A program made the position numbers and the translations under genes. This document shows, one piece after another, positions 1-64,000 of a DNA stretch of 64,000 nucleotides. Origin of the DNA: Octopus sinensis (lineage: Eukaryota); assembly GCF_006345805.1 (NCBI RefSeq), contig NC_042998.1, positions 81,716,001 through 81,780,000 of the forward strand, written 5' to 3'. Numbering within the stretch: position 1 is the first letter of the stretch; each line of letters opens with the position of its first letter. The notes beneath the pieces were generated by a model, which did not search any database, was not told the DNA's origin, and saw only the letters and a list, made by a program, of their open reading frames with translations.

Positions 1-1344
1 GATGCAAATGGTTTTCTTGAATATGAATTTTCAAAGAAACATATCACCGTGTCGAATTCCTTGTTAAGCTTGCAAGCATTTTTTTCAGCAAACTTTAGAA
101 AAACAGTTTATGTAGCGAATCATTCTATTTCTGTTTGAACGTTTCCATAAATTCTGCCTCTTCGTCAACATACACAAGAGTATTTTTCTTTTCAGCCTTC
201 GAAATAAATTTACATACTACAATCTGCTTTGAGCCAGCCTTGATTTCCCTGTCAATAATATGAAAATGGGTGTACTTAAAATAACTCACCTTATACAGAA
301 TCTTGCTCCATCTGCGTAATAGAAGTAATCATTTTGATATTTCCTACCGTGACATATCACTATTCACCCGAATTTAGTTTTCTCTTAGTTTTTCTTTCCT
401 TTTTATTCATAGTGGCAGCCGGTTGCAATCAATTGTTAGCAGCATATTTTTACTTACAATAGAACCAGAACTATAATCTAATGTGATTATTTAGTGACAT
501 GAATTCGTGTCCTTAAATTTCTCCCTTTATTAAAATTTTTCTTCAATCGTTTCTATACCAATTCAAGAATATGAATTTACTACGTATAAAGTATCAAACA
601 TTATAACATTAAAAAAAAAATAACATAGTGAACAAATGGCAACACCCTCACAAGACTCACACTCATGACAGTTAGCGCCTGATGGGTGTCTTCTGAATAC
701 TTACAACTTTGAGAATATATTCTTAATGTTGTAAATTTGCAGCTGCCCGAAGTGAACGACTTACGATAAACATATCCAGCTCATTGCTGCACAAAATTAT
801 GGGCATTTGGCATTACTTTTGCTACATGCTATTTGTATTGTTTTGAAACTGATGTCAGGAATGTTATGTACACATTGGTCTCTTTGTATGCTAAATTCTC
901 ATAGAATGTTCACGTTGTTATTTTTAAAGACTGGTAACACTTTATGTGCATAACACAGGAAGCTACTGAAATTTGGTGGCTATGCATATGTAGATCACCT
1001 ATGCAACCTTACTGTGAATCGAAGTATATTTTTTGGGAGGCAGTGTTGCAGATACAACGTTGTGTATTTTATCAGTTCTGTGCTCCACAGATGACAGCTG
1101 TCATTGGTATTGAAGGGCTAATGCATATTTCATTCAATATAAACTTGAAGTTGATTATCTGCTCTAGTAGCGCTATTGATGATATTTCAGCTGTTTCATT
1201 CCTGTTGGTTTTATTCACCCTGACTAGAGTTTTAGAATTTATATACAACCAACTCGACGAAGAACTGGTCATATGTAAATAATAGGCTTTATCTTGTTTA
1301 ACACGGTTAACCTATATGTCACCAGTATGTTCATTTTCCTTGTT

Positions 1345-1575
1345 ATTCTTTTACTTGCTTCAGTCATTTCTTAAAGAGATTTTTTTAGTGGAAGAAATCG
1401 AACCCAGGACTTATCTTTTATAAGCCTAGCACGTATTCTATCAGTCCCCTTTGCCGACGTAAACACATCAACATCGGTTGTGAAGCGATAGTGAGGGGAC
1501 AAACACAGACGCAAAGGCGCGAACACACGTACACACAAATATGTGCGTATGTGTGTGTTTGTGTATGTGTGTATA
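1345..1575 (-). mobile_element. Degenerate SINE family A fragment (3' half)
   Basis: Reverse complement resembles 16620-16830 (acgtaaacacatcaacatcggttgtgaagcgat...ggggacaaacacagacgc). Confidence 0.6.
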
Positions 1576-3644
1576 AATTCTAGCTTTTTGATGTCCTATC
1601 CATCATCATCCCATCCCAGAATCCTAATGTTGCAGGTAAAATCGTATTATTGCCTTATTTATGGCTGTAATCATCAAATACATGAGCAACAAGGCTTTCT
1701 TGCGATTAGAAAAGACATCAAAATATTTCTTATATTGCTTCTTAGCGCTCAATCGTTTCAAATTAATCTTTCTTCTCGGGATTAGTATTGCTTACTAAAT
1801 TTCTCATATAATATAAAAGTTAGGATTATTAAGCTTAAGTCCAGTACGAAAAAGATATATGTTATAGCTGGTAGTGGAAATAGTGTTAATCACACTTATA
1901 GTATTATTGCTATTGAGATGAACTTAAAAAATGATTTTTATCTACCAAAACTTTCTTTTTAATTCCTGATCGCAGAGCTTTCACACACGGTTTACACTTA
2001 TTTATTTCAAAGTATTTTTTAAAAGAAAGATGAACGTTCTCTCACTTCGATTATCTCCTCTCCATTTACAAGCCATCTGTTCCACTTGCCACTTCATATT
2101 GTCATCTTTTTGCATTTATCTAATACGAAAGACTAAGCCATTTTCAAAATTACTGGATAATACTGAAGAGACTCTAAAGTTGAAGGCAATTAATTATGTA
2201 AAGTCCTAGGTCATCTCTGAAGAAGAGGTAATGGATGAGCTTAACTAGCACATGACAATTACTTCCTTGAAATTCTTTTATGTGCTAACTTAACTGTAAA
2301 AACTATTATTCAAAATAAAAACTAGAAGCATTGTCTCCTTGGAATATCCAAGTAAATATTCTTGTTATGATGGAGTTAAGTCATCGTGCCGTTTGCGAAC
2401 GTAAGATCTTTGTATCGCTTCATTGTTGGCATCATAAAATATATGTACTTCGAGGGTTGTGACATGAATCTCACCTGGGAGCGAATCAAAGAATCTTTTG
2501 CAATCGAATTAGGAAACTGACTTTTGTTTTTTTTTTTTTAAACTATCGAATGCCATCCTGTTAACATGGAATTGATGAATATTCCTGTAGGAATCAAGCA
2601 TAGTCCTATTCTACATTTATTTTGTTGTAAAGCGCTTTAGAGGTAAGGTTATAAATTACCGACACACAAGCGATAGAGTTGTTAAGTTTAATAGATGGAC
2701 AGTTTGTTGGTTCTAGGAGGTCTTTTCGAGACAAAAGACCTTACAGCAATAAGTACCAATATGACATACAGTGAGAAAATATGTAATTACTTCTACTGGA
2801 TATTTTAGAAGAATACTATATGTAGATATAATCTTGTAGTGTTATGTGTCTAGTGACAATTACCAAAGTGATTTTAGGTTCATGTTGTTATGCTTTATCC
2901 AGATTTGGAAGCTGTTTAAAGAAAGTCTAAGCTCAGATTGGAAGAGATTTTTTGTTAGAATTTCTATAGTCGCCGCTTATTCTTCTAAATAGCTATTGCT
3001 TCTAATATTCTTGACTTTGAGGTACTGATTAAGAATGAAATGAGGCCACATTTTAAACTGCATTAAAGGAACAGAATAACATTACACGCTTCAGGCAGAC
3101 TACGAAGCGTTATATTTCAGGATGAAGATGACAGCCCTTCCATGTTCTTTATAACACAACGGCTGCTGTAGGATTATTTTGGAATCTACAGCTGTCTGTA
3201 ATCTATAGAAGAGAGGTACCCTAGAAGTGTGTAATCAGGTGTGTACAGGGTAAATTTTCTTAAAATCATTAATTAATGAAGAGATAATTATTTGACGTAT
3301 CTAAGTAGATATAAGTATGCGGCTGAGTGGTGAAATATTTCGTAGGCAACCACATAGTTTCGGCTTCAGATCTACATCAGGGTACGGAGAATTCTGCAAA
3401 AGAAAAGCATTGCAATTTATAAATCTATAATTCATTCAATTATATACTTTGTACTGACATTCCCACCACTATTTGTTTTTCTAGTCATTTGGATGTAAAG
3501 CTCCACACATCTTTTAACATTTACTGTTTTCTTCTCAGGATCAATAAAATAAGAACCAGTTCAACACTGGGTCGAGGTTTTCAATTACCCCTCCTGAAAT
3601 TCTTGGTCTTCTGTTAAAATTTAAAACCATTATTATCATAATTA

Positions 3645-4135
3645 TGAGGTTTTCTTTCAATTGTATTTTCGTTTTTTGCCGAATGTCTTCCCGACTCCTA
3701 GGAAAAGAAAACCCAGTGTATATATTGATACACCACTAAACACACATCAGACTTGTCCCTTGTAACCATTGGTATGTTAGATTTTTTTCAATGTCTGACT
3801 TGGACAGGCGGTTAGCGTATTTTCCATGCAGGAGTTTACCTTTTCATTTGTCTTCGATATTATTCATGCAATATTTCCTTGATTTTTGTTTGATGTATTT
3901 TGCACCAATGATAGGTTTGTCACTTTTTGGATCTCATTTATCTGATTATTAATTTCTAAACCAGGAGAAGCAATAGTTGATCTATCAGTATTTGGGTGTC
4001 TTTGGGCGTCCTTATTGTTAAATTGTGTGCAAGAGACATTTTAAATTTCTTACTAAGCTTCATGACTGAAGCTAGTTTGAACTTTTCATGCTTCAGTGCA
4101 GTTCGTAAGAGCACATCACTTGTTGTATTAAGATA
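3645..4135 (-). mobile_element. Decayed 3' fragment of an R4/Dong-like non-LTR retrotransposon
   Basis: Start resembles the 3' UTR at 22453 and 26665 (tttctttcaa...ttgccgaatgtcttccc). Bounded by TTA and TTC repeats. Confidence 0.5.
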
Positions 4136-4137
4136 TG

Positions 4138-4165
4138 TTTCTTCTTCTTCTTCTTCTTCTTCTTT

Positions 4166-4196
<31 letters not shown>

Positions 4197-4211
4197 TTAT
4201 TATTATTATTC

Positions 4212-4245
<34 letters not shown>

Positions 4246-4246
4246 A

Positions 4247-4295
<49 letters not shown>

Positions 4296-4297
4296 TG

Positions 4298-4350
<53 letters not shown>
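4138..4350. repeat. Compound microsatellite (TTC)n-(TTA)n-(AAT)n
   Basis: Directly visible; explains the homopolymeric ORFs here. Confidence 0.97.
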
Positions 4351-4689
4351 CATTTTATGGTATCAAGACATCTTAAATTGTTTACAATCTCTGCCGCCAC
4401 TCCCAAATATTATCACACTTAGAGATTTGATAGTTTGCCGAGTACGTGAAACAGAACCTGACTTGTGGTTACCTGAACGTACATATGTAAAATATTCACT
4501 GGCTGTGTTCGAAAGGAGAGTTAATAAAACCTGTTACTGCAGTGGTTGTGAAAAGTTTGAAGGATAAAACATAATTTGGTTAGTGAGTGCGGTTGCACAG
4601 AAATTGTGTTTTTACAAAACGAAGTAAGATTTTCTGATAACATCATTAATTAGGGACGACTGACGGAAAGATGTATTTTTATTGCCATT

Positions 4690-4832
4690 AGCATATATGT
4701 ATATATGTCTATGTGTATGCACACACGCAAGCGAGAATATACATTTAATGACACGAGAAATAGCTACACTATTAGACCGATATATATGAGCACACACATA
4801 TACATACACAGACAAATACATATGTATATATA

Positions 4833-4865
<33 letters not shown>

Positions 4866-4887
4866 CATGCATACATACACATATATG

Positions 4888-4953
<66 letters not shown>

Positions 4954-4982
4954 CACAAATTGACAGAGAGAGAGAGAGAAAG
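4690..4982. repeat. (TA)n/(CA)n/(GA)n compound microsatellite
   Basis: Directly visible. Confidence 0.9.
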
Positions 4983-5521
4983 CTAACCACGCGGACAGAC
5001 GGATAAATTGAAAACTACGTAGCTAGCTAGATATATAGATATATAGATATACATGGAGAGAGGTAGACGCCGGTGTATATAGTAGTTATATTGTAAGAGT
5101 GTATTATTGAAGAGGGTGTAATATTATTTAGTGTTTTGTGAACGGTGAGTGAGGTTTAATGGAAGTAAAAGCGTAATGTTACATAGAATAATTGTGTAAC
5201 ACACATATCTGTATCGGCGAAACTAGGTTTCACAATATAAGTGATAGTCGGATGAGATGGTGGTTTAATGGAAGTATAAAGACGATATATGATACAGTAC
5301 AATGCAGCCTTAATGCTAGTCGAGGTTCAGCAGAAGTGTTAATGTAGAACTGATATATTGTGGTAGAGATTTCAATGCATTAACATCATGTGAGTTCATA
5401 GTGTGTATTCGTACGTATGAGTACATGATGGAAAGTGGGTCCTGCGCCATTGGAATACATATATGGGGCCCAAGTTAGTATCTAAGGGCCCCATCCCCTG
5501 AAGTTTGAGAATTATTTATTC

Positions 5522-5627
5522 ACTGCTGGTGGCGTCATTTGGAGGCTAAAACAATGCGAAGCGCATTGTGGCCAGCGATGTGTAGCAACATCTGATAGCC
5601 TGGTCGGTCACGGTGATCACGGTGATA
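5522..5627 (+). mobile_element. 3' fragment of SINE family D (tail ...ggtcacggtgatcacggtgat)
   Basis: Matches the reverse complement of 9235-9340. Confidence 0.8.
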
Positions 5628-6465
5628 TATATATATATAGGAGAGGAACATTATAAAAAGGCAGAATGCCAAATTGAAGGTGAATTTTAATAAAAATGGG
5701 TGTAAAGTGAGCACAGGAGAGGTAATTTCTGCAATTGAGTAGAATGAATGCGAGGGTTTGCATGGTCAATAACAGAGATCAGTAAACAAGAATAGTGTCC
5801 AAAACGTGTCTGAATTAAAGCTGTTGGGGTAATGAATGCCCGACACATGATGTTCTACATTCCAATTCCTTAATCTCATGCATTTAATCATATAACGAAA
5901 AGATGCTTATATTTCCTGACAGTGGTATCATTGTGATGTTTTATTCTTTAATTTTTTACCCCCATAAATATGTTATCGAGAATTATAAGCTTGTTTTTTG
6001 TTTCAAAACCTATTTTGGTTCCTCATGAGAGAAATTCTATATTTTGTATGGAATTTTATGTGTAGTTCACTGCAGTTATTTGTGATAGTAATAATTTTCT
6101 CCCTTTCAAACTATTAAAACTGCAGCATTTATAATTTATATATGAAATAAAAAAATAAGATAAATAATATACGAAACATATTGTGCCTATTCAACATAAA
6201 AAAAATTGCTTTGATATTTTGAATCGCCCTTATCTCTTTAAAACCTAGAATCAGCTGATTGTCATTTGCTAATGCACCCCCCACCACATACACACAAAAG
6301 CACACGCACATATATATATATATGTGTGTGTGCGCGCGCGTGTGCGTGTGTGCGTGTGTATATATTTGCACTGATGTTATGCATATGCACATATATATAT
6401 ACATGTACGTATACACACAGACTCATAGACACACAAATACACAACACACATATGCACATATGAAT

Positions 6466-6533
<68 letters not shown>

Positions 6534-6851
6534 TCGTGTATTTATATATGTATGTATGCTTGTATGAAAATATATTCTTACACATGAATAATAGAAACTT
6601 CCAAATTAAGAAAATTCATATTCACCTGTATATGAATGAAAGAATTCAGTGTTACGATGCCAGGTTATAAATCTGAAAGAAGTGTATCTTGAAAATTGAA
6701 TCCTGATAAATTAAAGTTAAAAATTTGATAGAATTTTGAATACTCTTATCACTTGACTTACCTTAAGAAAGTTTGCTCCATATTTTACGTGTACATACGC
6801 TCAAAGTAGATTGGTGATAGCGAATGTATATAAGATAACAAGTTTAAAGTA

Positions 6852-7725
6852 TTGGGTCATCACATAAATTATGCGTTTTTTTCAATTGCATGAGCTAAAA
6901 GTCGTGGGGTGGTATAAACTACCTGCATCAACTTGCTATAATACCAGGGAGTAATTTTTGCATTGTCCTTATTGTTAGTGAAAGTTTTGAAGAGGACAGT
7001 TATCTTTTTCAAATCTATAATGGAAACTGACAAAGGGGCATATTCGGCATATTTTGCATTAAGAGTTTGATAAAGACAACAGCGCAACGGAAAATGCGAG
7101 GAATATTAATGCCGTAAATGGGGATCGGACAATAAGCGTAAGCTAGTGCAAATGGTAGTTCTAGAAATTCCGAGCTGGAAACTATAGCCTAGAAAACGAG
7201 GACGTCCTGCAAACCCTAGTGAAACAAAACCCCATCCTATCTGTTGAGGAACAAGCAGAGAAGCTTGAATTTCATTATTCTGCCAATCATTCAAGTTAGT
7301 GTTAGAAGAAAAACGACCATCTGGTTTCAAAACGAAAGGTGTTCTTCCATCCAAATAATGCTCGACTACATACAGCAAAGGAGAACATTCCAAAGCCTTG
7401 AACAGTTTGAATGGGAAACAATGTCTCACACACCATATTTGCCAAATATTGCCCCAGCTGATTATTATTTATTCCGCAGTTTTCAAAATCATTTATATGA
7501 AAAAAATATAAATTTTGTAGACGAGGTCAGAACAGTACTGGAGGAATATTTTTCGTCACGGACAAGTGAATATTGGAAGAAAGACTTTGCAAATCTATCA
7601 GATACATTGAAGAATATTGTAGAAAACGAGGGAGAGTATATTTTAGATTAAAAAAAACTTTGTCTATCTTAATTTTTAAAAATTACAGAAGTAGAAAAAA
7701 CTGCATTATTTTTGGGATGACACAA
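6852..7725 (+). mobile_element. Internally deleted mariner (Tc1/mariner) DNA transposon
   Basis: Imperfect ~30-bp TIRs (ttgggtcatcacataaattatgcgtttttt / aaaaaactgcattatttttgggatgacacaa), TA on both sides. ORF 7244-7651 carries HTPYLPNIAPADYYLF, the YSPDLAPxD-type motif. Confidence 0.88.
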
Positions 7726-8289
7726 TATAGGAACACTCACAAAATCTTCAGAAGAGTTGAACAATCGAAAGTACTTTATTAATTTTCTTGCTTAGAACGA
7801 ACATGTGTGTGTATATGTGAGTGTGTGTGTGCACCTGTATGTGCACGGGCGTGGGTGTGTACTTCATTGATTTCATTTATTCGACAATCTGTAGGTTAAT
7901 CAGCAAGTCGTTGGTCACCCACTTTACCTGATTGCCTGATAAGTCGGGGTTATATAACGTATTACATAATGTAACTAATTGTATAATGCTTACGTCAATG
8001 TTAAAACACTTAGTGAAACAATTGTACCAATACCAGATAAGTCATTCGCCTATTTTTTGCTTTTTTTTTGTTTTTACGCCACTCTTAAATTTCAATTGGG
8101 TTTTTTCGGATACTATTGCAGTTACAGATTAACAGTGACCATAATTTATCGATGCTTCCCCAACAAAGAAAATAGATTCCTTAACTATTTGCATTGAGTG
8201 ATTCTTCCTAGCCAATTAGTATCGTGCTTCAGCGTGATAATCCTTGACAGTTATAGTAAATAGAATTACAAAAATAACGTGTAAATATT

Positions 8290-8502
8290 ATTTTCTACTC
8301 TACGCACAAGACTCAAATTTTTGGGTAGGGGGCCAGTCGATTAGATCGACCCCAGAACGTAACTGGCACTTAATTTATCGGCCCTGAAAGGATAAAGGCA
8401 AAGTCCGCTTCGGCGGAATTTGAACTCAGAACATAAAGACACATGAAACACCGCTAAGCATTTCGCCCGGTGTGCTGACATTTCTGCCAGCTGGCCGCCT
8501 TA
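8290..8502 (-). mobile_element. SINE family B monomer (tRNA-like head, MetaSINE-like core)
   Basis: Reverse complement of the family at 11591 and 32126. Confidence 0.85.
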
Positions 8503-8730
8503 TAATGTGTGAGTATTGCCTTACAAAAAATCTGGATGAAATAGTCGATGACAAACCTTGAGCCACGTACTTACATGTCCCGGAAACATGGCATGCGTAT
8601 GCGTTCTATCACTGGGTTTTTAACCCACTACTTAGATGCTATAATTTTTAGTTTCGTTTGCATCGGGTTAAACCTTTCCAAGAAGAACTATTTCGCGCTC
8701 TCTAGACGTTTCTACAATATTTCAAAGGCA

Positions 8731-8810
<80 letters not shown>

Positions 8811-8812
8811 AG

Positions 8813-9002
8813 GTGTGTTATGAGTATTATAGCATATAATTCTATATAAATTCAACTAAGTTAAAACGTGAAGAGATGTTAAAAGTTTTTATAAGGTTTT
8901 ATAATGTATTAAGCTTTATAAAAACTGTTAACATCTCTTCTCCATGTTTAACTGTTAATTAAGTTTATATAGGATTATATACTATATATGCTCATAATAC
9001 AC
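8813..9002. repeat. Imperfect ~90-bp inverted repeat next to (TA)n
   Basis: gtgtgttatgag...gaagagatgttaaaagtttttataa pairs with ttataaaaactgttaacatctcttc...ctcataatacac. Confidence 0.8.
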
Positions 9003-9234
9003 TTTTTACTTGTCATATTTTCATATTTTGCACACTTGTAATAGCAAGCTACTACTTTGATATGAAGAATCTTTATTAGAAATCTAATGTTTTGCACCCT
9101 CCCCCACAAAGTTCACCATGCTTCACTTGAACTAAACCTTTCTCACACAAACACACATATATGTATATATACATATATCTACACACATATATATATATAC
9201 ATGTATATATATATATATATATGTATGTATATAT

Positions 9235-9547
9235 ATCACCGTGATCACCGTGACCGACCAGGCTATCCGATGTTGCTACATATCACTGGTCACAATGCGC
9301 TTCACATTGCTTTAGCCTTCAAATGACGACACTTCGCTGGCTAAGCGAGCAAGCCAACAGAAGAAAGTGTGAGACAAAATTGTGGCGAAAGTGTACAGCA
9401 GGGATCGCCCCCCCCCCTGCCGGAGCCTCGTAGAGCTTTAGGTGTTTTCGCTCAATAAACACTCAAAACGACCTGTCTGGGAATCGAATCCGCGATCCTA
9501 CAACCGCGAGTCCACTGCCCTAACCAATGGACCATTGTGCCTCCACA
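9235..9547 (-). mobile_element. Full-length SINE family D inserted in (TA)n
   Basis: Minus strand starts tgtggaggcacaatggtccattggttagg...ggattcgattccc (Pol III A/B box-like) and ends in a duplicated cacggtgat tail. Confidence 0.85.
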
Positions 9548-9550
9548 ATG

Positions 9551-9641
<91 letters not shown>

Positions 9642-9671
9642 AAAAAGGAGATGTGGAACACGAGTTGAGAG

Positions 9672-9892
9672 ATATAAAAAAGGAAATGAAGAAAATGCTG
9701 ACAAAATAATTTAAGTAATTTAATTAGGTGAAAGTTCTTTTTACCGGTTGCGCATTTGTTATGCTTATCAGAGGAAAAAACTTTTGATAAGCATAACAAA
9801 TGCGCAACCGGTAAAAAGAACTTTCACCTAATTAAATTACTTAAATTACTTAAATTATTTTGTCAGCATTTTCTTCATTTCCTTTTTTATAT
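9672..9892. repeat. Near-perfect ~100-bp-arm hairpin in (TA)n containing a variant hammerhead motif
   Basis: Arms 9672-9770 and 9785-9892 are reverse complements apart from a 9-bp duplication; 14-nt loop. Confidence 0.92.
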
Positions 9893-9913
9893 ATATAGAT
9901 AGATAGATAGATA

Positions 9914-10920
9914 TGTTTCTTTATTAGCCACACAGGGCTGCACACAGACAGAACAAATTACAAGGTAGAGCTTTTCTTTTGGGGGTAAAAAGAGGGGGTT
10001 GGTTTTCGATCAAAAGGGATCGTAAAAGTAAAGAAAGAGGACAAAAAAAAGGGAGGATTTATAAAAAAAGGGGGGAAAGGGAAAAAAAGAAAAGGGGAGA
10101 GGAAAAAAAAGTTGATCAATAGGGATCGTTATCACAGAAATGTCAGTATGAAGTGTAAAGGGGAGGACAGGTGAGGTTTACCCGTGGAAAGACAAGCCTA
10201 CGGAAAAGACCACGGTAACCTCGGTCAATGAAGTCACATGTTATATTCCTTTTTTTTTTGCAAATAAGCAACTCTCTGTATTCATTTTTACGGTTCATAG
10301 AATCATAGTCAAGGTGGCTTCGTTATTCATACGTGCCATCCTTGCTACATTCACCCATCTTTTTTTAAAACATTCACTAGACAAAACTTGCCTCTCTACT
10401 CTCACTTTCCTCTTCAAGTGATACTTGAAGAAGTTGATGAGAGATTGACCAGAGAGGAAAGTGTTTGTCTCTAATCCTTTCAGGCGCGTCCACCAGATAC
10501 ATTCTTTCACCATAGCCACAAGTATGATAAAAACAGCTCTTCCTTCCCGTTTGAAGGAAGGAGGCGTGACGATATTAACGATAGACTCGGCTGATAAACC
10601 GACACGTCCCACACGTGACAGCAGTCGTTCGACATAAGCCCACAGGTCGGAAATTGCTGGACACTGCACGATTGCGTGCAGAGCGGTTTCGTCGCTCTGC
10701 CCGCATCTCGGGCAGGTCGGCCCCGTGTTTCTCGAGCCATGCCTATAGAGCTTATCCCGAACGGGTAGCGCTTCTCGGTAGCACCGTCAGGCCAGGGATC
10801 TCTGGAAGTTGTCCATAGGTCCCGGGCCGAAAGTCGTTTGAAATAGGCGGGTCAGGTATTCCTCGTCGACGCCCAGGTTTGCCCCGAGATCGTCGTCGTA
10901 CCTCCCCTCCACTAATCCCC
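9914..10920 (-). mobile_element. 5'-truncated Tx1/L1-clade LINE (ORF2 C-terminus + 3' UTR)
   Basis: Peptides TFGPGPMDNFQRSLA and LSAESIVNIVTPP...KKRW align with the C-terminus of ORF2 at 42550-45951. 18-bp direct repeat tagatagatagatagata at 9896-9913 and 10921-10938. Confidence 0.92.
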
Positions 10921-11590
10921 TAGATAGATAGATAGATACATACATACATACATACATACATAGACAGATTGACAGATAGATATATAGAGAGTCAGAGAGA
11001 TGAACAGATAGATAGACAGATAAATGTATATAAATATACATAGATGCATACACACATAGGCACACATACACACACACACACTCCACACACACAATCACAC
11101 ACTGAAATACACATTCACATATATTCTTTTTAAGCAAGAAATATAATAAATAGTTCCTCATATGTTCTATAGCTAAATAAATTATTTGTACTTATTTTAA
11201 GGTCTATTTTTGTACTGCAGTTTCAAGTTTGAAAGTTACTAAATTTTAAATGTAAAAGATTATACAATTTATGTGTTTGATTTAAATATTTATATATATC
11301 GAGCAGTTATAAATTCAAATAATAGAATCTTTAAATTTCTTTCATATCTAATGAGAACTTCAGATTAATCTCTGATTTAGAATTTCGCTTATCTCGTGGA
11401 ATATTAAAGAAATTGAGCATGAAATACAAAAGTAGAAAAATAAGTTTCTTCATTTTGTATATTTACCCTACCATTAAAAATGAATGCTAATGCTCTGCTA
11501 CTGTCTTCTTTTTAAGAAGTGGTACTCTTATTCTTTCTATTCAATTGAAAATTGATGTGATAGAAACGTATTAGGAAAGTAAGCATATTA

Positions 11591-12150
11591 AGGCGGTGAG
11601 CTGGCAGAAACGTTAGCACGCCGGGCGAAATGCTTAGCAGTATTTCGCCTGCCGTTACGTTCTGAGTTCAAATTCCGCCGAGGTCGACTTTGCCTTTCAT
11701 CCTTTCGAGGTCGATAAATTAAGTACTAGTTACGCACTGGGGTCGATGTAATCGACTTAATCCGTTTGTCTGTCCTTGTTTGTCCCCTTTGTGTTTAACC
11801 ACTTGTGGATAGTAAAGAAATAGGTATTTCGCCTGCCTTTACGTTCTGAGATCAAATTCCGCCGAGGTCGACTTTGCCTTTCATCCATTAGGGGTCGATG
11901 AATTAATTGTCAGTTGCGTACTAGGGTCGATCTAATCGACAGGCCCTCTCCCCCAAAATGTTTGGCCATGTGCCTAGAATAGAAGTGAATATTATTTTTA
12001 CGTTCTGGTTTCAAATTCTGCCGAACTCAACTTTTCTTTTCATCCTTTCGGGGTCGATAAATTAAGTACCAGTTGCGTACTGGGGTCGATCTAACCCACT
12101 GGCCCCCTCCCCAAAATCATTTCAGGCCTTGTGCCTAGAGTAGAAAAGAA
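11591..12150 (+). mobile_element. SINE family B trimer
   Basis: Head aggcggtgagctggcagaaacgttagcacg, then three copies of gagttcaaattccgccgaggtcgactttgcctttcatcc...gtcgat. Confidence 0.9.
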
Positions 12151-12405
12151 AAGCAAGAATATTTCGAAATGAAACTTTTGAAATGTAACATGTATTTTGA
12201 TAACATCGAAAATTACGTTACATTTTATGGACAATGGAAACCTAAAAGCGAAAGTTACACAGATTATTGTATCAGGCTGGTGAAATAAAGAAGAAAATAC
12301 ATGATGCCATATGCCTGCTAAATGTAACAATGGTTGTTATACTAGAAATGTGTGTATTTGTTTTTAAATCATAGCTCCATTTGTGTTCATTTCTTTTGAC
12401 CAATC

Positions 12406-12458
<53 letters not shown>

Positions 12459-12599
12459 TCCTTTATTTATATAATATCGAGGTCTCATTCTTTTCTTGTC
12501 ATTTTATCATTATTATTATTATTGTTATTATTATTATTATTATTGTTGTTGTTGTTGTTGTTGTTGTTATTATTATTAATATTTATGTATATATATATG

Positions 12600-12645
<46 letters not shown>

Positions 12646-14040
12646 TGTATGTATATGTATGTGCGTACGTGTGCGAAGATTTTCCCAACTCTATTAGCAA
12701 TTAAACTCGCGTAGCAAAGTTAATATTTTATAGTCTTAATATATCAATAAAAGTTATGTAACAAATGTGTTCATATGGGTATATTCTGTGCTAATTTTGT
12801 ATATATAACGTACGCGTTTTTACTCGAATGAATTATAATAATTGTTACTAATTAAGACGTGAGACCTTTAATTTAGCGTGGCTCTTCTAATCGAGTACAT
12901 TGTCTATAGTGAATGATTGGTACTTTATTTTATTCACCCTATGTGAAGACGGTCAAAGTTAGATTCCCCGATGAAACGTTGCTAGAAACTTTGGGACGTT
13001 CTAACATTTCTCTCATTTTGGTACTCTACACACGAATTAAAATTAATATCTTTTTGTGATACTTCAACATTTTTATGCGCATTTTTGTAATATTTCTCAC
13101 ATTATCATATTTAACATCTTTTAAAATTTAGTAAACTGCCACTCAGTTTTCATTGATTGACTTTATGAAAGTCAATCGGAATCAAATGACTGATACAAGT
13201 AAAAGAATAGAAGAATAACCAGGAAATGAAAATGACTGGCAGAGGTACCCAATTAGGGCTTCGGAGGTTGTTTAAAACAGGAAGGATATACAATTACTAC
13301 TTAAGGTTCACTAAAAGCCTAAAATTCCATCTCGAACTGCAACTAAAAGCAAGAAAAGATTCCAACTGGACCTGCAATTAAAAGCAACTTAAAACTACTT
13401 AATGACCATCAGGTGTAGATATGTTGTCAAGCATAAAAAGGATCTGTAAACAAGGAAAACGACCGAAATTATGTTTGATTGTGACATTTATATCCTGAAA
13501 ACTTATGTTACATGTTACTATGCAGAGGAACGGAACGTGGAATTATGTGGTTGGGAAGCAAACTTCTGAACCATACAGTCATTCTTGCACCTAATATGTG
13601 TGTGTTTGCATTTTTTGTTAAATCGAGTGTTGTGTCCCATTATGTCTCAAAGTTAGCAGTTCATCACGCAGCAATCTATAAAATAAATACCAGATTGAAA
13701 TATGTACTGAGGTCAGTATGATCAATTGAATTTTTGAAGATGATACTTCATAATGGCGACAGTCGAAGGACTAAACCCAGTAAAATAATGTTTAAAGAAT
13801 TAATGGCTTCGAATTTAAGGTAATGGATTACTAACCACATGATATTCAGTTAGAGAACTTCCAATTGATAGCATAACACTATATACACTTCTCAGTCTAC
13901 TTGACTTCCAACAATTATCAATTGTAATTTGAAGTTGAATGTTTAGCTGTTAGAAAGATATCCGGATTTCTATAAAAATTATTGTGCAAAATGTTCTGAA
14001 GAAAAGTATTTTTCCCCGCAATAAAACACACACACACACG

Positions 14041-14105
<65 letters not shown>

Positions 14106-14112
14106 GCACACA

Positions 14113-14151
<39 letters not shown>

Positions 14152-14789
14152 AGGTGTCTCTGTAGTAACTTGAGCTACTACAAATAGCAGCCAAACCAAT
14201 CTCTCTTAAAATACACGCTTTCATGAAAAGAAAGACACACATTAACAGTATTTCAGGAAGAAAAAAAATCAACTATGCGATGGATCTGCTTCATCAGAGG
14301 CAACTCTGGGCCAAACAAAACACACTCAAACATACTTCACATTAAAAGATTATCCACTAAATAATACTAATATAGTTGACGGCATATCTTCGAAGTTTCA
14401 TTCCCTGGGAAAACTCCATTTTCTCATTATGCTCCTGGTAGAATTGCATCCCTTAGCTGAAGATCTCAAAATTGTGCGACTCGACCACGTTTTCAAAAGG
14501 AATTTTGTACTAAAAAACAGTTCTTGCGCAAAAAACATACTTTATTTGATAGACAAATGTTAACCGAATCTTTTGATACATCAAAATCGGCAACTCAGTT
14601 TTCGAATCCATTAGAAACATACGCACGCAGGCGCGCGCGCACACACACACATACACACACATACACACTCACACACACACACACAAACAAACTAACTTTG
14701 TTTTATATATTTCAATAGTATGTATATATATATATAATAATTATAATAATTCCATTTTCAAATTCACATTGATTTATACGGATTGTAGA

Positions 14790-14802
14790 AAAGTCCGTCG
14801 TA

Positions 14803-14846
<44 letters not shown>

Positions 14847-15140
14847 GTGTGTGTGTGTGTGTGTTTGCGTCTGTGTTTGGTCCCCCCAACATCGCTTGAC
14901 AACCGATGCTGGTGTGTTTACGTCCCCTTAACTTAGTACTTCGGCAAAATAGACCGATAGAATAAGTACTAGGCTTCCAAAGAATGAGTCCTGGAGTGAG
15001 ATTTGCTCGACTAAAGGCGGTGCTCCAGCATGGCCGCAGTGAAATGACCGAAACAAATAAAAGAGTAAAAGAGTAACGTATCACGCAATGATGGTTCACT
15101 TATTTGAAATTGCTTTCTTTACCTCTCCTAACCTATCGTA
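14790..15140 (+). repeat. Local duplicate of SINE A 3' half plus unique flank (copy of 16497-16900)
   Basis: Both copies share non-SINE flank tatcacgcaatgatgg...ctctccctaacctatcgtat. Confidence 0.9.
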
Positions 15141-16021
15141 TGTATATATATATATATATATATATATACATACATATATAAATATATATGCATTTTCATG
15201 TATGTATTTTTCATATGTAATGTATATATTTGTATTTTATATGTAATGGAATATATTTCAAGTTTTGCACATTGATATCTGTGAATTTAATCCTTAGTCT
15301 CTTATAAATATTTGGCCACTAGAAAATTCATCCGTATAAATCATTGTGAATTTGAAAATGGAATTATTATAATTCTTGTCAACGTTTATTTCGTCACAAA
15401 AAAATTGTTATCTTTAAAAGGAAGTAGACAAATCTGTCGGAATTTTAAGAGAGGCTGAAAGTTATTCTATTAAAATATATTGATTTGGTTATTTCATCAA
15501 AAACGAAACTATTATGATTTCATAAATATGAGGTGAATTAAATTATTCAGTATTCCGAACCTTTGAGAAGGGAGGTGAGCTGGCAGAATCTGTGGCACAC
15601 CAGCCAAAATGCTTAACAGCATTTCGCCCTTCTTTACTTCAGATTTTGTTCAAATTCCGCCGGGGTCGATGTTGCCTTACATCCTTCCGGGATCAATAAA
15701 ATGCGTACCAGATACACACTGGGTTCGATGTAATCGACTGATTCCCCTCCCCACAGATTTTCGAGATTATTAACTTTGATAGGTATGCCTACATTAGAAG
15801 TTCTGTTTTTTTTTTCTTATTCCATATTAATTGATACAATGAGCATATTCTGAACACAAATATTCGTAAGATATGGACCTTCACTTTGAAATCTGGGATA
15901 ATTTAAGTTTCACCAAACAGCTGTTTGGATGAATTCCTAAAAGATTATCCATGATAATCGGTCTTGAACATAACTAATCTCATTCAAATAGATATGTTCA
16001 TGTGCACACCATCAACACTAC

Positions 16022-16057
<36 letters not shown>

Positions 16058-16343
16058 ACACACACACAAAGACACACACACACACACATACACACACTTA
16101 CACACGCACATGTATGTAGGTACGAGCGTATCTTCAAAATTGATATCTTATGAGCGCAATAAAATTATGGGTATGTATTTGTAAAAATGGGATTTCTTTA
16201 TTTCACGTTGAACAACTAGAGTGTTTGTATCGCACGATTTTGTTAAGCAATGAGTTTTAAGTTACAGTGTCAACAATTTCAGCAGCCAGATGGTGTTGAG
16301 GTGCGATCACACGATCATCCTTGTAACTTAATCACAATAAGTC

Positions 16344-16524
16344 AGGAGTGGCTGTGTGTGTGGTATGTAGCTTGCTTACCAACCACATGGTTCCGGGTTC
16401 AATCCCACTGCGTGGCACCTTGGACTAGTGTCTTCTACTGTAGCTTCAGGCCGACCATAGACTTGTGAGTGGATTTGGTAGTCGGAAACTGAAAGAAGTC
16501 CGTCGTATATATGTATATGTATAT

Positions 16525-16614
<90 letters not shown>

Positions 16615-16835
16615 TGTGTGTGTGTTTGCGTCTGTGTTTGGTCCCCCCAACATCGCTTGACAACCGATGCTGGTGTGTTTACGTCCCCTTAACTTAGTAC
16701 TTCAGCAAAATAGACCGATAGAATAAGTACTAGGCTTCCAAAGAATAGTCCTGGGGTGAGATTTGCTCGACTAAAGGCGGTGCTCCAGCATGGCCGCAGT
16801 GAAATGACTGAAACAAATAAAAGAGTAAAAGAGTA
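16344..16835 (+). mobile_element. Uninterrupted SINE family A (tRNA-like head, internal TA/TG microsatellite, CR1-like tail)
   Basis: Head aggagtggctgtgtg...ggttcaatccc (A/B boxes); tail ggcggtgctccagcatggccgcag...ctgaaac(aaataaaagagt). Confidence 0.9.
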
Positions 16836-17104
16836 ACATATCACGCAATGATGGTACACTTATTTGAAATTGCTTTCTTTACCTCTCCTAACCTATCGTA
16901 TTTGGAATGGTTGTAAAGCCAGTGATTCCTAACATTTTTCCATAAATATCCTTCCAAAAGACTTAGTATGGAATATACTAGATTCTACCCTAATATATCA
17001 AAGATAGTAATTAGTACTTGTATTTCAAGCAAATATAAACGATTTTATTATTTTCCTTATCAAAATACTCATAGCGTGAGTAAAACTCATAAGGTGAATA
17101 CTCA

Positions 17105-17320
17105 TAGGTTTCAAATTTTGGCATTAGGCCAGTCGGTTTGGTGGAGGGGATAAGTCGATTAAATCGACACAGCGTTCAACTGGTACTTGTTTTATCAACC
17201 CAGAAAGGATGAAAGAATTAGTCGCCCTCGGCGGAATTTTAACTCAGAACGTGAAAACGAACGAAATGCCGCTAAGCATTTTGCCAGCGTTTTGATGATT
17301 CTGCCAGCAGCCAGCTTATA
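17105..17320 (-). mobile_element. SINE family B, diverged
   Basis: ctcggcggaattttaactcagaacgt...ttctgccagc. Confidence 0.8.
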
Positions 17321-17999
17321 AAGGGAATAAATATTGCCCCATTTTTTTTCTTACAAGATATCATAATTAATAACTAAATGTGTAAATCTTCACACAATTG
17401 GTGACACAATAATAATACCCAAAATTTCTGACTTTCTTACAGCTGTCATCAAAGTAGATTTAGCTACTTTAAAATCAGTTTCTATCATTACTGATGTCTG
17501 TCACCGTATTGGCTAAATTGCTGAAGATACTAAAGATCAGTTATGCATGGATGTTTGGACAGAATGTATTAATGTAAATAAATAAGAAAGGAATAATTAT
17601 AATAGCAGACATTATATCAATATGACTGAAATAAGAGTAATTGAAATAACACAGTCCGTTTATTAATATGATACCTGTGGCTGATATCCAGCAGCGAGTT
17701 TTATAATATTTGGTTCCAAATTTGATGAAACAAGTCGTAACTCAATTGCTGCATAACTTGCAATCGGTTTCTGGTGTTGATCAAAAGTTGCTTTACTGCG
17801 TAAAAATGACTTTTTGTCTCAATTAGCAGCTTCATTTCAAAATAGAGAATAGTTCTAAGTACGTTGCTACAACATATATTTTTTATACAACTTATGGTTT
17901 ATACAATATTTATACAAGTAATGGTTTTACAAGCTTCAACTTTATTTCCTCATCCTTTTAAAGTCAGTGATGGCTTCGTACAGTTGATTTTATTTCTCT

Positions 18000-18530
18000 T
18001 TATCACATGTGTTGTTGGACCTCATGGAGTCTTGCATGCATAGTGAGCTTGCTACCTGCATGCAGCCTGTAGTACCATGCTATCCGTTCTTTTCAGCTGT
18101 CTAATACTTCCCTGATCAGTCTGGCAGCGCCAAGGAGGCAAACTTTTTGCAACAGTTCTATTACACACTCTATTTCAATTTCCTTTATATTCCCCTTGAT
18201 GCGTTCGATACTGTTCCCAAGGAGCTAACAGTAATTGGCACTATCTGCACCTTCTTCATTTTCTATAGTCGGGGTATTTCGTACTTAAGAGGGTTGAATT
18301 TATCTATTTTTACTCCTTCCTTCTTGACTATTCGTGGGTCAAAGGGGAAATAACAACTATATAGCACGTGTGGTGCACCTTGTGCACCGCTACAAGGTCC
18401 GATCTTTTATACTGCAGTACCTGATCTGTTTGGATTGGGAAATCACAGAGGATTTTGGCAGTATTTGACTCCACCACGCTCTGTGGTTTGTGCTCATACC
18501 ACGTCTTGCTTCTCTCTAGCCCCCACATTT
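18000..18530 (-). mobile_element. R4/Dong-like LINE 3' fragment (RLE domain)
   Basis: WYEHKPQSVVE...KILCDFPIQTD...KRSDLV resembles the RLE region found in the other copies. Confidence 0.75.
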
Positions 18531-18729
18531 AGCACAGTTTCCAATGTAGAACTTTCGCTACCTGATCGTGTCGCTACAACTTGTATATTATTATACAGGA
18601 TCGACTTTGCCTTTCATCCTTTTAGCGTAGATAAATTCAGTACCAGTGAAACACTGGGATCGATGTAGTCGAATTATCCTCTTCCTTCAAATTTCAGGCC
18701 TTGAGCCTATGATAGAAATAATTCAAGGA

Positions 18730-18805
<76 letters not shown>

Positions 18806-18806
<1 letters not shown>

Positions 18807-19366
18807 CATTGAGTGAGAGAGCAGTGCATGCCATCAAAGTGACACTGGGGTAAAATATGCGGAGCCCAGTATACCCATCATGACTACCCGTCTGATAAGG
18901 GTACACGAGGCACATGCAGCACAACCATATGTGCGTGACATGGTGATGTCATATCAAGATAAACAGCACATGACCTTACAGATGGGGCCCAGTTAGAATT
19001 TTCTTCTGGTCGAGCAGCCCATCCCGCTCAAAAGGTCCCTGAATAAAAGTTGTTTAAGGATGTTGAACGAAACATCCATGTTTCCAGAGGTGAATTATTC
19101 AAACCCCAAAGAATCCCTCTTAGCACATGGGTACGATGCTCCCCCCACTACTTCTGCTCGTGATCAGAGATGCACATATCGTCAGCCACTAAGAGACATG
19201 TTCAACTGGTTAAAGTCAAACAACTGACAAGGAAATCTGTGGTATTGAGCAGAATATTTGCTGTAGCTCATCTTTTATACCAAGACAAAACAATGTACAT
19301 GATAACACTTCCAATCAGTAAGATGCGAAGCCACGTGAGCCATTGTCTGGTACTGCATCAAGGCAT
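18806..19366. mobile_element. ~560-bp non-coding insert cleanly bounded by (TTA)n; probable non-autonomous element
   Basis: Complex sequence with (TTA)n on both sides and no credible ORF. Confidence 0.55.
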
Positions 19367-19435
19367 TTATTATTATTATTATTATTCTATGTTTGACTTT
19401 TGCTTTATGTCTGTACAAGTTGGCTCCAAGTCAAC

Positions 19436-19495
<60 letters not shown>

Positions 19496-19497
<2 letters not shown>

Positions 19498-21040
19498 GTC
19501 AGACCTTTATTTTGTATTTGTGCAAGTTGATTTCAAGTTTCGCCCAGAGACCTCAAGAGACATATAGAAGTCCAGGCTGGTGTTATGCCTAGAACGTCAT
19601 ATATTTGGTTTTGCACATAGTATTGGTCTAGAGAATATTTAAGAAAACATAAGAAAATTATGAGTTTGTTTTAAAATTTGAGATTACATACACAGCATTT
19701 TACGTAGGATATGGGCAGAAGCCATGAGCACTATCTTTTAAATTTCTGCCATTTTGGGGTTTCCTAGTATCTGAGCTAGGTAGCAATCAGCCCATTTTGC
19801 TATCATACCTGGGGTTCCTATGATGACAAGTATTGGTTTTGACTCGATGTTCCATATTTTGACAATTTTTATTTGAAGATATTTAAACTTGCTCAGTTTT
19901 TGGTAGGACTTGACAGATGTATTTATGTCGATTGGGACAGATATATCAATGAGGAATCATGATTTTTTCTGAAGTCTTTCAATATAATGTCTGGCCTATA
20001 CACATCTATCTTACTGTTACTTTGATTGGTGAAGTTCGAGAGAAGTGAGGTGTGATCATTTTCAAGCACTGGAGGAGTTTTGTGTTTCCACCAGTTTTTA
20101 TCGTGTAGCAGGTCCAGGTTTTTACAAATTACCCAGTGGATATACTGTGCTACTCTAACATGTCTGTTAAGATACACTACACGCGCAAGAAGACTGCACA
20201 TAGAAACAACATGATCGGTAGTTTCATTTCATTGTTTACATACACATGTTCAGATACTGCCGTTCTTTAATATGTTGGTCTGGTAGTTCCTTGTAGGTAG
20301 GTATTGATCATAGGCTGCTATGATAATCCCTTCTGTTTTTTATTTTAAGCCTGAGATGCGAACCATTGATCGGTTTGGGTTTATTAACATCGACACTATT
20401 AGGTCTCTTGGGGTATTTGCCATTGAAATGTTTTTCTTGCTATGTATCAGTAAGAATACCTAAGCCAGCAGTTTTAGCATGGGTTTCCATACGCTTAGCG
20501 TTTTCAGTGCTTGTTTCCAGTATGTCTAATTCTGGGAATTTTTGTATTTGGGATTCACTTATATATTCCTTTGCCTGTTTTGTTACTGAGTATGATGCTT
20601 TCTTGTTTCCATGCTTCAAAACAAGTTTTAACACCCAGTCATCAGAGTTTTTCAGGTATGTGTTCAGGCCCATTTTGGCAATCTTCATTGTTAATTCCAG
20701 TTGTAAATGTCCGCAGCCTCCCTCTTTTCTTGGCAGGTAAATTCGATCTATATATGCATTAGGGTGGTGTATTCTATGCATTGGCAACAATTTTCGTATT
20801 TTCCTATCAAGATTACATATTTCAGTAATTGACCAGTTAATGATATTGAAACTATGAGTCACGACCGGTATGGCTAAAGTTTTGATCACTTCGATCCTGT
20901 TTCTTGTCTTCAGCTCTGTTTTGATTATTATTGCCCTTACCCTGTGATAATATTATATTCTGATCCCTTTCTGCATCAGTGAATGTTTGATTCCATCACA
21001 TTCAAATATCCCTAAGTATTTGTAGCTCTCCGCTGGCTAT
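19496..21040 (-). mobile_element. R4/Dong-like LINE family B, 5'-truncated and decayed
   Basis: TLAIPVV...DRIYLPRKEGGCG, RHVRVAQYIHW and YRPDIILKD motifs; 3' end abuts (TTA)n. Confidence 0.88.
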
Positions 21041-21147
21041 TGTTGTTGTTGTTGTTATTAGACTGCACATGAAACAATATGATCAATTATCATTTTGTTA
21101 TTATTATTATTATTATTATTACTATTATTATTATTATTATTATTTTA

Positions 21148-22072
21148 TGTTTGACTTTGTACAAGTTGATTCCAAGTCTCACCTAAAGACCTCAAGAGAC
21201 AACAAGTTTGAAAGTCAGGTTGGTGTTATGCCTAGAATGTCATATATTTAGTTTTGCACATAGCATTGTTCTAGAGAATGTTTAGGAAGACATAAGAAAA
21301 TTATGAGTTTGTTTTAAAATTTGAGATTACAGAGACAGTATTTTACGTATGATATGGGCAGTTCCCATGATCATCTTTTGAATTTCTGCCATTTTGGGGT
21401 TTCTGTTATCTGAGCTAGGTAGCAATCAGCCCCTTTTTCTAAGGCACCAGGTATTCTAAGGCAACAGGTATTGTTTTAGTCTTCAGGTTCCACATTTTGC
21501 TAATTTCTGTTTCATGATCTTGTAATTGCTCACCTTTTGACAGGTCTTGACAGATACAACTATGTCGATTGGTACAGTCATATCAATAAGGAGGCATGAT
21601 TTTTCCTGAAGTCTTTGAATAGGATGCCTGCTCTATTCGGATCTATCTTTCTGTCAGTTTGAGATGAGTAAGATGTGATCATTTTCAAGCACTGGAGGTG
21701 GTCGTGTTCCCACAAGTTTTTATCATGGGGCAGGTCAAAGTTTTTGCAAATTACCCAGTGAATATATTATGCTGCTCTCTCATGCCTGCTGAGATACTGT
21801 GTAGGCGCAAAAAGACTGCACATGTAGGTAAGCATTGATCTTGGGCTGTTATGATTTACCCTTCTGTTTCTGATTTTAAGCCAGAAGACACTAACAAATG
21901 ATCAGTAAGGGCTCTGTTAACATAAACACTATTAGCTCTTTTTTGTACTTGCCATTGACAGTTTTGTCTTCCCATTTATCGTAAGAATATCTAAGGCAGC
22001 AATTTTAGCACGGGTTTTCATACGCTTAGCTTTTTCTGTACATGTTTCCAGTGTGTCTAATTCTGGAATTTG
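21148..22072 (-). mobile_element. R4/Dong-like LINE family B, second truncated copy
   Basis: Colinear with 19496-20550; flanked by (TTA)n and (CAT)n. Confidence 0.88.
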
Positions 22073-22157
22073 TATCATCATCATCAGCAGCAGCATCAGC
22101 ATCATCATCATAATCATCATCATAATCATCATCATCATCACTACCACCACCACCACC

Positions 22158-22204
<47 letters not shown>

Positions 22205-22244
22205 TATCATTATCTTTATCGTTATTAATATCATTATTATTATT

Positions 22245-22282
<38 letters not shown>

Positions 22283-22314
22283 TATCATTATGATTATCTT
22301 TATCGTTATTATTA

Positions 22315-22352
<38 letters not shown>

Positions 22353-22386
22353 ATCATCATCATCATCATCATTATCATCATTATTA

Positions 22387-22422
<36 letters not shown>

Positions 22423-22452
22423 TATTATTATTAATATTATTATTATTATTAT
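22073..22452. repeat. (CAT)n/(CAC)n/(TAT)n compound microsatellite
   Basis: Directly visible. Confidence 0.95.
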
Positions 22453-25400
22453 TTCCTCTTTCTTCAAATTTTCTTCCATTTCTCGCCGAGTGTTTTCCGT
22501 AGACCTACTGCAGCGAAGCTTATTGTATGTATTCCCAGATTACACAAGCAAATTCACAGGTAAAATATGTATTTAAAAAAATTAATAAATAAATAAATTC
22601 ATGGATGGATGTTGTTTTCACAGCGATAATGCTCTTCCCAGTACGTGAGCCGTTCCAGTTAACACGATTTTTTGCACTTCCTGTGGGGATGGTAAGCCTG
22701 GTATGATTTTCAAATAGGTTTCAGTACCTTTTTTTTATCATTCCTTGAGATCCTACAATCACTGGTACTCTTGTCGCCTTGAGATGCCACATTTTTTTTC
22801 AATTTCTGTTAGCAACTCTTTATATTTACTGATCTTGTCAAATTCTTTCACCGCTATATTGTGATAGCAAGGAATACTCATGTCAATTAATAAACACACC
22901 TTTTTTGTTTGATCTTTTATGATAATATCAGGTTTATTAGCTTTTATAGTTTTGTCGGTATGTACGGGGAAGTCCGATAGAATCGACGCATTTTCTCCCT
23001 CAGTCACAGCTTCAGGATGGTATTTATACCATTTGTCAGCGGTTTTGATTTTATAATGCCGACATATTGTCCAGTGTAAATACTGGCCGACTCTGTCATG
23101 TATTGCTTTATATTCTACAGGTACTAAGACTCTACACCCTGAGATTAGGTGGTCTATATTTTCAATCTCATCGTTACAGAATCGGCATTTTCAGTCAGTT
23201 CCATTTTTTATCACATTGGCTTTGTAGTTCCGGGTAAATAAGCTTTGGTCTTCAGCAGCTAATATGAAACCCTTAACTCTCTTCCTTTGGCCATGTGCTT
23301 CGTAACCGATGATACATGTGTTTCTGGTCGACATCAGCTTGTTTGCTACAGGCCACATACTTGCCATGGAGAGGTTTCTGTTCCCATCTGCTAGCTAAAT
23401 TTTCATGTGCTTTTGTCTTTGCAATAAATTTTATTTTCTTTGCAGCTGCAGTTGGCGCATTTCCCTCAACTTGATCAATCTGGTTGGCATCTAAGAGATC
23501 AGTAGCGAATTTTTTGCTCTCTTTGAGAATAGAGTGACGTTTTGTAGGTCTTTCATGTTTTTCAACAAGTTTTAGCATCCAATCGTTGGTTGTTTCAAGG
23601 TATTTAGCCAGTCCGATTGTGGTGGATTTGTGCGTAAGTTCAAGCTGGATCAAGCCTCGACCTCCCTGAACTCTGGGAAGGTAAAGGCGATCCACGTCTG
23701 CCTTTGGATGGTGCATCTTATTACAAGTCAGCTGCTTGGGGATTTTTCTGTCAGTTTTCATTATTTCAGTTAAGCACGTTGAAGCTATAAAGAACAACTG
23801 GGACTGCTAAGGAATTTATGGCTAGCACCTTATTATATGCATTCAGCTCAGACTTCAGGACTGCTCGAACTCTTCTATAACATTCCTTCCCAACCCTCTC
23901 TTTCATGCTTGCATGCTGGATACCAGAGCCTTCATTTATTCCTAGGTCTTTATAGGTTTGCTCCCGCTCAAGTTCCTTTATTACTGTTTCGACATCTAAT
24001 TCGATTGAACTTGACTTTACCAATTTCCCTTTCTTAAAAGTGGCTTTGGCACACTTTTCAAGGCCAAACTCTATCCCCATATCATCACTGAATCCTTTCA
24101 CAGTATGTAGTAGTCCTTCAAGCTCTTCATCATCTTTGTCATATAGTTTTAAATCATCCATATAAAATAGATGGCTTATTTTCCAGTTGTCACATTTGTA
24201 GCCATACCCTGTTCTATTCAGTTCACTTGAAAGAGGTATTAATGCTATGCAGAAAATTAGTGGTGAAAGTGAGTCACCTTGGAAAATGCCACAGTTTATG
24301 CTAATATTGTTTGAGCGCAATTCTCCATCAGAATGATATAATTGGAGCTTCGTGTTCCATAGTGACATCGTATACTTTAAAAAATCTGAAATCACAGGAG
24401 AAATTTTGAAAATGTCCTGCGATTTCAGAATCCACGAATGCGGTATGCTTTGAAAGGCTTTTTTATAATCAATCCATGAAAATCTGATATCTCTGCACTT
24501 GTTTTGGCAGTTCTCAAGGATCATGCAATTAATTAGGAGCTGATCTTTGCATCCGTATGTGCTTCGTATGCATCCTTTTTGTTCAGTGGGAAAGAGGTTA
24601 TTCTTTTCCATAAACGTATATGTTTTTTCCTTTAGAATAGATGTCAAAATCTTATAGGTAGTAGACAAACATGTTATAGGTCGGTAGTTTCTTGGGCCTT
24701 CTGTTTCGTTAATTCTTGGGAGGAAGTAAGTAATACCATTTGCCATCCAATGGGGAGTTCTTCCGAGTCTTTCATAATACTATTAAATTGTATTACTAAC
24801 ATTTTGTGTGCTGGCGAGAATGATGAGAGCCAGAAATTTGGTACTTTATCAATACCAGGAGATTTCCCTTATGAGCCTTCGTTAGTGCCCACCTTGGGTC
24901 GGCGATGGAGATGTCTTCCCATACCTGTTCTTGTAGATTTTTGTAGGCATCTTGGGTGCGTTTGATCTAGTCTGCATTTTCATTGTATGGCTTCTCATCA
25001 GTCCTGATTTCTTTCCAAAGTTTTCAACTTCTTCCATTAGGAGTGGATTTTCAATGGTTACTTTTCTTTACCTATTTCCACGTAAAATGATTTGGCATTG
25101 GATTTGAACATCTTATTTTGATTCTAGTATTTGATTCTTTTCTCAAATCTGCGTATTGTCTGAGCTTTTGCTTGAACTTTTTGTTTTAAGTGTTTCTTTC
25201 GCTGACATTAGTTCTCTATTTGAGAGTCCATATTTTCTCACAATCTTCCTGCCTTTTCTTGATCTTACATCATTTCCAGAGATTAGCTCAGTTAATATTG
25301 ATATCACCCTTCGCAATGATTCAATCTCAGATTTAATTCTACTCCTCCAGTTTGATTTTCTTTTCGAATTTGAAATTGTTGGCTTTTTGGGTGTTAAACA

Positions 25401-26220
25401 TCGTCTTTTGATTACTTTAGCAACAGAGTAGATAATTTCATTTAACTTATTAAGATCGGGTTTTAGTTGTATCATTTCTTGTGTAACGCAGTTACCAAAT
25501 TTTATTTGTGTTTTAAGTTGGTGTGCATTTGAGAGTTTATGGAATGATCTCTATGATTGATATTTTTATGCCCTACAACTGCAAGGTCATTCAGAACTTC
25601 CTGCTTCATTTCAGTGATAGATTTTCTTAGTTGTTCAGCAAATATGTGGCCTTCAAATTCTGTTTCGACATCATTTTCCTGGCTGTTTTTTCTAATGTCA
25701 TTATATTTCCCTTTTTCTTCAGGCTCTTGAGTGGTTTCGGCAGATGGTCGCCTTTCAATCAATGCTTGTGGTCCAACATTCCTCACATCTGCTTCGTTAT
25801 TTCTTTCCTGACGTATATTTAGGTCATTCTCTACCACTTTTTTCATAGTGGTTAATTCTGCATCTGTGAGTCTGGTATTTCTGAAGATATCTCTTTTAAC
25901 ATTTGCTAATCTGTTTTCATCCAGGTTTGATCTGCTAGCTGGATTCCGGCTCCTCCAAATTCTGCAGGAGCTTGCGGTGTGTTTCTCTTGGGTTGGCCTA
26001 CTTATTGCAAAGTAATAAGCGTATATTACTTCTTTATATTCTTCCCGGTTCCCTTTAATTATTTTACATTTTTGATTTTGTGGTCGATGTGGTGGTGAGC
26101 TTTGGAGGCTTAAGCGACCTCCAGCTTCGTATTCGGGGAAGATATTCTGAAATTTGAAAATTTTTCGTCGTCAGGCTGACAGCCTCCTGAATAGCCATTG
26201 GACAAGCGATTCGGTGTACT
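22453..26220 (-). mobile_element. Near full-length decayed R4/Dong-like LINE (family A): N-terminal region, RT, Cys-rich region, RLE
   Basis: RT ORF 23766-24746, DRLYLPRVQGGRGL, ANKPDIII...LLIDMSIP; many stops and frameshifts; 3' end in (TTA)n. 5' boundary approximate. Confidence 0.9.
23766..24746 (-). pseudogene. Reverse transcriptase domain fragment of the R4/Dong-like LINE
   Basis: NYRPITCL, DYKKAF, GIFQGDSLSPLIF and FYMDD motifs. Confidence 0.93.
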
Positions 26221-26379
26221 GTTTGAAAAAAATTCTTTCTTTTTAAGTGAAGTTAAATTATTATTAAATTTTCATTTTTAAAAAATATTTTTTTATTTAT
26301 TTAATTATTATTTTTTTTACATATCTATTTTATTTTTAACCACTAATCTTCATGCAAGGGCTGCATATATCATCATTAG

Positions 26380-26664
26380 CAGCAGTAGCACCACCACCAG
26401 TTTTTGTAGTAGCAGCAGCAATATCACATTCAGCAGCAGCAGCAGCGGCAGTGATAATAGCAGTATTCTCCTCCTTCTTCTTCTTCTTCTTCTTTTTTCT
26501 TCTTCTTCTTTTTTCTTCTTCTTCTTCTTCTTCTTCTTCTTCTTCTTCTTCTTCTTCTTCTTCTTCTTCTTCTTCTTCTTCTCTCTTCTTCTTCTTCTTC
26601 TTTTCTTCTTCTTCTTCTTCTTCTTTTCTTCTTTTTCTTCTTCTTCTTCTTCTTATTATTATTA
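26380..26664. repeat. (GCA)n/(TTC)n/(TTA)n microsatellite block
   Basis: Directly visible. Confidence 0.93.
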
Positions 26665-28100
26665 TGTTTTTTCCTTCTTTCTTCAAATTTTCTTCCGTTT
26701 CTCGCCGAGTGTTTTCCATACACCTAGGTCAGAGAAAGGCATTGTATGTATTCCCAGATTACACGCGCCAATTCACGGATAAAATATGTATTTAAAAGTT
26801 AATAAATAAATAAATTCATGGATGGATGTTATTTTCACAGCGATAGTGCTCTTCTCAGTACATGAGCCGTTCCAGTTAATACGATTGTTTGCACTTCCTG
26901 TAGGGATGGTAAGCCTGGAATCATTTTCAAATAGGTTTCAGTACCTTTTTTTTTATCATTCCTAGAGATCCTACAATCACTGGTACTATAGTCGCCTTGA
27001 GATGCCACATTTTTTCAATTTCTATTAGCAGGTCTTTATATTTACTAATCTTGTCAAATTATTTCGCCGCTATATTGTGATCACAGGGAATACTCATGTC
27101 AATTAATAAACACATCCTTTTTGTCTGATCTTTTATAATGATATCCGGTTTATTGGCTTTTATAGTCCTGCTGGTCTGCACGGGGAAGTCCCATACAATC
27201 GACACATTTTCCCCCTCAGTCACAGCTTCAGGGTGGTGTTTATGCCATTTGTCAGTGGTTTTGATTTTATAATGCCGACATATTGTCCAGTGTAAATACT
27301 GGCCGACTCTGTCATGTCTTGCTTTATATTCTGCAGGTGCTAAGACTCTACACCCTGAGATTAGGTGGTCTATTGTTTCAATCTCATCGTTACAGAATCG
27401 GCATTTTCAGTCAGCTCCACTTTTCATCAAATAGCCTTGGTAGTTCCAGGTAAATAAGCTTTGGTCTTGAGCAGATAATATGAAACCTTCACTCTCTGCT
27501 TTTAGCCCTGAACTTCGTAACCATTGGTGCGTGTGTTTCTGGTCGACATCAGCTTGTTTGCTACGGGCCACACACTTGCCATGGAGAGGTTTCTGTTCCC
27601 ATCTGCTAGCTAAATTTTCAAGTGCTTTTGTCTTTGCAATTAATTTTATTTTCTTTGCAGCTGCAGTTGGCGCATTTCATTCAGCCTGCTCAATCTGGCG
27701 GGTATCTAAGAGATCAGCAGCGAATTTTTTGCTCTCTTTGAGAATAGAGTGAAGTTTTTTAGGTCTTTCATGCTTTTCAACAAGTTTTAGCATCCAATCG
27801 TTGGTTGTTTCAAGGTATTTGGCCAGTCCGATTGTGGTGGTTTTGTATGTAAGTTCAAGCTGGATGAAACCTCGACCTCCCTGACCTCTGGGAAGGTAAA
27901 GTCGATCCACGTCCGCCTTTAGATGGTGCATCTTATTACTAGTCAGTAGCTTGCGTATTTTCCTGTCAATTTTCATTATTTCACTGGTATTCCAGTTAAG
28001 CACATTGAAGCTAAGGAGAACAACTGGTACTGCTAAGGAATTTATGGCTAAAACCTTTTTATATGCATTCAGCTCAGACTTCAGGACTGCTCGGACTCTT
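26665..28100 (-). mobile_element. Second, 5'-truncated copy of R4/Dong-like family A
   Basis: Highly similar to 22453-23875; ends at a junction with a headless SINE B. Confidence 0.92.
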
Positions 28101-28625
28101 AGTGGTATTTCGTCTGCCGTTACGTACTGAGTTCGAATTCCGCCGAGGTCGACTTTGCCTTTCATCCTTTCGAGGTCGATAAATTAAGTACCAGTTACGC
28201 ACAGTGGTCGATGTAATCGACTTAATCCGTTTGTCTGTCCTTGTTTGTCCCCTCTGTGGGTAGCCCTTTGTGGGTAGTAAAGAAATAGGTATTTCGTCAG
28301 CCGCTACGTTCTGAGTTCAAATTCCGCCTAGGTCGACTTTGTCTTTCATCCTTGCGAAGTCGATGAAATGAATACCAGTTACGCACTGGGATCGATATAG
28401 TCGACTTCCTTCTCTTGTCTGTCCTTGTTTGTCCTCTCTGTGGTTAGTCTCTTGTGAGTAGTAAAGAAATAGGTATTTCTTCTGTCTCTACGTTCAAATT
28501 CTGCTGAGGTCGACTTTGCCTTTCATCCTTTCGGGGTCGATAAATTAAGTACCAGTTGCGTACAGGGCTCGATGTAATCGACTGGCCCCTTTCCCCAAAA
28601 TTTCAGACCTTGTGTCTAGAGGATA
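28098..28625 (+). mobile_element. SINE family B trimer lacking the 5' head
   Basis: Three ggtatttc...gtcgactttg...gtaccagtt units; the first two end in agtaaagaaata. Confidence 0.88.
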
Positions 28626-28671
28626 TTCTGTGTAATTCAAATGATCCTCCTCGTCACACACACACACACAC

Positions 28672-28725
<54 letters not shown>

Positions 28726-28732
28726 ACACACA

Positions 28733-28771
<39 letters not shown>

Positions 28772-29757
28772 AACACTGTCATTGATTTTATTTGGTAATT
28801 TTGTTAATATATTGACCCATTTTTAGTCTGCTACATAATAAATGAGTTGGTCAGGTGATCAAACAATTGAATACTGTGGTTATATTGAAATGCTGATTTA
28901 GTTATTGTTGGCCTGGTTCAGCCCTATGTCAACACTTATTCGGCTGACCTTTAATGAAAGATATTCTACACGTTACTAACCTTTCTCATTTTCAGCAAAC
29001 GTGTAACCGAGATTATATTACACAATGCATCAGTTTGAAGATCGTAGAATGTGTTTCTAGGAAATTAAGCTGCTAATTCTAGGAGGACAAGCAACAAAAC
29101 GAAGGCTTCCCCAAGGGTTTCTGCTGATTCAGAATCTCTGTGATGTTTCGTGCGTGATATTTTACAACATTGGCTAATTCTACTGAGGTGCCGGTTGAGT
29201 GGAAGTGATGAAGCTTGATACAACCGGGGATAGAGTGTTTATGCTTAAACCGATAACGGATATTATGTTATACTTATATTTAAATACATTAAATTTAGCT
29301 ATATTTAAGGTATAAGTTTGAGTGATTCAAATTTAATGACTCTATACAGTATAAGGATTAGGTAGTGGCAGTAATTTAGTGTCAGGGGAAACTCAGATGC
29401 AATATTACGGACTCGATTTAATGGTAAAGTTGTTATATGAAATGTTTGTAAATAAGCAAGAGTGAAAACTTGTGATGTTGTTCAATATACAATGATATAC
29501 AGGTGGTCGTGACCTTGTAGGATGTGGCTACACAGCATTTTTAAAGGTATATGGAACTCGACGATTAGTGAGAGAGTAGTGATGTGATGCGTGTCCTTGT
29601 ATAGTGAGTTAATAGGGAAGAATCCCTGTGGGATGGGATACTTAAAATTTTATAATGCATATAACACTTATATGAAGAGTGTTCTTTTACAGAAATCACT
29701 GTACTCAGTTATATGGCTGCGTTGTGGTTTTGTGTTAGGAGGGTAGGTAACACACAC

Positions 29758-29803
<46 letters not shown>

Positions 29804-30387
29804 CACATACACGCTCAGACACTATACAAGAGTGTAGGAGTATGTCTGCATGTGTGTATAAATTATAAGCGCAGGCGTATGTATGTGTGTGCGTGTAGAA
29901 TGCCATTGTTTCATTGAAGAGATTGTGTGCTTTCGCATACGATATATATTGATGATAACAAGTTGATGACTGAATTCAAAATTATGAGAGCTAACTTTTC
30001 ATTTCATCTTTTCACAGTTGAATGTATCGACTACTCCCCATCACCTCAAACTCTCTGGCCTTATGCTTAAATCAGAAACCATTCTAAGGAAGGTCTGGAT
30101 ATTTAGTCGGAATATTAAAGTATGATAATACGGTGGCAAGCTAGCATAATCATTAGCACGAAAGGTAAAACGCTTAACGGCATTTCGTCCGTCTTGACGT
30201 TCTGTGTTTGAATGTCACTGAGGATATTCATCACTAGAATCTATGTATTCGACTTATCCCACCTCCGAATATGCTAAGGCTGTGCCAAAATTTGAAATCA
30301 ATATTAATGTATGATAATATACTGCATATAATAGTTGTACATGACCCGTATTGCAACGAACAAGTTACAAAACAGAATACTGAAATA

Positions 30388-30532
30388 CTGAGGTCGACTT
30401 TGCCTTTCATCCTTTCGGGGTCGATAAATTAAGTACCAGTTGCGTACAGGGCTCGATGTAATCGACTGGCCTCTTTCCCCAAAATTTCAGACCTTGTGTC
30501 TAGAGGATATTCTGTGTAATTCAAATCATCCT
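30388..30532 (+). repeat. Local duplicate of 28503-28650 (SINE B end + unique flank)
   Basis: Shared private variants (cagggctcgatg, gtgtctagaggatattctgtgtaattcaaat). Confidence 0.88.
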
Positions 30533-32125
30533 TATGAGTCCAACAAACTATAACAAGTAGAGAGTTATACATACTAAATATCGTTGATACGCGGATGAGA
30601 TGATTGAATATGTGTGAAAAAAAATCAATCTAAACCATGTAAATTGGTTAAATCTCCATCGTGTTACAGAGCGTGTTTGGGTGCGTGACAAACTTTGCGA
30701 TCGGTGACAGCGGTTGGAGGTCTGATTACGTCGCCTCCGGTGCTTGACTGGTATTTAATTTATCGATTCCGTAAGTATGAAAGGTGAAGTTCACTCCGAT
30801 CGCATTTTGAATCAGGACGTAAAGAGCCAAAAGAAATGCCGCTAAGCATTTTCTTCGGTGAAGAAATGATTTTACCAGATCGCCGAGATTCTTTCTAATT
30901 TGGGTACAGATCAAGCGGTTTTTGACGATAGGGCATGTACTTGGCTGGTACTTTGTTTTATAGACACCAAAAACTGATCAATAGCAAAATTAACTTCGGA
31001 TTTTGAGTCAGAATAAAGCAGTCTGCCCGTCACTGTAATGATTCTAATTGGTTTCACACTTGACTGAATGTAATAATAATAATCAGTTTATATTTCTTTT
31101 ATGGAGGTAATACTTACAGAAAGATACGAGATATGATATTTGCCTATATGAAATAGTAGCCAAAAGTTTGGACACCTACATGCATAGTTTTTGCTTAATT
31201 TTCATCCTGCTTGGTTCTGACTCATAATTGCTGTAGTATACTCAAATAATAATACTTTCTTTATTCTTATATTTCTCATATTTCAATCCATAGACTGGAA
31301 ATCTTCATTCCATCGTATCATGTCGCTTTATTCCAGTATTTCAATATTCTGTTTTGTAACTTTATCTTCCTTTGCATATAAAATGTTTTTTTCCCAAAAG
31401 AACATTCCCTTACATTCTATATTCTGTATATTTTGCGTTTCGTCCACTTTAAGCAAATCTGCATTTTTCAAATATGTCACATAAGCTTACTTAAACTTTC
31501 ACGGTATTTCTATAATCTATTCCAATTCTCAATTAAGCTGATGTAATGATCGATCAGCTAACCTGCTCGCCTGCTTTCTTTTCTTCGCAGTTATCATTGA
31601 TTCACAGACTTTAATGCTGTTTGACCCAGATTTAAAGTTACTCGGCCCAAAAAATTATGGATTTTCTTCGCTTAAACTGCTTCCCACCGGATGGCTTAAA
31701 CTGCTTCCCACCGGAATACGTGTCACTCCTACAAAAGGAGTTAGGATGTGTAAAAAGGACGGCAAGCAAAATTATATCACAAAGGGCCTATAGAAGCTCG
31801 ACTGTGGCTGGAAAGAAAGTTGTATATTAACTTCTGTGAAATAAGGTTAAGGGAAGGGTAAAAACCTATGCTACCAAATTTATTTATATATATTTAATTG
31901 TTTATATCTAAAACATTTCATTTTTTAAAGCGTTATGAATACCTAAGCGTCATATTCATAAAACCAGGTGCATTCAGTGCTCCGAAACCCTTACAGTTCT
32001 TCGGTCTGAAATTTTCCTCGGCTTTGCAGAGTGGATTTTTCAGTCAAAAGCCCGGCGTAAGAAAATCTTTGCACCCTAGGGAGAAATTTTTTTTATACCT
32101 TTCTATGCCATTATTTGTCTTGACT

Positions 32126-32342
32126 AAGGCGGTGAGCTGGCAGAATCGTTAGCACGCCGGGCGAAATGCTTCGCTGTATTTCGTCTGTCTTTACGTTCTG
32201 AGTTCAAATTCCGCCAAGGTAGACTTTGCCTTTCATCTTTTCGGGGTCGATAAGTTAAGTAACAATTGCTTACTGGAGTCGATCTAATGGACTGCCCCCA
32301 CTCCCCAAAAATTTCAGGTATTGTGCCTAGAGTAGAAAAGAT
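32126..32342 (+). mobile_element. SINE family B monomer with ~16-bp TSD
   Basis: attatttgt(c/t)ttgact on both sides. Confidence 0.9.
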
Positions 32343-33689
32343 TATTTGTTTTGACTGTTGAATGGCCGAAGTTCTGCGGAAATTTTTCATTTTCATTCTT
32401 GAATATCATTTTCCACACTGTTTCTCTTTTTTACCGAATCTTCTCCACTTGTCAAACATACAACTTATGGCAAAAATTCGTAAAAACTAAAATGAAGGAA
32501 TGGAGAATTAAAAAGAAAATGAAATATTGGGAAGTTTTTTAATTTTTATTTTTGTATTTTTGTTTTTCGTAATATCTTAAACGTTGAAAATAAACATCTG
32601 ACGAAATTGTCGAAAAATGTCGATAAACAGACAAGTTACAGACAGTTCCGTTGTGTACATCGATCCGCTGTATTCGGTATTAGTAATTATATAATGATAT
32701 TTTCATGATATTGGTAACTTGAAAATCTTTTGCTTTTAAATTTTAGATATTTCTTACCATCATGATCAAGGGAGAATTCAATGGAAATAATTCGAATAAT
32801 TCACCCAGTCTAATAAATATAGAAATGTGAGAAAGTGACACCAATGTCATCCGAATGGATTTATTCCTCTACATGTATACAGATCGGTGAACTACTTGTC
32901 TTTTTCCTGAAAATATCACATGAAGCTATGATTTCATAGCACTTAAAAGCCCACATTTCCAGAAAGCACTGAAAACAGAGTGCATTTGATATGCGTCATT
33001 TACATATGTAAATAGGACACCCTAGTGACGAATTTTAAAATATCTATATCTAGAAGAATGCCCGTGATAATGATTTCAGAAACTGATGTATTTATAAGAC
33101 CAGTTTCAATTTTGTGTAGCTTTCCACATTTAGTTATTAGCTATGATATCCTATGAGAAGTTTTGGACTATATTTTGTTTCATCTAGTTAGTAACACTTT
33201 AATCAAGCCTGAAATTTTGATTCAAAATCCTCCTTCAATTGTTGTAAATGTATGCAGTAACTCCTTAGATTATTGAAAGCGGATACAAAAGGAGAATTAA
33301 TTGTTGTGGTTTTATAAAGTTATCTTGAAGATAGAAATATTCCCTTTAGCAAAGTTTTGTCGGGCGAAACTAATGATGAACCATATAAGCTAGTCAGATG
33401 TCATATATGAAAAAAGTAGTGCCTGATATCTCTACAATTCACTGTAAAATTTATGAGAATACTTCGTTAAAAGTCTTAATGAGTAGCTTCCTTGTAATCT
33501 CACCTTGGGAATATTTACTGTTAAAATCAAATGTTCGGACCATAGATACTAGGTTGTTCTGTAAATGTGTTTAAGAAATTAATGGAGATTTTGAAATACT
33601 AATCCTCCTCAATAAAATGACAAGGCCATCCAAAGGACCTTTTTGCAAGGCTTCTTCCAGCTTTCCCACTATTTAAATTAATTTTTATT

Positions 33690-34250
33690 TATAAATCTTG
33701 ATAACATCGGAACTGGAAGCAATCCAGCGAAGCTTTACAAAGAAGATCGTCTCTTTGCAACAGCTCAGCTACTAGTAAAGGCTGAAACAGCTAAGACTCT
33801 ACTCCCTAGAGCAAAGGCGGGAGAGGTATGCAGTAATATACATCTGGAAGGAATTGTGCTAAATTTTGGCATTGAAAGCTACACCAATGCCAGAACGTGT
33901 CGACACTGCACAGTGCCAAAAATCCTAGCAATGCCATCGCGCTTCAGGACCAGTTACTGCAACAGCCAGGGTTTCAGGGGCCCACAGCTTTTTAATATTC
34001 TCTCAAGGAACCTGAGGAACCTGTACAAAGTAGATGTAGGCGTTTTTAAATCGAGGCTGGACGTCTTTCTGTTGAGTGTCCCGGACGAACCTACCTCACG
34101 GCAAGAGGTGTAAATGAGGATAGCTACATCAAACTCCATTCTACACCAAGTGCCACATATTAGAGGAGGTTCTCAGTAATAACAGTGAAGCAAAACGGCG
34201 GTGATCCAGCATGGCCACAGCTCTGAGCTGAAATTCCCAAACAAAAAAAG
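33690..34250 (+). mobile_element. CR1-like LINE 3' fragment
   Basis: Decayed ELEAIQRSFTKKI...LRLYSLEQRRER and GPQLFN...FKSRLD...VPDEP; tail ggcggtgatccagcatggccacagctc...gctgaaa. Confidence 0.8.
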
Positions 34251-34544
34251 AAAGACCAACTTCCAAATGCCATTTACTTTATTGTTAGACTTGTGACTTA
34301 ATTAACAGATATATATGTTGCAAAATGAAAGGTCAGAGATTGAAAATGCAACAAAAAAACTCTATACATTTAGAAGTAGAATTTAACTGCATCAGCAACA
34401 CATTGACAGGAGTTTTAACAGTCTTCTTTAGTGAAAAGACTGTTACAATTTCATTTATGTGTTTGGTTTCCAAGATTCTAGATATGAAGTTGTGTATTAA
34501 AACAAATTTTGTTGTATCATGGGAGAGTCATTACACCATCAATA

Positions 34545-34750
34545 ATGGCTTCAAATTTTGGCACAGAGCCAGCAATTTCAGTGGAGAGATAAGTCGATTT
34601 CATTGATCTCAGTAATCACCTGGTACTTATTTTATCGACCTCGGAAGGATGTAAAGCAAAGTCAACCTCGGCGAAATTTAAACTCAGAACGTAACGTCGG
34701 TTGAGATGCCACTAAGCATTTTATCCGGCGTGCTAACCATTTTGCCAGTC
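34545..34750 (-). mobile_element. SINE family B, diverged
   Basis: tggtacttattttatcgacctcggaaggatg...ggcgtgctaac. Confidence 0.8.
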
Positions 34751-34959
34751 AACAGCATTATTTCTACGCCAATATTCATAATACACGCACAGGTTCAGTT
34801 CCACTTCTTTATTCTTAGCCAAATAGTTATACAATAATCTGAGGGCTGGCTGTGAATTACACCAACTGAATGAGGATTTTGAGACGAAATTTCATGGCTT
34901 GAATAAAGTTACTATTCCTAACCAAATAAAACCTATTTGTGACCCCCAAAAAGCAGAAA

Positions 34960-34974
34960 ATAATAACAACAACG

Positions 34975-35008
<34 letters not shown>

Positions 35009-35016
35009 AAACAATG

Positions 35017-35053
<37 letters not shown>

Positions 35054-35071
35054 TAATAATGATAATAATGA

Positions 35072-35102
<31 letters not shown>

Positions 35103-35164
35103 AAGAAGAAGAAAAAAATAATAACAATAATAATAATAATATAATAATAATAATAATAATAATA
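34960..35164. repeat. (AAC)n/(AAT)n/(AAG)n microsatellite
   Basis: Directly visible. Confidence 0.95.
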
Positions 35165-36555
35165 AAACAGAGCTCCGAAATCTATCCACAAACATCGAAA
35201 GCAAGGACATCGTATGGAGCCAAAGATTTACAAACAAAAGATTGGACTGTATCCGAGTAAGTAATACTCATTGAAATTTATTACTATTTTCGAAACGAAA
35301 TGATGTATTTTGACTCGATATCATCTCCACCTCTAACACAACACATGTAAACATGCGTGGAAACATTATGATCCATCAACACCAGATCATCCCCGACCCC
35401 AAACACCATGTACAAAGGAAATACGAAGAAATTAAATACCACCGATATTATTCAACCCAAGAATAACAATCGGGAGGTAGGTACTTTAAACTTACAACAC
35501 AAAATGTACGAAAAACTACACGTGAAAACCAATGTGACAACAGAAATGAACGGGCCGGTACCCTACGACCGTCAAAGTAATGGGCCAGACGTTGTTCCTC
35601 ATGTCCCGCAAATAAAACCCAAAAGACATAAACGGACACGTGAGGAATACATTTCTATCCTACACGTATACTTCACAGCAGTGCTCTACCCAAAGAATGA
35701 AAACACAACAACACATACATATAAAACAGGGAAGGAAATTAACATAAATATAGACTTGGATACAGCAATGAACCCTAATAAACTAGCTAACGTGCGAAGA
35801 TACATTCTCAACGCAAAAAAAAAAAAAAATATCAGAAATAGAAATAGAACATCTAAAAGAAAAAATACACCAGCAAAATGTAGATAGAAGCCACACAACA
35901 ATGCCCAATAATATAAACACTGAAACAGTAAAACACGAAGACAAACGTAACATTCCCAACAAACACGATGTAAACAAAAAACAACAAACCCAGACTGTAA
36001 GGATGCATAATAATACACGACAAACAGCAAGCCAAAATACGGCAAACAAACATAAATAAGAAAGAAAGCGGCACAAATCTAAAATCTGGAAATAACGAAG
36101 GGGAGCCTAATGATTATGATACTATAAAAAGTAGAATAATCAAAGAACTGAAAAACACAGATCTCAAGATGGACCACCGACCATAACTCCCAAAAATCAA
36201 AATAGACGAAACAACAACACCAATTATAAACAGCATAAACCTAGCCGTCACGGAACTAATAGCCACTGAAACAAAAAGCGATATCACTGAGCTAAATGAC
36301 TTAGTATACGCAGCACCCACTGCAGCCACAAAAGAAGCTGGATACTCACTCAAACCCATCCAAACAGGAGTACCATCACCCAAACAAACCCTTTGGATAA
36401 ATAACATCCAAAACAAAATACAAAAAATGAGAAAAGATCTGTCGATTATTAATGAAATCAGTAGACAATCAATGCTACTGAGCAACAAGAAGAAAACAAA
36501 AATACTCCGCAAATATAACATATGATAACATCTGCTCAACATAACCCCATAATTC
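35165..36555 (+). mobile_element. 5' portion of an R4/Dong-like LINE, decayed
   Basis: KRTREEY...YF, NKLANVRRYIL and LNDLVYAA resemble the N-terminal region of the 22453-26220 element; starts right after (AAT)n. Confidence 0.7.
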
Positions 36556-36557
36556 TC

Positions 36558-39500
36558 TAATGCAAGGACAGTTTCGTCGCTCTGCGCGTCTCGGGAAAGT
36601 CCGTCTGATAGCACTTCCGTGCCTGTAGAGTTTATCTCGAACCGTCTGTGCCCCCCACCCCGGTAGCACTGCCAAGCTAGGGATTTCTGGAAGTTATCGA
36701 TTGTTCCTGGCTAGAAAGTCCTCCAAGTGCGTCATCGCTCTTTCACCTACTAACCTACTATAAAACTCAAGAGTGGATGTTCTACTGATCACATTGCCCG
36801 ACTGGTAGAGAGAAGTGAGTGCCTGGCAACACATGTCTACAGTGACGCATTAGGAAAATCTCGCCGGTATCTGTCAGACAGTTAGAACTGGCTGATCAGG
36901 TGCTTGAGGCTTTTGCACCCCACCTCTTCTATCAGCTACTCCCACACAATCCCAGCGTTGCTCTAATATTCCGTTCACTCCTCTACTAACAGTAAAAGAG
37001 GAGACGTACCTAGAAAGGCTTCCAGACGCCTAAAGAAATCCGACCGTTTGGCTCCGGTAGGGACGTAGACGGCTACCAGTCTAAAGACACTACTTTGATT
37101 ATTGCTCATGCCCAGGACCAACAGCTTCCCGTCCGGATCCCTGAAGATCGTCCTTACCGCGAGATCCAGTTCTTTCCTAATCAGCACTGCCACTCCACAT
37201 CCCATTCCCGACCGACTAACATGCAAAGATCTGATAGTCGTCGAATATAGGGGCTATTACGCGTGTACTGGAAATTTTTGTCTCCCTGACAGTCATTATA
37301 CCCAATTCTAAGGATCTGAGCTTGTTGAGCTGGCGCCCTTGCTTCCAGGGTAACTCCAGGCCTCGAACATTTAAAAATCCTACTCTTAATATGGTCATTT
37401 TGGCAAGGTAAATAGAGGAGGGAAATGCATACTTACTTCCCAATTCCTTATGAAGGTCGGGTGGTTCGACTTCCATAATTAGTGGTGTTTGTTTTTTGGC
37501 GGGTGATCCCTTTAAGAGCCTCGATTTGGGTCTCACATTCGGGGTTCCCACGTCTTCAGGAAAGGTCTTTTGAATTTTTGTGTAGGAATCGAGAGACATT
37601 CGCACCAGAAGTAAATCTTCTTAACGTGATTTTTGCTCGATTCAAATATCACTCTCCTTGTTTCGAATTCAATGTTTTGTGTTACGAGGGCCATTAGTTC
37701 CGCGTTGTCCCTTATGATGAGTACGAAGCTAGATGTTTTGTGTTGTGTTTAATTTATTTGCTTGACTGTAGTGGTGATGGTCTTGTTGTTGTTTCTGTTC
37801 TGCCTGTGTGTGCTGTGAGTGTGGTGTCTGCAGTTTTAGATGTTTGTGTGCGTGTTTGTTCTTTTGTCTGTTTAGGTTGTTTGCATTTGGGAGATTCTGG
37901 TGATAGTGTTGGTGTTGGTGTTTTAGGGGAAATGTTTGTGTGAGTGGTGTCTGTATTTTTATTGTGGGTGTTGTTATGCTTTCTGGAGATTTTCTTTTGT
38001 CCATTGTTTTTTTTTTTGACCTTTTGATTTTTCTTTGTCTTCAGTACTGGAAGATAAGGGATCTTTTGTTGTAAGAGTGACTGTGTCTGCGCGGATATTT
38101 ATAGTCTTGTTTGTGTGTGTATTATTTTTTTCTGGCGTGAGGAGTGGTAGAGCTTTTCTTGTTTCCCCCTTGGCTGGCTTATGTCTTTGGTGTTGTTGCT
38201 GGTGATTTTGACGGTACTGGTATTGATCGTGGTCCTCGTCCCGACGTAGGCAGCAGTAAAGGCCGTCAACCCCTTGCACTTTGTACCAGTTGGAGCAGTA
38301 GGCTCGCAAATGAGTCGTTTCTCCACACGCAAAACAATGCGGCCTTTTTCTCTCAGTTATGATGTGTATCATTTTCCCGTTCTGGAAGCAGATGTGTTCA
38401 GAGTTATTTTTATGCTTTCGGGTTTGACCTGGAGCAGTATCTCCAGGTCAACCCCGGACCAATCCTCCCTGGCAGTTCTTGTCGCCTTTATCGGGACAGT
38501 ATCCGTCCCCTCTACGATTATACATCCCAGAAGCCACCACATATTTAGTCCTGGTGGGATTCTAAGAATTCGGGCACGAGCTGTAGATTTTCACGTGTGG
38601 GAGGGATACATAAATAATGATACTGGTTTTACAGGGGGTCATGGAATGTTTCGTAGCGAGGGCTTCTGACTTAAACAGCACCGAAAGGGTGCCGTATTGT
38701 TTACCCTTTGCTATGTATTCGATGTCATTTCTGATGCACCTCAGCACCGCCTCAGTAACTAATTGGGCTATTAAATCCGCCCTTTTCGTGTCTACAGAGA
38801 TGCATCTGAAAAGCTTCGTTCTTCTCTCCAATGTTTCAGTTGCCTCTGACGGAATTGTCTGATTGGGTAAAGTCTTCTCTTGTTTTATTAGTTTTCATGC
38901 CTGTGTTAGCATCTGGTACCTATTTAATAGGCCCACGGTAATGCGTTGTTTGTTCATCGCTTCTGCGTACATGCTTTTCTTATTGGTACTGTTTTTTTTG
39001 TTGTTGTCGATGTTGCTGTTATTGTTGCTGCTGCCGTTGTTGTTGTTGTCATTGTTCTTGTCGATGTTGTTGGCACTGATTGTTGTTGTCGTTGTTGTCA
39101 ATTTTGCTCTCGTTCTTGCACTTGTTGCTATCATTACTGCTGCGGTTGTTGTTGTCCTTTTTGTGGTTGTTGTTGCTGTCACCACTACTACTGCTACGGC
39201 TGACGCTGTTGTCTTTACTTCTGCTTTTGCTTTTTGTACTACTATTGTTCTTGCTGTTCGATGGACTTTGCCCTGTGACAGCCTTGTTGACAGCTCCCCT
39301 CCTACCATTCCCCTGTATTGTTGCCCGTAACAGAGGAAAGGGGAGGGAAATATTCAGCAGTTACCATATTCGTAGGAGGGTTCTTTTTTTTCTCAACTCT
39401 TTCAAGACGCACTCCACCATTTTCTTGAGTTCTATTTAATTCAATTAAATTAACATCCACCGAAATTATTTGGTGGGCCATATGTCGCCTCTCTGGGGGT

Positions 39501-39640
39501 TAACCAACCATAGAAAACCAGTATCAAGATCCTGGTGTTCTATTCACAACTTAGAATAAAATAGTTATTGCAAAATGGCATCAATATTTTGAACTGAACT
39601 TACTAGGAGCGTTCGAAAACATTTCCGATGTTTCCCGCAG
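36558..39640 (-). mobile_element. Decayed, internally deleted Tx1/L1-clade LINE (ORF1, APE and C-terminal remnant; RT missing)
   Basis: ORF1 pieces (EYIAKGKQYGTLSVLF; CFACGETTHLRAYC) and APE pieces (GFLNVRGL, GVAVLIRK, VAVYVP) are homologous to the 40793 element; 36560-36780 matches the ORF2 C-terminus. Confidence 0.85.
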
Positions 39641-39687
39641 CAAATATAATAATAATGATGATGATGATAATAATAATAATAATAATA

Positions 39688-39732
<45 letters not shown>

Positions 39733-39777
39733 TAATAATAATAATAATGATAAGAAGAAGAACAACAATCATAATAA

Positions 39778-40640
39778 TGGACAATTTTACAGGGATGTTG
39801 AAGAAAAGACAGAGAAAAAATGGCTATAGATGACTAAAAGTAATTTAAAACCGGAAACGGAGGCTCTAATTTGTACTGCCCAAAAGCAAGCATCAAAAAC
39901 CAATCAAATACACAATAGACAACATTTCAGAACAAATCAAATAGAGAATAGATAATACATCAGAAAGTGATGATTGTAGAGTTGGTCGACAAAATGATGA
40001 AACCGTATGGAATATTACAGTCAATGTACAACACTAGTGCAGAAAGAATATAAGTCACGTCATGACAATATAGCAATGGTTTCCCATTGAACACTTTGAA
40101 ACAAGTATAGACTTGACAGAGCAAAAAAAAAAAAAAAAAAGGGGGACGAACATAAACCCGAAAGCATCATCGAAAATGATAATGCAAAGATCCTATGGAA
40201 TATTATGATTCAGCGCGACCAAGAGATAGAGAATAGGAAACCGGATATAGTGTTAATTGAGAAAGAAAGCAAATGATGCTGGATCATAGATATAGCATGC
40301 GCAGCTGACAAAGTATGCGATAAGGAAGACAGAAAAGTCGATATTTGGGCGGTTAAGCATTTGTGGTCAAGGAAAAAGGTGTTAGTAGTACCAATCATTG
40401 TCGGAGCCCTGGGAACGGTGAATAAAAATCTTGAGAAATAAATGAAACAAATAGGAGCTGCAATAAGGTTGGAGCACTTGCAGAAAACAGCACTGCTTGG
40501 AACTGCTCGAATACTCCGTATGGTGCTCGAAAAATAAGGAGTATTACATTAGTTCACTGGTAGTGAACAGTTGGCAACGTAGCACATCTCCAGCGCTAGA
40601 AGTTGTGAAAAGACAATAAATATTAACAATAATAATCATA
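39778..40640 (+). mobile_element. R4/Dong-like LINE 3' fragment (family C) in (AAT)n
   Basis: Decayed LKPETEAL.C.AQ, RHDN, KPDIVL, IIDIA, PIIVGALG, QKTALLGTARILR. Confidence 0.82.
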
Positions 40641-40754
40641 ATAATTCCTCGCTCTTTCTTCCTCTCTCTCTCTCTTTCTGCCTCTTCCTTTCTGGAAAGC
40701 ACAATCTTTAGTTGCTACTAGAACCATGCTGGACTTTTGTTTGTCTACAGCCAA

Positions 40755-40792
40755 GGCGCAGGAGTGGTTGTGTGGTAAGTAGCTTGCTAACC
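40755..40792 (+). mobile_element. SINE A 5' head fragment, left of the Tx1 insertion
   Basis: ggcgcaggagtggttgtgtggtaagtagcttgctaacc matches 16344-16380. Confidence 0.9.
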
Positions 40793-41104
40793 TCACTGAC
40801 AGAAGAGTGACTTTGCTTACCGTACTACGGTTTGGACGCGTTTTCTTCCCGGTAAGAGTTTTGCTGTGTTGTTAATTGTTGAATTCCTACTACTGAAGAT
40901 TTGCCTTTAAACGTTGCTGAACTGTCTTGTTCTCCGGTTTTACCGGGAAGTAATTGAATAATTTCTTACCGTTGACTATTTTTGTGCCCCTCCCCCGAAT
41001 GGGGGTGGGAATTGGAATTTTTTAACTGCTTTTTTGAACTACTTTGGAAGAAAAACTTTCTATAGGTTTCCCAGTTTTGTGGGAAACCAATACTCGTAAT
41101 TTTT

Positions 41105-42184
41105 GTGTTGTCTAATTTCAACAGAATAATGTCTGTTGAAATTATTCACGAAAGTAGTGCTCTTGAGGAGAGCAATGTTAAAAAAATTTCTGAGGTAGCC
41201 GCAGTGGCTACCGAGAAAATTGACATCGATGTCAACCACCTCGTCGAGCTATTTAAAAGAATGCAAGAGGAGGGTGGTGATGTTAAAATATCACCCTCCG
41301 CCAGTATCGTGGAGACCGAGAAGCGGACCGTAGTGTTTAAAACTTTCTGTCCACAAAGCAGAAGGTTCAAACACTTTGAAAAAAGCACCATCGAGAAATG
41401 CCTGTCCCCGATTTGGAAGGACATCGTGTACGTCGCCAGGGGACGGGCATATGGCACTGTGGATGTCCGCTTCTCGGGGGAAGAAATGGCCCGCGGGCAT
41501 TCTGTGAACCCCCAAAAAACCAAGGAGGTGGTACTTTTCCCAAGCTATAGGGGACGCAGGACGTCCCGGGTCAGGATTGTAGAAGCCCCGCCGGAAGTAG
41601 ATCCGGTAGAGGTAGTGGCCGCCCTGTTATATAAAAGGGCGGACAAAATAAAAATACTAGAAGTAACATGCTCTACCCCTCGATTTTGGCTCGGGCGTAA
41701 CATTAATATATTAATTCAAGGAACAGCGGAGGACCTGCAGCTCCTTCCTGAGAGGGTGCTCGTGGGCGAGAACGTAGCCCTCAGGGTACAGGTCGAAGGC
41801 CGAAAACCCACCTGTTACGCCTGCGGCAAAAAGGGCCACATTCGTGTAGACTGTCCAGACAAGCAAAAGAAACCGCAGACACCAGGCCCCTCAGATAATA
41901 AAAAAGTCCCTACCCTTGCAAACACACCTACCCCTACAAAAACAAAAAATCCCACTCCTGCTGTTACGGTGCCAACCCCAAAACAGACTGAAGAAAAAAC
42001 CCAGCCCTCGCACTCACAAACCCCTACACTATTAAAACCTCCCACCCCCCTAAAAACTGCGGCGCCTACCGAACAAACTATTGCTACCCCAGACGATACC
42101 ATGGAGGTATCAGAGGGGGGATTTACACCAGTTTGTAAAAGAATTCGTGCAGCATCCCCGTCCACATCCCCCTACAAAAAATAA
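41105..42184 (+). CDS. LINE ORF1 protein with CCHC zinc knuckle and Pro/Thr-rich tail (first ATG 41129; probably extends to 42532)
   Basis: CYACGKKGHIRVDC; the same frame reopens after stops near 42182-42196 and runs to 42532. Confidence 0.88.
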   Translation: MLSNFNRIMSVEIIHESSALEESNVKKISEVAAVATEKIDIDVNHLVELFKRMQEEGGDVKISPSASIVETEKRTVVFKTFCPQSRRFKHFEKSTIEKCLSPIWKDIVYVARGRAYGTVDVRFSGEEMARGHSVNPQKTKEVVLFPSYRGRRTSRVRIVEAPPEVDPVEVVAALLYKRADKIKILEVTCSTPRFWLGRNINILIQGTAEDLQLLPERVLVGENVALRVQVEGRKPTCYACGKKGHIRVDCPDKQKKPQTPGPSDNKKVPTLANTPTPTKTKNPTPAVTVPTPKQTEEKTQPSHSQTPTLLKPPTPLKTAAPTEQTIATPDDTMEVSEGGFTPVCKRIRAASPSTSPYKK

Positions 42185-42549
42185 TAAAAACAATGACACA
42201 CCACAGACACGGAAAAAAAATCCCGCTCAACTGGCCCAGAAAAAGAAGACAAAAAAGAAAATGAACTCATATTAATTGAATTCGACACACAAGACAAATA
42301 CATAAACGATATTGTGGTTCAGCATCAGTCAGCAAGACTGTACAACAAATACAGAGATCGAAATAGACTCGCGTGGATTGCGGAAACAACGTTAAAACAA
42401 TTAAAAGACAGACACCCAAACGCCATCCGGCATATCGCGAACTTGCCGGACTATCTGAAGAAAGAGGAGAAAGAAGGGGCCCACAAACGTGTAGTGAGGT
42501 CGGCCCCCACCTCTCCAACGAAATGTAAGTAGAACTTTTACTTTTTGTA

Positions 42550-45500
42550 ATGGCTTCGCTTAACCTTGTTTGTTTAAATGTGCGTGGTCTGAGTTCGAAG
42601 TGGAAGCAGGCTTGTTTCCTCGACGACCTCAGATCACATGATATACATGTGATGGTTGCTACAGAGACCAAGCTGGACAGCCTACAAACCTTCTCGCCTC
42701 TCCTGAATGGCTACGAGAAAATCATGTCTCCTGGCCAGACCGGAGGGCGAGGGGGCGTAGTGGTACTGATCCGTAAAGACTTGGCTCTACAGACAAGTAC
42801 AGTCTATGTAGACCCAGAAGGTGGGCTGGTCGTCCTTGATGTGACATATAGCAGTAAGGCCTTCAGGTTGATCGGACTCTATGCACCTTGTGCTAGAGGT
42901 TTCCAAACTGATTTTATCGGCGCCTAGAGGGCTTTCTCGTGACCTTCGAAGACTTTAGTGATATTAGGGGACTTTAATGCTATCGTTGACGTACACATCG
43001 ATAGCGTTGGCTCGATCTATAGGAAAGTGAACTCACGTCTCGTGGATCTGCTTAAGCGGTTTCAGCTAGCAGATCGTTACAGACTTGACCATCCGAACGT
43101 CCCAGAGTGGACCTGGATGAGTGGCGACGGAAGGTTCAAGTCTTATCTAGACAGGATAGTGATAAGAACTAGAGATAAGTCTAGTTTTAGTTGTCCACAG
43201 CTCGTCCAGGTGCCCTATACTGACCATAGAATGGTCACGTGTAGACTGGACATAGATAGCACACTTAAGATAGGAACCGGCTACTGGAAGCTGAACAAGT
43301 CTATTTTGACACGCGAGGCATACCGTAGCCGGATTAAGGTGTTAGTGCAGAGGGCGTTAACCGGAGCCGTGGTTAATAACCGGTGGTGGTTCAGCCTCAA
43401 AAGAGCCATTCGATTCGAGTCCATTAGATTTAGTAAACAACTAAGACTAGATAGGGCTAGAATAGAAGGGCAACTAGTTAAGAACTTAGAGGAGGCGTTG
43501 AGGTTGGGCTCTGCATCTCACATTTTAGCGGCGAGAACGGCATTAGACCGTCACCTCAAAACCAAACATGAGGGATGTAGAGTCCGGGCTAAAGTACGAG
43601 CATTGGGCCGTGAGGGAATTCATGTTGCCGGATGGGCCCGCACGATAGAAACACAGCGTGGAAACGATGCCACAATTGGGTCTCTTGTTGATGAAAACGG
43701 ATGCACGATCAAGAAGCGGGACGAGATGTGTGAGGCACTTCACAAGCACTTCGCCGAGTTGTTCGGGAGGTGCGGGACGCTGGATCATGGTGAGGCCCTT
43801 AGGGACTTCCTGTCTGGTGGCCCGCGCCTCTCGACACGAGAGGCTGAGTGCTGTGAAGGGCCAATCACAGCCGAGGAAGTAATCGAGGTGTTGGGCAAGT
43901 GCCCCGGGGAGACGTCGCCGGGTCTCGATGGTCTGCCCTATGAATTTTATAGAAGTATGCCAGACTTGTTCGGGCACCTGCTGGCTAGCGTCTACGCCAA
44001 CTGGCAGCAGAATGGGAGAATTCCCAAGTCTGCGAGCCGGGGGGCGGTGACGTTGATCAGGAAGGACCCGAACAAAGGGGACGAGATAGGGAACTTCAGG
44101 CCCATAACTCTGTTAAACACAGAGTTAAAGATTCTGGCCAAGGTGCTAGCAAAAAGGTTGGCGCGGGTCCTGGACAAACTTGTCGGGGAAGCGCAAACGT
44201 GCGCTATCCCCGGCAGAACGATCCACGACAATCTCCACCTTATACGCTACTCCTTAGAGAGAGTGGGGAAGCTTTCTGGCGCAGGGGGAGCACTGGTACA
44301 TTTAGACCAGTCCAAAGCATTTGATAGGGTCGACCATCGGTACCTGGCGGCGGTCCTCGGAGAGGCTGGCCTAGGCCCGACCTTTCGAGGTTGGATCGCT
44401 GCTTTGTATAGCGACATCGAGTCTGTAGTCAAGGTGAACGGTTCCTTTTCGAAGCCGTTCAGGATCGAGCGTTCAGTTCGTCAAGGGTGTCCCCTGTCCT
44501 CGCTCCTATACGTATTGGCTCTTGAGCCTTTGCTGCGGAAGTTGGAGGCACTAGGGGGCGCGCCGCATGATCTATGGTGTGGAAGAGGAGCTACGGCATA
44601 TGCGGATGACACCTCCATCATCGTGGCAGACGAAGGCCAGCTTCCAGTGGTGGAAGAGGCCATCAAAAGCTACGAGGCGGTGGCAGGAGCAAAGGTTAAC
44701 AAGGACAAGTCGGTCGGTTTGCAACTCGGCACCTGGAGGGGCAAGCCGATGCCGTCCAATAACGTCGTAGGGCGTTGGACGGAAGGTCATGTTAAGCTGC
44801 TCGGAGTCTGGTTCGGGCCAGACCTCCAGATTGAGAAAAATTGGAGTGAGGTGGCCAACAATGTGACCGCTCTAACCCAGACCTGGTCTGGGCGGGCGTT
44901 ATCCCTGCTAGGGAAGGCGGAGGTGGTGCAGATGTTTATAGCATCAGTAATCACCTACCGTCTGACCGTGGTGCCTTGCCCCGATTTGTGGCTGAACAAG
45001 TTGGAGAGAATCCTTTTCCGATTTTTGTGGAAAGGAGGAAAGCCACTTGTAAAGCGCTCTGTCTGCTGCCAGAAACCGCTAAAGGGTGGGCTAGGGATGC
45101 CTTGGCTGAGGATGCGAAAACTCGCGTTAAGGTTGAGGCACCTCTGGCTTTACCTGGATGGAGAGCAGGTGTGGTCGCCGCACGTCCGGTTCTACCTTCC
45201 CCAGTTAACATCCCTAACGGACATCGGTGCATGGATCAAGCGGAGACCTAAACTGAATGAATGGCATTTGGAGTGCCGTCAGGCGCTCCAGCTACTATCT
45301 CGGGTGGGCAACGCCGGCAACAGGAGTTCCACCACGGATTTCTATAGCGGGTTAGTGGAGATTAAGTCCGAAGACGCCTTGGGGGAGACCCTGGGCTACG
45401 ATGAAAATCAGTTGGTCAACCTGTTCCGGAGGACGTTCGGGCCGGGGTATCTGGATAATTACCAGAAATCCCTAGCCTGGCAGTGTTTCCGTGCGGCTTT

Positions 45501-45951
45501 ACCTGTTCGCGACAAGCTGTCAAGGCACGGTAGTGCCGTCTCGCCGACATGCCCGCGATGTGAGCAGGATAGGGAGACCGTCTTGCACGCATTCGTGGAG
45601 TGTCCGGAGTTATCGGGACTGATAGCTTTTGTTGAACAACTGTTGTCAGTGATGGGAAGAGTACAGCTATCAGCTGAGTCTATCATCGAGATTGTGCCGC
45701 CCCCTTTCCTTAACAGGGAAAGAAAGGCTTGTTTTTTCTGTGTAGTAGCCATACTGAAAGAAACAGTATGGAAGACGCGTACGAAAGGTATAGTGACAGG
45801 CACCTTTGTCTCCGGCCAGGGGTTGATTAACTATTTTAGTTACCACCTCAGTAGCAAAATCAGGCTGGAGAAGAGGTGTCTGTCACGAGATATGTTTGTG
45901 AAAAGATGGAAGCCTGTGGCATACAAGATGGGTATGTTTGGCACCAGGTAA
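42550..45951 (+). CDS. LINE ORF2: APE endonuclease, reverse transcriptase and C-terminal Cys/His motif (one in-frame stop at 42925-42927 between two apparent compensating indels)
   Basis: CLNVRGL, ATETK, LGDFN, LDRI, TDH; FRPITLLN, LDQSKAFD, VRQGCPLS, AYADD; CPRC...ETVLHAFVEC. ORFs 42550 and 42958 are in the same frame. Confidence 0.95.
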
Positions 45952-46179
45952 GTGTGACCGGATCAGAAAGTAAAGGTTCTACCCGGATGGCTGGGTGTCC
46001 GTCCTTCGACATGATCATTAATATTTTTAAACATTGCCTTCGTAAAATTCATTGTTTATAATCTTATCCGTAATTTCATTCGAAAATCGTAACTGTGTTA
46101 AGCTACTTCACCCTTTATATTTGTCTGTCCTTGTTTGTCCGCTCTTTGTAAATGCCTAAATGGCAAATAATATGAAATA

Positions 46180-46322
46180 AAGTAGCTTGCTAACCAACCA
46201 CATGGTTCCGAGTTCAGTCCCACTGCATGGCATCTTGGGCAAGTGTCTTCTGCTATAGCCCCGGGCCGACCAATGCCTTGTGAGTGGATTTGCTAGACGG
46301 AAACTAAAAGAAGCCTGTCGTA

Positions 46323-46376
<54 letters not shown>

Positions 46377-46590
46377 ATTATGTGTTTGTGTGTCTGTGCT
46401 TGTCCCCCTAGTATTGCTTGACAACCGATGCTGGTGTGTCCCCGTCACTTAGCGGTTCGACAAAAGAGACCGATAGAATAAGTACTGGGCTTACAAAGAG
46501 TAAGTCCTGGGATCGATTTGCTCGACTAAAAGGCGGTGCTCCAGCATGGCCGCAGTCAAATGACTGAAACAAGTAAAAGAGTAAAGAGAA
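46180..46590 (+). mobile_element. SINE A remainder, right of the Tx1 insertion
   Basis: Continues aaccacatggttccgagttcagtcccactgc..., colinear with 16381-16835. Confidence 0.92.
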
Positions 46591-47029
46591 AGAAAGAGTC
46601 CAAGTTAAAACTCCGTAAGCTATGATCCTAATATAATACCAAGATATATCTATATCTAAAATATATATGACATGTCTCTGCAACTTTTAATTTATTTAAT
46701 GCTTTGTTGTATCTTAAATGTAGAATTGAACTTAATTATCTCGTCCTCAAATTTAATTAATTTCTCGAAAGTAACTTTAATCCCGCTGGGTAAATTCTCA
46801 TTCTCCCATCCCCCTCCTCCTCCTCCTTCCGTCCTCCTCCTCCTATCTCTCTCTCTCTCCCTCTTTGCTTCACTTCCGTGTTTACAACCACTCCGAAGCA
46901 GTCGTCCTATTCTCACTGTCCATCTGAATGGGTTATACTCCATCCCCTCTCTAGTTGATCTTCGTTTCCTTTTCCTTTTATCTATTTTTTTATCTCCCTC
47001 TCTTTCTCTCTTCATTTTTTTCTGACAAT

Positions 47030-49055
47030 GCTGTGGTTGTGAGGGTAGTTGATCGCCTATCACTAATAAAATGACCAGTTGCCTGCACAAGACCTGACAG
47101 TCAAGCCTGACTCCTTCGCCAAACCAACAGAAGTGTGAGAAAAGGCGATTATATGATGCCTTCAAGTAACCAGTGCTGCGAGTAGGCTGTACTCGTTAGC
47201 CTTGGATGGCAAGAACACTCGGAGATGGAATACTCTGAATTCAAAACCAGGTGAGCAAGGCCCCTGCAGCGTTGGTGGACTACTCTGATAGAGATGATGT
47301 CTCGATAAAAATACCGGTTGGTCGTAACCAAAAACCACACCTCGTTTGTGAGTGAAAATGCCAAGTAAAAAAATTGACGATAACGATGTGAACGGGACTG
47401 GAAGCACTGGTGATCGTGCCTACCGGCAGGTGTCCCACTGTATAGCAAGGTGGACCCGGTCGTAATCCAGCAACTGCTCGCCATGCTACATGATATAAGT
47501 GGAGTAAACAAGTAAACATGACGGCTATAGAGAGTTACTACCGGAGCACCCCAGTGGATGCGATGGTGTGTTCGTCAGAGGGTACAGAAAACGAATGTAT
47601 AGTGCAGGGAAGGCAATGAATCTGTTTGAAAATGCTAAACAGGGATTATGTGACCAAGCAAGAGGAATACGAACGAATGAATGGCAAACACAACTGGAAC
47701 TAGAATCTATTAAAAGAAAGATATTGGGTAATGCTTAGCATGCAAGAAACAAAAGTGGCATCGTAGAAGCGATGGACAGTTGTTCGCAAGTGTATACCAG
47801 CGTGAACTGTGAAAGAATTGAGATCAGTGACTGCTCAAACAATACCGATAGATTAATAACAGATAAAATTTTCGATCTATTAAACACAGAAGGGACAGCG
47901 TTTATGTGCGACTTTAAGAAGACTAACCAACGGAGACTAAATCAAGAGACAAGTAAAGTCAATAATGTATTGAGACACATTGAAACAAAGAACATCACAC
48001 AAACAAATAATCTTATGAAGGCTGCTAGTAGAACTCACGAAAGGATGGGAATGAGAACAACTGATAACAGAACTATGACGGATAGAAGAGGAAATAAACA
48101 ACCTTGGTGGAAAAGGAGAATTTCTGAAGATATAAACTCCTTGTCAGGAAAAGAAATGGAGAACTTAAGAATGAATGGAAATTTGAAAAAAGTTAAGAAG
48201 AAGTATGGTATAGATACAAAAAAGCCTGAATGTTGTAGTTGAAAGACAGGAGCAGCGAATACATGCAAAGCAAGCAAAGCTAACTAGCTTTGAGCAACAG
48301 ATTAAACAATACCAGCAAAACAAATTGGTAAGAACCGACCAAAAAAGATTTTATCAAGAGATTAATGATGATAAAAATCGTGGAAAATCAATTCCTTGTG
48401 CTGATGAAAGTCGACTTTTCTGGGGTAAGATATGGAATAAGGAAGAAGAACATAATACTACAGCTGAATGGCTCTGCAGCCTGAAGCAAACAGCTTCTTA
48501 TCTTCAGCAAGAGGCTATTCACTTCACAGAAGACTGTATCAGAAATATGAGTAATAAGATAAGCAATTGGAAAGCAGCAGGACCTGATGGTATACAGAGT
48601 TTTTGGATAAAGAAGTTCAGTAGTCTCCATAAATTGATCGCAGAACAATTTAATGTATTGATTAATGGCGAAGGGGAAATCCAGGGCTAGTTGACAAAAG
48701 GACGAACGGTATTGTGTCTGAAGGATGCATCAAAGGGAAATGCTGCTGATAGTTACAGACCAATTTCCTGCCTCCCATTAATATAGAGGCTACTATCAGG
48801 AGGAATTGTAGAAGAAGTGTACAAACTTATTGATGAAAACGATAGATTACCGAACAAAAAGGCAGTAGGAGGGGCTGCAGAGATACCAAAGATCAATTAT
48901 TGATAAACGAAATGGTAATGCAAGATTGTAAATGAAAGAGAACGAAGTGCTGGATTGACTATCACAAACCTTATGATAGGATTCCAAATTCGTAGATCAT
49001 CGAGTGCTTAGATCAGTTTGGAAATGCGAGGAATGTAACAACTTCCTATAAAAGC
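47030..49055 (+). mobile_element. Decayed R4/Dong-like LINE, 5' half through start of RT
   Basis: QPWWKRRI, DQKRFYQEI, NWKAAGPDGIQSFWIKKF, YRPISCL. Confidence 0.82.
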
Positions 49056-49134
49056 ATGTAGTAATTTTACCTTGTCCTTATTCTTAGTGCAAGTTTTGAA
49101 GAGTGCAGTTCGATTTTAACAGACTTTTTTCAAA

Positions 49135-49957
49135 GCTGCAAAACCTGGTGGAACAAAATCCCATCGTAACTGTTTAAGAATTAGCAGAGAAACTTGGATT
49201 TGGTCATTCAACCATTTATCAACGCCTCCGTGCCATCGGAAAAGTCAGCAAATTGGGTTAATGATTTCCTCACAAACTTTTCGAGTCAAATCGCGCGCAG
49301 CGGGTGAAAGTTTGCTCTTTTTGCTGTCATGTCTGAGGAATGAACATTTTTGTTTTGGACCAAAAAGTGAGTGGTGACGAGAAATAGGTTCTCTATAAAA
49401 CTGTCAAGCGCCGAAGACAGTGGATAGGAAAAGGAGAAACATCGGCACACCCACGTAATGTGTTGTTATCAGTTTGGTGACATTTATCAACTGTGAACTT
49501 TTAAACCAAAACCAAACGATAACAAAGGATAACTACTATAAGCAGCTCGAGTGGCTTAAGCCAGCGCTAAAAACAAAATGACCATCTTTGGTTTCAAGAC
49601 GAGTGGTGTTTTTCCATCAAGATAATGCTCGGCCACATACAGCGAGGATGACATTCCAAAGGCTGGACTAGTTTGAATGGGAAACGATGTCCCACCCACC
49701 ATATTCGCCGAATATTGCTCCACTTGATCATCATTTATTCCGCAGTCTTCAAAATCATTTAAACGGAAAAAATATGAATTTTGTAGACGAGGTTAGAACA
49801 GTACTAGAGTGAATTTTGGAAGAGGATCCCTGCACGTCTACCGGATAGATGGAAGAATATTGTAGAAAATGGAAGTGGTGTATATTTTAGATGAAAAAAG
49901 AACTTTTGAAAAATAAAAGAACTATAAAAAACCGAATTATTTATGGGATGAGCAATA
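49135..49957 (+). mobile_element. Mariner relic, same family as 6852-7725
   Basis: GDEK, FHQDNARPH and HPPYSPNIAP motifs; right TIR aaaaaccgaattatttatgggatgagcaata. Confidence 0.85.
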
Positions 49958-50221
49958 TTTTCAAATTTTGGCTCCAGCTCAGTAAGTTTGAAAGGTGTAA
50001 AGCAGTTGATTACATCGCTCCCAGCTCTAAACTGATACTTTATTTTATTGACTTCAAAAGAGGGACGAAATGCCGTTAAGCAATTCGCCTGGCGCCGTAA
50101 CGATTCTGTCAGGTCACTGCCTTTTCTATGTTATACATATATTACACATATACGTATATAGAGTAGTTTTGTGGTATATGTATATCTTGCATTACCACAT
50201 CAATATTACAATCATATGACA

Positions 50222-50455
50222 GAGGGCGAGCTGGCAGAATCGTTATCACGCCGCACAGAATCGATATCGCGCCGCACAGAATAATTAACAGCATTTCGTC
50301 CGTCTTTATGTTGTGATTTTAAAATCCACCGAGGTTGATTCGCCTTTCATCTTTTGGGGGTCGAGAAAATAAGTACCTGTTGAGTACTGGGTCGATGTTA
50401 TCGACTTACTCACTCCTCCGAAATTGCTGGCCTTGTGGCAAAAATTAAAATTAGT
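50222..50455 (+). mobile_element. SINE family B, diverged
   Basis: ggcgagctggcagaatcgtta...gcctttcatcttttgggggtcgag. Confidence 0.78.
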
Positions 50456-50999
50456 ATTATCATATAAAATGTACTATGAGGTGTTCTCATTCTTACTAAA
50501 CTGCTACTCTCTTCAATGGAATCAACATGAGTGCAGCTATACGTTTGATCGGTTGTTGGAAATAGCAGCGAAATCTCCCTCAAATTACATCTACCATCTT
50601 AGAAGAAGTGTACACTTCTTACATAATGTTGTTGCATCGCTGTACGCAGGAAGCAGATGGAATGGACATGCAGGAAGAATGTCTTAGATGATATATCCAG
50701 GCAATCAGGGCTGAAGTGGAACTCGTCAATAACACGGAAAAGATATCAACATGAACATCAACATCTTCGTGGTCCTGATCGTCGTCATGATGATGATGAT
50801 ATAAATCGTTATCAACATGACCACTGTGTGTATGACAGTAATGTGTACTAAAAGTATAAATACGATGTTCGTCACTGTATATAATGCTCCTCCATACATA
50901 CAGGGTATTTAGTGCAGAATCAGACCTTATCTTCCCCAGCTGAATCACAAAACACGCAGCCTAAGGTCGATGCTCTGCGTTATGCAATCAAAGAAGTGT

Positions 51000-51305
51000 G
51001 AAGGCGCGTGGCTAAGTGGTTAGAAGTATTCGGCTCAAGATATTGAGTTCGATTGCTGGTGGAACGTTGTACTTTTGAGCAAGACACTTTATTTAACATT
51101 GCCCCAGTTCACTTAGCTGACAAAAATGAGTTTTACATGTAATTCAAAGGCCCGACCTTGTCACGTTCTATATCCCGCCGAATCTCCTGGAGAACAACGA
51201 TAAAGGTACTCGGATTAGTGGAGTGCTCAGCTGCTTGCACGTTTATTTCATGGGCAGGTGTTCCATTGAACCCAAGGAAGTCGCAATCGACAGTGTGCCT
51301 GTTTT
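51000..51305 (+). mobile_element. SINE family C (tRNA-like head), diverged; related copies at ~56460-56755 (-) and 60230-60490 (+)
   Basis: aaggcgcgtggctaagtggttag...gagttcgatt...ttgagcaagacactttattt. Confidence 0.7.
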
Positions 51306-51595
51306 ATTAGAGCAGTCTCCTAGAGCATTAAAATCCAGAGCGCCCGAAAAATAAAGAGAAATGTCTAACAAGTATTATTTTTTACCTTCTCAACGAAGAA
51401 TTACTGTGAATAGTATTTTTACATTTTGTTTTATTTGTTTCACTCATTGGATTGCAAAGAACCCGTATCACCACCAAGCAGCAAGTTAAAGGATGTTTTT
51501 CAAATGTAGTAAGAGAGAACCAAAGAAATAAAAAAAAGCTTCAACCACTTGCGTACATACATAGGTAGCACATGTGTGTGTGTGTACACAAACAG

Positions 51596-51628
<33 letters not shown>

Positions 51629-51653
51629 CATATATATACATACATACATATAC

Positions 51654-51739
<86 letters not shown>

Positions 51740-51888
51740 CATATACGATATGGACGTTTTGTTTTGGTGTCTCGCAATGGCATATACGTCTATGAGAAGT
51801 TGCTTTCCCAATGAAACTCGGTTTTTTTCCAAAACTTTTTCTCAAACGTGCTATAATGAGATACATGTCCTTAGTGTGGTAATTGTAC

Positions 51889-51975
51889 GCGGCTGAAGAA
51901 GGCTTTTAACCTACCTGTTATATCAATTATGCATTGATATAAGTTGTTCAATAAAGCCCGAAACATATGTACCGC
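51889..51975 (+). ncRNA. Type I hammerhead ribozyme motif
   Basis: Stem I gcgg/ccgc; CTGAAGA 51893-51899; long stem II (ggcttt...aaagcc, inner ttatatcaat/attgatataa); GAAA 51960-51963; palindromic stem III acatatgt; GUA cleavage triplet. Confidence 0.8.
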
Positions 51976-52093
51976 AGAATCCTTTGCGTCCTGTTTTTCT
52001 TTTGATATATATATATATATATATATCACTTTATACCATATATCATACATCATACTCGCTTGCCTCTCACTAAATCATAATTTCAATATATAT

Positions 52094-52126
<33 letters not shown>

Positions 52127-53074
52127 ACACACACACACATATATATATATATATACGTACATATACAAATACATATATTGGTATCTAGCTACATACACAC
52201 AAACACACACACACGCACATAGATCACTTTAGACCACAGGTCATATATCATACTCTTTTGCCTCTCACTAAATCATAATTTCAATAACACCAAGTGTATG
52301 GCCATACCATAATCATCCATACGAATCACATCATGCGCAGTACATAACAAAGCAGAATGATATATTCTCGTGCGTGTTTGATACCACATAAATCGTTATA
52401 TTTGTACCAAACTATTTTGTAAAATATGCACCGTACCAATGCCTTGAAATGTAGATCGGTGCATCGCGAAAATAATGAAACGATATAAAAAAAATACGGA
52501 ATATTAAAAATAAAAGCTGAAGATGAATCAAACTTATGTTTATCTCAAATATGTTCAAAGAAAAACAAAATCTAGTAAAACATCCAAAATATAAAGCGCA
52601 GTTTTTTATCCCTTAACAAGTTGCATATATTTATTGAATAAAGAAGTAAGTTTATTATAATTCTCTGCAGTTAAAATTTATCGACTAAATATATATTTAT
52701 TGAATGAAATATACAACAGGCACTTCTAATAAATTTCCTTGTCTTGGTTCACGAAGTACACGAAAGTATTTTTATTAGCATTAAATTGAAGAATTCTTAA
52801 AACACATTCTAGAAACCAATTGTGTACACATATATGTGTTTGTTTGTGTGTACGAACATACATGCAAATATGAATATATAAGTACGTATGTCGTTAAAAG
52901 CTTATACAAGACCACTCCTATATAGTTCTCAGTTATATCAAAATTATTATTAAGGGTATCTAAAAGATCCCATCATGCTAGAGATAGCAGTGAAAACTTG
53001 ACTCTAAAACCACATCAAGTATTCATAGAGCACCAGGAGAGAACACAAAGAGACAAAATAAACTAGCAAAAATT

Positions 53075-55226
53075 GTTGGATAACAAAATGTAACACACGT
53101 TATGTTTATTTGTATTTTTTAATGTTCATACATGCATTTTTTGCCACTAAATTCAAAATTCACATTTATTTTGACGTAACATCGATAGTTATATATTTAT
53201 TCCTAATTTCATATTTCCTCGTTATATTTGTAACTTTTCTCTACAGTACTTTGTTGGTTCAATCTATTCTAGTATTGTAAGGATAATTACACAACATTAA
53301 AAGGTATTTAGGAAGTTTAATATTAGTTAGAACAAAAAGAAACAATAAAACTCTGCACTGTAAATACCTTGATAATTATTTTCTTAAGATGAGAAGTGCT
53401 TTGACGATCGAGATTTTCTGGAGAGTATACCTTCAGCTCTTCTGACTAGAGACCATATATAATCTCCCATCATAGCAGTATCCCATCGTCCTTGGTACCT
53501 TCTTTCTATAGTTGAGATGTCCTGATGAAATCTTTCACCATGCTCCCCACTGACATCGGGGGGAAAATCTAGGTGAGAGTTCAGACAACCCATTTTCTTG
53601 AACTTTTCAATAAGCTTTGCAACCAGCTGCTGGTAATTAGGATCCTTGTGATTTCCTAGAGATCCACGAACTACATCACGAAATGCACACCAAGCTTCTT
53701 TTTCAACTTTTGTCATCGCTCTTTCCAGTTTCTTCGACTTTAGCATTGCATTTACTTGGGGCCCAACAAATATGCAACCCTTGATCTTAGCCTCAGATAG
53801 CTTTGGAAACATAAGATAAATTTCTTAAAAAGCTTCTCCTCTAAAATCGAAAGCCTTCACAAACTGTTTTACTAATCCGAGTTTGATATGAATTGTGGGT
53901 AATAAGATTTTGTTGGAATCTACTAGTGGCTGTTTGAGAACATTTAACATTCTTGGCTGCAGTTCCACTCGTGGGGGCCAATGTACTCTCTTGTAATGAT
54001 GATCATCAGATCTGCTGTCCCATAAGCAAAGGAAACATGAATACTTTGTGTATCCCCCTTGCAAGCCAAGCAAGAAGGCAAGCACCTTGAAATTACCACA
54101 AACATCTCACTTGAACTCAGCGTAATTTATTTTGTCGAGAAGTTCTTTGACATTGGAGTGTGCAAGAAGCAAAGAAGGATATTTATTTCCATTGTGGAGC
54201 AACACTGCTTTGAGAGTTCGTGTTGAGCTATCTACGAACAGTCGCCATTCTGCAGAATTATGCTTGAATCCAATAGCAGTAAACAAACCAATCACATCTT
54301 TACAATAACACAGATCATTAATATTTTCATAGTAAATTGCAAATACTTCATGGCGTTTCCAGTACAGAGATGTCTTTCAGTCAACCCCAGTAGATTCCAT
54401 TCCTTCAACCTTGATGAAAGAAGTTCAGCTCCTGACTTAGTAAGACTCAGATCCCTGATTAAATCATCTAGCTCACTCTGATTTGGAAAGTGAGGCTCCG
54501 AAGCCGTTGTTGGTACGAAAGTTTCTTCCATTTCTTGGCTGCTGCTACTTGTTGACTCTTCAGATGAAATATTTTCTGGTGGTAATGATACTCATAAACT
54601 GTCACCATGTGGGACAGGGGCTCTACATGATGGTATGTCTGGATACTGAAGAGATTGTCTTCCTTTCACTTTTCTGTACTTTATCACATCGATCATACAA
54701 AAGTAACAGTCATCGTGATGGTTCTTTGGCTCTCTCCATACCCTTGGAATGGCAAAAGGCATTGTCCTTCCTGTACCTCTTAACCATCCTTCTAGAGTAG
54801 ATCGGCAGTTTCCATATATCACATGCGGGGCCCATGGTTTGTTCTAGTCACCCATGGGCATTCTGAAATAGTCTGTACGCTATCCACAATTTAGCACCTT
54901 TCACTATCTTATGTAATACCTGCTTTTTTCCAATATAATAACCATACACATAGCAAAATGTATCTGGAGAATTTCTACATCATCTAGTTGCCATCCTGAA
55001 AGTAGCAGAACTTAGTAATTGGTCTGAAAGAGAAAATTAGACATATATTTAGTAGCGGGACATTATAACAATACCGAATACGTAATATTATTGAAAGTCG
55101 ACATATTTTTTTAACTGTTGATGATACACAAAAAAGTAATTCCATTTTTGGAATCAGCAAAAAAAAATGGATTGATAAACAGTAAAAAAATACAATAACC
55201 ATTTTTTAAAAAATTGTTACGTTGTG
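53075..55226 (-). mobile_element. Decayed Chapaev3-like (CMC superfamily) DNA transposon
   Basis: MPFAIPRVWREPKNHHDDCYFC, WRLFVDSS, LGLQGGYTKYSCFLCLWDSR, IHIKLGL, EHGERFHQDI; imperfect ~120-bp TIRs (taacaa... / ...ttgttacgttgtg). Family name recalled from motifs. Confidence 0.78.
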
Positions 55227-55308
55227 TAATTGCAGATCCCGGATGTCTGACTTTGCATAAGAAATGATTTGCCTCATCGGTGGAATATACACAAAATAAT
55301 ACATAAAT

Positions 55309-55343
<35 letters not shown>

Positions 55344-55374
55344 CAAAATAAACAACGAGGGTATCCAGAGGTAA

Positions 55375-55461
55375 TGCAGTACGATCGTTTCATGCAACTC
55401 ACTTTAATTGAACAATGCAATCATTACATCAATTTAAAATGCAGAGCAATCTTCAGCTGTA
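55375..55461 (-). ncRNA. Type I hammerhead ribozyme motif (inverted copy)
   Basis: Reverse complement reads tacag-CTGAAGA-...-GAAA-cgatcg-TA-ctgca; one stem I mismatch. Confidence 0.68.
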
Positions 55462-55681
55462 AAAAGACATTGAATTTAATTAAATTGGAACAGTCTTTTA
55501 TTGATAATAGCTTAATTACTAATTACTATGGTAAAGTATATGTAGCTTATTAACACCAATAGGGAAGATTTTTAGAAAAAGTATAATAATTCAAAATATA
55601 TTAGACTAAAAATTATATATTTACTTATTAAGCTATTATCAATAAAAGACTGTTCCAATTTAATTAAATTCTATGTCTTTG

Positions 55682-55768
55682 TGCAGCTGAAGATTGCTCT
55701 GCATTTTAAATTGATGTAATGATTTCATTGTTCAATTAAATTGAGTTGCATGAAACGATCGTACTGCA
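55682..55768 (+). ncRNA. Type I hammerhead ribozyme motif
   Basis: Stem I tgcag/ctgca; CTGAAGA 55687-55693; long stem II; GAAA 55752-55755; palindromic stem III acgatcgt; GUA triplet. Confidence 0.78.
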
Positions 55769-55919
55769 TTACCTCTGGATATCTTTGATTTTAATCATCT
55801 TACTTTGAAATTGTATGGATAATACCGTACTAAACTCTGGTGCCTCAACTTAAGTACCATATTCATCTGAATTCTTTCTCTCTTTCTTTCTTCCTCTCTC
55901 TCTCTCTCTCTCTCTCTCT

Positions 55920-55988
<69 letters not shown>

Positions 55989-55991
<3 letters not shown>

Positions 55992-56133
55992 ACTTATAAA
56001 ACAAGGGCAAAAGAAAAAAATTCTAATGCCAAATATGCCGAAAATAGACAAATTGTCAATAACCATTACAACCTATCATTGGGCATTAGAAATTTTTTCT
56101 TCTGCCCTTGCTTTATAAGTTATTTATAAATTT
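55989..56133. repeat. Inverted repeat with ~42-bp arms between (TA)n tracts
   Basis: ataacttataaaacaagggca...ctaatgcc pairs with ggcattag...tgcccttgctttataagttat. Confidence 0.85.
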
Positions 56134-56203
56134 AACCTTTAATGGTATTTTTTAATATGCTGGCCATTGATAAAATTGTTTTCGAAAAATTTTATCCCAT
56201 TAT

Positions 56204-56254
<51 letters not shown>

Positions 56255-57344
56255 ATAGGGCACGATCTCCTGCATCGTGACTGCCATCAGTATTGTCCAA
56301 TATGTGTGGTTAAGGCTGCACCAAATCTTCTCAGTTACAACCCCAGGAAAGATTAGAGAAACCTTGAAGCTTTTTCATTTTATTTAGATGGATATCCTTC
56401 TTGGTTACGAAGTCATACTTGATTACGAGTGATGGCTAAGAAAACGATATTTCTGGCAGTCCGTTGGTCAGGACGACGAGGGTTCCAGTTGATTTGATCA
56501 ATGGAACGGTCTGCTCGTGAAATTAACGTGCAAGTAGTTGAGTACTCAAGAGAGGTGCTTAGTCTTAATGTAGTTCTCAGGGAGATTCAGCATGACAATA
56601 GATGTGACAAGGTCGGCAATTTGAATTACAAGTACAGCCGCTTTTACCAGGTGAGTGGCTACAGCAATATAAAATAATGTGTATTGCTCAAGAACGGAAC
56701 GCATTACCAAGAATCGAACTCACGTCCGTGAGCCGAATAACTTAGGCACTAAGGGCAAGGGCAAGATATAAGACGTATAGCATAACACGCCTTCTTTTCT
56801 ACTAAACCACGACCTTAATACAACCACTGTATACTATATAACATCACCACGTCCTTTTACTTTAGCCAATGATGAGGGATTTTATATTTATGTTCGTCCT
56901 GCTAAAATTAGTATCCAGCAGGTGAGGGCAAATTAGATAATGTAACGATAACTACTGCTGAAATAACGAGATGGCCATGGCTAGAATGATTTGATCATAG
57001 CTCTGCTCGATCAGTTTTGACATAGGGATAACATATTACATATATTTATTTTGATTTCTCTATAATCTCTAGAAATTGCATGTAATCATATAGGTCAGTT
57101 TACTCCAGCTCAATAAAACTGTTCTTGTACTATAGAATAATGATGCATTTGAATCTCACTAAACCACCATCTTCTCATAACCGCTTGCGTAACTCTTCCA
57201 TGTATCATATAAACTCACTAGTACCCCAGTTCTATCTCGTCATGATTTCATATAATCGCAATGTACTACAATCAAAACCACTCTCGTACAGCAATTCCCA
57301 TTTACTAAGTTTTGACGACACCCTTCATAGAAATATTATTTCTA

Positions 57345-57553
57345 ATCTCGGCACAGGTTCTTGAATCTTTTTGGGGAAGGGGGATAATCAATTATATGGA
57401 CCCCAGGGCGTAACTGGTACTTATTTTGTCGACCCCGAAAGGATGAAAAGCAATGTCCACCTCGGCGGGATTTGAACTCAGAACGTAACGGCAGACGAAA
57501 TACGGCTACGCATTTCACCCGGCGTGCTAACGATTCTGTCAGCTCGCCGCCTT
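57345..57553 (-). mobile_element. SINE family B monomer
   Basis: gtcgaccccgaaaggatgaaa...cagctcgccgcctt. Confidence 0.87.
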
Positions 57554-57653
57554 ACAACCTTCATATAACTATAACTACATTATACAATGCAAGGATATCT
57601 TTGCTAAGTCGATTATCAAATATATACCTTAAGGTGGTATTATGTATATATAT

Positions 57654-57697
<44 letters not shown>

Positions 57698-58507
57698 TTA
57701 ACTTTTCAACTAGAGGCTCGTTTTGAACTGAATATAATCATGATCACGCCCTTATTAACGCTACCTCCATAATCCCAAAGCGCAAAGTAGCGGCATCCCC
57801 ACTCACTTCAGTGTAACAAGTGTTTCAATATCCAAACAGAATGCAACATATTTTTAGAAAATCATGCAGGCGTACGCTCGTACAAATTCGGTATCACTTA
57901 TTACATTCTCGCGTTCTGTCATTCCGTCCTCTGTGAGTTACTATCTGGATTCCCCTCCTCTAAAACAGTTCTGCAAATACAGAGCAAATACATATTTATT
58001 CTCTCTCTCTCTCTCTCTCTCTCAATCGTCTCCCCCTCTCTCTCTTTCACACACGTATATCTCAACAAATATCTCATGTTATTTTCATATTTTCTTACAA
58101 CAGTTTAAACAGAATCTATATTATTGAGTAAATAGGTCCATATCACTTTTATTTTAGCAACTTTATATGATCAATATATTAGCAAGTAAAAACTACTTCC
58201 ACGCTTTTTATAATGACAATAATATATCACCATAAACACGACATAGGAAATTTTTTCTCGATTGAACGTAACCACTATAGAAATAGGAGAAACCATCAGC
58301 TTTTATGCAAACACATTATGCAGCGCAGGGAGCCCCTATAACTTTGTTAGGTAAATCCTAAAAACCCTCCTAAACCTGTGCAAATATATGCAGCATACAA
58401 CTGCACTAAGCAAATACCACTGTACAACAAGACAAGTGGTGGGGGACACTTTTGCTTAGAAGACCTTATCCATACTCCTAAATCCGTACGCAACAATAGA
58501 GTTTAGA

Positions 58508-58901
58508 AAGGCGGCGAGCTGGCAGAAACGTTAGCACGCCGGGTGAAATGCGTAGCCGCATTTCGTCTGCCGTTACGTTCTGAGTTCAGATTCCGCCGAG
58601 GTCGACATTGCCTTTCATCCTTTCGGGGTCGATAAATTAAGTACCAGTCACGCACTGGGGTCGATGTAATCGATTTAATCCGTTTGTCTCTCCTTGTTTG
58701 TCCTCTCTGTGTTTAGCCCCTAGTGGGTAGTAAAGAAATAGGTATTTCGTCTGTTTTTACGTTCAAATTCCGCCGAAGTCGACCTTGCTTTTCATCATTT
58801 CGGGGTTGATAAATTAGGTACCAGTTATGTACTGGGGTCGATCTAATCGACTGGGCCCCTCCCCCAAAATTTCGGGCCTTGTTCCTAGAGTAGAAAAGAA
58901 T
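58508..58901 (+). mobile_element. SINE family B dimer with 13-bp TSD
   Basis: aatagagtttaga at 58495-58507 and 58902-58914. Confidence 0.92.
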
Positions 58902-59753
58902 AATAGAGTTTAGAGACTCACAGTTTAACAACATATGCGATACAAATTAACTAAAAACATTCCCTAATTGTGAACAACTGTATTCTGTTTCAAACTGCAT
59001 GGGCCTCTCGATCCGTTTTAAATGATATATTCAGTATAACATCATAAATATAACGTGTTTACAGCTATCTTAGTACCTATACTCTATGACAAGTTACATA
59101 ACAAGGAATCAATTAATGGTTAATTTTAGTTTATTTATACAACCCTGTAACAATTCTTTACACTTCAACTTAAATACTACTTTCAGTATTCTAATTATAA
59201 TTCCTGAACGGCCCTCATTCCAACTTAAATCCAAAATTTATATAGTATAAATTAATCACTCAATCAACATTTACTGAAACTTTCATTAATATAATGTATA
59301 TCACCACAAAACTACTCTCAACCTTAAATACAACTTTCGTTATCACTGAACACTACTCAATAAAGCTTTCTTGCACTTCGGCTTAAATATTACTTTCACA
59401 CTCACACATTCTTACACTCGACCTTAACTGTGGTTTTCCAAATCACTATAAACAACAGTGACGTTTCCATACACTCCACCCTACATGTCACGGTATGCAA
59501 ATCAAGACAGATTTTAGCGCTTAATTTCTTAATTTTTTCATTAAGTAAAATTAAGTATGTTACCCACACGTTAAGCGCTATTTTCAATAGCAAGATATAT
59601 GTCGCAGGACAACACCTGACTCCGCCCTAAATATTACATTCATTGCCACTATATAAAACCTAGGGAACATCTCTTACTTCAGCTTTACTTCATCATGCAG
59701 CAGAAATGTAGAGATTAAAAGTAAATTACTCAGCCAATATTAACCGCTTCTTT

Positions 59754-60110
59754 GAGGCGGCGAGCTGGCAGAAACGTTAGCACGCCGGGCGAAATGCGTA
59801 GCCGTATTTCGTCTGCAGTTACGTTCTGAGTTCAAATTCCGCCGAGGTCGACTTTGCCTTTCATATTTTCGGGGTCGATTAAATAAGTACCAGTTACGCT
59901 ATATGGTCGATATAATCGACTTAATCCGTCCGTTTGTCGCTCCTTGTTTGTCCTCTCTGTGTGTAGCCCCTTGTGGGTAGTAAAAGAAATAGGTATTCTG
60001 AGTTCAAATTCCGCTGAGATCGACTTTGCCTTTCATCCTTTGCCTTTCATCCTTTTGGGGTCTATAAATTAAGTACCAGTTGTTATCCTTGTGCCTAGAG
60101 TAGAAAAGAA
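59754..60110 (+). mobile_element. SINE family B dimer inserted in the tandem array
   Basis: Canonical head and core; second unit partly deleted. Confidence 0.88.
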
Positions 60111-63014
60111 TATTAACTGCAACATTCAACAGCAAGGTGTGCGTCACAAGACAACAGCTCACTCCGCCTTAGAACTACTTTCACTATCATTATATAAAGC
60201 TCACTCCAGCTCAGTCACTATTTCCAGATGCGGAGGCGCGTAGACTAGTGGTTAGAATGTTGGACTCATGATTGTAAGATTGTGGTTTCAATTCCTGCAC
60301 CGGGCGACGTTTTGCGTTCTTGAGCAATGCGCTTCATTTCACACTCTTCCAGCCCACTCAGCTAGCAAAAATAAGTAATGCTGCGACGAAGAAGATTCCC
60401 GTCCTGGTGGTGTATATATACGCCATGAAACCGGGAAACCAGCCCTTATGAATCGGTATGACTCAAGAAAGTAACTTTAACATTTTTACTACTTCCAGAT
60501 CAACAGAAAATATAGTCTTTTACTCTACTTCAACTGCTGCTTTCAGTAACACATTATGCAGTATAGAAAACTCGCTCACTCCCTATAAAACAATATCTTC
60601 AGAATAGCATCACCTAATTTCACTACAACACGTATTTTATATTCACAATTTACGAGAGGGACACACGACTTATTTATTGTACACCGCCTGAACTGCAACT
60701 TTCAGTAACCCCATATACAATATCCACCTATTTTGTTACACTCCGCCTTCACTGTTACGTTCAGAGTCAATGTACACATCTCAGAAACATCTCTTAATTT
60801 CTTAAGTCGGTAGGAGGATATACAGAAAAGTAAACCGCTCGCTGCATATTAACCGCTACTTTCACTAGCAGGAGAACATCGCACTCCGCCACAAATGTTA
60901 TTCTCTTTGTCACTGGATAAAACTCAAGAGTAGTTCTTACTCCACTTTAACTTTACCATTCCGTTGCAGGGTGTGAACTTAAAGTATGCCTCTCACTCCA
61001 CATTAACCGCTACTTTCTATAGCAACGACAGCATTTCGTTCCTTACTAACTACTACCTTCAATATCATTGTAATCAACCCGCTTCAACTCAACCACTGTC
61101 TAGCACAGAAAATAAAATCTCTAACTTTACCGCAACTAACGCTTTCACTGAAACCGTAAACCGAACAGGAAAATATTTCACTCGGTGAAAACTAATTTTG
61201 TTTTTCATAATGACGCGATAAATCACAAGAGTATTTTATTTTACACATATAGCTATTCTCTTTTTATTCAATATCGAAGCATACAGAGATGTGTTATTTT
61301 CATATTAAAAGATATTCTGTAATACAGAATAAGAACACATTATCTCATTCCAATTACATTACTACGTTGCAATAACTATTTACTCCGACTAAACCGCCGT
61401 TTTCATAATCACATTATACCACATAGCAACAACGATTTATTTCACCGCTACTTCAGAATGACAGTATACAGCACACGACCAAATACACTGATTTCATTTC
61501 AACTGTAAACTTCATTGCACAACGCAACTCAAACACTCACTCTATCTTAGATACTACTTTCGGCAGTTTGATTGATATTTAATACAATAAAAAGCCTTAT
61601 ATCATCACAACCACTACTTTTAAAATCACGTTATACCTCACAGGAGGACTTCATTTACTTCATTTTCACCTGAAATATCATAACGTGGCTCAATGTACGA
61701 TGCAGGAATAATTCACTCTTCAAATTAAAAACTTCTCTTACAATATAGCACCAGAACACACGTGGATTTATACAACTTGGATAAATGCATTTCGAAACCT
61801 CAGTAATATTTTTTTACTCCAGCTTAATAGTTACCATTTCTTAATAGAACCATTTCTTATACTTTACTATAACTATTACTTTTAGTGTACATCTAAGTAA
61901 CACATTCTGATATGACAATTTTTCCTGCTGTTTAACTACTACTGTATACAACACGGTAATGCTTTCTTACAACTCTAACGTAATAACTATCTTCTCTATA
62001 TCAACACAGTAGCACTTTCTTATACTGCACTATAACTGCCGCTTTAAGTATCTCTGCATACAACACAGTATGAATTTCCTGATTCTGCCTAAGCTGCTAC
62101 TTTCAGCACCACCGTATGCAACACATTAACGCTTTCTTACACTCCAACTTTGTTGCTTTCATTATTGTTGTCAACAACACAAACACCTTGTTAAATTATA
62201 GCATTACTAATTTCATTATTATTGTTAATAACACAGAACGCTTTCTCCAATTTCATTTAAACTGCTATTTTGCATACAGTAAGGGCTTTCTCATACTCCA
62301 ACTGAAATGCTCCTTTCACTGTCAGAGTTAACTCGCACTCCGCCTAAACTTCAACCTTCATTAGCTAGGCATGCGGCTTAAGAAAATCTCTCACTCCACA
62401 TTAACCGCTACTTTCATTATCGCATAAAATATATCCCCAGAAAATGTCTCACTCCACCCATACTGCTACTTTCACAATTAGTATATACAGCTCTGTGCAG
62501 CTCAGCCGCTATCTTCAGTATACACCATAAGAAGACTCCTCACTCCACATTAAGCGCTGCTTCTATTAGTAGAGTATATGTATCAGATGAAAACATCTTA
62601 CTCCACCTTAACTGCTACTTTCACTATCGGGGTAAACAACTCGATGCACTTCTACTGCTACTTGCAATAATAAAGTGTACAGCATGGGAAAAGTCTATCA
62701 CTCTCTTTAATCCGATATATTTAGAATCTCGGTATATACAACGTATGATCAACTAATGTTACAGAGTGACAATTTCCCCCACTCCACCTTAGCTATCAGT
62801 GTCAGTGTCTCTGTATACGAGAGAGTAATGTTTTCTTGCACTCCGACTTAACTGCTACTATCAACATCACTGTATACAACTCAGAACCAGTTCGCACTCC
62901 AACAAAAAAGTCAATTTTCATTTGTATGGTACACAGCATAAGAGAATCTATCACACTACGTTAACTACAACTTCCAGCAGCGCAGTATATAATCGCCGGT
63001 AAAATATTTTCATA

Positions 63015-63100
63015 AGTAGCAACACCAAATGGCGGTGCCCCAGCATGGCCACGGCTCATAAGCTGAAACTAGAATCAATCAATCAATCAATCAATCAATC
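63015..63100 (+). mobile_element. Very short CR1-like 3' end with (AATC)n tail
   Basis: ggcggtgccccagcatggccacggctcataagctgaaac followed by (aatc)n; matches 34195-34235. Confidence 0.75.
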
Positions 63101-64000
63101 AGATATCAACGGAAAACATCTCACTCCATCTACTTTCACTTAGGTTTATACAACTCGCTGCATCTCAACTCCTACTTTCTGTAAAGAGGCATGCAGCACT
63201 TGAAGATCTTTCTATTCCTGTAAACCGATATATTCAGATTCATACTATAAAATATAATAGCACATAATGTCACACACAACTTATATTTGTTATTCAATAT
63301 CCCAGTTTGCAAGACAGAGACGTGTTGTTTTACATTAGATATTATCTTTTATAATTTAACACGAGAGCCCATATTAAAGATTGCTATTTGGAAACTATGT
63401 TAGAATGACTATTAGCAAGAGTGAAATTATTATTTGCTTCCACTAAACTGATACTTTCATAATCGCAGTATATCAGACAGAAACAACGAATCATTTAACT
63501 CCAACTTAACTGCTACATTTAGAATTGTTGTATGCAGCGAGGCACTAACTTTAGTTAAATTTTTCTTTTCGTATACAGCGCAGCAGAATCCCTCACTACA
63601 TCCTATGCACTAAACCTAAACACAACAAAATCTCTCACGCCAACGTTGTACATCGCAGAAATAATGTTCTTTAATGATTTATTACAAGACTATTCATGAC
63701 TAAATTCCTCATGGACGACTGTATATAAAATCCATTTAAGAACTTTCTTTAACTCCACCCTGATCGTGTCATTTAGAATCCTTGAATGCTACACAGAAGA
63801 CATCACCCTAATTGCAGCTTCACCCTAATTGCAGCTTCAGCGTTATTGTGAAAACCCAATTGCACTTTCTTATACTCTACCTCAACTTCCATTTTAGTAT
63901 TGCTTGGTATATTACAGTAACGATTTACCTTAACTACTAATTTCAGTCTCACCTAAGACAGAAGAGCAATACTTTCTTACAACTCAACTCAGCTGTCACT

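What the first reader, a model, noticed from the sequence alone, without database searches (positions are those of the whole stretch)
11765..11822. SINE family B carries an internal segment matching the Tx1-like LINE 3' end
Seen: tttgtctgtccttgtttgtcc (21 nt) is identical in the LINE 3' UTR (46120-46140) and the SINE (11765-11785, also ~28230), and both continue through a short stem-loop to ...gaaata. The tail of the second Tx1 copy (minus strand of 9914-9960: tctgtgtgcagccctgtgtggctaataaagaaaca) matches the distal SINE part (tctgtgtgtagccccttgtgggtagtaaaagaaata, ~59955). Known: SINE/LINE tail sharing marks the mobilising partner and is typical for CR1, L2 and RTE, much less so for animal L1/Tx1. 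Inference: a Tx1-dependent SINE with a conserved stem-loop recognition signal.
Basis: partly seen in the sequence, partly recalled or inferred. Interest (0 to 1): 0.78.

Follow-up and report, generated by a model that had tools for sequence, protein, structure and literature searches.

The report
Octopus SINE borrowing a Tx1 tail
A very abundant short jumping element in an octopus-like genome usually ends in the same 57-base tail as many L1/Tx1-type long jumping elements there, so it is likely copied by their enzyme, a pairing the literature searches run here found only in plants and an alga.

Summary
Confirmed and extended. The 21-mer is exact at window 11765, 28230 and 46120, in 27 of 30 copies of this LINE family, and 74,405 times genome-wide. 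It is not really an internal segment: 50 of 64 position-ordered SINE B elements end in this tail, and 51 of 91 full-length tail-ended copies carry a target-site duplication (median 16 bp; control 0.5%). The tail plan (UG/pyrimidine tract, small hairpin, AATAAAGAAAT, no poly(A)) is shared by about 20 divergent L1/Tx1-group clusters. Their stems differ by clade yet keep pairing (18 of 19 clusters; arm-swap p about 0.004), although RNAalifold found no consensus pairs. The window LINE is probably not the mobiliser: it inserts at one site in SINE A heads (28 of 30), and the SINE's hairpin matches other clusters better. No LINE carrying the whole SINE tail was found. Tx1 membership rests on domains and targeting, not on a tree with named references. 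The paper searches found no animal SINE with an L1/Tx1 tail; Repbase and Dfam could not be checked. The scan noted Tx1-into-SINE targeting before, on other genomes.

The parts
11590..11680 (+). SINE B tRNA-like head; A-box-like stretch near 11601-11612, B-box-like near 11664-11674
   Evidence: Sequence; the box consensus is recalled; ARAGORN calls no tRNA, Rfam gave nothing relevant on two other copies
11681..11764 (+). SINE B central body (resembles the Meta/MESC domain from recall; untested)
   Evidence: Self-BLAST, about 14 copies in the window
11765..11822 (+). Tx1-type tail: 21-mer tract, CCCCT(T/C)TGTGT, hairpin (mutated in this copy), AGTAAAGAAATA
11823..12149 (+). Two further SINE B body units; the first restarts at head position about 51 (GGTATTTCG); both end in the alternative tail
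11576..11589 (+). Left copy of a likely target-site duplication of the whole array (12 of 14 identical to 12150-12163)
12150..12163 (+). Right copy of that likely duplication
28098..28621 (+). 5'-truncated three-unit SINE B array with two Tx1-type tails (first 28230-28287) and a final alternative tail
58508..58902 (+). SINE B dimer: full unit with Tx1-type tail, then a unit with the alternative tail; 13-bp duplication at 58495-58507 and about 58903-58915
59755..60110 (+). SINE B with Tx1-type tail followed by a deleted second unit
40793..46179 (+). Full-length L1/Tx1-group LINE (family 1): ORF1 with zf-CCHC from about 41129; ORF2 from 42550 with endonuclease, RT and zf-RVT, frameshifted near 42915 in this copy
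   Evidence: Pfam; best PDB match human L1 ORF2p, E 5e-57, against R2 at 1e-20; another copy has intact 467- and 1130-aa frames
46120..46179 (+). Family 1 3' tail: 21-mer, hairpin TGCC-TAAAT-GGCA (46153-46165), ends ATGAAATA, no poly(A)
40777..40792 (+). Left 16-bp duplication, inside the head of a SINE A copy that begins at 40755
46180..46195 (+). Right 16-bp duplication; the rest of SINE A follows to about 46585
9914..10921 (-). 5'-truncated second L1/Tx1-group LINE (family 2) with zf-RVT; tail hairpin AGCC-CTGTGT-GGCT; sits in (TATC)n

Best explanation
SINE B is a tRNA-headed SINE whose usual 3' end is a 57-base tail shared with this genome's L1/Tx1-group LINEs, and it is likely copied by the ORF2 protein of one such LINE, which is predicted to recognise the tail (tract, hairpin, A(A/G)TAAAGAAAT) and start reverse transcription just behind it. 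Shown: the tail homology, the fixed end at AAAGAAATA, duplications of about 16 bp, no poly(A), and a biased target (GGT, AGA or TAT after the cut). Inferred: the SINE took the tail from a LINE by template switching, replacing an older tail; the donor is an extinct or unsampled family close to the clade with the GCCC/GGGY stem; ORF2 binds the tail. Where the tail looks internal, as at 11765, it is followed by more SINE body that restarts at head position 51 or 17. Both positions match the target bias, so these arrays likely arose by insertion into other SINE B copies and were possibly recopied as read-through multimers.
For: 72 of 87 LINE tails align to the SINE tail better than any shuffle; best 46 of 57 bases over the full length and 41 of 45 over the distal part (a few loci appear twice). 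The plan holds across 20 clusters under 85% identity, far older than the SINE (about 5% from consensus), which sets the direction LINE to SINE. 50 of 64 elements end in the tail. Duplications: 26 of 41 against 5% in controls; 51 of 91 against 0.5%, median 16 bp, starting right after AAAGAAATA in 28 of 45. Family 1 LINE duplications are 16 bp. Targets start GGT, AGA or TAT in 32 of 45 against 7% background. A hairpin of at least 3 bp ends within 3 nt of the anchor in 18 of 19 clusters; 1 of 2000 shuffles and 62-100 of 20000 arm swaps reach the observed score; stems change clade by clade on the ORF2 tree.
Against: No LINE with the entire SINE tail was found: 0 among 50, 30 and 30 inspected hits of three exclusion patterns with 240, 268 and 140 hits. 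RNAalifold gave 0 consensus pairs and single folds are weak. The hairpin test used related, hand-chosen representatives and 3-5 bp stems. Copies ending in the alternative tail have similar duplications (5 of 8), so duplication length does not single out the partner. No other LINE clade's duplications were measured. How the arrays form is unresolved: units within an array are no more alike than between arrays (0.889 against 0.882, p 0.39), and the age difference between tailed and alternative-tailed units is not significant (p 0.27).
Confidence: 0.75

Rival explanations
1. The tail is LINE-derived and the SINE uses these LINEs' enzyme, but the tail is conserved as a 3'-end processing or priming signal (AATAAA with upstream UGUA/UG-rich elements), and the hairpin is not a specific recognition signal.
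For: AATAAA and TATGT are the most invariant columns; the stems are short and fold weakly; family 1 and the SINE share the tract but not the stem. The processing-signal motifs are recalled.
Against: The tails shown run straight into target DNA with no A-run (one mis-picked tail, L224, aside); family 1 lacks AATAAA; the commonest SINE variant has AGTAAA; the stems covary.
Confidence: 0.13
2. The tail entered a SINE master by template switching but rides as a passenger; another LINE clade (RTE, CR1, Dong) copies the SINE.
For: Dong/R4-like and other LINE fragments lie in the window; 12 of 64 elements end in a different tail; the exact partner was not found.
Against: The SINE ends at the same nucleotide as the LINEs and has no tail of another LINE behind it in 50 of 64 elements.
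Confidence: 0.06
3. The window's own LINE family (family 1) is the mobiliser.
For: 26-nt exact identity in the proximal tail; 16-bp duplications; one SINE B copy (L106) sits at about the family 1 site in SINE A.
Against: Family 1 is site-specific: 30 of 30 3' junctions begin AAGTAG, against 0 of 45 SINE B targets listed; its hairpin and end differ; it is 99% self-identical and younger than the SINE burst.
Confidence: 0.05
4. Chance likeness of low-complexity pyrimidine tracts, or a SINE scrap lodged in one LINE copy.
For: The 21-mer is two near-copies of a 10-mer.
Against: 27 of 30 family loci carry it; the reversed control has 0 genomic hits; the homology covers the whole 57 nt.
Confidence: 0.01

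Closest known systems
ZmSINE2/ZmSINE3 with LINE1-1_ZM (maize) and SINEX-3_CR with L1-1_CR (Chlamydomonas); PMC3472496 and PMC3747384, passages and Table 1 read
   Same: A tRNA SINE shares a conserved 3' end with an L1-clade LINE; hairpin with variable, compensating stem and conserved flanks.
   Different: Here the host is an animal, the LINEs are target-preferring Tx1-type, there is no poly(A) or poly(T) end, and many clusters share the plan. Those papers list only 3 of 58 pairs with L1 tails, none in animals.
SINEU with Tx1-Mar (crocodilians); PMC4494074, parts 1, 3 and 4 of 5 read
   Same: Short retroposons inferred to use Tx1; Tx1 families that target another mobile element.
   Different: SINEU has U1/U2 heads, the link rests on shared targets, and the paper found no LINE sharing the SINEU-1 3' end. 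Here the evidence is a shared tail on a tRNA-headed SINE.
Stringent SINE/LINE pairs such as UnaSINE1/UnaL2 and bivalve HCD SINEs (PMC3747384 table; PMC11481361 passages)
   Same: LINE-derived tail on a SINE with a conserved body; tail swapping; tandem SINE arrays.
   Different: In the passages seen the partners are L2, CR1, RTE, Nimb or I; 'Tx1' does not occur in the main text of PMC11481361 or SINEBase (PMC3531059).
Octopus SINEs OK, OR1, OR2 (Ohshima and Okada 1994; not read, seen only as cited in PMC4824008, PMC4758252, PMC5804259)
   Same: tRNA-derived octopus SINEs; SINE B or SINE A may be one of them (OR1 or OR2 is cited as a CORE-SINE).
   Different: The sequences could not be compared; none of the passages seen names a LINE partner.
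Target-specific Tx1 families: Tx1L in Tx1D, Keno in U2, Kibi and Koshi in microsatellites (PMC4494074 introduction)
   Same: Family 1 inserts at one site of SINE A; family 2 inserts in (TATC)n.
   Different: The target is the tRNA-like head of a SINE.

Membership tests
SINE (SINEBase definition) | Short, interspersed, non-coding, at least 100 copies | tested here: met
   About 233-nt monomer; 74,405 exact tail 21-mers; dispersed loci
SINE (SINEBase definition) | tRNA-derived head with A and B boxes | tested here: inconclusive
   Box-like motifs seen against a recalled consensus; no ARAGORN or Rfam call
SINE (SINEBase definition) | Pol III transcription | tested here: inconclusive
   Two RNA runs of a related coded organism gave equal reads on both strands and no start or end peaks
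SINE (SINEBase definition) | Target-site duplications | tested here: met
   51 of 91 against 0.5%
L1 group LINE | ORF1 plus ORF2 with APE endonuclease, RT and C-terminal zinc motif; RT closest to L1 | tested here: met
   the endonuclease hit is below Pfam's cut-off on the window fragment (21.6 against 24.5 bits)
Tx1 clade | Monophyly with named Tx1 elements in an RT tree | not testable with these tools
   No named Tx1 reference among the 120 listed homologues or the cluster members read
Tx1 clade | zf-CCHC ORF1 and target preference | tested here: met
   zf-CCHC (described as consistent with Tx1 in PMC5203782 passages); family 1 targets SINE A in 28 of 30, family 2 is followed by ATATCTA in 19 of 20
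Stringent SINE/LINE pair | Shared 3'-terminal sequence | tested here: met
   met at clade level, no single family matches the whole tail
Stringent SINE/LINE pair | Conserved stem-loop with compensatory change | tested here: inconclusive
   Position-fixed test positive; RNAalifold negative
Stringent SINE/LINE pair | Tail required for mobilisation by the LINE protein | not testable with these tools
   Needs a retrotransposition assay
MetaSINE / MESC superfamily | 66-bp Meta domain after the head | tested here: inconclusive
   The resemblance is recalled; motif searches in the readable supplements found nothing, and one file of each paper was not searchable

The most novel reading that the evidence does not exclude
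The first animal SINE with a tail from the L1/Tx1 group, showing that a whole radiation of cephalopod Tx1 LINEs uses stringent, poly(A)-free recognition of a compensating 3' hairpin; the SINE also homes into its own head, helped by read-through RNA that pairs with the target.
Probability: 0.4. Interest if true: 0.72.

Novelty: new variant of a known kind. Interest (0 to 1): 0.58.

Why it matters
Whether the ancestral L1-group enzyme recognised a specific 3' RNA signal or any poly(A) RNA is an open question (PMC3472496), argued so far from two plant or algal cases. An animal case with about 20 natural tail variants, young intact LINE copies and a SINE with at least 74,000 tail units makes the question testable by stem swaps. 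It would also name the likely enzyme behind one of the most abundant SINEs in an octopus-type genome, where most recently active SINE families are unclassified (PMC13282606, Table 1).

Tried and rejected
Three exclusion patterns to find a LINE carrying the whole SINE tail returned mutated SINEs, 5'-truncated tails, family 1 and two relatives. A search with L141, a tail that looked LINE-like, returned a satellite. RNAalifold on 26 tails gave no pairs. Local tandem duplication as the general source of arrays is not supported. An age test of insertion against multimer copying was inconclusive: p 0.27 for tailed against alternative-tailed units, p 0.037 for successive tailed units. No LINE was found upstream of the alternative tail: of 106 hits, 10 lacked a detected SINE body and none looked like a LINE end. 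RNA reads gave no sign of a discrete transcript. Homologue, cluster and Atlas look-ups gave no Tx1 name. Nine paper searches found no animal SINE with an L1/Tx1 tail; Repbase, Dfam and most subscription papers are not covered. The SINEBase supplement and one supplementary file each of PMC4824008 and PMC4758252 could not be read and may hold the SINE's name.

Full report
Observation. The 21-mer is exact at 11765, 28230 and 46120 and nowhere else in the window. The quoted tails at 9914-9960 (minus) and near 59955 are correct. The genome (2.72 Gb) holds 74,405 exact copies and none of the reversed control. The host looks like an octopod: the best named ORF2 homologue is from Argonauta hians at 63%.

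The LINE. Window 40793-46179 is a full-length element with a zf-CCHC ORF1 and an endonuclease-RT-zf-RVT ORF2, closest in the PDB to human L1 ORF2p; another copy has intact 467- and 1130-aa frames. I call it Tx1-type from ORF1 and targeting; no named Tx1 reference was available for a tree. Thirty loci found with its 3' end are 99% alike and 27 carry the 21-mer, so it is a family feature. The query held no SINE A sequence, yet all 30 junctions begin AAGTAG and 28 continue as SINE A, whose copies are only 88% alike. At the 5' end 18 of 20 have the SINE A head; 7 of 20 show an exact 16-bp duplication and most others differ by one or two changes. These are independent insertions at one site. The second fragment (family 2) is followed by ATATCTA in 19 of 20 loci.

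The tail is shared across the group. From 114 loci gathered with zf-RVT and with divergent queries, 86 gave a tail and fell into 20 clusters at 85% identity; 28 gave none. The plan is a UG/pyrimidine tract ending near CCCCTCTATGT, a short hairpin, then AATAAAGAAAT (a longer A/T end in the family 1 clade), and then target DNA without poly(A). Against the 57-nt SINE tail consensus, 72 of 87 tails score above any shuffle (a few loci are duplicates). The proximal 25-28 nt match family 1 and the L127 clade exactly; the distal part matches the L112 and L237 clusters (41 of 45, 40 of 46). No LINE carried both halves in 110 inspected hits of three exclusion patterns. The donor is therefore extinct, unsampled, or the tail is recombinant. 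The LINE clusters are much older than the SINE units (about 5% from consensus), so the direction is LINE to SINE.

Hairpin. Single folds are weak and RNAalifold on a MAFFT alignment found no pairs. A test fixed to the 19 nt before the 3' anchor found a stem of at least 3 bp ending within 3 nt of the anchor in 18 of 19 clusters (24 of 25 representatives). One of 2000 shuffles and 62-100 of 20000 arm swaps matched the score (unconstrained version). On a tree of ORF2 ends the stem changes by clade: GCCC/GGGY, GCC/GGC, CCT/AGG, GATC/GATC, GATT/AATC, GCCA/TGGC, TGTC/GACA. The representatives are related and were chosen by hand, so this is moderate evidence. The SINE carries GCCC-CTTGT-GGGT or GGGC in 43 of 89 tails as the two commonest forms.

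Where the SINE ends. I took the first 30 listed 21-mer hits on contig 1 and 40 further ones, and dropped 6 loci that repeated an array, leaving 64 elements. Fifty end in the tail (three of them cut short), 12 in another tail, 2 in the body; 44 have one tail and 20 have two to four. The sample is conditioned on the 21-mer and does not give the share of all SINE B copies with this tail. Duplications were found in 26 of 41 full-length tail-ended copies against 5% in permuted pairs, and over all loci, including those picked by likeness to the window copy, in 51 of 91 against 0.5%. Among 45 outside simple repeats the median is 16 bp, 28 start right after AAAGAAATA, and 32 targets begin GGT, AGA or TAT against 7% background.

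Why it looks internal here. All four tailed copies in the window continue into more SINE body. Arrays restart at head position 51 (GGTATTTCG) or 17 (AGAAACG). Both sites fit the target bias, and the tail variant is linked to the next bases (AGT with GGT, AAT with AGA; Fisher p 1e-4), which points to distinct masters with different read-through. Units within arrays are no more alike than between arrays, against simple local duplication. Whether arrays form by fresh self-insertion or by copying multimers is open. The flagged copy is a three-unit array that ends in the alternative tail and has a 12-of-14 duplication around the whole, so this tail did not necessarily prime this particular insertion.

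Mechanism. Inferred: a Pol III transcript of the SINE presents the LINE-type tail; an L1/Tx1-group ORF2 binds it, nicks a preferred site, and primes at AAAGAAATA, possibly helped by a few read-through bases pairing with the target; second-strand nicking about 16 bp away gives the duplication. Shown are the tail, the end point, the duplications and the target bias. Binding, stringency and Pol III transcription are untested; RNA runs of a related coded organism gave symmetric strands and no defined ends. The SINE is held by runs under six coded organism labels, and the tail is covered in the four runs laid.

Comparison. Ohshima lists 58 SINE/LINE pairs, three with L1 tails, all in maize or Chlamydomonas (PMC3472496 passages; PMC3747384 passages and Table 1). 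Crocodilian SINEU is linked to Tx1-Mar by shared targets, with no shared 3' end found for SINEU-1 (PMC4494074 parts 1, 3, 4). SINEBase built LINE-derived consensuses for Bov-B, CR1 and L2 only (passages). Passages of PMC11481361, PMC5786205, PMC4824008, PMC4758252, PMC5804259, PMC5203782 and PMC10702118, and part 1 plus passages of PMC13282606, name no such pair. Nine searches found none (listed under Tried and rejected). Repbase, Dfam and the 1994 octopus SINE paper were not seen, so prior annotation is possible.

Verdict. A real SINE/LINE tail partnership of a known kind with an unusual partner group. Confidence in mobilisation by an L1/Tx1-group enzyme through this tail 0.75; new variant of a known kind; interest 0.58.

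Noticed in passing
window 40755-46585; L001-L030, L321-L340: Family 1 is a young LINE that inserts at one site in the tRNA-like head of SINE A. In several copies the 5' copy of the target differs from the 3' copy and reads as a shared variant, as if the LINE RNA carried target sequence at its 5' end. L142 and the element upstream in L333 are relatives at the same site.
   Followed up: yes
window 9914-10921 (-); L061-L080: Family 2 is followed by ATATCTA in 19 of 20 loci, mostly inside (TATC)n, like the microsatellite-targeting Kibi and Koshi.
   Followed up: partly
L232-L256 and L261-L284: Other clusters have their own recurring downstream sequence (one starting TTGTTACAATCATCTG, one with CCAGACCTTTTAAGGTCTAG), which suggests further target-specific families; the targets were not identified. 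Many copies sit in tandem about 5.5 kb apart.
   Followed up: no
window 58853-58902 and 34546-34590 (-): The alternative SINE B tails also hold a GGC-CTTGT-GCC hairpin with the same loop and an A-rich end, so they may be earlier tails from the same LINE group; no donor was found.
   Followed up: partly
L279: A LINE of this group whose tail runs directly into the body of an old SINE B copy.
   Followed up: no
window 46420-46440 and other SINE A copies: SINE A holds TGTCTGTG(T/C)TTGTCCCC after its microsatellite, which resembles the proximal tract of the LINE tail.
   Followed up: no
window 19367-28100, 35372-35887, 47739-48690: Decayed LINE fragments of another clade (RVT_1 hit at 23766-24779; Dong/R4-like from recall) next to (TAA)n-type repeats.
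   Followed up: no
window 36000-38600 (-): A third, heavily deleted L1/Tx1-group remnant.
   Followed up: no
L171-L190: An A/T-rich satellite-like repeat with many direct and inverted copies per locus (739 matches).
   Followed up: no

What the first reader, a model, noticed from the sequence alone, without database searches (positions are those of the whole stretch)
40755..46590. Near-intact Tx1-like LINE inserted into the tRNA-derived head of a SINE: possible SINE-targeting retrotransposon
Seen: a full-length ORF1 + APE-RT element splits a family-A SINE between its A-box and B-box regions, with a perfect 16-bp TSD (aagtagcttgctaacc). The equivalent empty site is visible at 16367-16390. Known: many Tx1-clade elements are sequence-specific for tRNA, snRNA or rRNA genes, microsatellites or other transposons. 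Inference: this family may use a very abundant SINE as a safe-harbour target, possibly with the SINE Pol III promoter upstream. One copy alone cannot show specificity.
Basis: partly seen in the sequence, partly recalled or inferred. Interest (0 to 1): 0.8.

Follow-up and report, generated by a model that had tools for sequence, protein, structure and literature searches.

The report
LINE guild homing to one SINE base
A family of LINE jumping genes sits at one exact base inside the head of a very common short repeat (a SINE) in 89 of 92 copies examined, shares that landing site with related families at over a thousand places in the genome, and likely carries a copy of the landing sequence at the start of its own RNA.

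Summary
Confirmed and larger than reported. The window holds an L1/Tx1-type LINE (40793-46179) between two copies of a 16-base target in a tRNA-like SINE head. Of 92 copies, 85 are followed by the SINE body at that base, 4 by the target plus another element, 3 are off-site; chance is about 5e-5 per insertion. Insertions are independent: LINE ends differ by 0.8%, flanking SINEs by 10%, and 5'-truncated copies hit the same base. The junction occurs 1,113 times; 29 of 30 sampled are related elements, some with ORF1 only, sharing a 3' stem-loop. A sister clade uses (CT)n. Correction: the 'perfect TSD' is partly element-borne: its 5' copy keeps the element's letter in 22 of 25 targets that differ, as for R2 RNAs with a target leader. 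AATAAA forms only across the 3' junction. A SINE Pol III promoter driving the LINE is unlikely. Targeting other transposons is known for Tx1; I found no SINE target in the papers searched, but this scan noted SINE-targeting LINEs in other genomes.

The parts
40755..40776 (+). 5' part of the tRNA-like SINE head, A-box-like motif at 40765-40775
   Evidence: sequence; weak alignment to genome tRNAs; present upstream of 59 of 66 copies that keep their 5' end
40777..40792 (+). upstream 16-mer; at least its 3' half (GCTAACC) is inferred to come from the element RNA
40793..41128 (+). 5' UTR, lacks 53 bases against other copies; intron-like signals GT 40852 and AG 41123-41124, untested
41129..42532 (+). 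ORF1 (CCHC knuckle, N-part resembling ZCCHC3-type RNA-binding domains), frame slip at about 42168
42550..45951 (+). ORF2: APE endonuclease, RT (YADD), zf-RVT; out of frame between 42911 and 42943
46153..46165 (+). 3' stem-loop TGCC-n5-GGCA shared with related autonomous and ORF1-only families
   Evidence: CGCC/GGCG and TGTC/GACA variants
46176..46181 (+). AATAAA formed across the 3' junction (AATA from the element, AA from the target); no poly(A) tail
46180..46195 (+). downstream 16-mer, the true target copy
46196..46590 (+). rest of the SINE: B-box-like motif at about 46211-46221, (TA)n, body and GTAAAAGA-type tail
16365..16380 (+). empty target site in another SINE copy

Best explanation
This is a recently active L1/Tx1-type LINE whose copies sit at one base (GGT|AAGTAG) of an abundant SINE head through separate insertions, likely because its APE endonuclease recognises that sequence, with a target-like leader on its RNA that likely anneals to the cut site to close the 5' junction. 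Shown: the site, orientation, independence of insertions, sharing of the site by related autonomous and ORF1-only families, and the element-type letters in the upstream 16-mer. Inferred: the bottom strand is nicked at GGT|AAG and the top strand up to 16 bases further on; reverse transcription starts at the element's last bases (GAAATA); transcripts would use the AATAAA completed by the target's first two A's and so carry a short target trailer; the RNA would begin inside the upstream 16-mer, so that the cDNA end pairs with the 16-base overhang; ORF1-only elements would borrow ORF2 through the shared 3' stem-loop.
For: Census of 92 copies (89 exact 3'-motif matches; 2 more; the window): 83 with SINE body by script, 2 more with an internally deleted SINE by eye, 4 with target then another sequence, 3 off-site. 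Target letters 1-6 are kept in 89-91 of 92. Position 4 is T in 89 of 92 targets but 28 of 43 unselected SINE heads (p 2e-6). Young copies: 0.84% pairwise difference in the last 230 bases, 10.3% in the flanking SINE (n=37). Eight strongly 5'-truncated copies have SINE head and body on both sides, some in other SINE subfamilies (L127, L143). A flank-blind RT search gave 11 further members of the clade: 7 of 7 with a locatable 3' end have the target. 1,113 junctions against 1 in the control pattern; 29 of 30 sampled carry the shared tail. One copy sits in a non-SINE look-alike with a 16-base duplication (L045), and 6 sit directly behind another element's 3' end, so the sequence matters more than the SINE context. 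Leader: upstream letter 13 is A in 22 of 25 copies whose downstream copy has T; genome-wide 70 A to 9 T at 5' junctions against 43 A to 38 T downstream (p 7e-7). AATAAA is inside the last 60 bases in 1 of 30 sampled tails but ends 26 of 29 sister-clade copies.
Against: No biochemical or raw-read evidence; the RNA start and end were not seen. Three of 92 copies are off-site, two with little likeness to the target. The census is anchored on an exact 24-base motif, so it favours the younger subfamily. Element and SINE distances correlate weakly (Spearman 0.13), probably through age. L142 and L146 may be one insertion on two contigs. The extra-T junction variants are not cleanly inherited on the tree, so the leader's length (7 to 16 or more bases) is open. 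No ORF longer than 250 aa pattern proves an intact master: the one copy seen with both frames open (L048, among 35 listed) has compensating 1- and 8-base deletions in ORF2.
Confidence: 0.85

Rival explanations
1. The SINE halves are parts of one composite element (SINE head + LINE + SINE body) that copies as a unit, or spread by duplication of one ancestral insertion.
For: Nearly all copies have both SINE halves; the upstream 16-mer is uniform (2 mismatches in 531 letters at positions 1-9); the head at -14..-1 is also more uniform (1.7%) than in unselected SINEs (10.8%).
Against: Flanking SINE bodies differ about 12 times more than the LINE ends and come from both SINE subfamilies; truncated copies of different lengths join the same site; flanks beyond the SINE are unique except two pairs; families 65-98% alike in ORF2 use the same base.
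Confidence: 0.02
2. Targeting is real, but it is done mainly by RNA-DNA pairing: read-through target sequence on the RNA selects among nicks made by a loosely specific endonuclease.
For: The 3' junction is exact with no poly(A); AATAAA is completed by the target, which predicts a target trailer on the RNA; sister clades with an internal AATAAA use other sites.
Against: Known Tx1-type targeting is ascribed mainly to the endonuclease (PMC4494074, passage). L045 matches the target in only 11 of 16 letters yet has the same register and a 16-base duplication.
Confidence: 0.2
3. The element is tethered to SINE heads by Pol III factors (as Ty3 or TRE elements are to tRNA genes; recalled) or is transcribed from the SINE promoter.
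For: The cut is at the 3' edge of the A box; 2 of 66 full-length copies have doubled SINE heads upstream (L038, L065).
Against: Insertion occurs behind other elements and in a non-SINE look-alike; letter preference at position 4; the target is absent from 27 distinct tRNA sequences sampled (best 5 mismatches in 15); B box displaced; early T4 runs; doubled heads are mostly a SINE feature (29 of 30).
Confidence: 0.06
4. The uniform upstream 16-mer comes from gene conversion between copies after insertion, not from an RNA leader.
For: Conversion can homogenise repeats; no RNA end was observed.
Against: The uniformity is one-sided (upstream only), truncated copies keep true target letters on both sides (L140, L143, L127, L045), and an extra T appears in 14 of 17 young copies on T-type targets against 6 of 25 on A-type targets (p 4e-4, counted by eye, test), which fits events at insertion.
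Confidence: 0.07

Closest known systems
Tx1-clade LINEs that target other transposons: Tx1L in Tx1D (Xenopus), Tx1-Mar in Mariner-N4_AMi, Tx1-8_Crp/Tx1-4_AMi in LTR elements, Tx1-9_AMi in Harbinger (PMC4494074, passages)
   Same: APE-RT LINE inserting into a dispersed repeat; 16-base duplication and tandem insertions around a TSD, as described for SINEU-3; non-autonomous partners share the target.
   Different: The target is the head of a tRNA-like SINE; partners are ORF1-encoding, not snRNA-headed SINEs; 97% on target at single-base precision.
Keno (U2 snRNA), Kibi ((TC)n), Koshi ((TTC)n) (PMC4494074, passages)
   Same: The best-scoring metagenome relative ends in U2 sequence (L315); the sister clade in this genome is followed by (CT)n in 13 of 14 copies.
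   Different: Only 28% identity to the U2-linked elements, which end in AATAAA and an A run; the (CT)n sister is not shown to be related to fish Kibi.
R2 elements with 28S sequence on the RNA 5' end (PMC3774820, abstract)
   Same: Target sequence on the RNA is proposed to anneal to the target and give uniform 5' junctions; here full-length junctions are uniform and element-type, truncated ones use chance microhomology.
   Different: R2 is RLE-type and gets its leader from an HDV-like ribozyme; no ribozyme was found here (Rfam none; folds no better than shuffles).
HAL1 (half-L1), ORF1-only L1 derivatives (PMC5753468, passage)
   Same: About 2.1-kb elements with ORF1 only (396 aa, 26% to this ORF1) and the LINE's 3' tail.
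   Different: Described from mammals and L1; here site-specific and in a mollusc-type genome.
Dada DNA transposons in tRNA genes (PMC8869645, abstract and passages)
   Same: Targets cluster at the A box and anticodon region of tRNA sequences.
   Different: DNA transposons in real tRNA genes; the word SINE does not occur in that paper's text.

Membership tests
Non-LTR retrotransposon, L1 group (L1/Tx1) | ORF1 plus ORF2 with N-terminal APE, RT and C-terminal zinc-binding domain | tested here: met
   Pfam; best PDB match human L1 ORF2p, E 3e-65
Non-LTR retrotransposon, L1 group (L1/Tx1) | 5'-truncated copies, fixed 3' end, target duplication | tested here: met
   duplications up to 16 bases
Tx1 clade | RT phylogeny groups with named Tx1 references (Tx1L, Keno, Kibi) apart from L1 | tested here: inconclusive
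   No named reference or L1 outgroup was available. The lineage groups loosely with U2-flanked (Keno-like) and fish elements, deep nodes weak (quick trees only). BLAST 360 bits to a Keno-like element against phmmer 224 bits to human L1 (different programs).
Tx1 clade | ORF1 with CCHC knuckle and RNA-binding domains rather than the L1 coiled-coil type (recalled criterion) | tested here: met
   zf-CCHC; feature look-alikes at 0.89-0.93 include ZCCHC3-type RBD clusters (a lead only)
Tx1 clade | Target specificity: more than 20% of flanks in one sequence type (criterion in PMC4494074) | tested here: met
   89 of 92
Keno | Insertion in U2 snRNA genes | tested here: not met
   no U2 in the window; flanks are SINE
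R2-type ribozyme leader | HDV-like ribozyme at the 5' end | tested here: inconclusive
   no Rfam match; no HDV topology seen by eye; no dedicated motif search
HAL1-like | ORF1 only, no ORF2, LINE 3' tail, own target duplication | tested here: met
   L134 and L046 neighbours: ORF1 hits, no ORF2 hit, SINE head upstream, target downstream; 9 of 30 sampled junctions have ORF1 and no ORF2 within 1.5 kb
tRNA-derived SINE (SINE2), named octopus families OK/OR1/OR2 | Sequence identity to the published SINE consensus | not testable with these tools
   No SINE library held; OR2 is only named in PMC4758252. A- and B-box-like motifs align weakly to tRNA-Lys/Ala.

The most novel reading that the evidence does not exclude
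A Tx1-type lineage has become an obligate parasite of one SINE: it takes both RNA ends from its landing site (a target-mimic 5' leader, and a poly(A) signal completed only by the target's first two bases), so that only correctly targeted copies can breed. This lock let a guild of autonomous and ORF1-only families radiate on a single base present in about 250,000 copies, after a target switch away from sister clades that use (CT)n or varied sites.
Probability: 0.4. Interest if true: 0.75.

Novelty: new variant of a known kind. Interest (0 to 1): 0.6.

Why it matters
It is a genome-wide, well-counted case of a LINE using a SINE promoter region as its site, with close sister clades (62-65% ORF2 identity) that use other sites. 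That gives a natural set for asking how APE endonucleases change target. The one-sided uniformity of the upstream 16-mer is direct genomic evidence on how APE-type LINEs close their 5' junction, a step still poorly understood, and warns that apparent perfect TSDs can be partly RNA-borne. Each insertion also splits a SINE's A and B boxes.

Tried and rejected
Doubled SINE heads as proof that the LINE RNA starts at the SINE start: 97 matches genome-wide, 29 of 30 loci read continue as plain SINE; rejected as proof, a weak hint remains. HDV-like ribozyme at the 5' end: none by Rfam or by eye; folds not better than shuffles. Spliced retrocopy of the intron-like 5' UTR: 0 matches. Inheritance of the extra-T junction variants on the element tree: not resolved, star-like tree. 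Expression and RNA ends: no RNA holder listed on record, all runs are contigs, so no evidence either way; one contig from a run labelled as another organism (X13) spans the SINE head and 5' junction. Named Tx1 references: not retrieved. Careful ML tree did not finish. Papers PMC4795812 and PMC85248 are not held. tRNA type of the head: not resolved (46 tRNA hits, few isotypes). No earlier notes for this genome or sequence.
Full report
OBSERVATION. The window holds a 5,387-base LINE (40793-46179) between two identical 16-mers at 40777 and 46180. Upstream lie 22 bases of a SINE head, downstream the rest of that SINE; an empty copy of the site is at 16365-16380. ORF1 has a CCHC knuckle and ORF2 has APE, RT and zf-RVT. 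The window copy has a 53-base 5' UTR deletion and frame slips in both ORFs. The genome is 2.7 Gb. The closest named protein is from Argonauta hians (60%), so a cephalopod is likely; this is inference.

TARGETING. I collected all 89 exact matches to a 24-base 3' motif, two more copies from the DNA search (40 of 282 candidates were scored) and the window copy: 92 in all. The motif contains no flank. 83 are followed by the SINE body from the same base (82 exactly, 1 with one extra base); 2 more have an internally deleted SINE (L064, L141; by eye); 4 are followed by 13-16 target letters and then another sequence (L123 and L134 shown to be 5' ends of related elements, L048 and L117 probable). Three are off-site: L045 in a look-alike (11 of 16 letters, 16-base duplication), L131 and L133 with little likeness. 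There are 47,391 exact 33-base empty sites; 8 of 43 unselected SINE heads match that pattern, giving roughly 250,000 heads and about 5e-5 chance per insertion (rough). Six further SINE hits without a recognisable head were dropped from that sample of 49.

INDEPENDENCE. Among 37 young copies the last 230 bases differ by 0.84% pairwise and the flanking SINE by 10.3%; over 78 copies 2.4% and 10.8%; unselected SINEs 18%. Both SINE subfamilies are used (A at position 13 in 43, T in 38 of 83). Eight strongly truncated copies (L054, L107, L127, L128, L139, L140, L143, L147) have head and body on either side, with duplications of 0-16 bases and frequent microhomology. About ten other copies have 5' ends broken by later events or contig ends and say nothing on the 5' side. 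One pair may be the same insertion. Terminal branches of about 0.5-1% in the main burst point to recent activity.

A GUILD. The junction AAATA|AAGTAGCTTGCT occurs 1,113 times, control 1. Of the first 30 loci, 29 end in a shared tail and one is chance; 9 have ORF2 (65-98% to this family), 9 have ORF1 but no ORF2 within 1.5 kb, the rest are short or unassigned. Two complete ORF1-only neighbours are about 2.1 kb, with SINE head upstream and target downstream. The tail stem TGCC-n5-GGCA shows CGCC/GGCG and TGTC/GACA variants (no formal covariation test). A flank-blind RT search (40 of 150 hits fetched) gave three clades in a quick tree (SH-aLRT 99-100): the SINE clade (7 of 7 locatable 3' ends on target, 4 not locatable), a clade followed by (CT)n in 13 of 14 copies, and a clade with varied flanks and 16-17-base duplications where found.

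THE ENDS. In 66 copies that keep the 5' end, 59 follow a SINE head, 6 follow another element's 3' end, 1 follows (TA)n. The upstream 16-mer is far more uniform than the downstream one (positions 10-16 without 13: 2 of 354 letters against 21 of 348). Where the downstream copy has T at 13, the upstream copy has A in 22 of 25 (counted by eye); one reverse case exists (L134). Genome-wide, 5' junctions read A 70 times and T 9 times (p 7e-7). An extra T (TTTG or TTGT) marks 14 of 17 young copies on T-type targets and 6 of 25 on A-type. Truncated copies keep target letters on both sides. I read this as an RNA that begins within the 16-mer and whose cDNA anneals to the top-strand overhang, as proposed for R2 elements with 28S leaders (PMC3774820, abstract only). 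The length of the leader is open. At the 3' end there is no poly(A). The element ends in GAAATA (L143 shows the end, its target starting with G). Sister clades end in AATAAAGAAATA-type tails in 26 of 29 copies, whereas 1 of 30 SINE-clade tails has AATAAA within 60 bases and the window's 3' UTR has none; the signal appears only across the junction. That it is used is inference.

MECHANISM. Most likely target-primed reverse transcription with a sequence-specific APE domain: letters 1-6 are nearly invariant and the AAGAAG SINE variant is avoided; the site GGTAAGTAGCTTGCTTACC is a near-palindrome (seen in the sequence). Pairing of RNA and target at both ends probably adds precision. Drive by the SINE's Pol III promoter is unlikely (displaced B box, early T runs).

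COMPARISON. Tx1 elements that target other transposons, snRNA genes and microsatellites are known (PMC4494074, passages; PMC3747384 and PMC8869645, passages). HAL1 is known (PMC5753468, passages). Eight literature searches were run; five bore on SINE targets or cephalopod Tx1 (9, 14, 41, 47, 67) and their listings showed no report of a SINE-targeting LINE or of this system. The library lacks most subscription papers, Repbase Reports and Dfam, I did not read supplements (the target tables of PMC4494074 could list a SINE), and Kojima and Fujiwara 2004 was not seen. Distant metagenome relatives end in U2 sequence (L315, L323), which fits the Tx1 clade, but no tree with named references was possible. 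This scan noted SINE-targeting LINEs in other genomes on 2-4 copies each (unchecked notes).

VERDICT. Real, site-specific and multi-family. New variant of a known kind. Interest 0.6.

Noticed in passing
window 39750-40645: Broken 3' part of an RLE-type LINE (RKPDIVLIEK motif) ending near a (TAA)n-like run just upstream of the SINE; R4/Dong-like by recall.
   Followed up: partly
L253-L266 (e.g. L256): Sister family, 63-65% ORF2 identity, ends in AATAAAGAAATA and sits in (CT)n on both sides; Kibi-like target; several copies with long open ORF2.
   Followed up: partly
L267-L281; G000:C1:74185172-74201608: Third clade with varied flanks and 16-17-base duplications; some copies in tandem about 5.25 kb apart; L267 and L275 share one flank sequence.
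   Followed up: partly
window 40852-41124: 5' UTR has splice-like signals (G|GTAAG, CTAAT, pyrimidine run, CAG just before the ORF1 ATG); donor-like motifs 45-125 bases from the 5' end occur in most related SINE-clade families; no spliced genomic copy found.
   Followed up: partly
window 40774-40822: The 5' UTR holds an internal CTTTGCTTACC that can pair with the upstream GGTAAGTAG and served as the 5' join in truncated copy L145; fold not better than shuffles.
   Followed up: partly
L282-L311; G000:C18:42214561-42215199: The SINE's first 25-37 bases are often duplicated in tandem, in places as a minisatellite of 15 or more units.
   Followed up: partly
L315, L323, L328: Metagenome contigs with A-run junctions into U2 snRNA sequence (Keno-like); two of the contigs also hold 5S rRNA.
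   Followed up: partly
L035, L054, L057, L069, L121, L144: Position 7 of the target differs in the downstream copy but not the upstream one, once even in a truncated copy (L054); unexplained.
   Followed up: no
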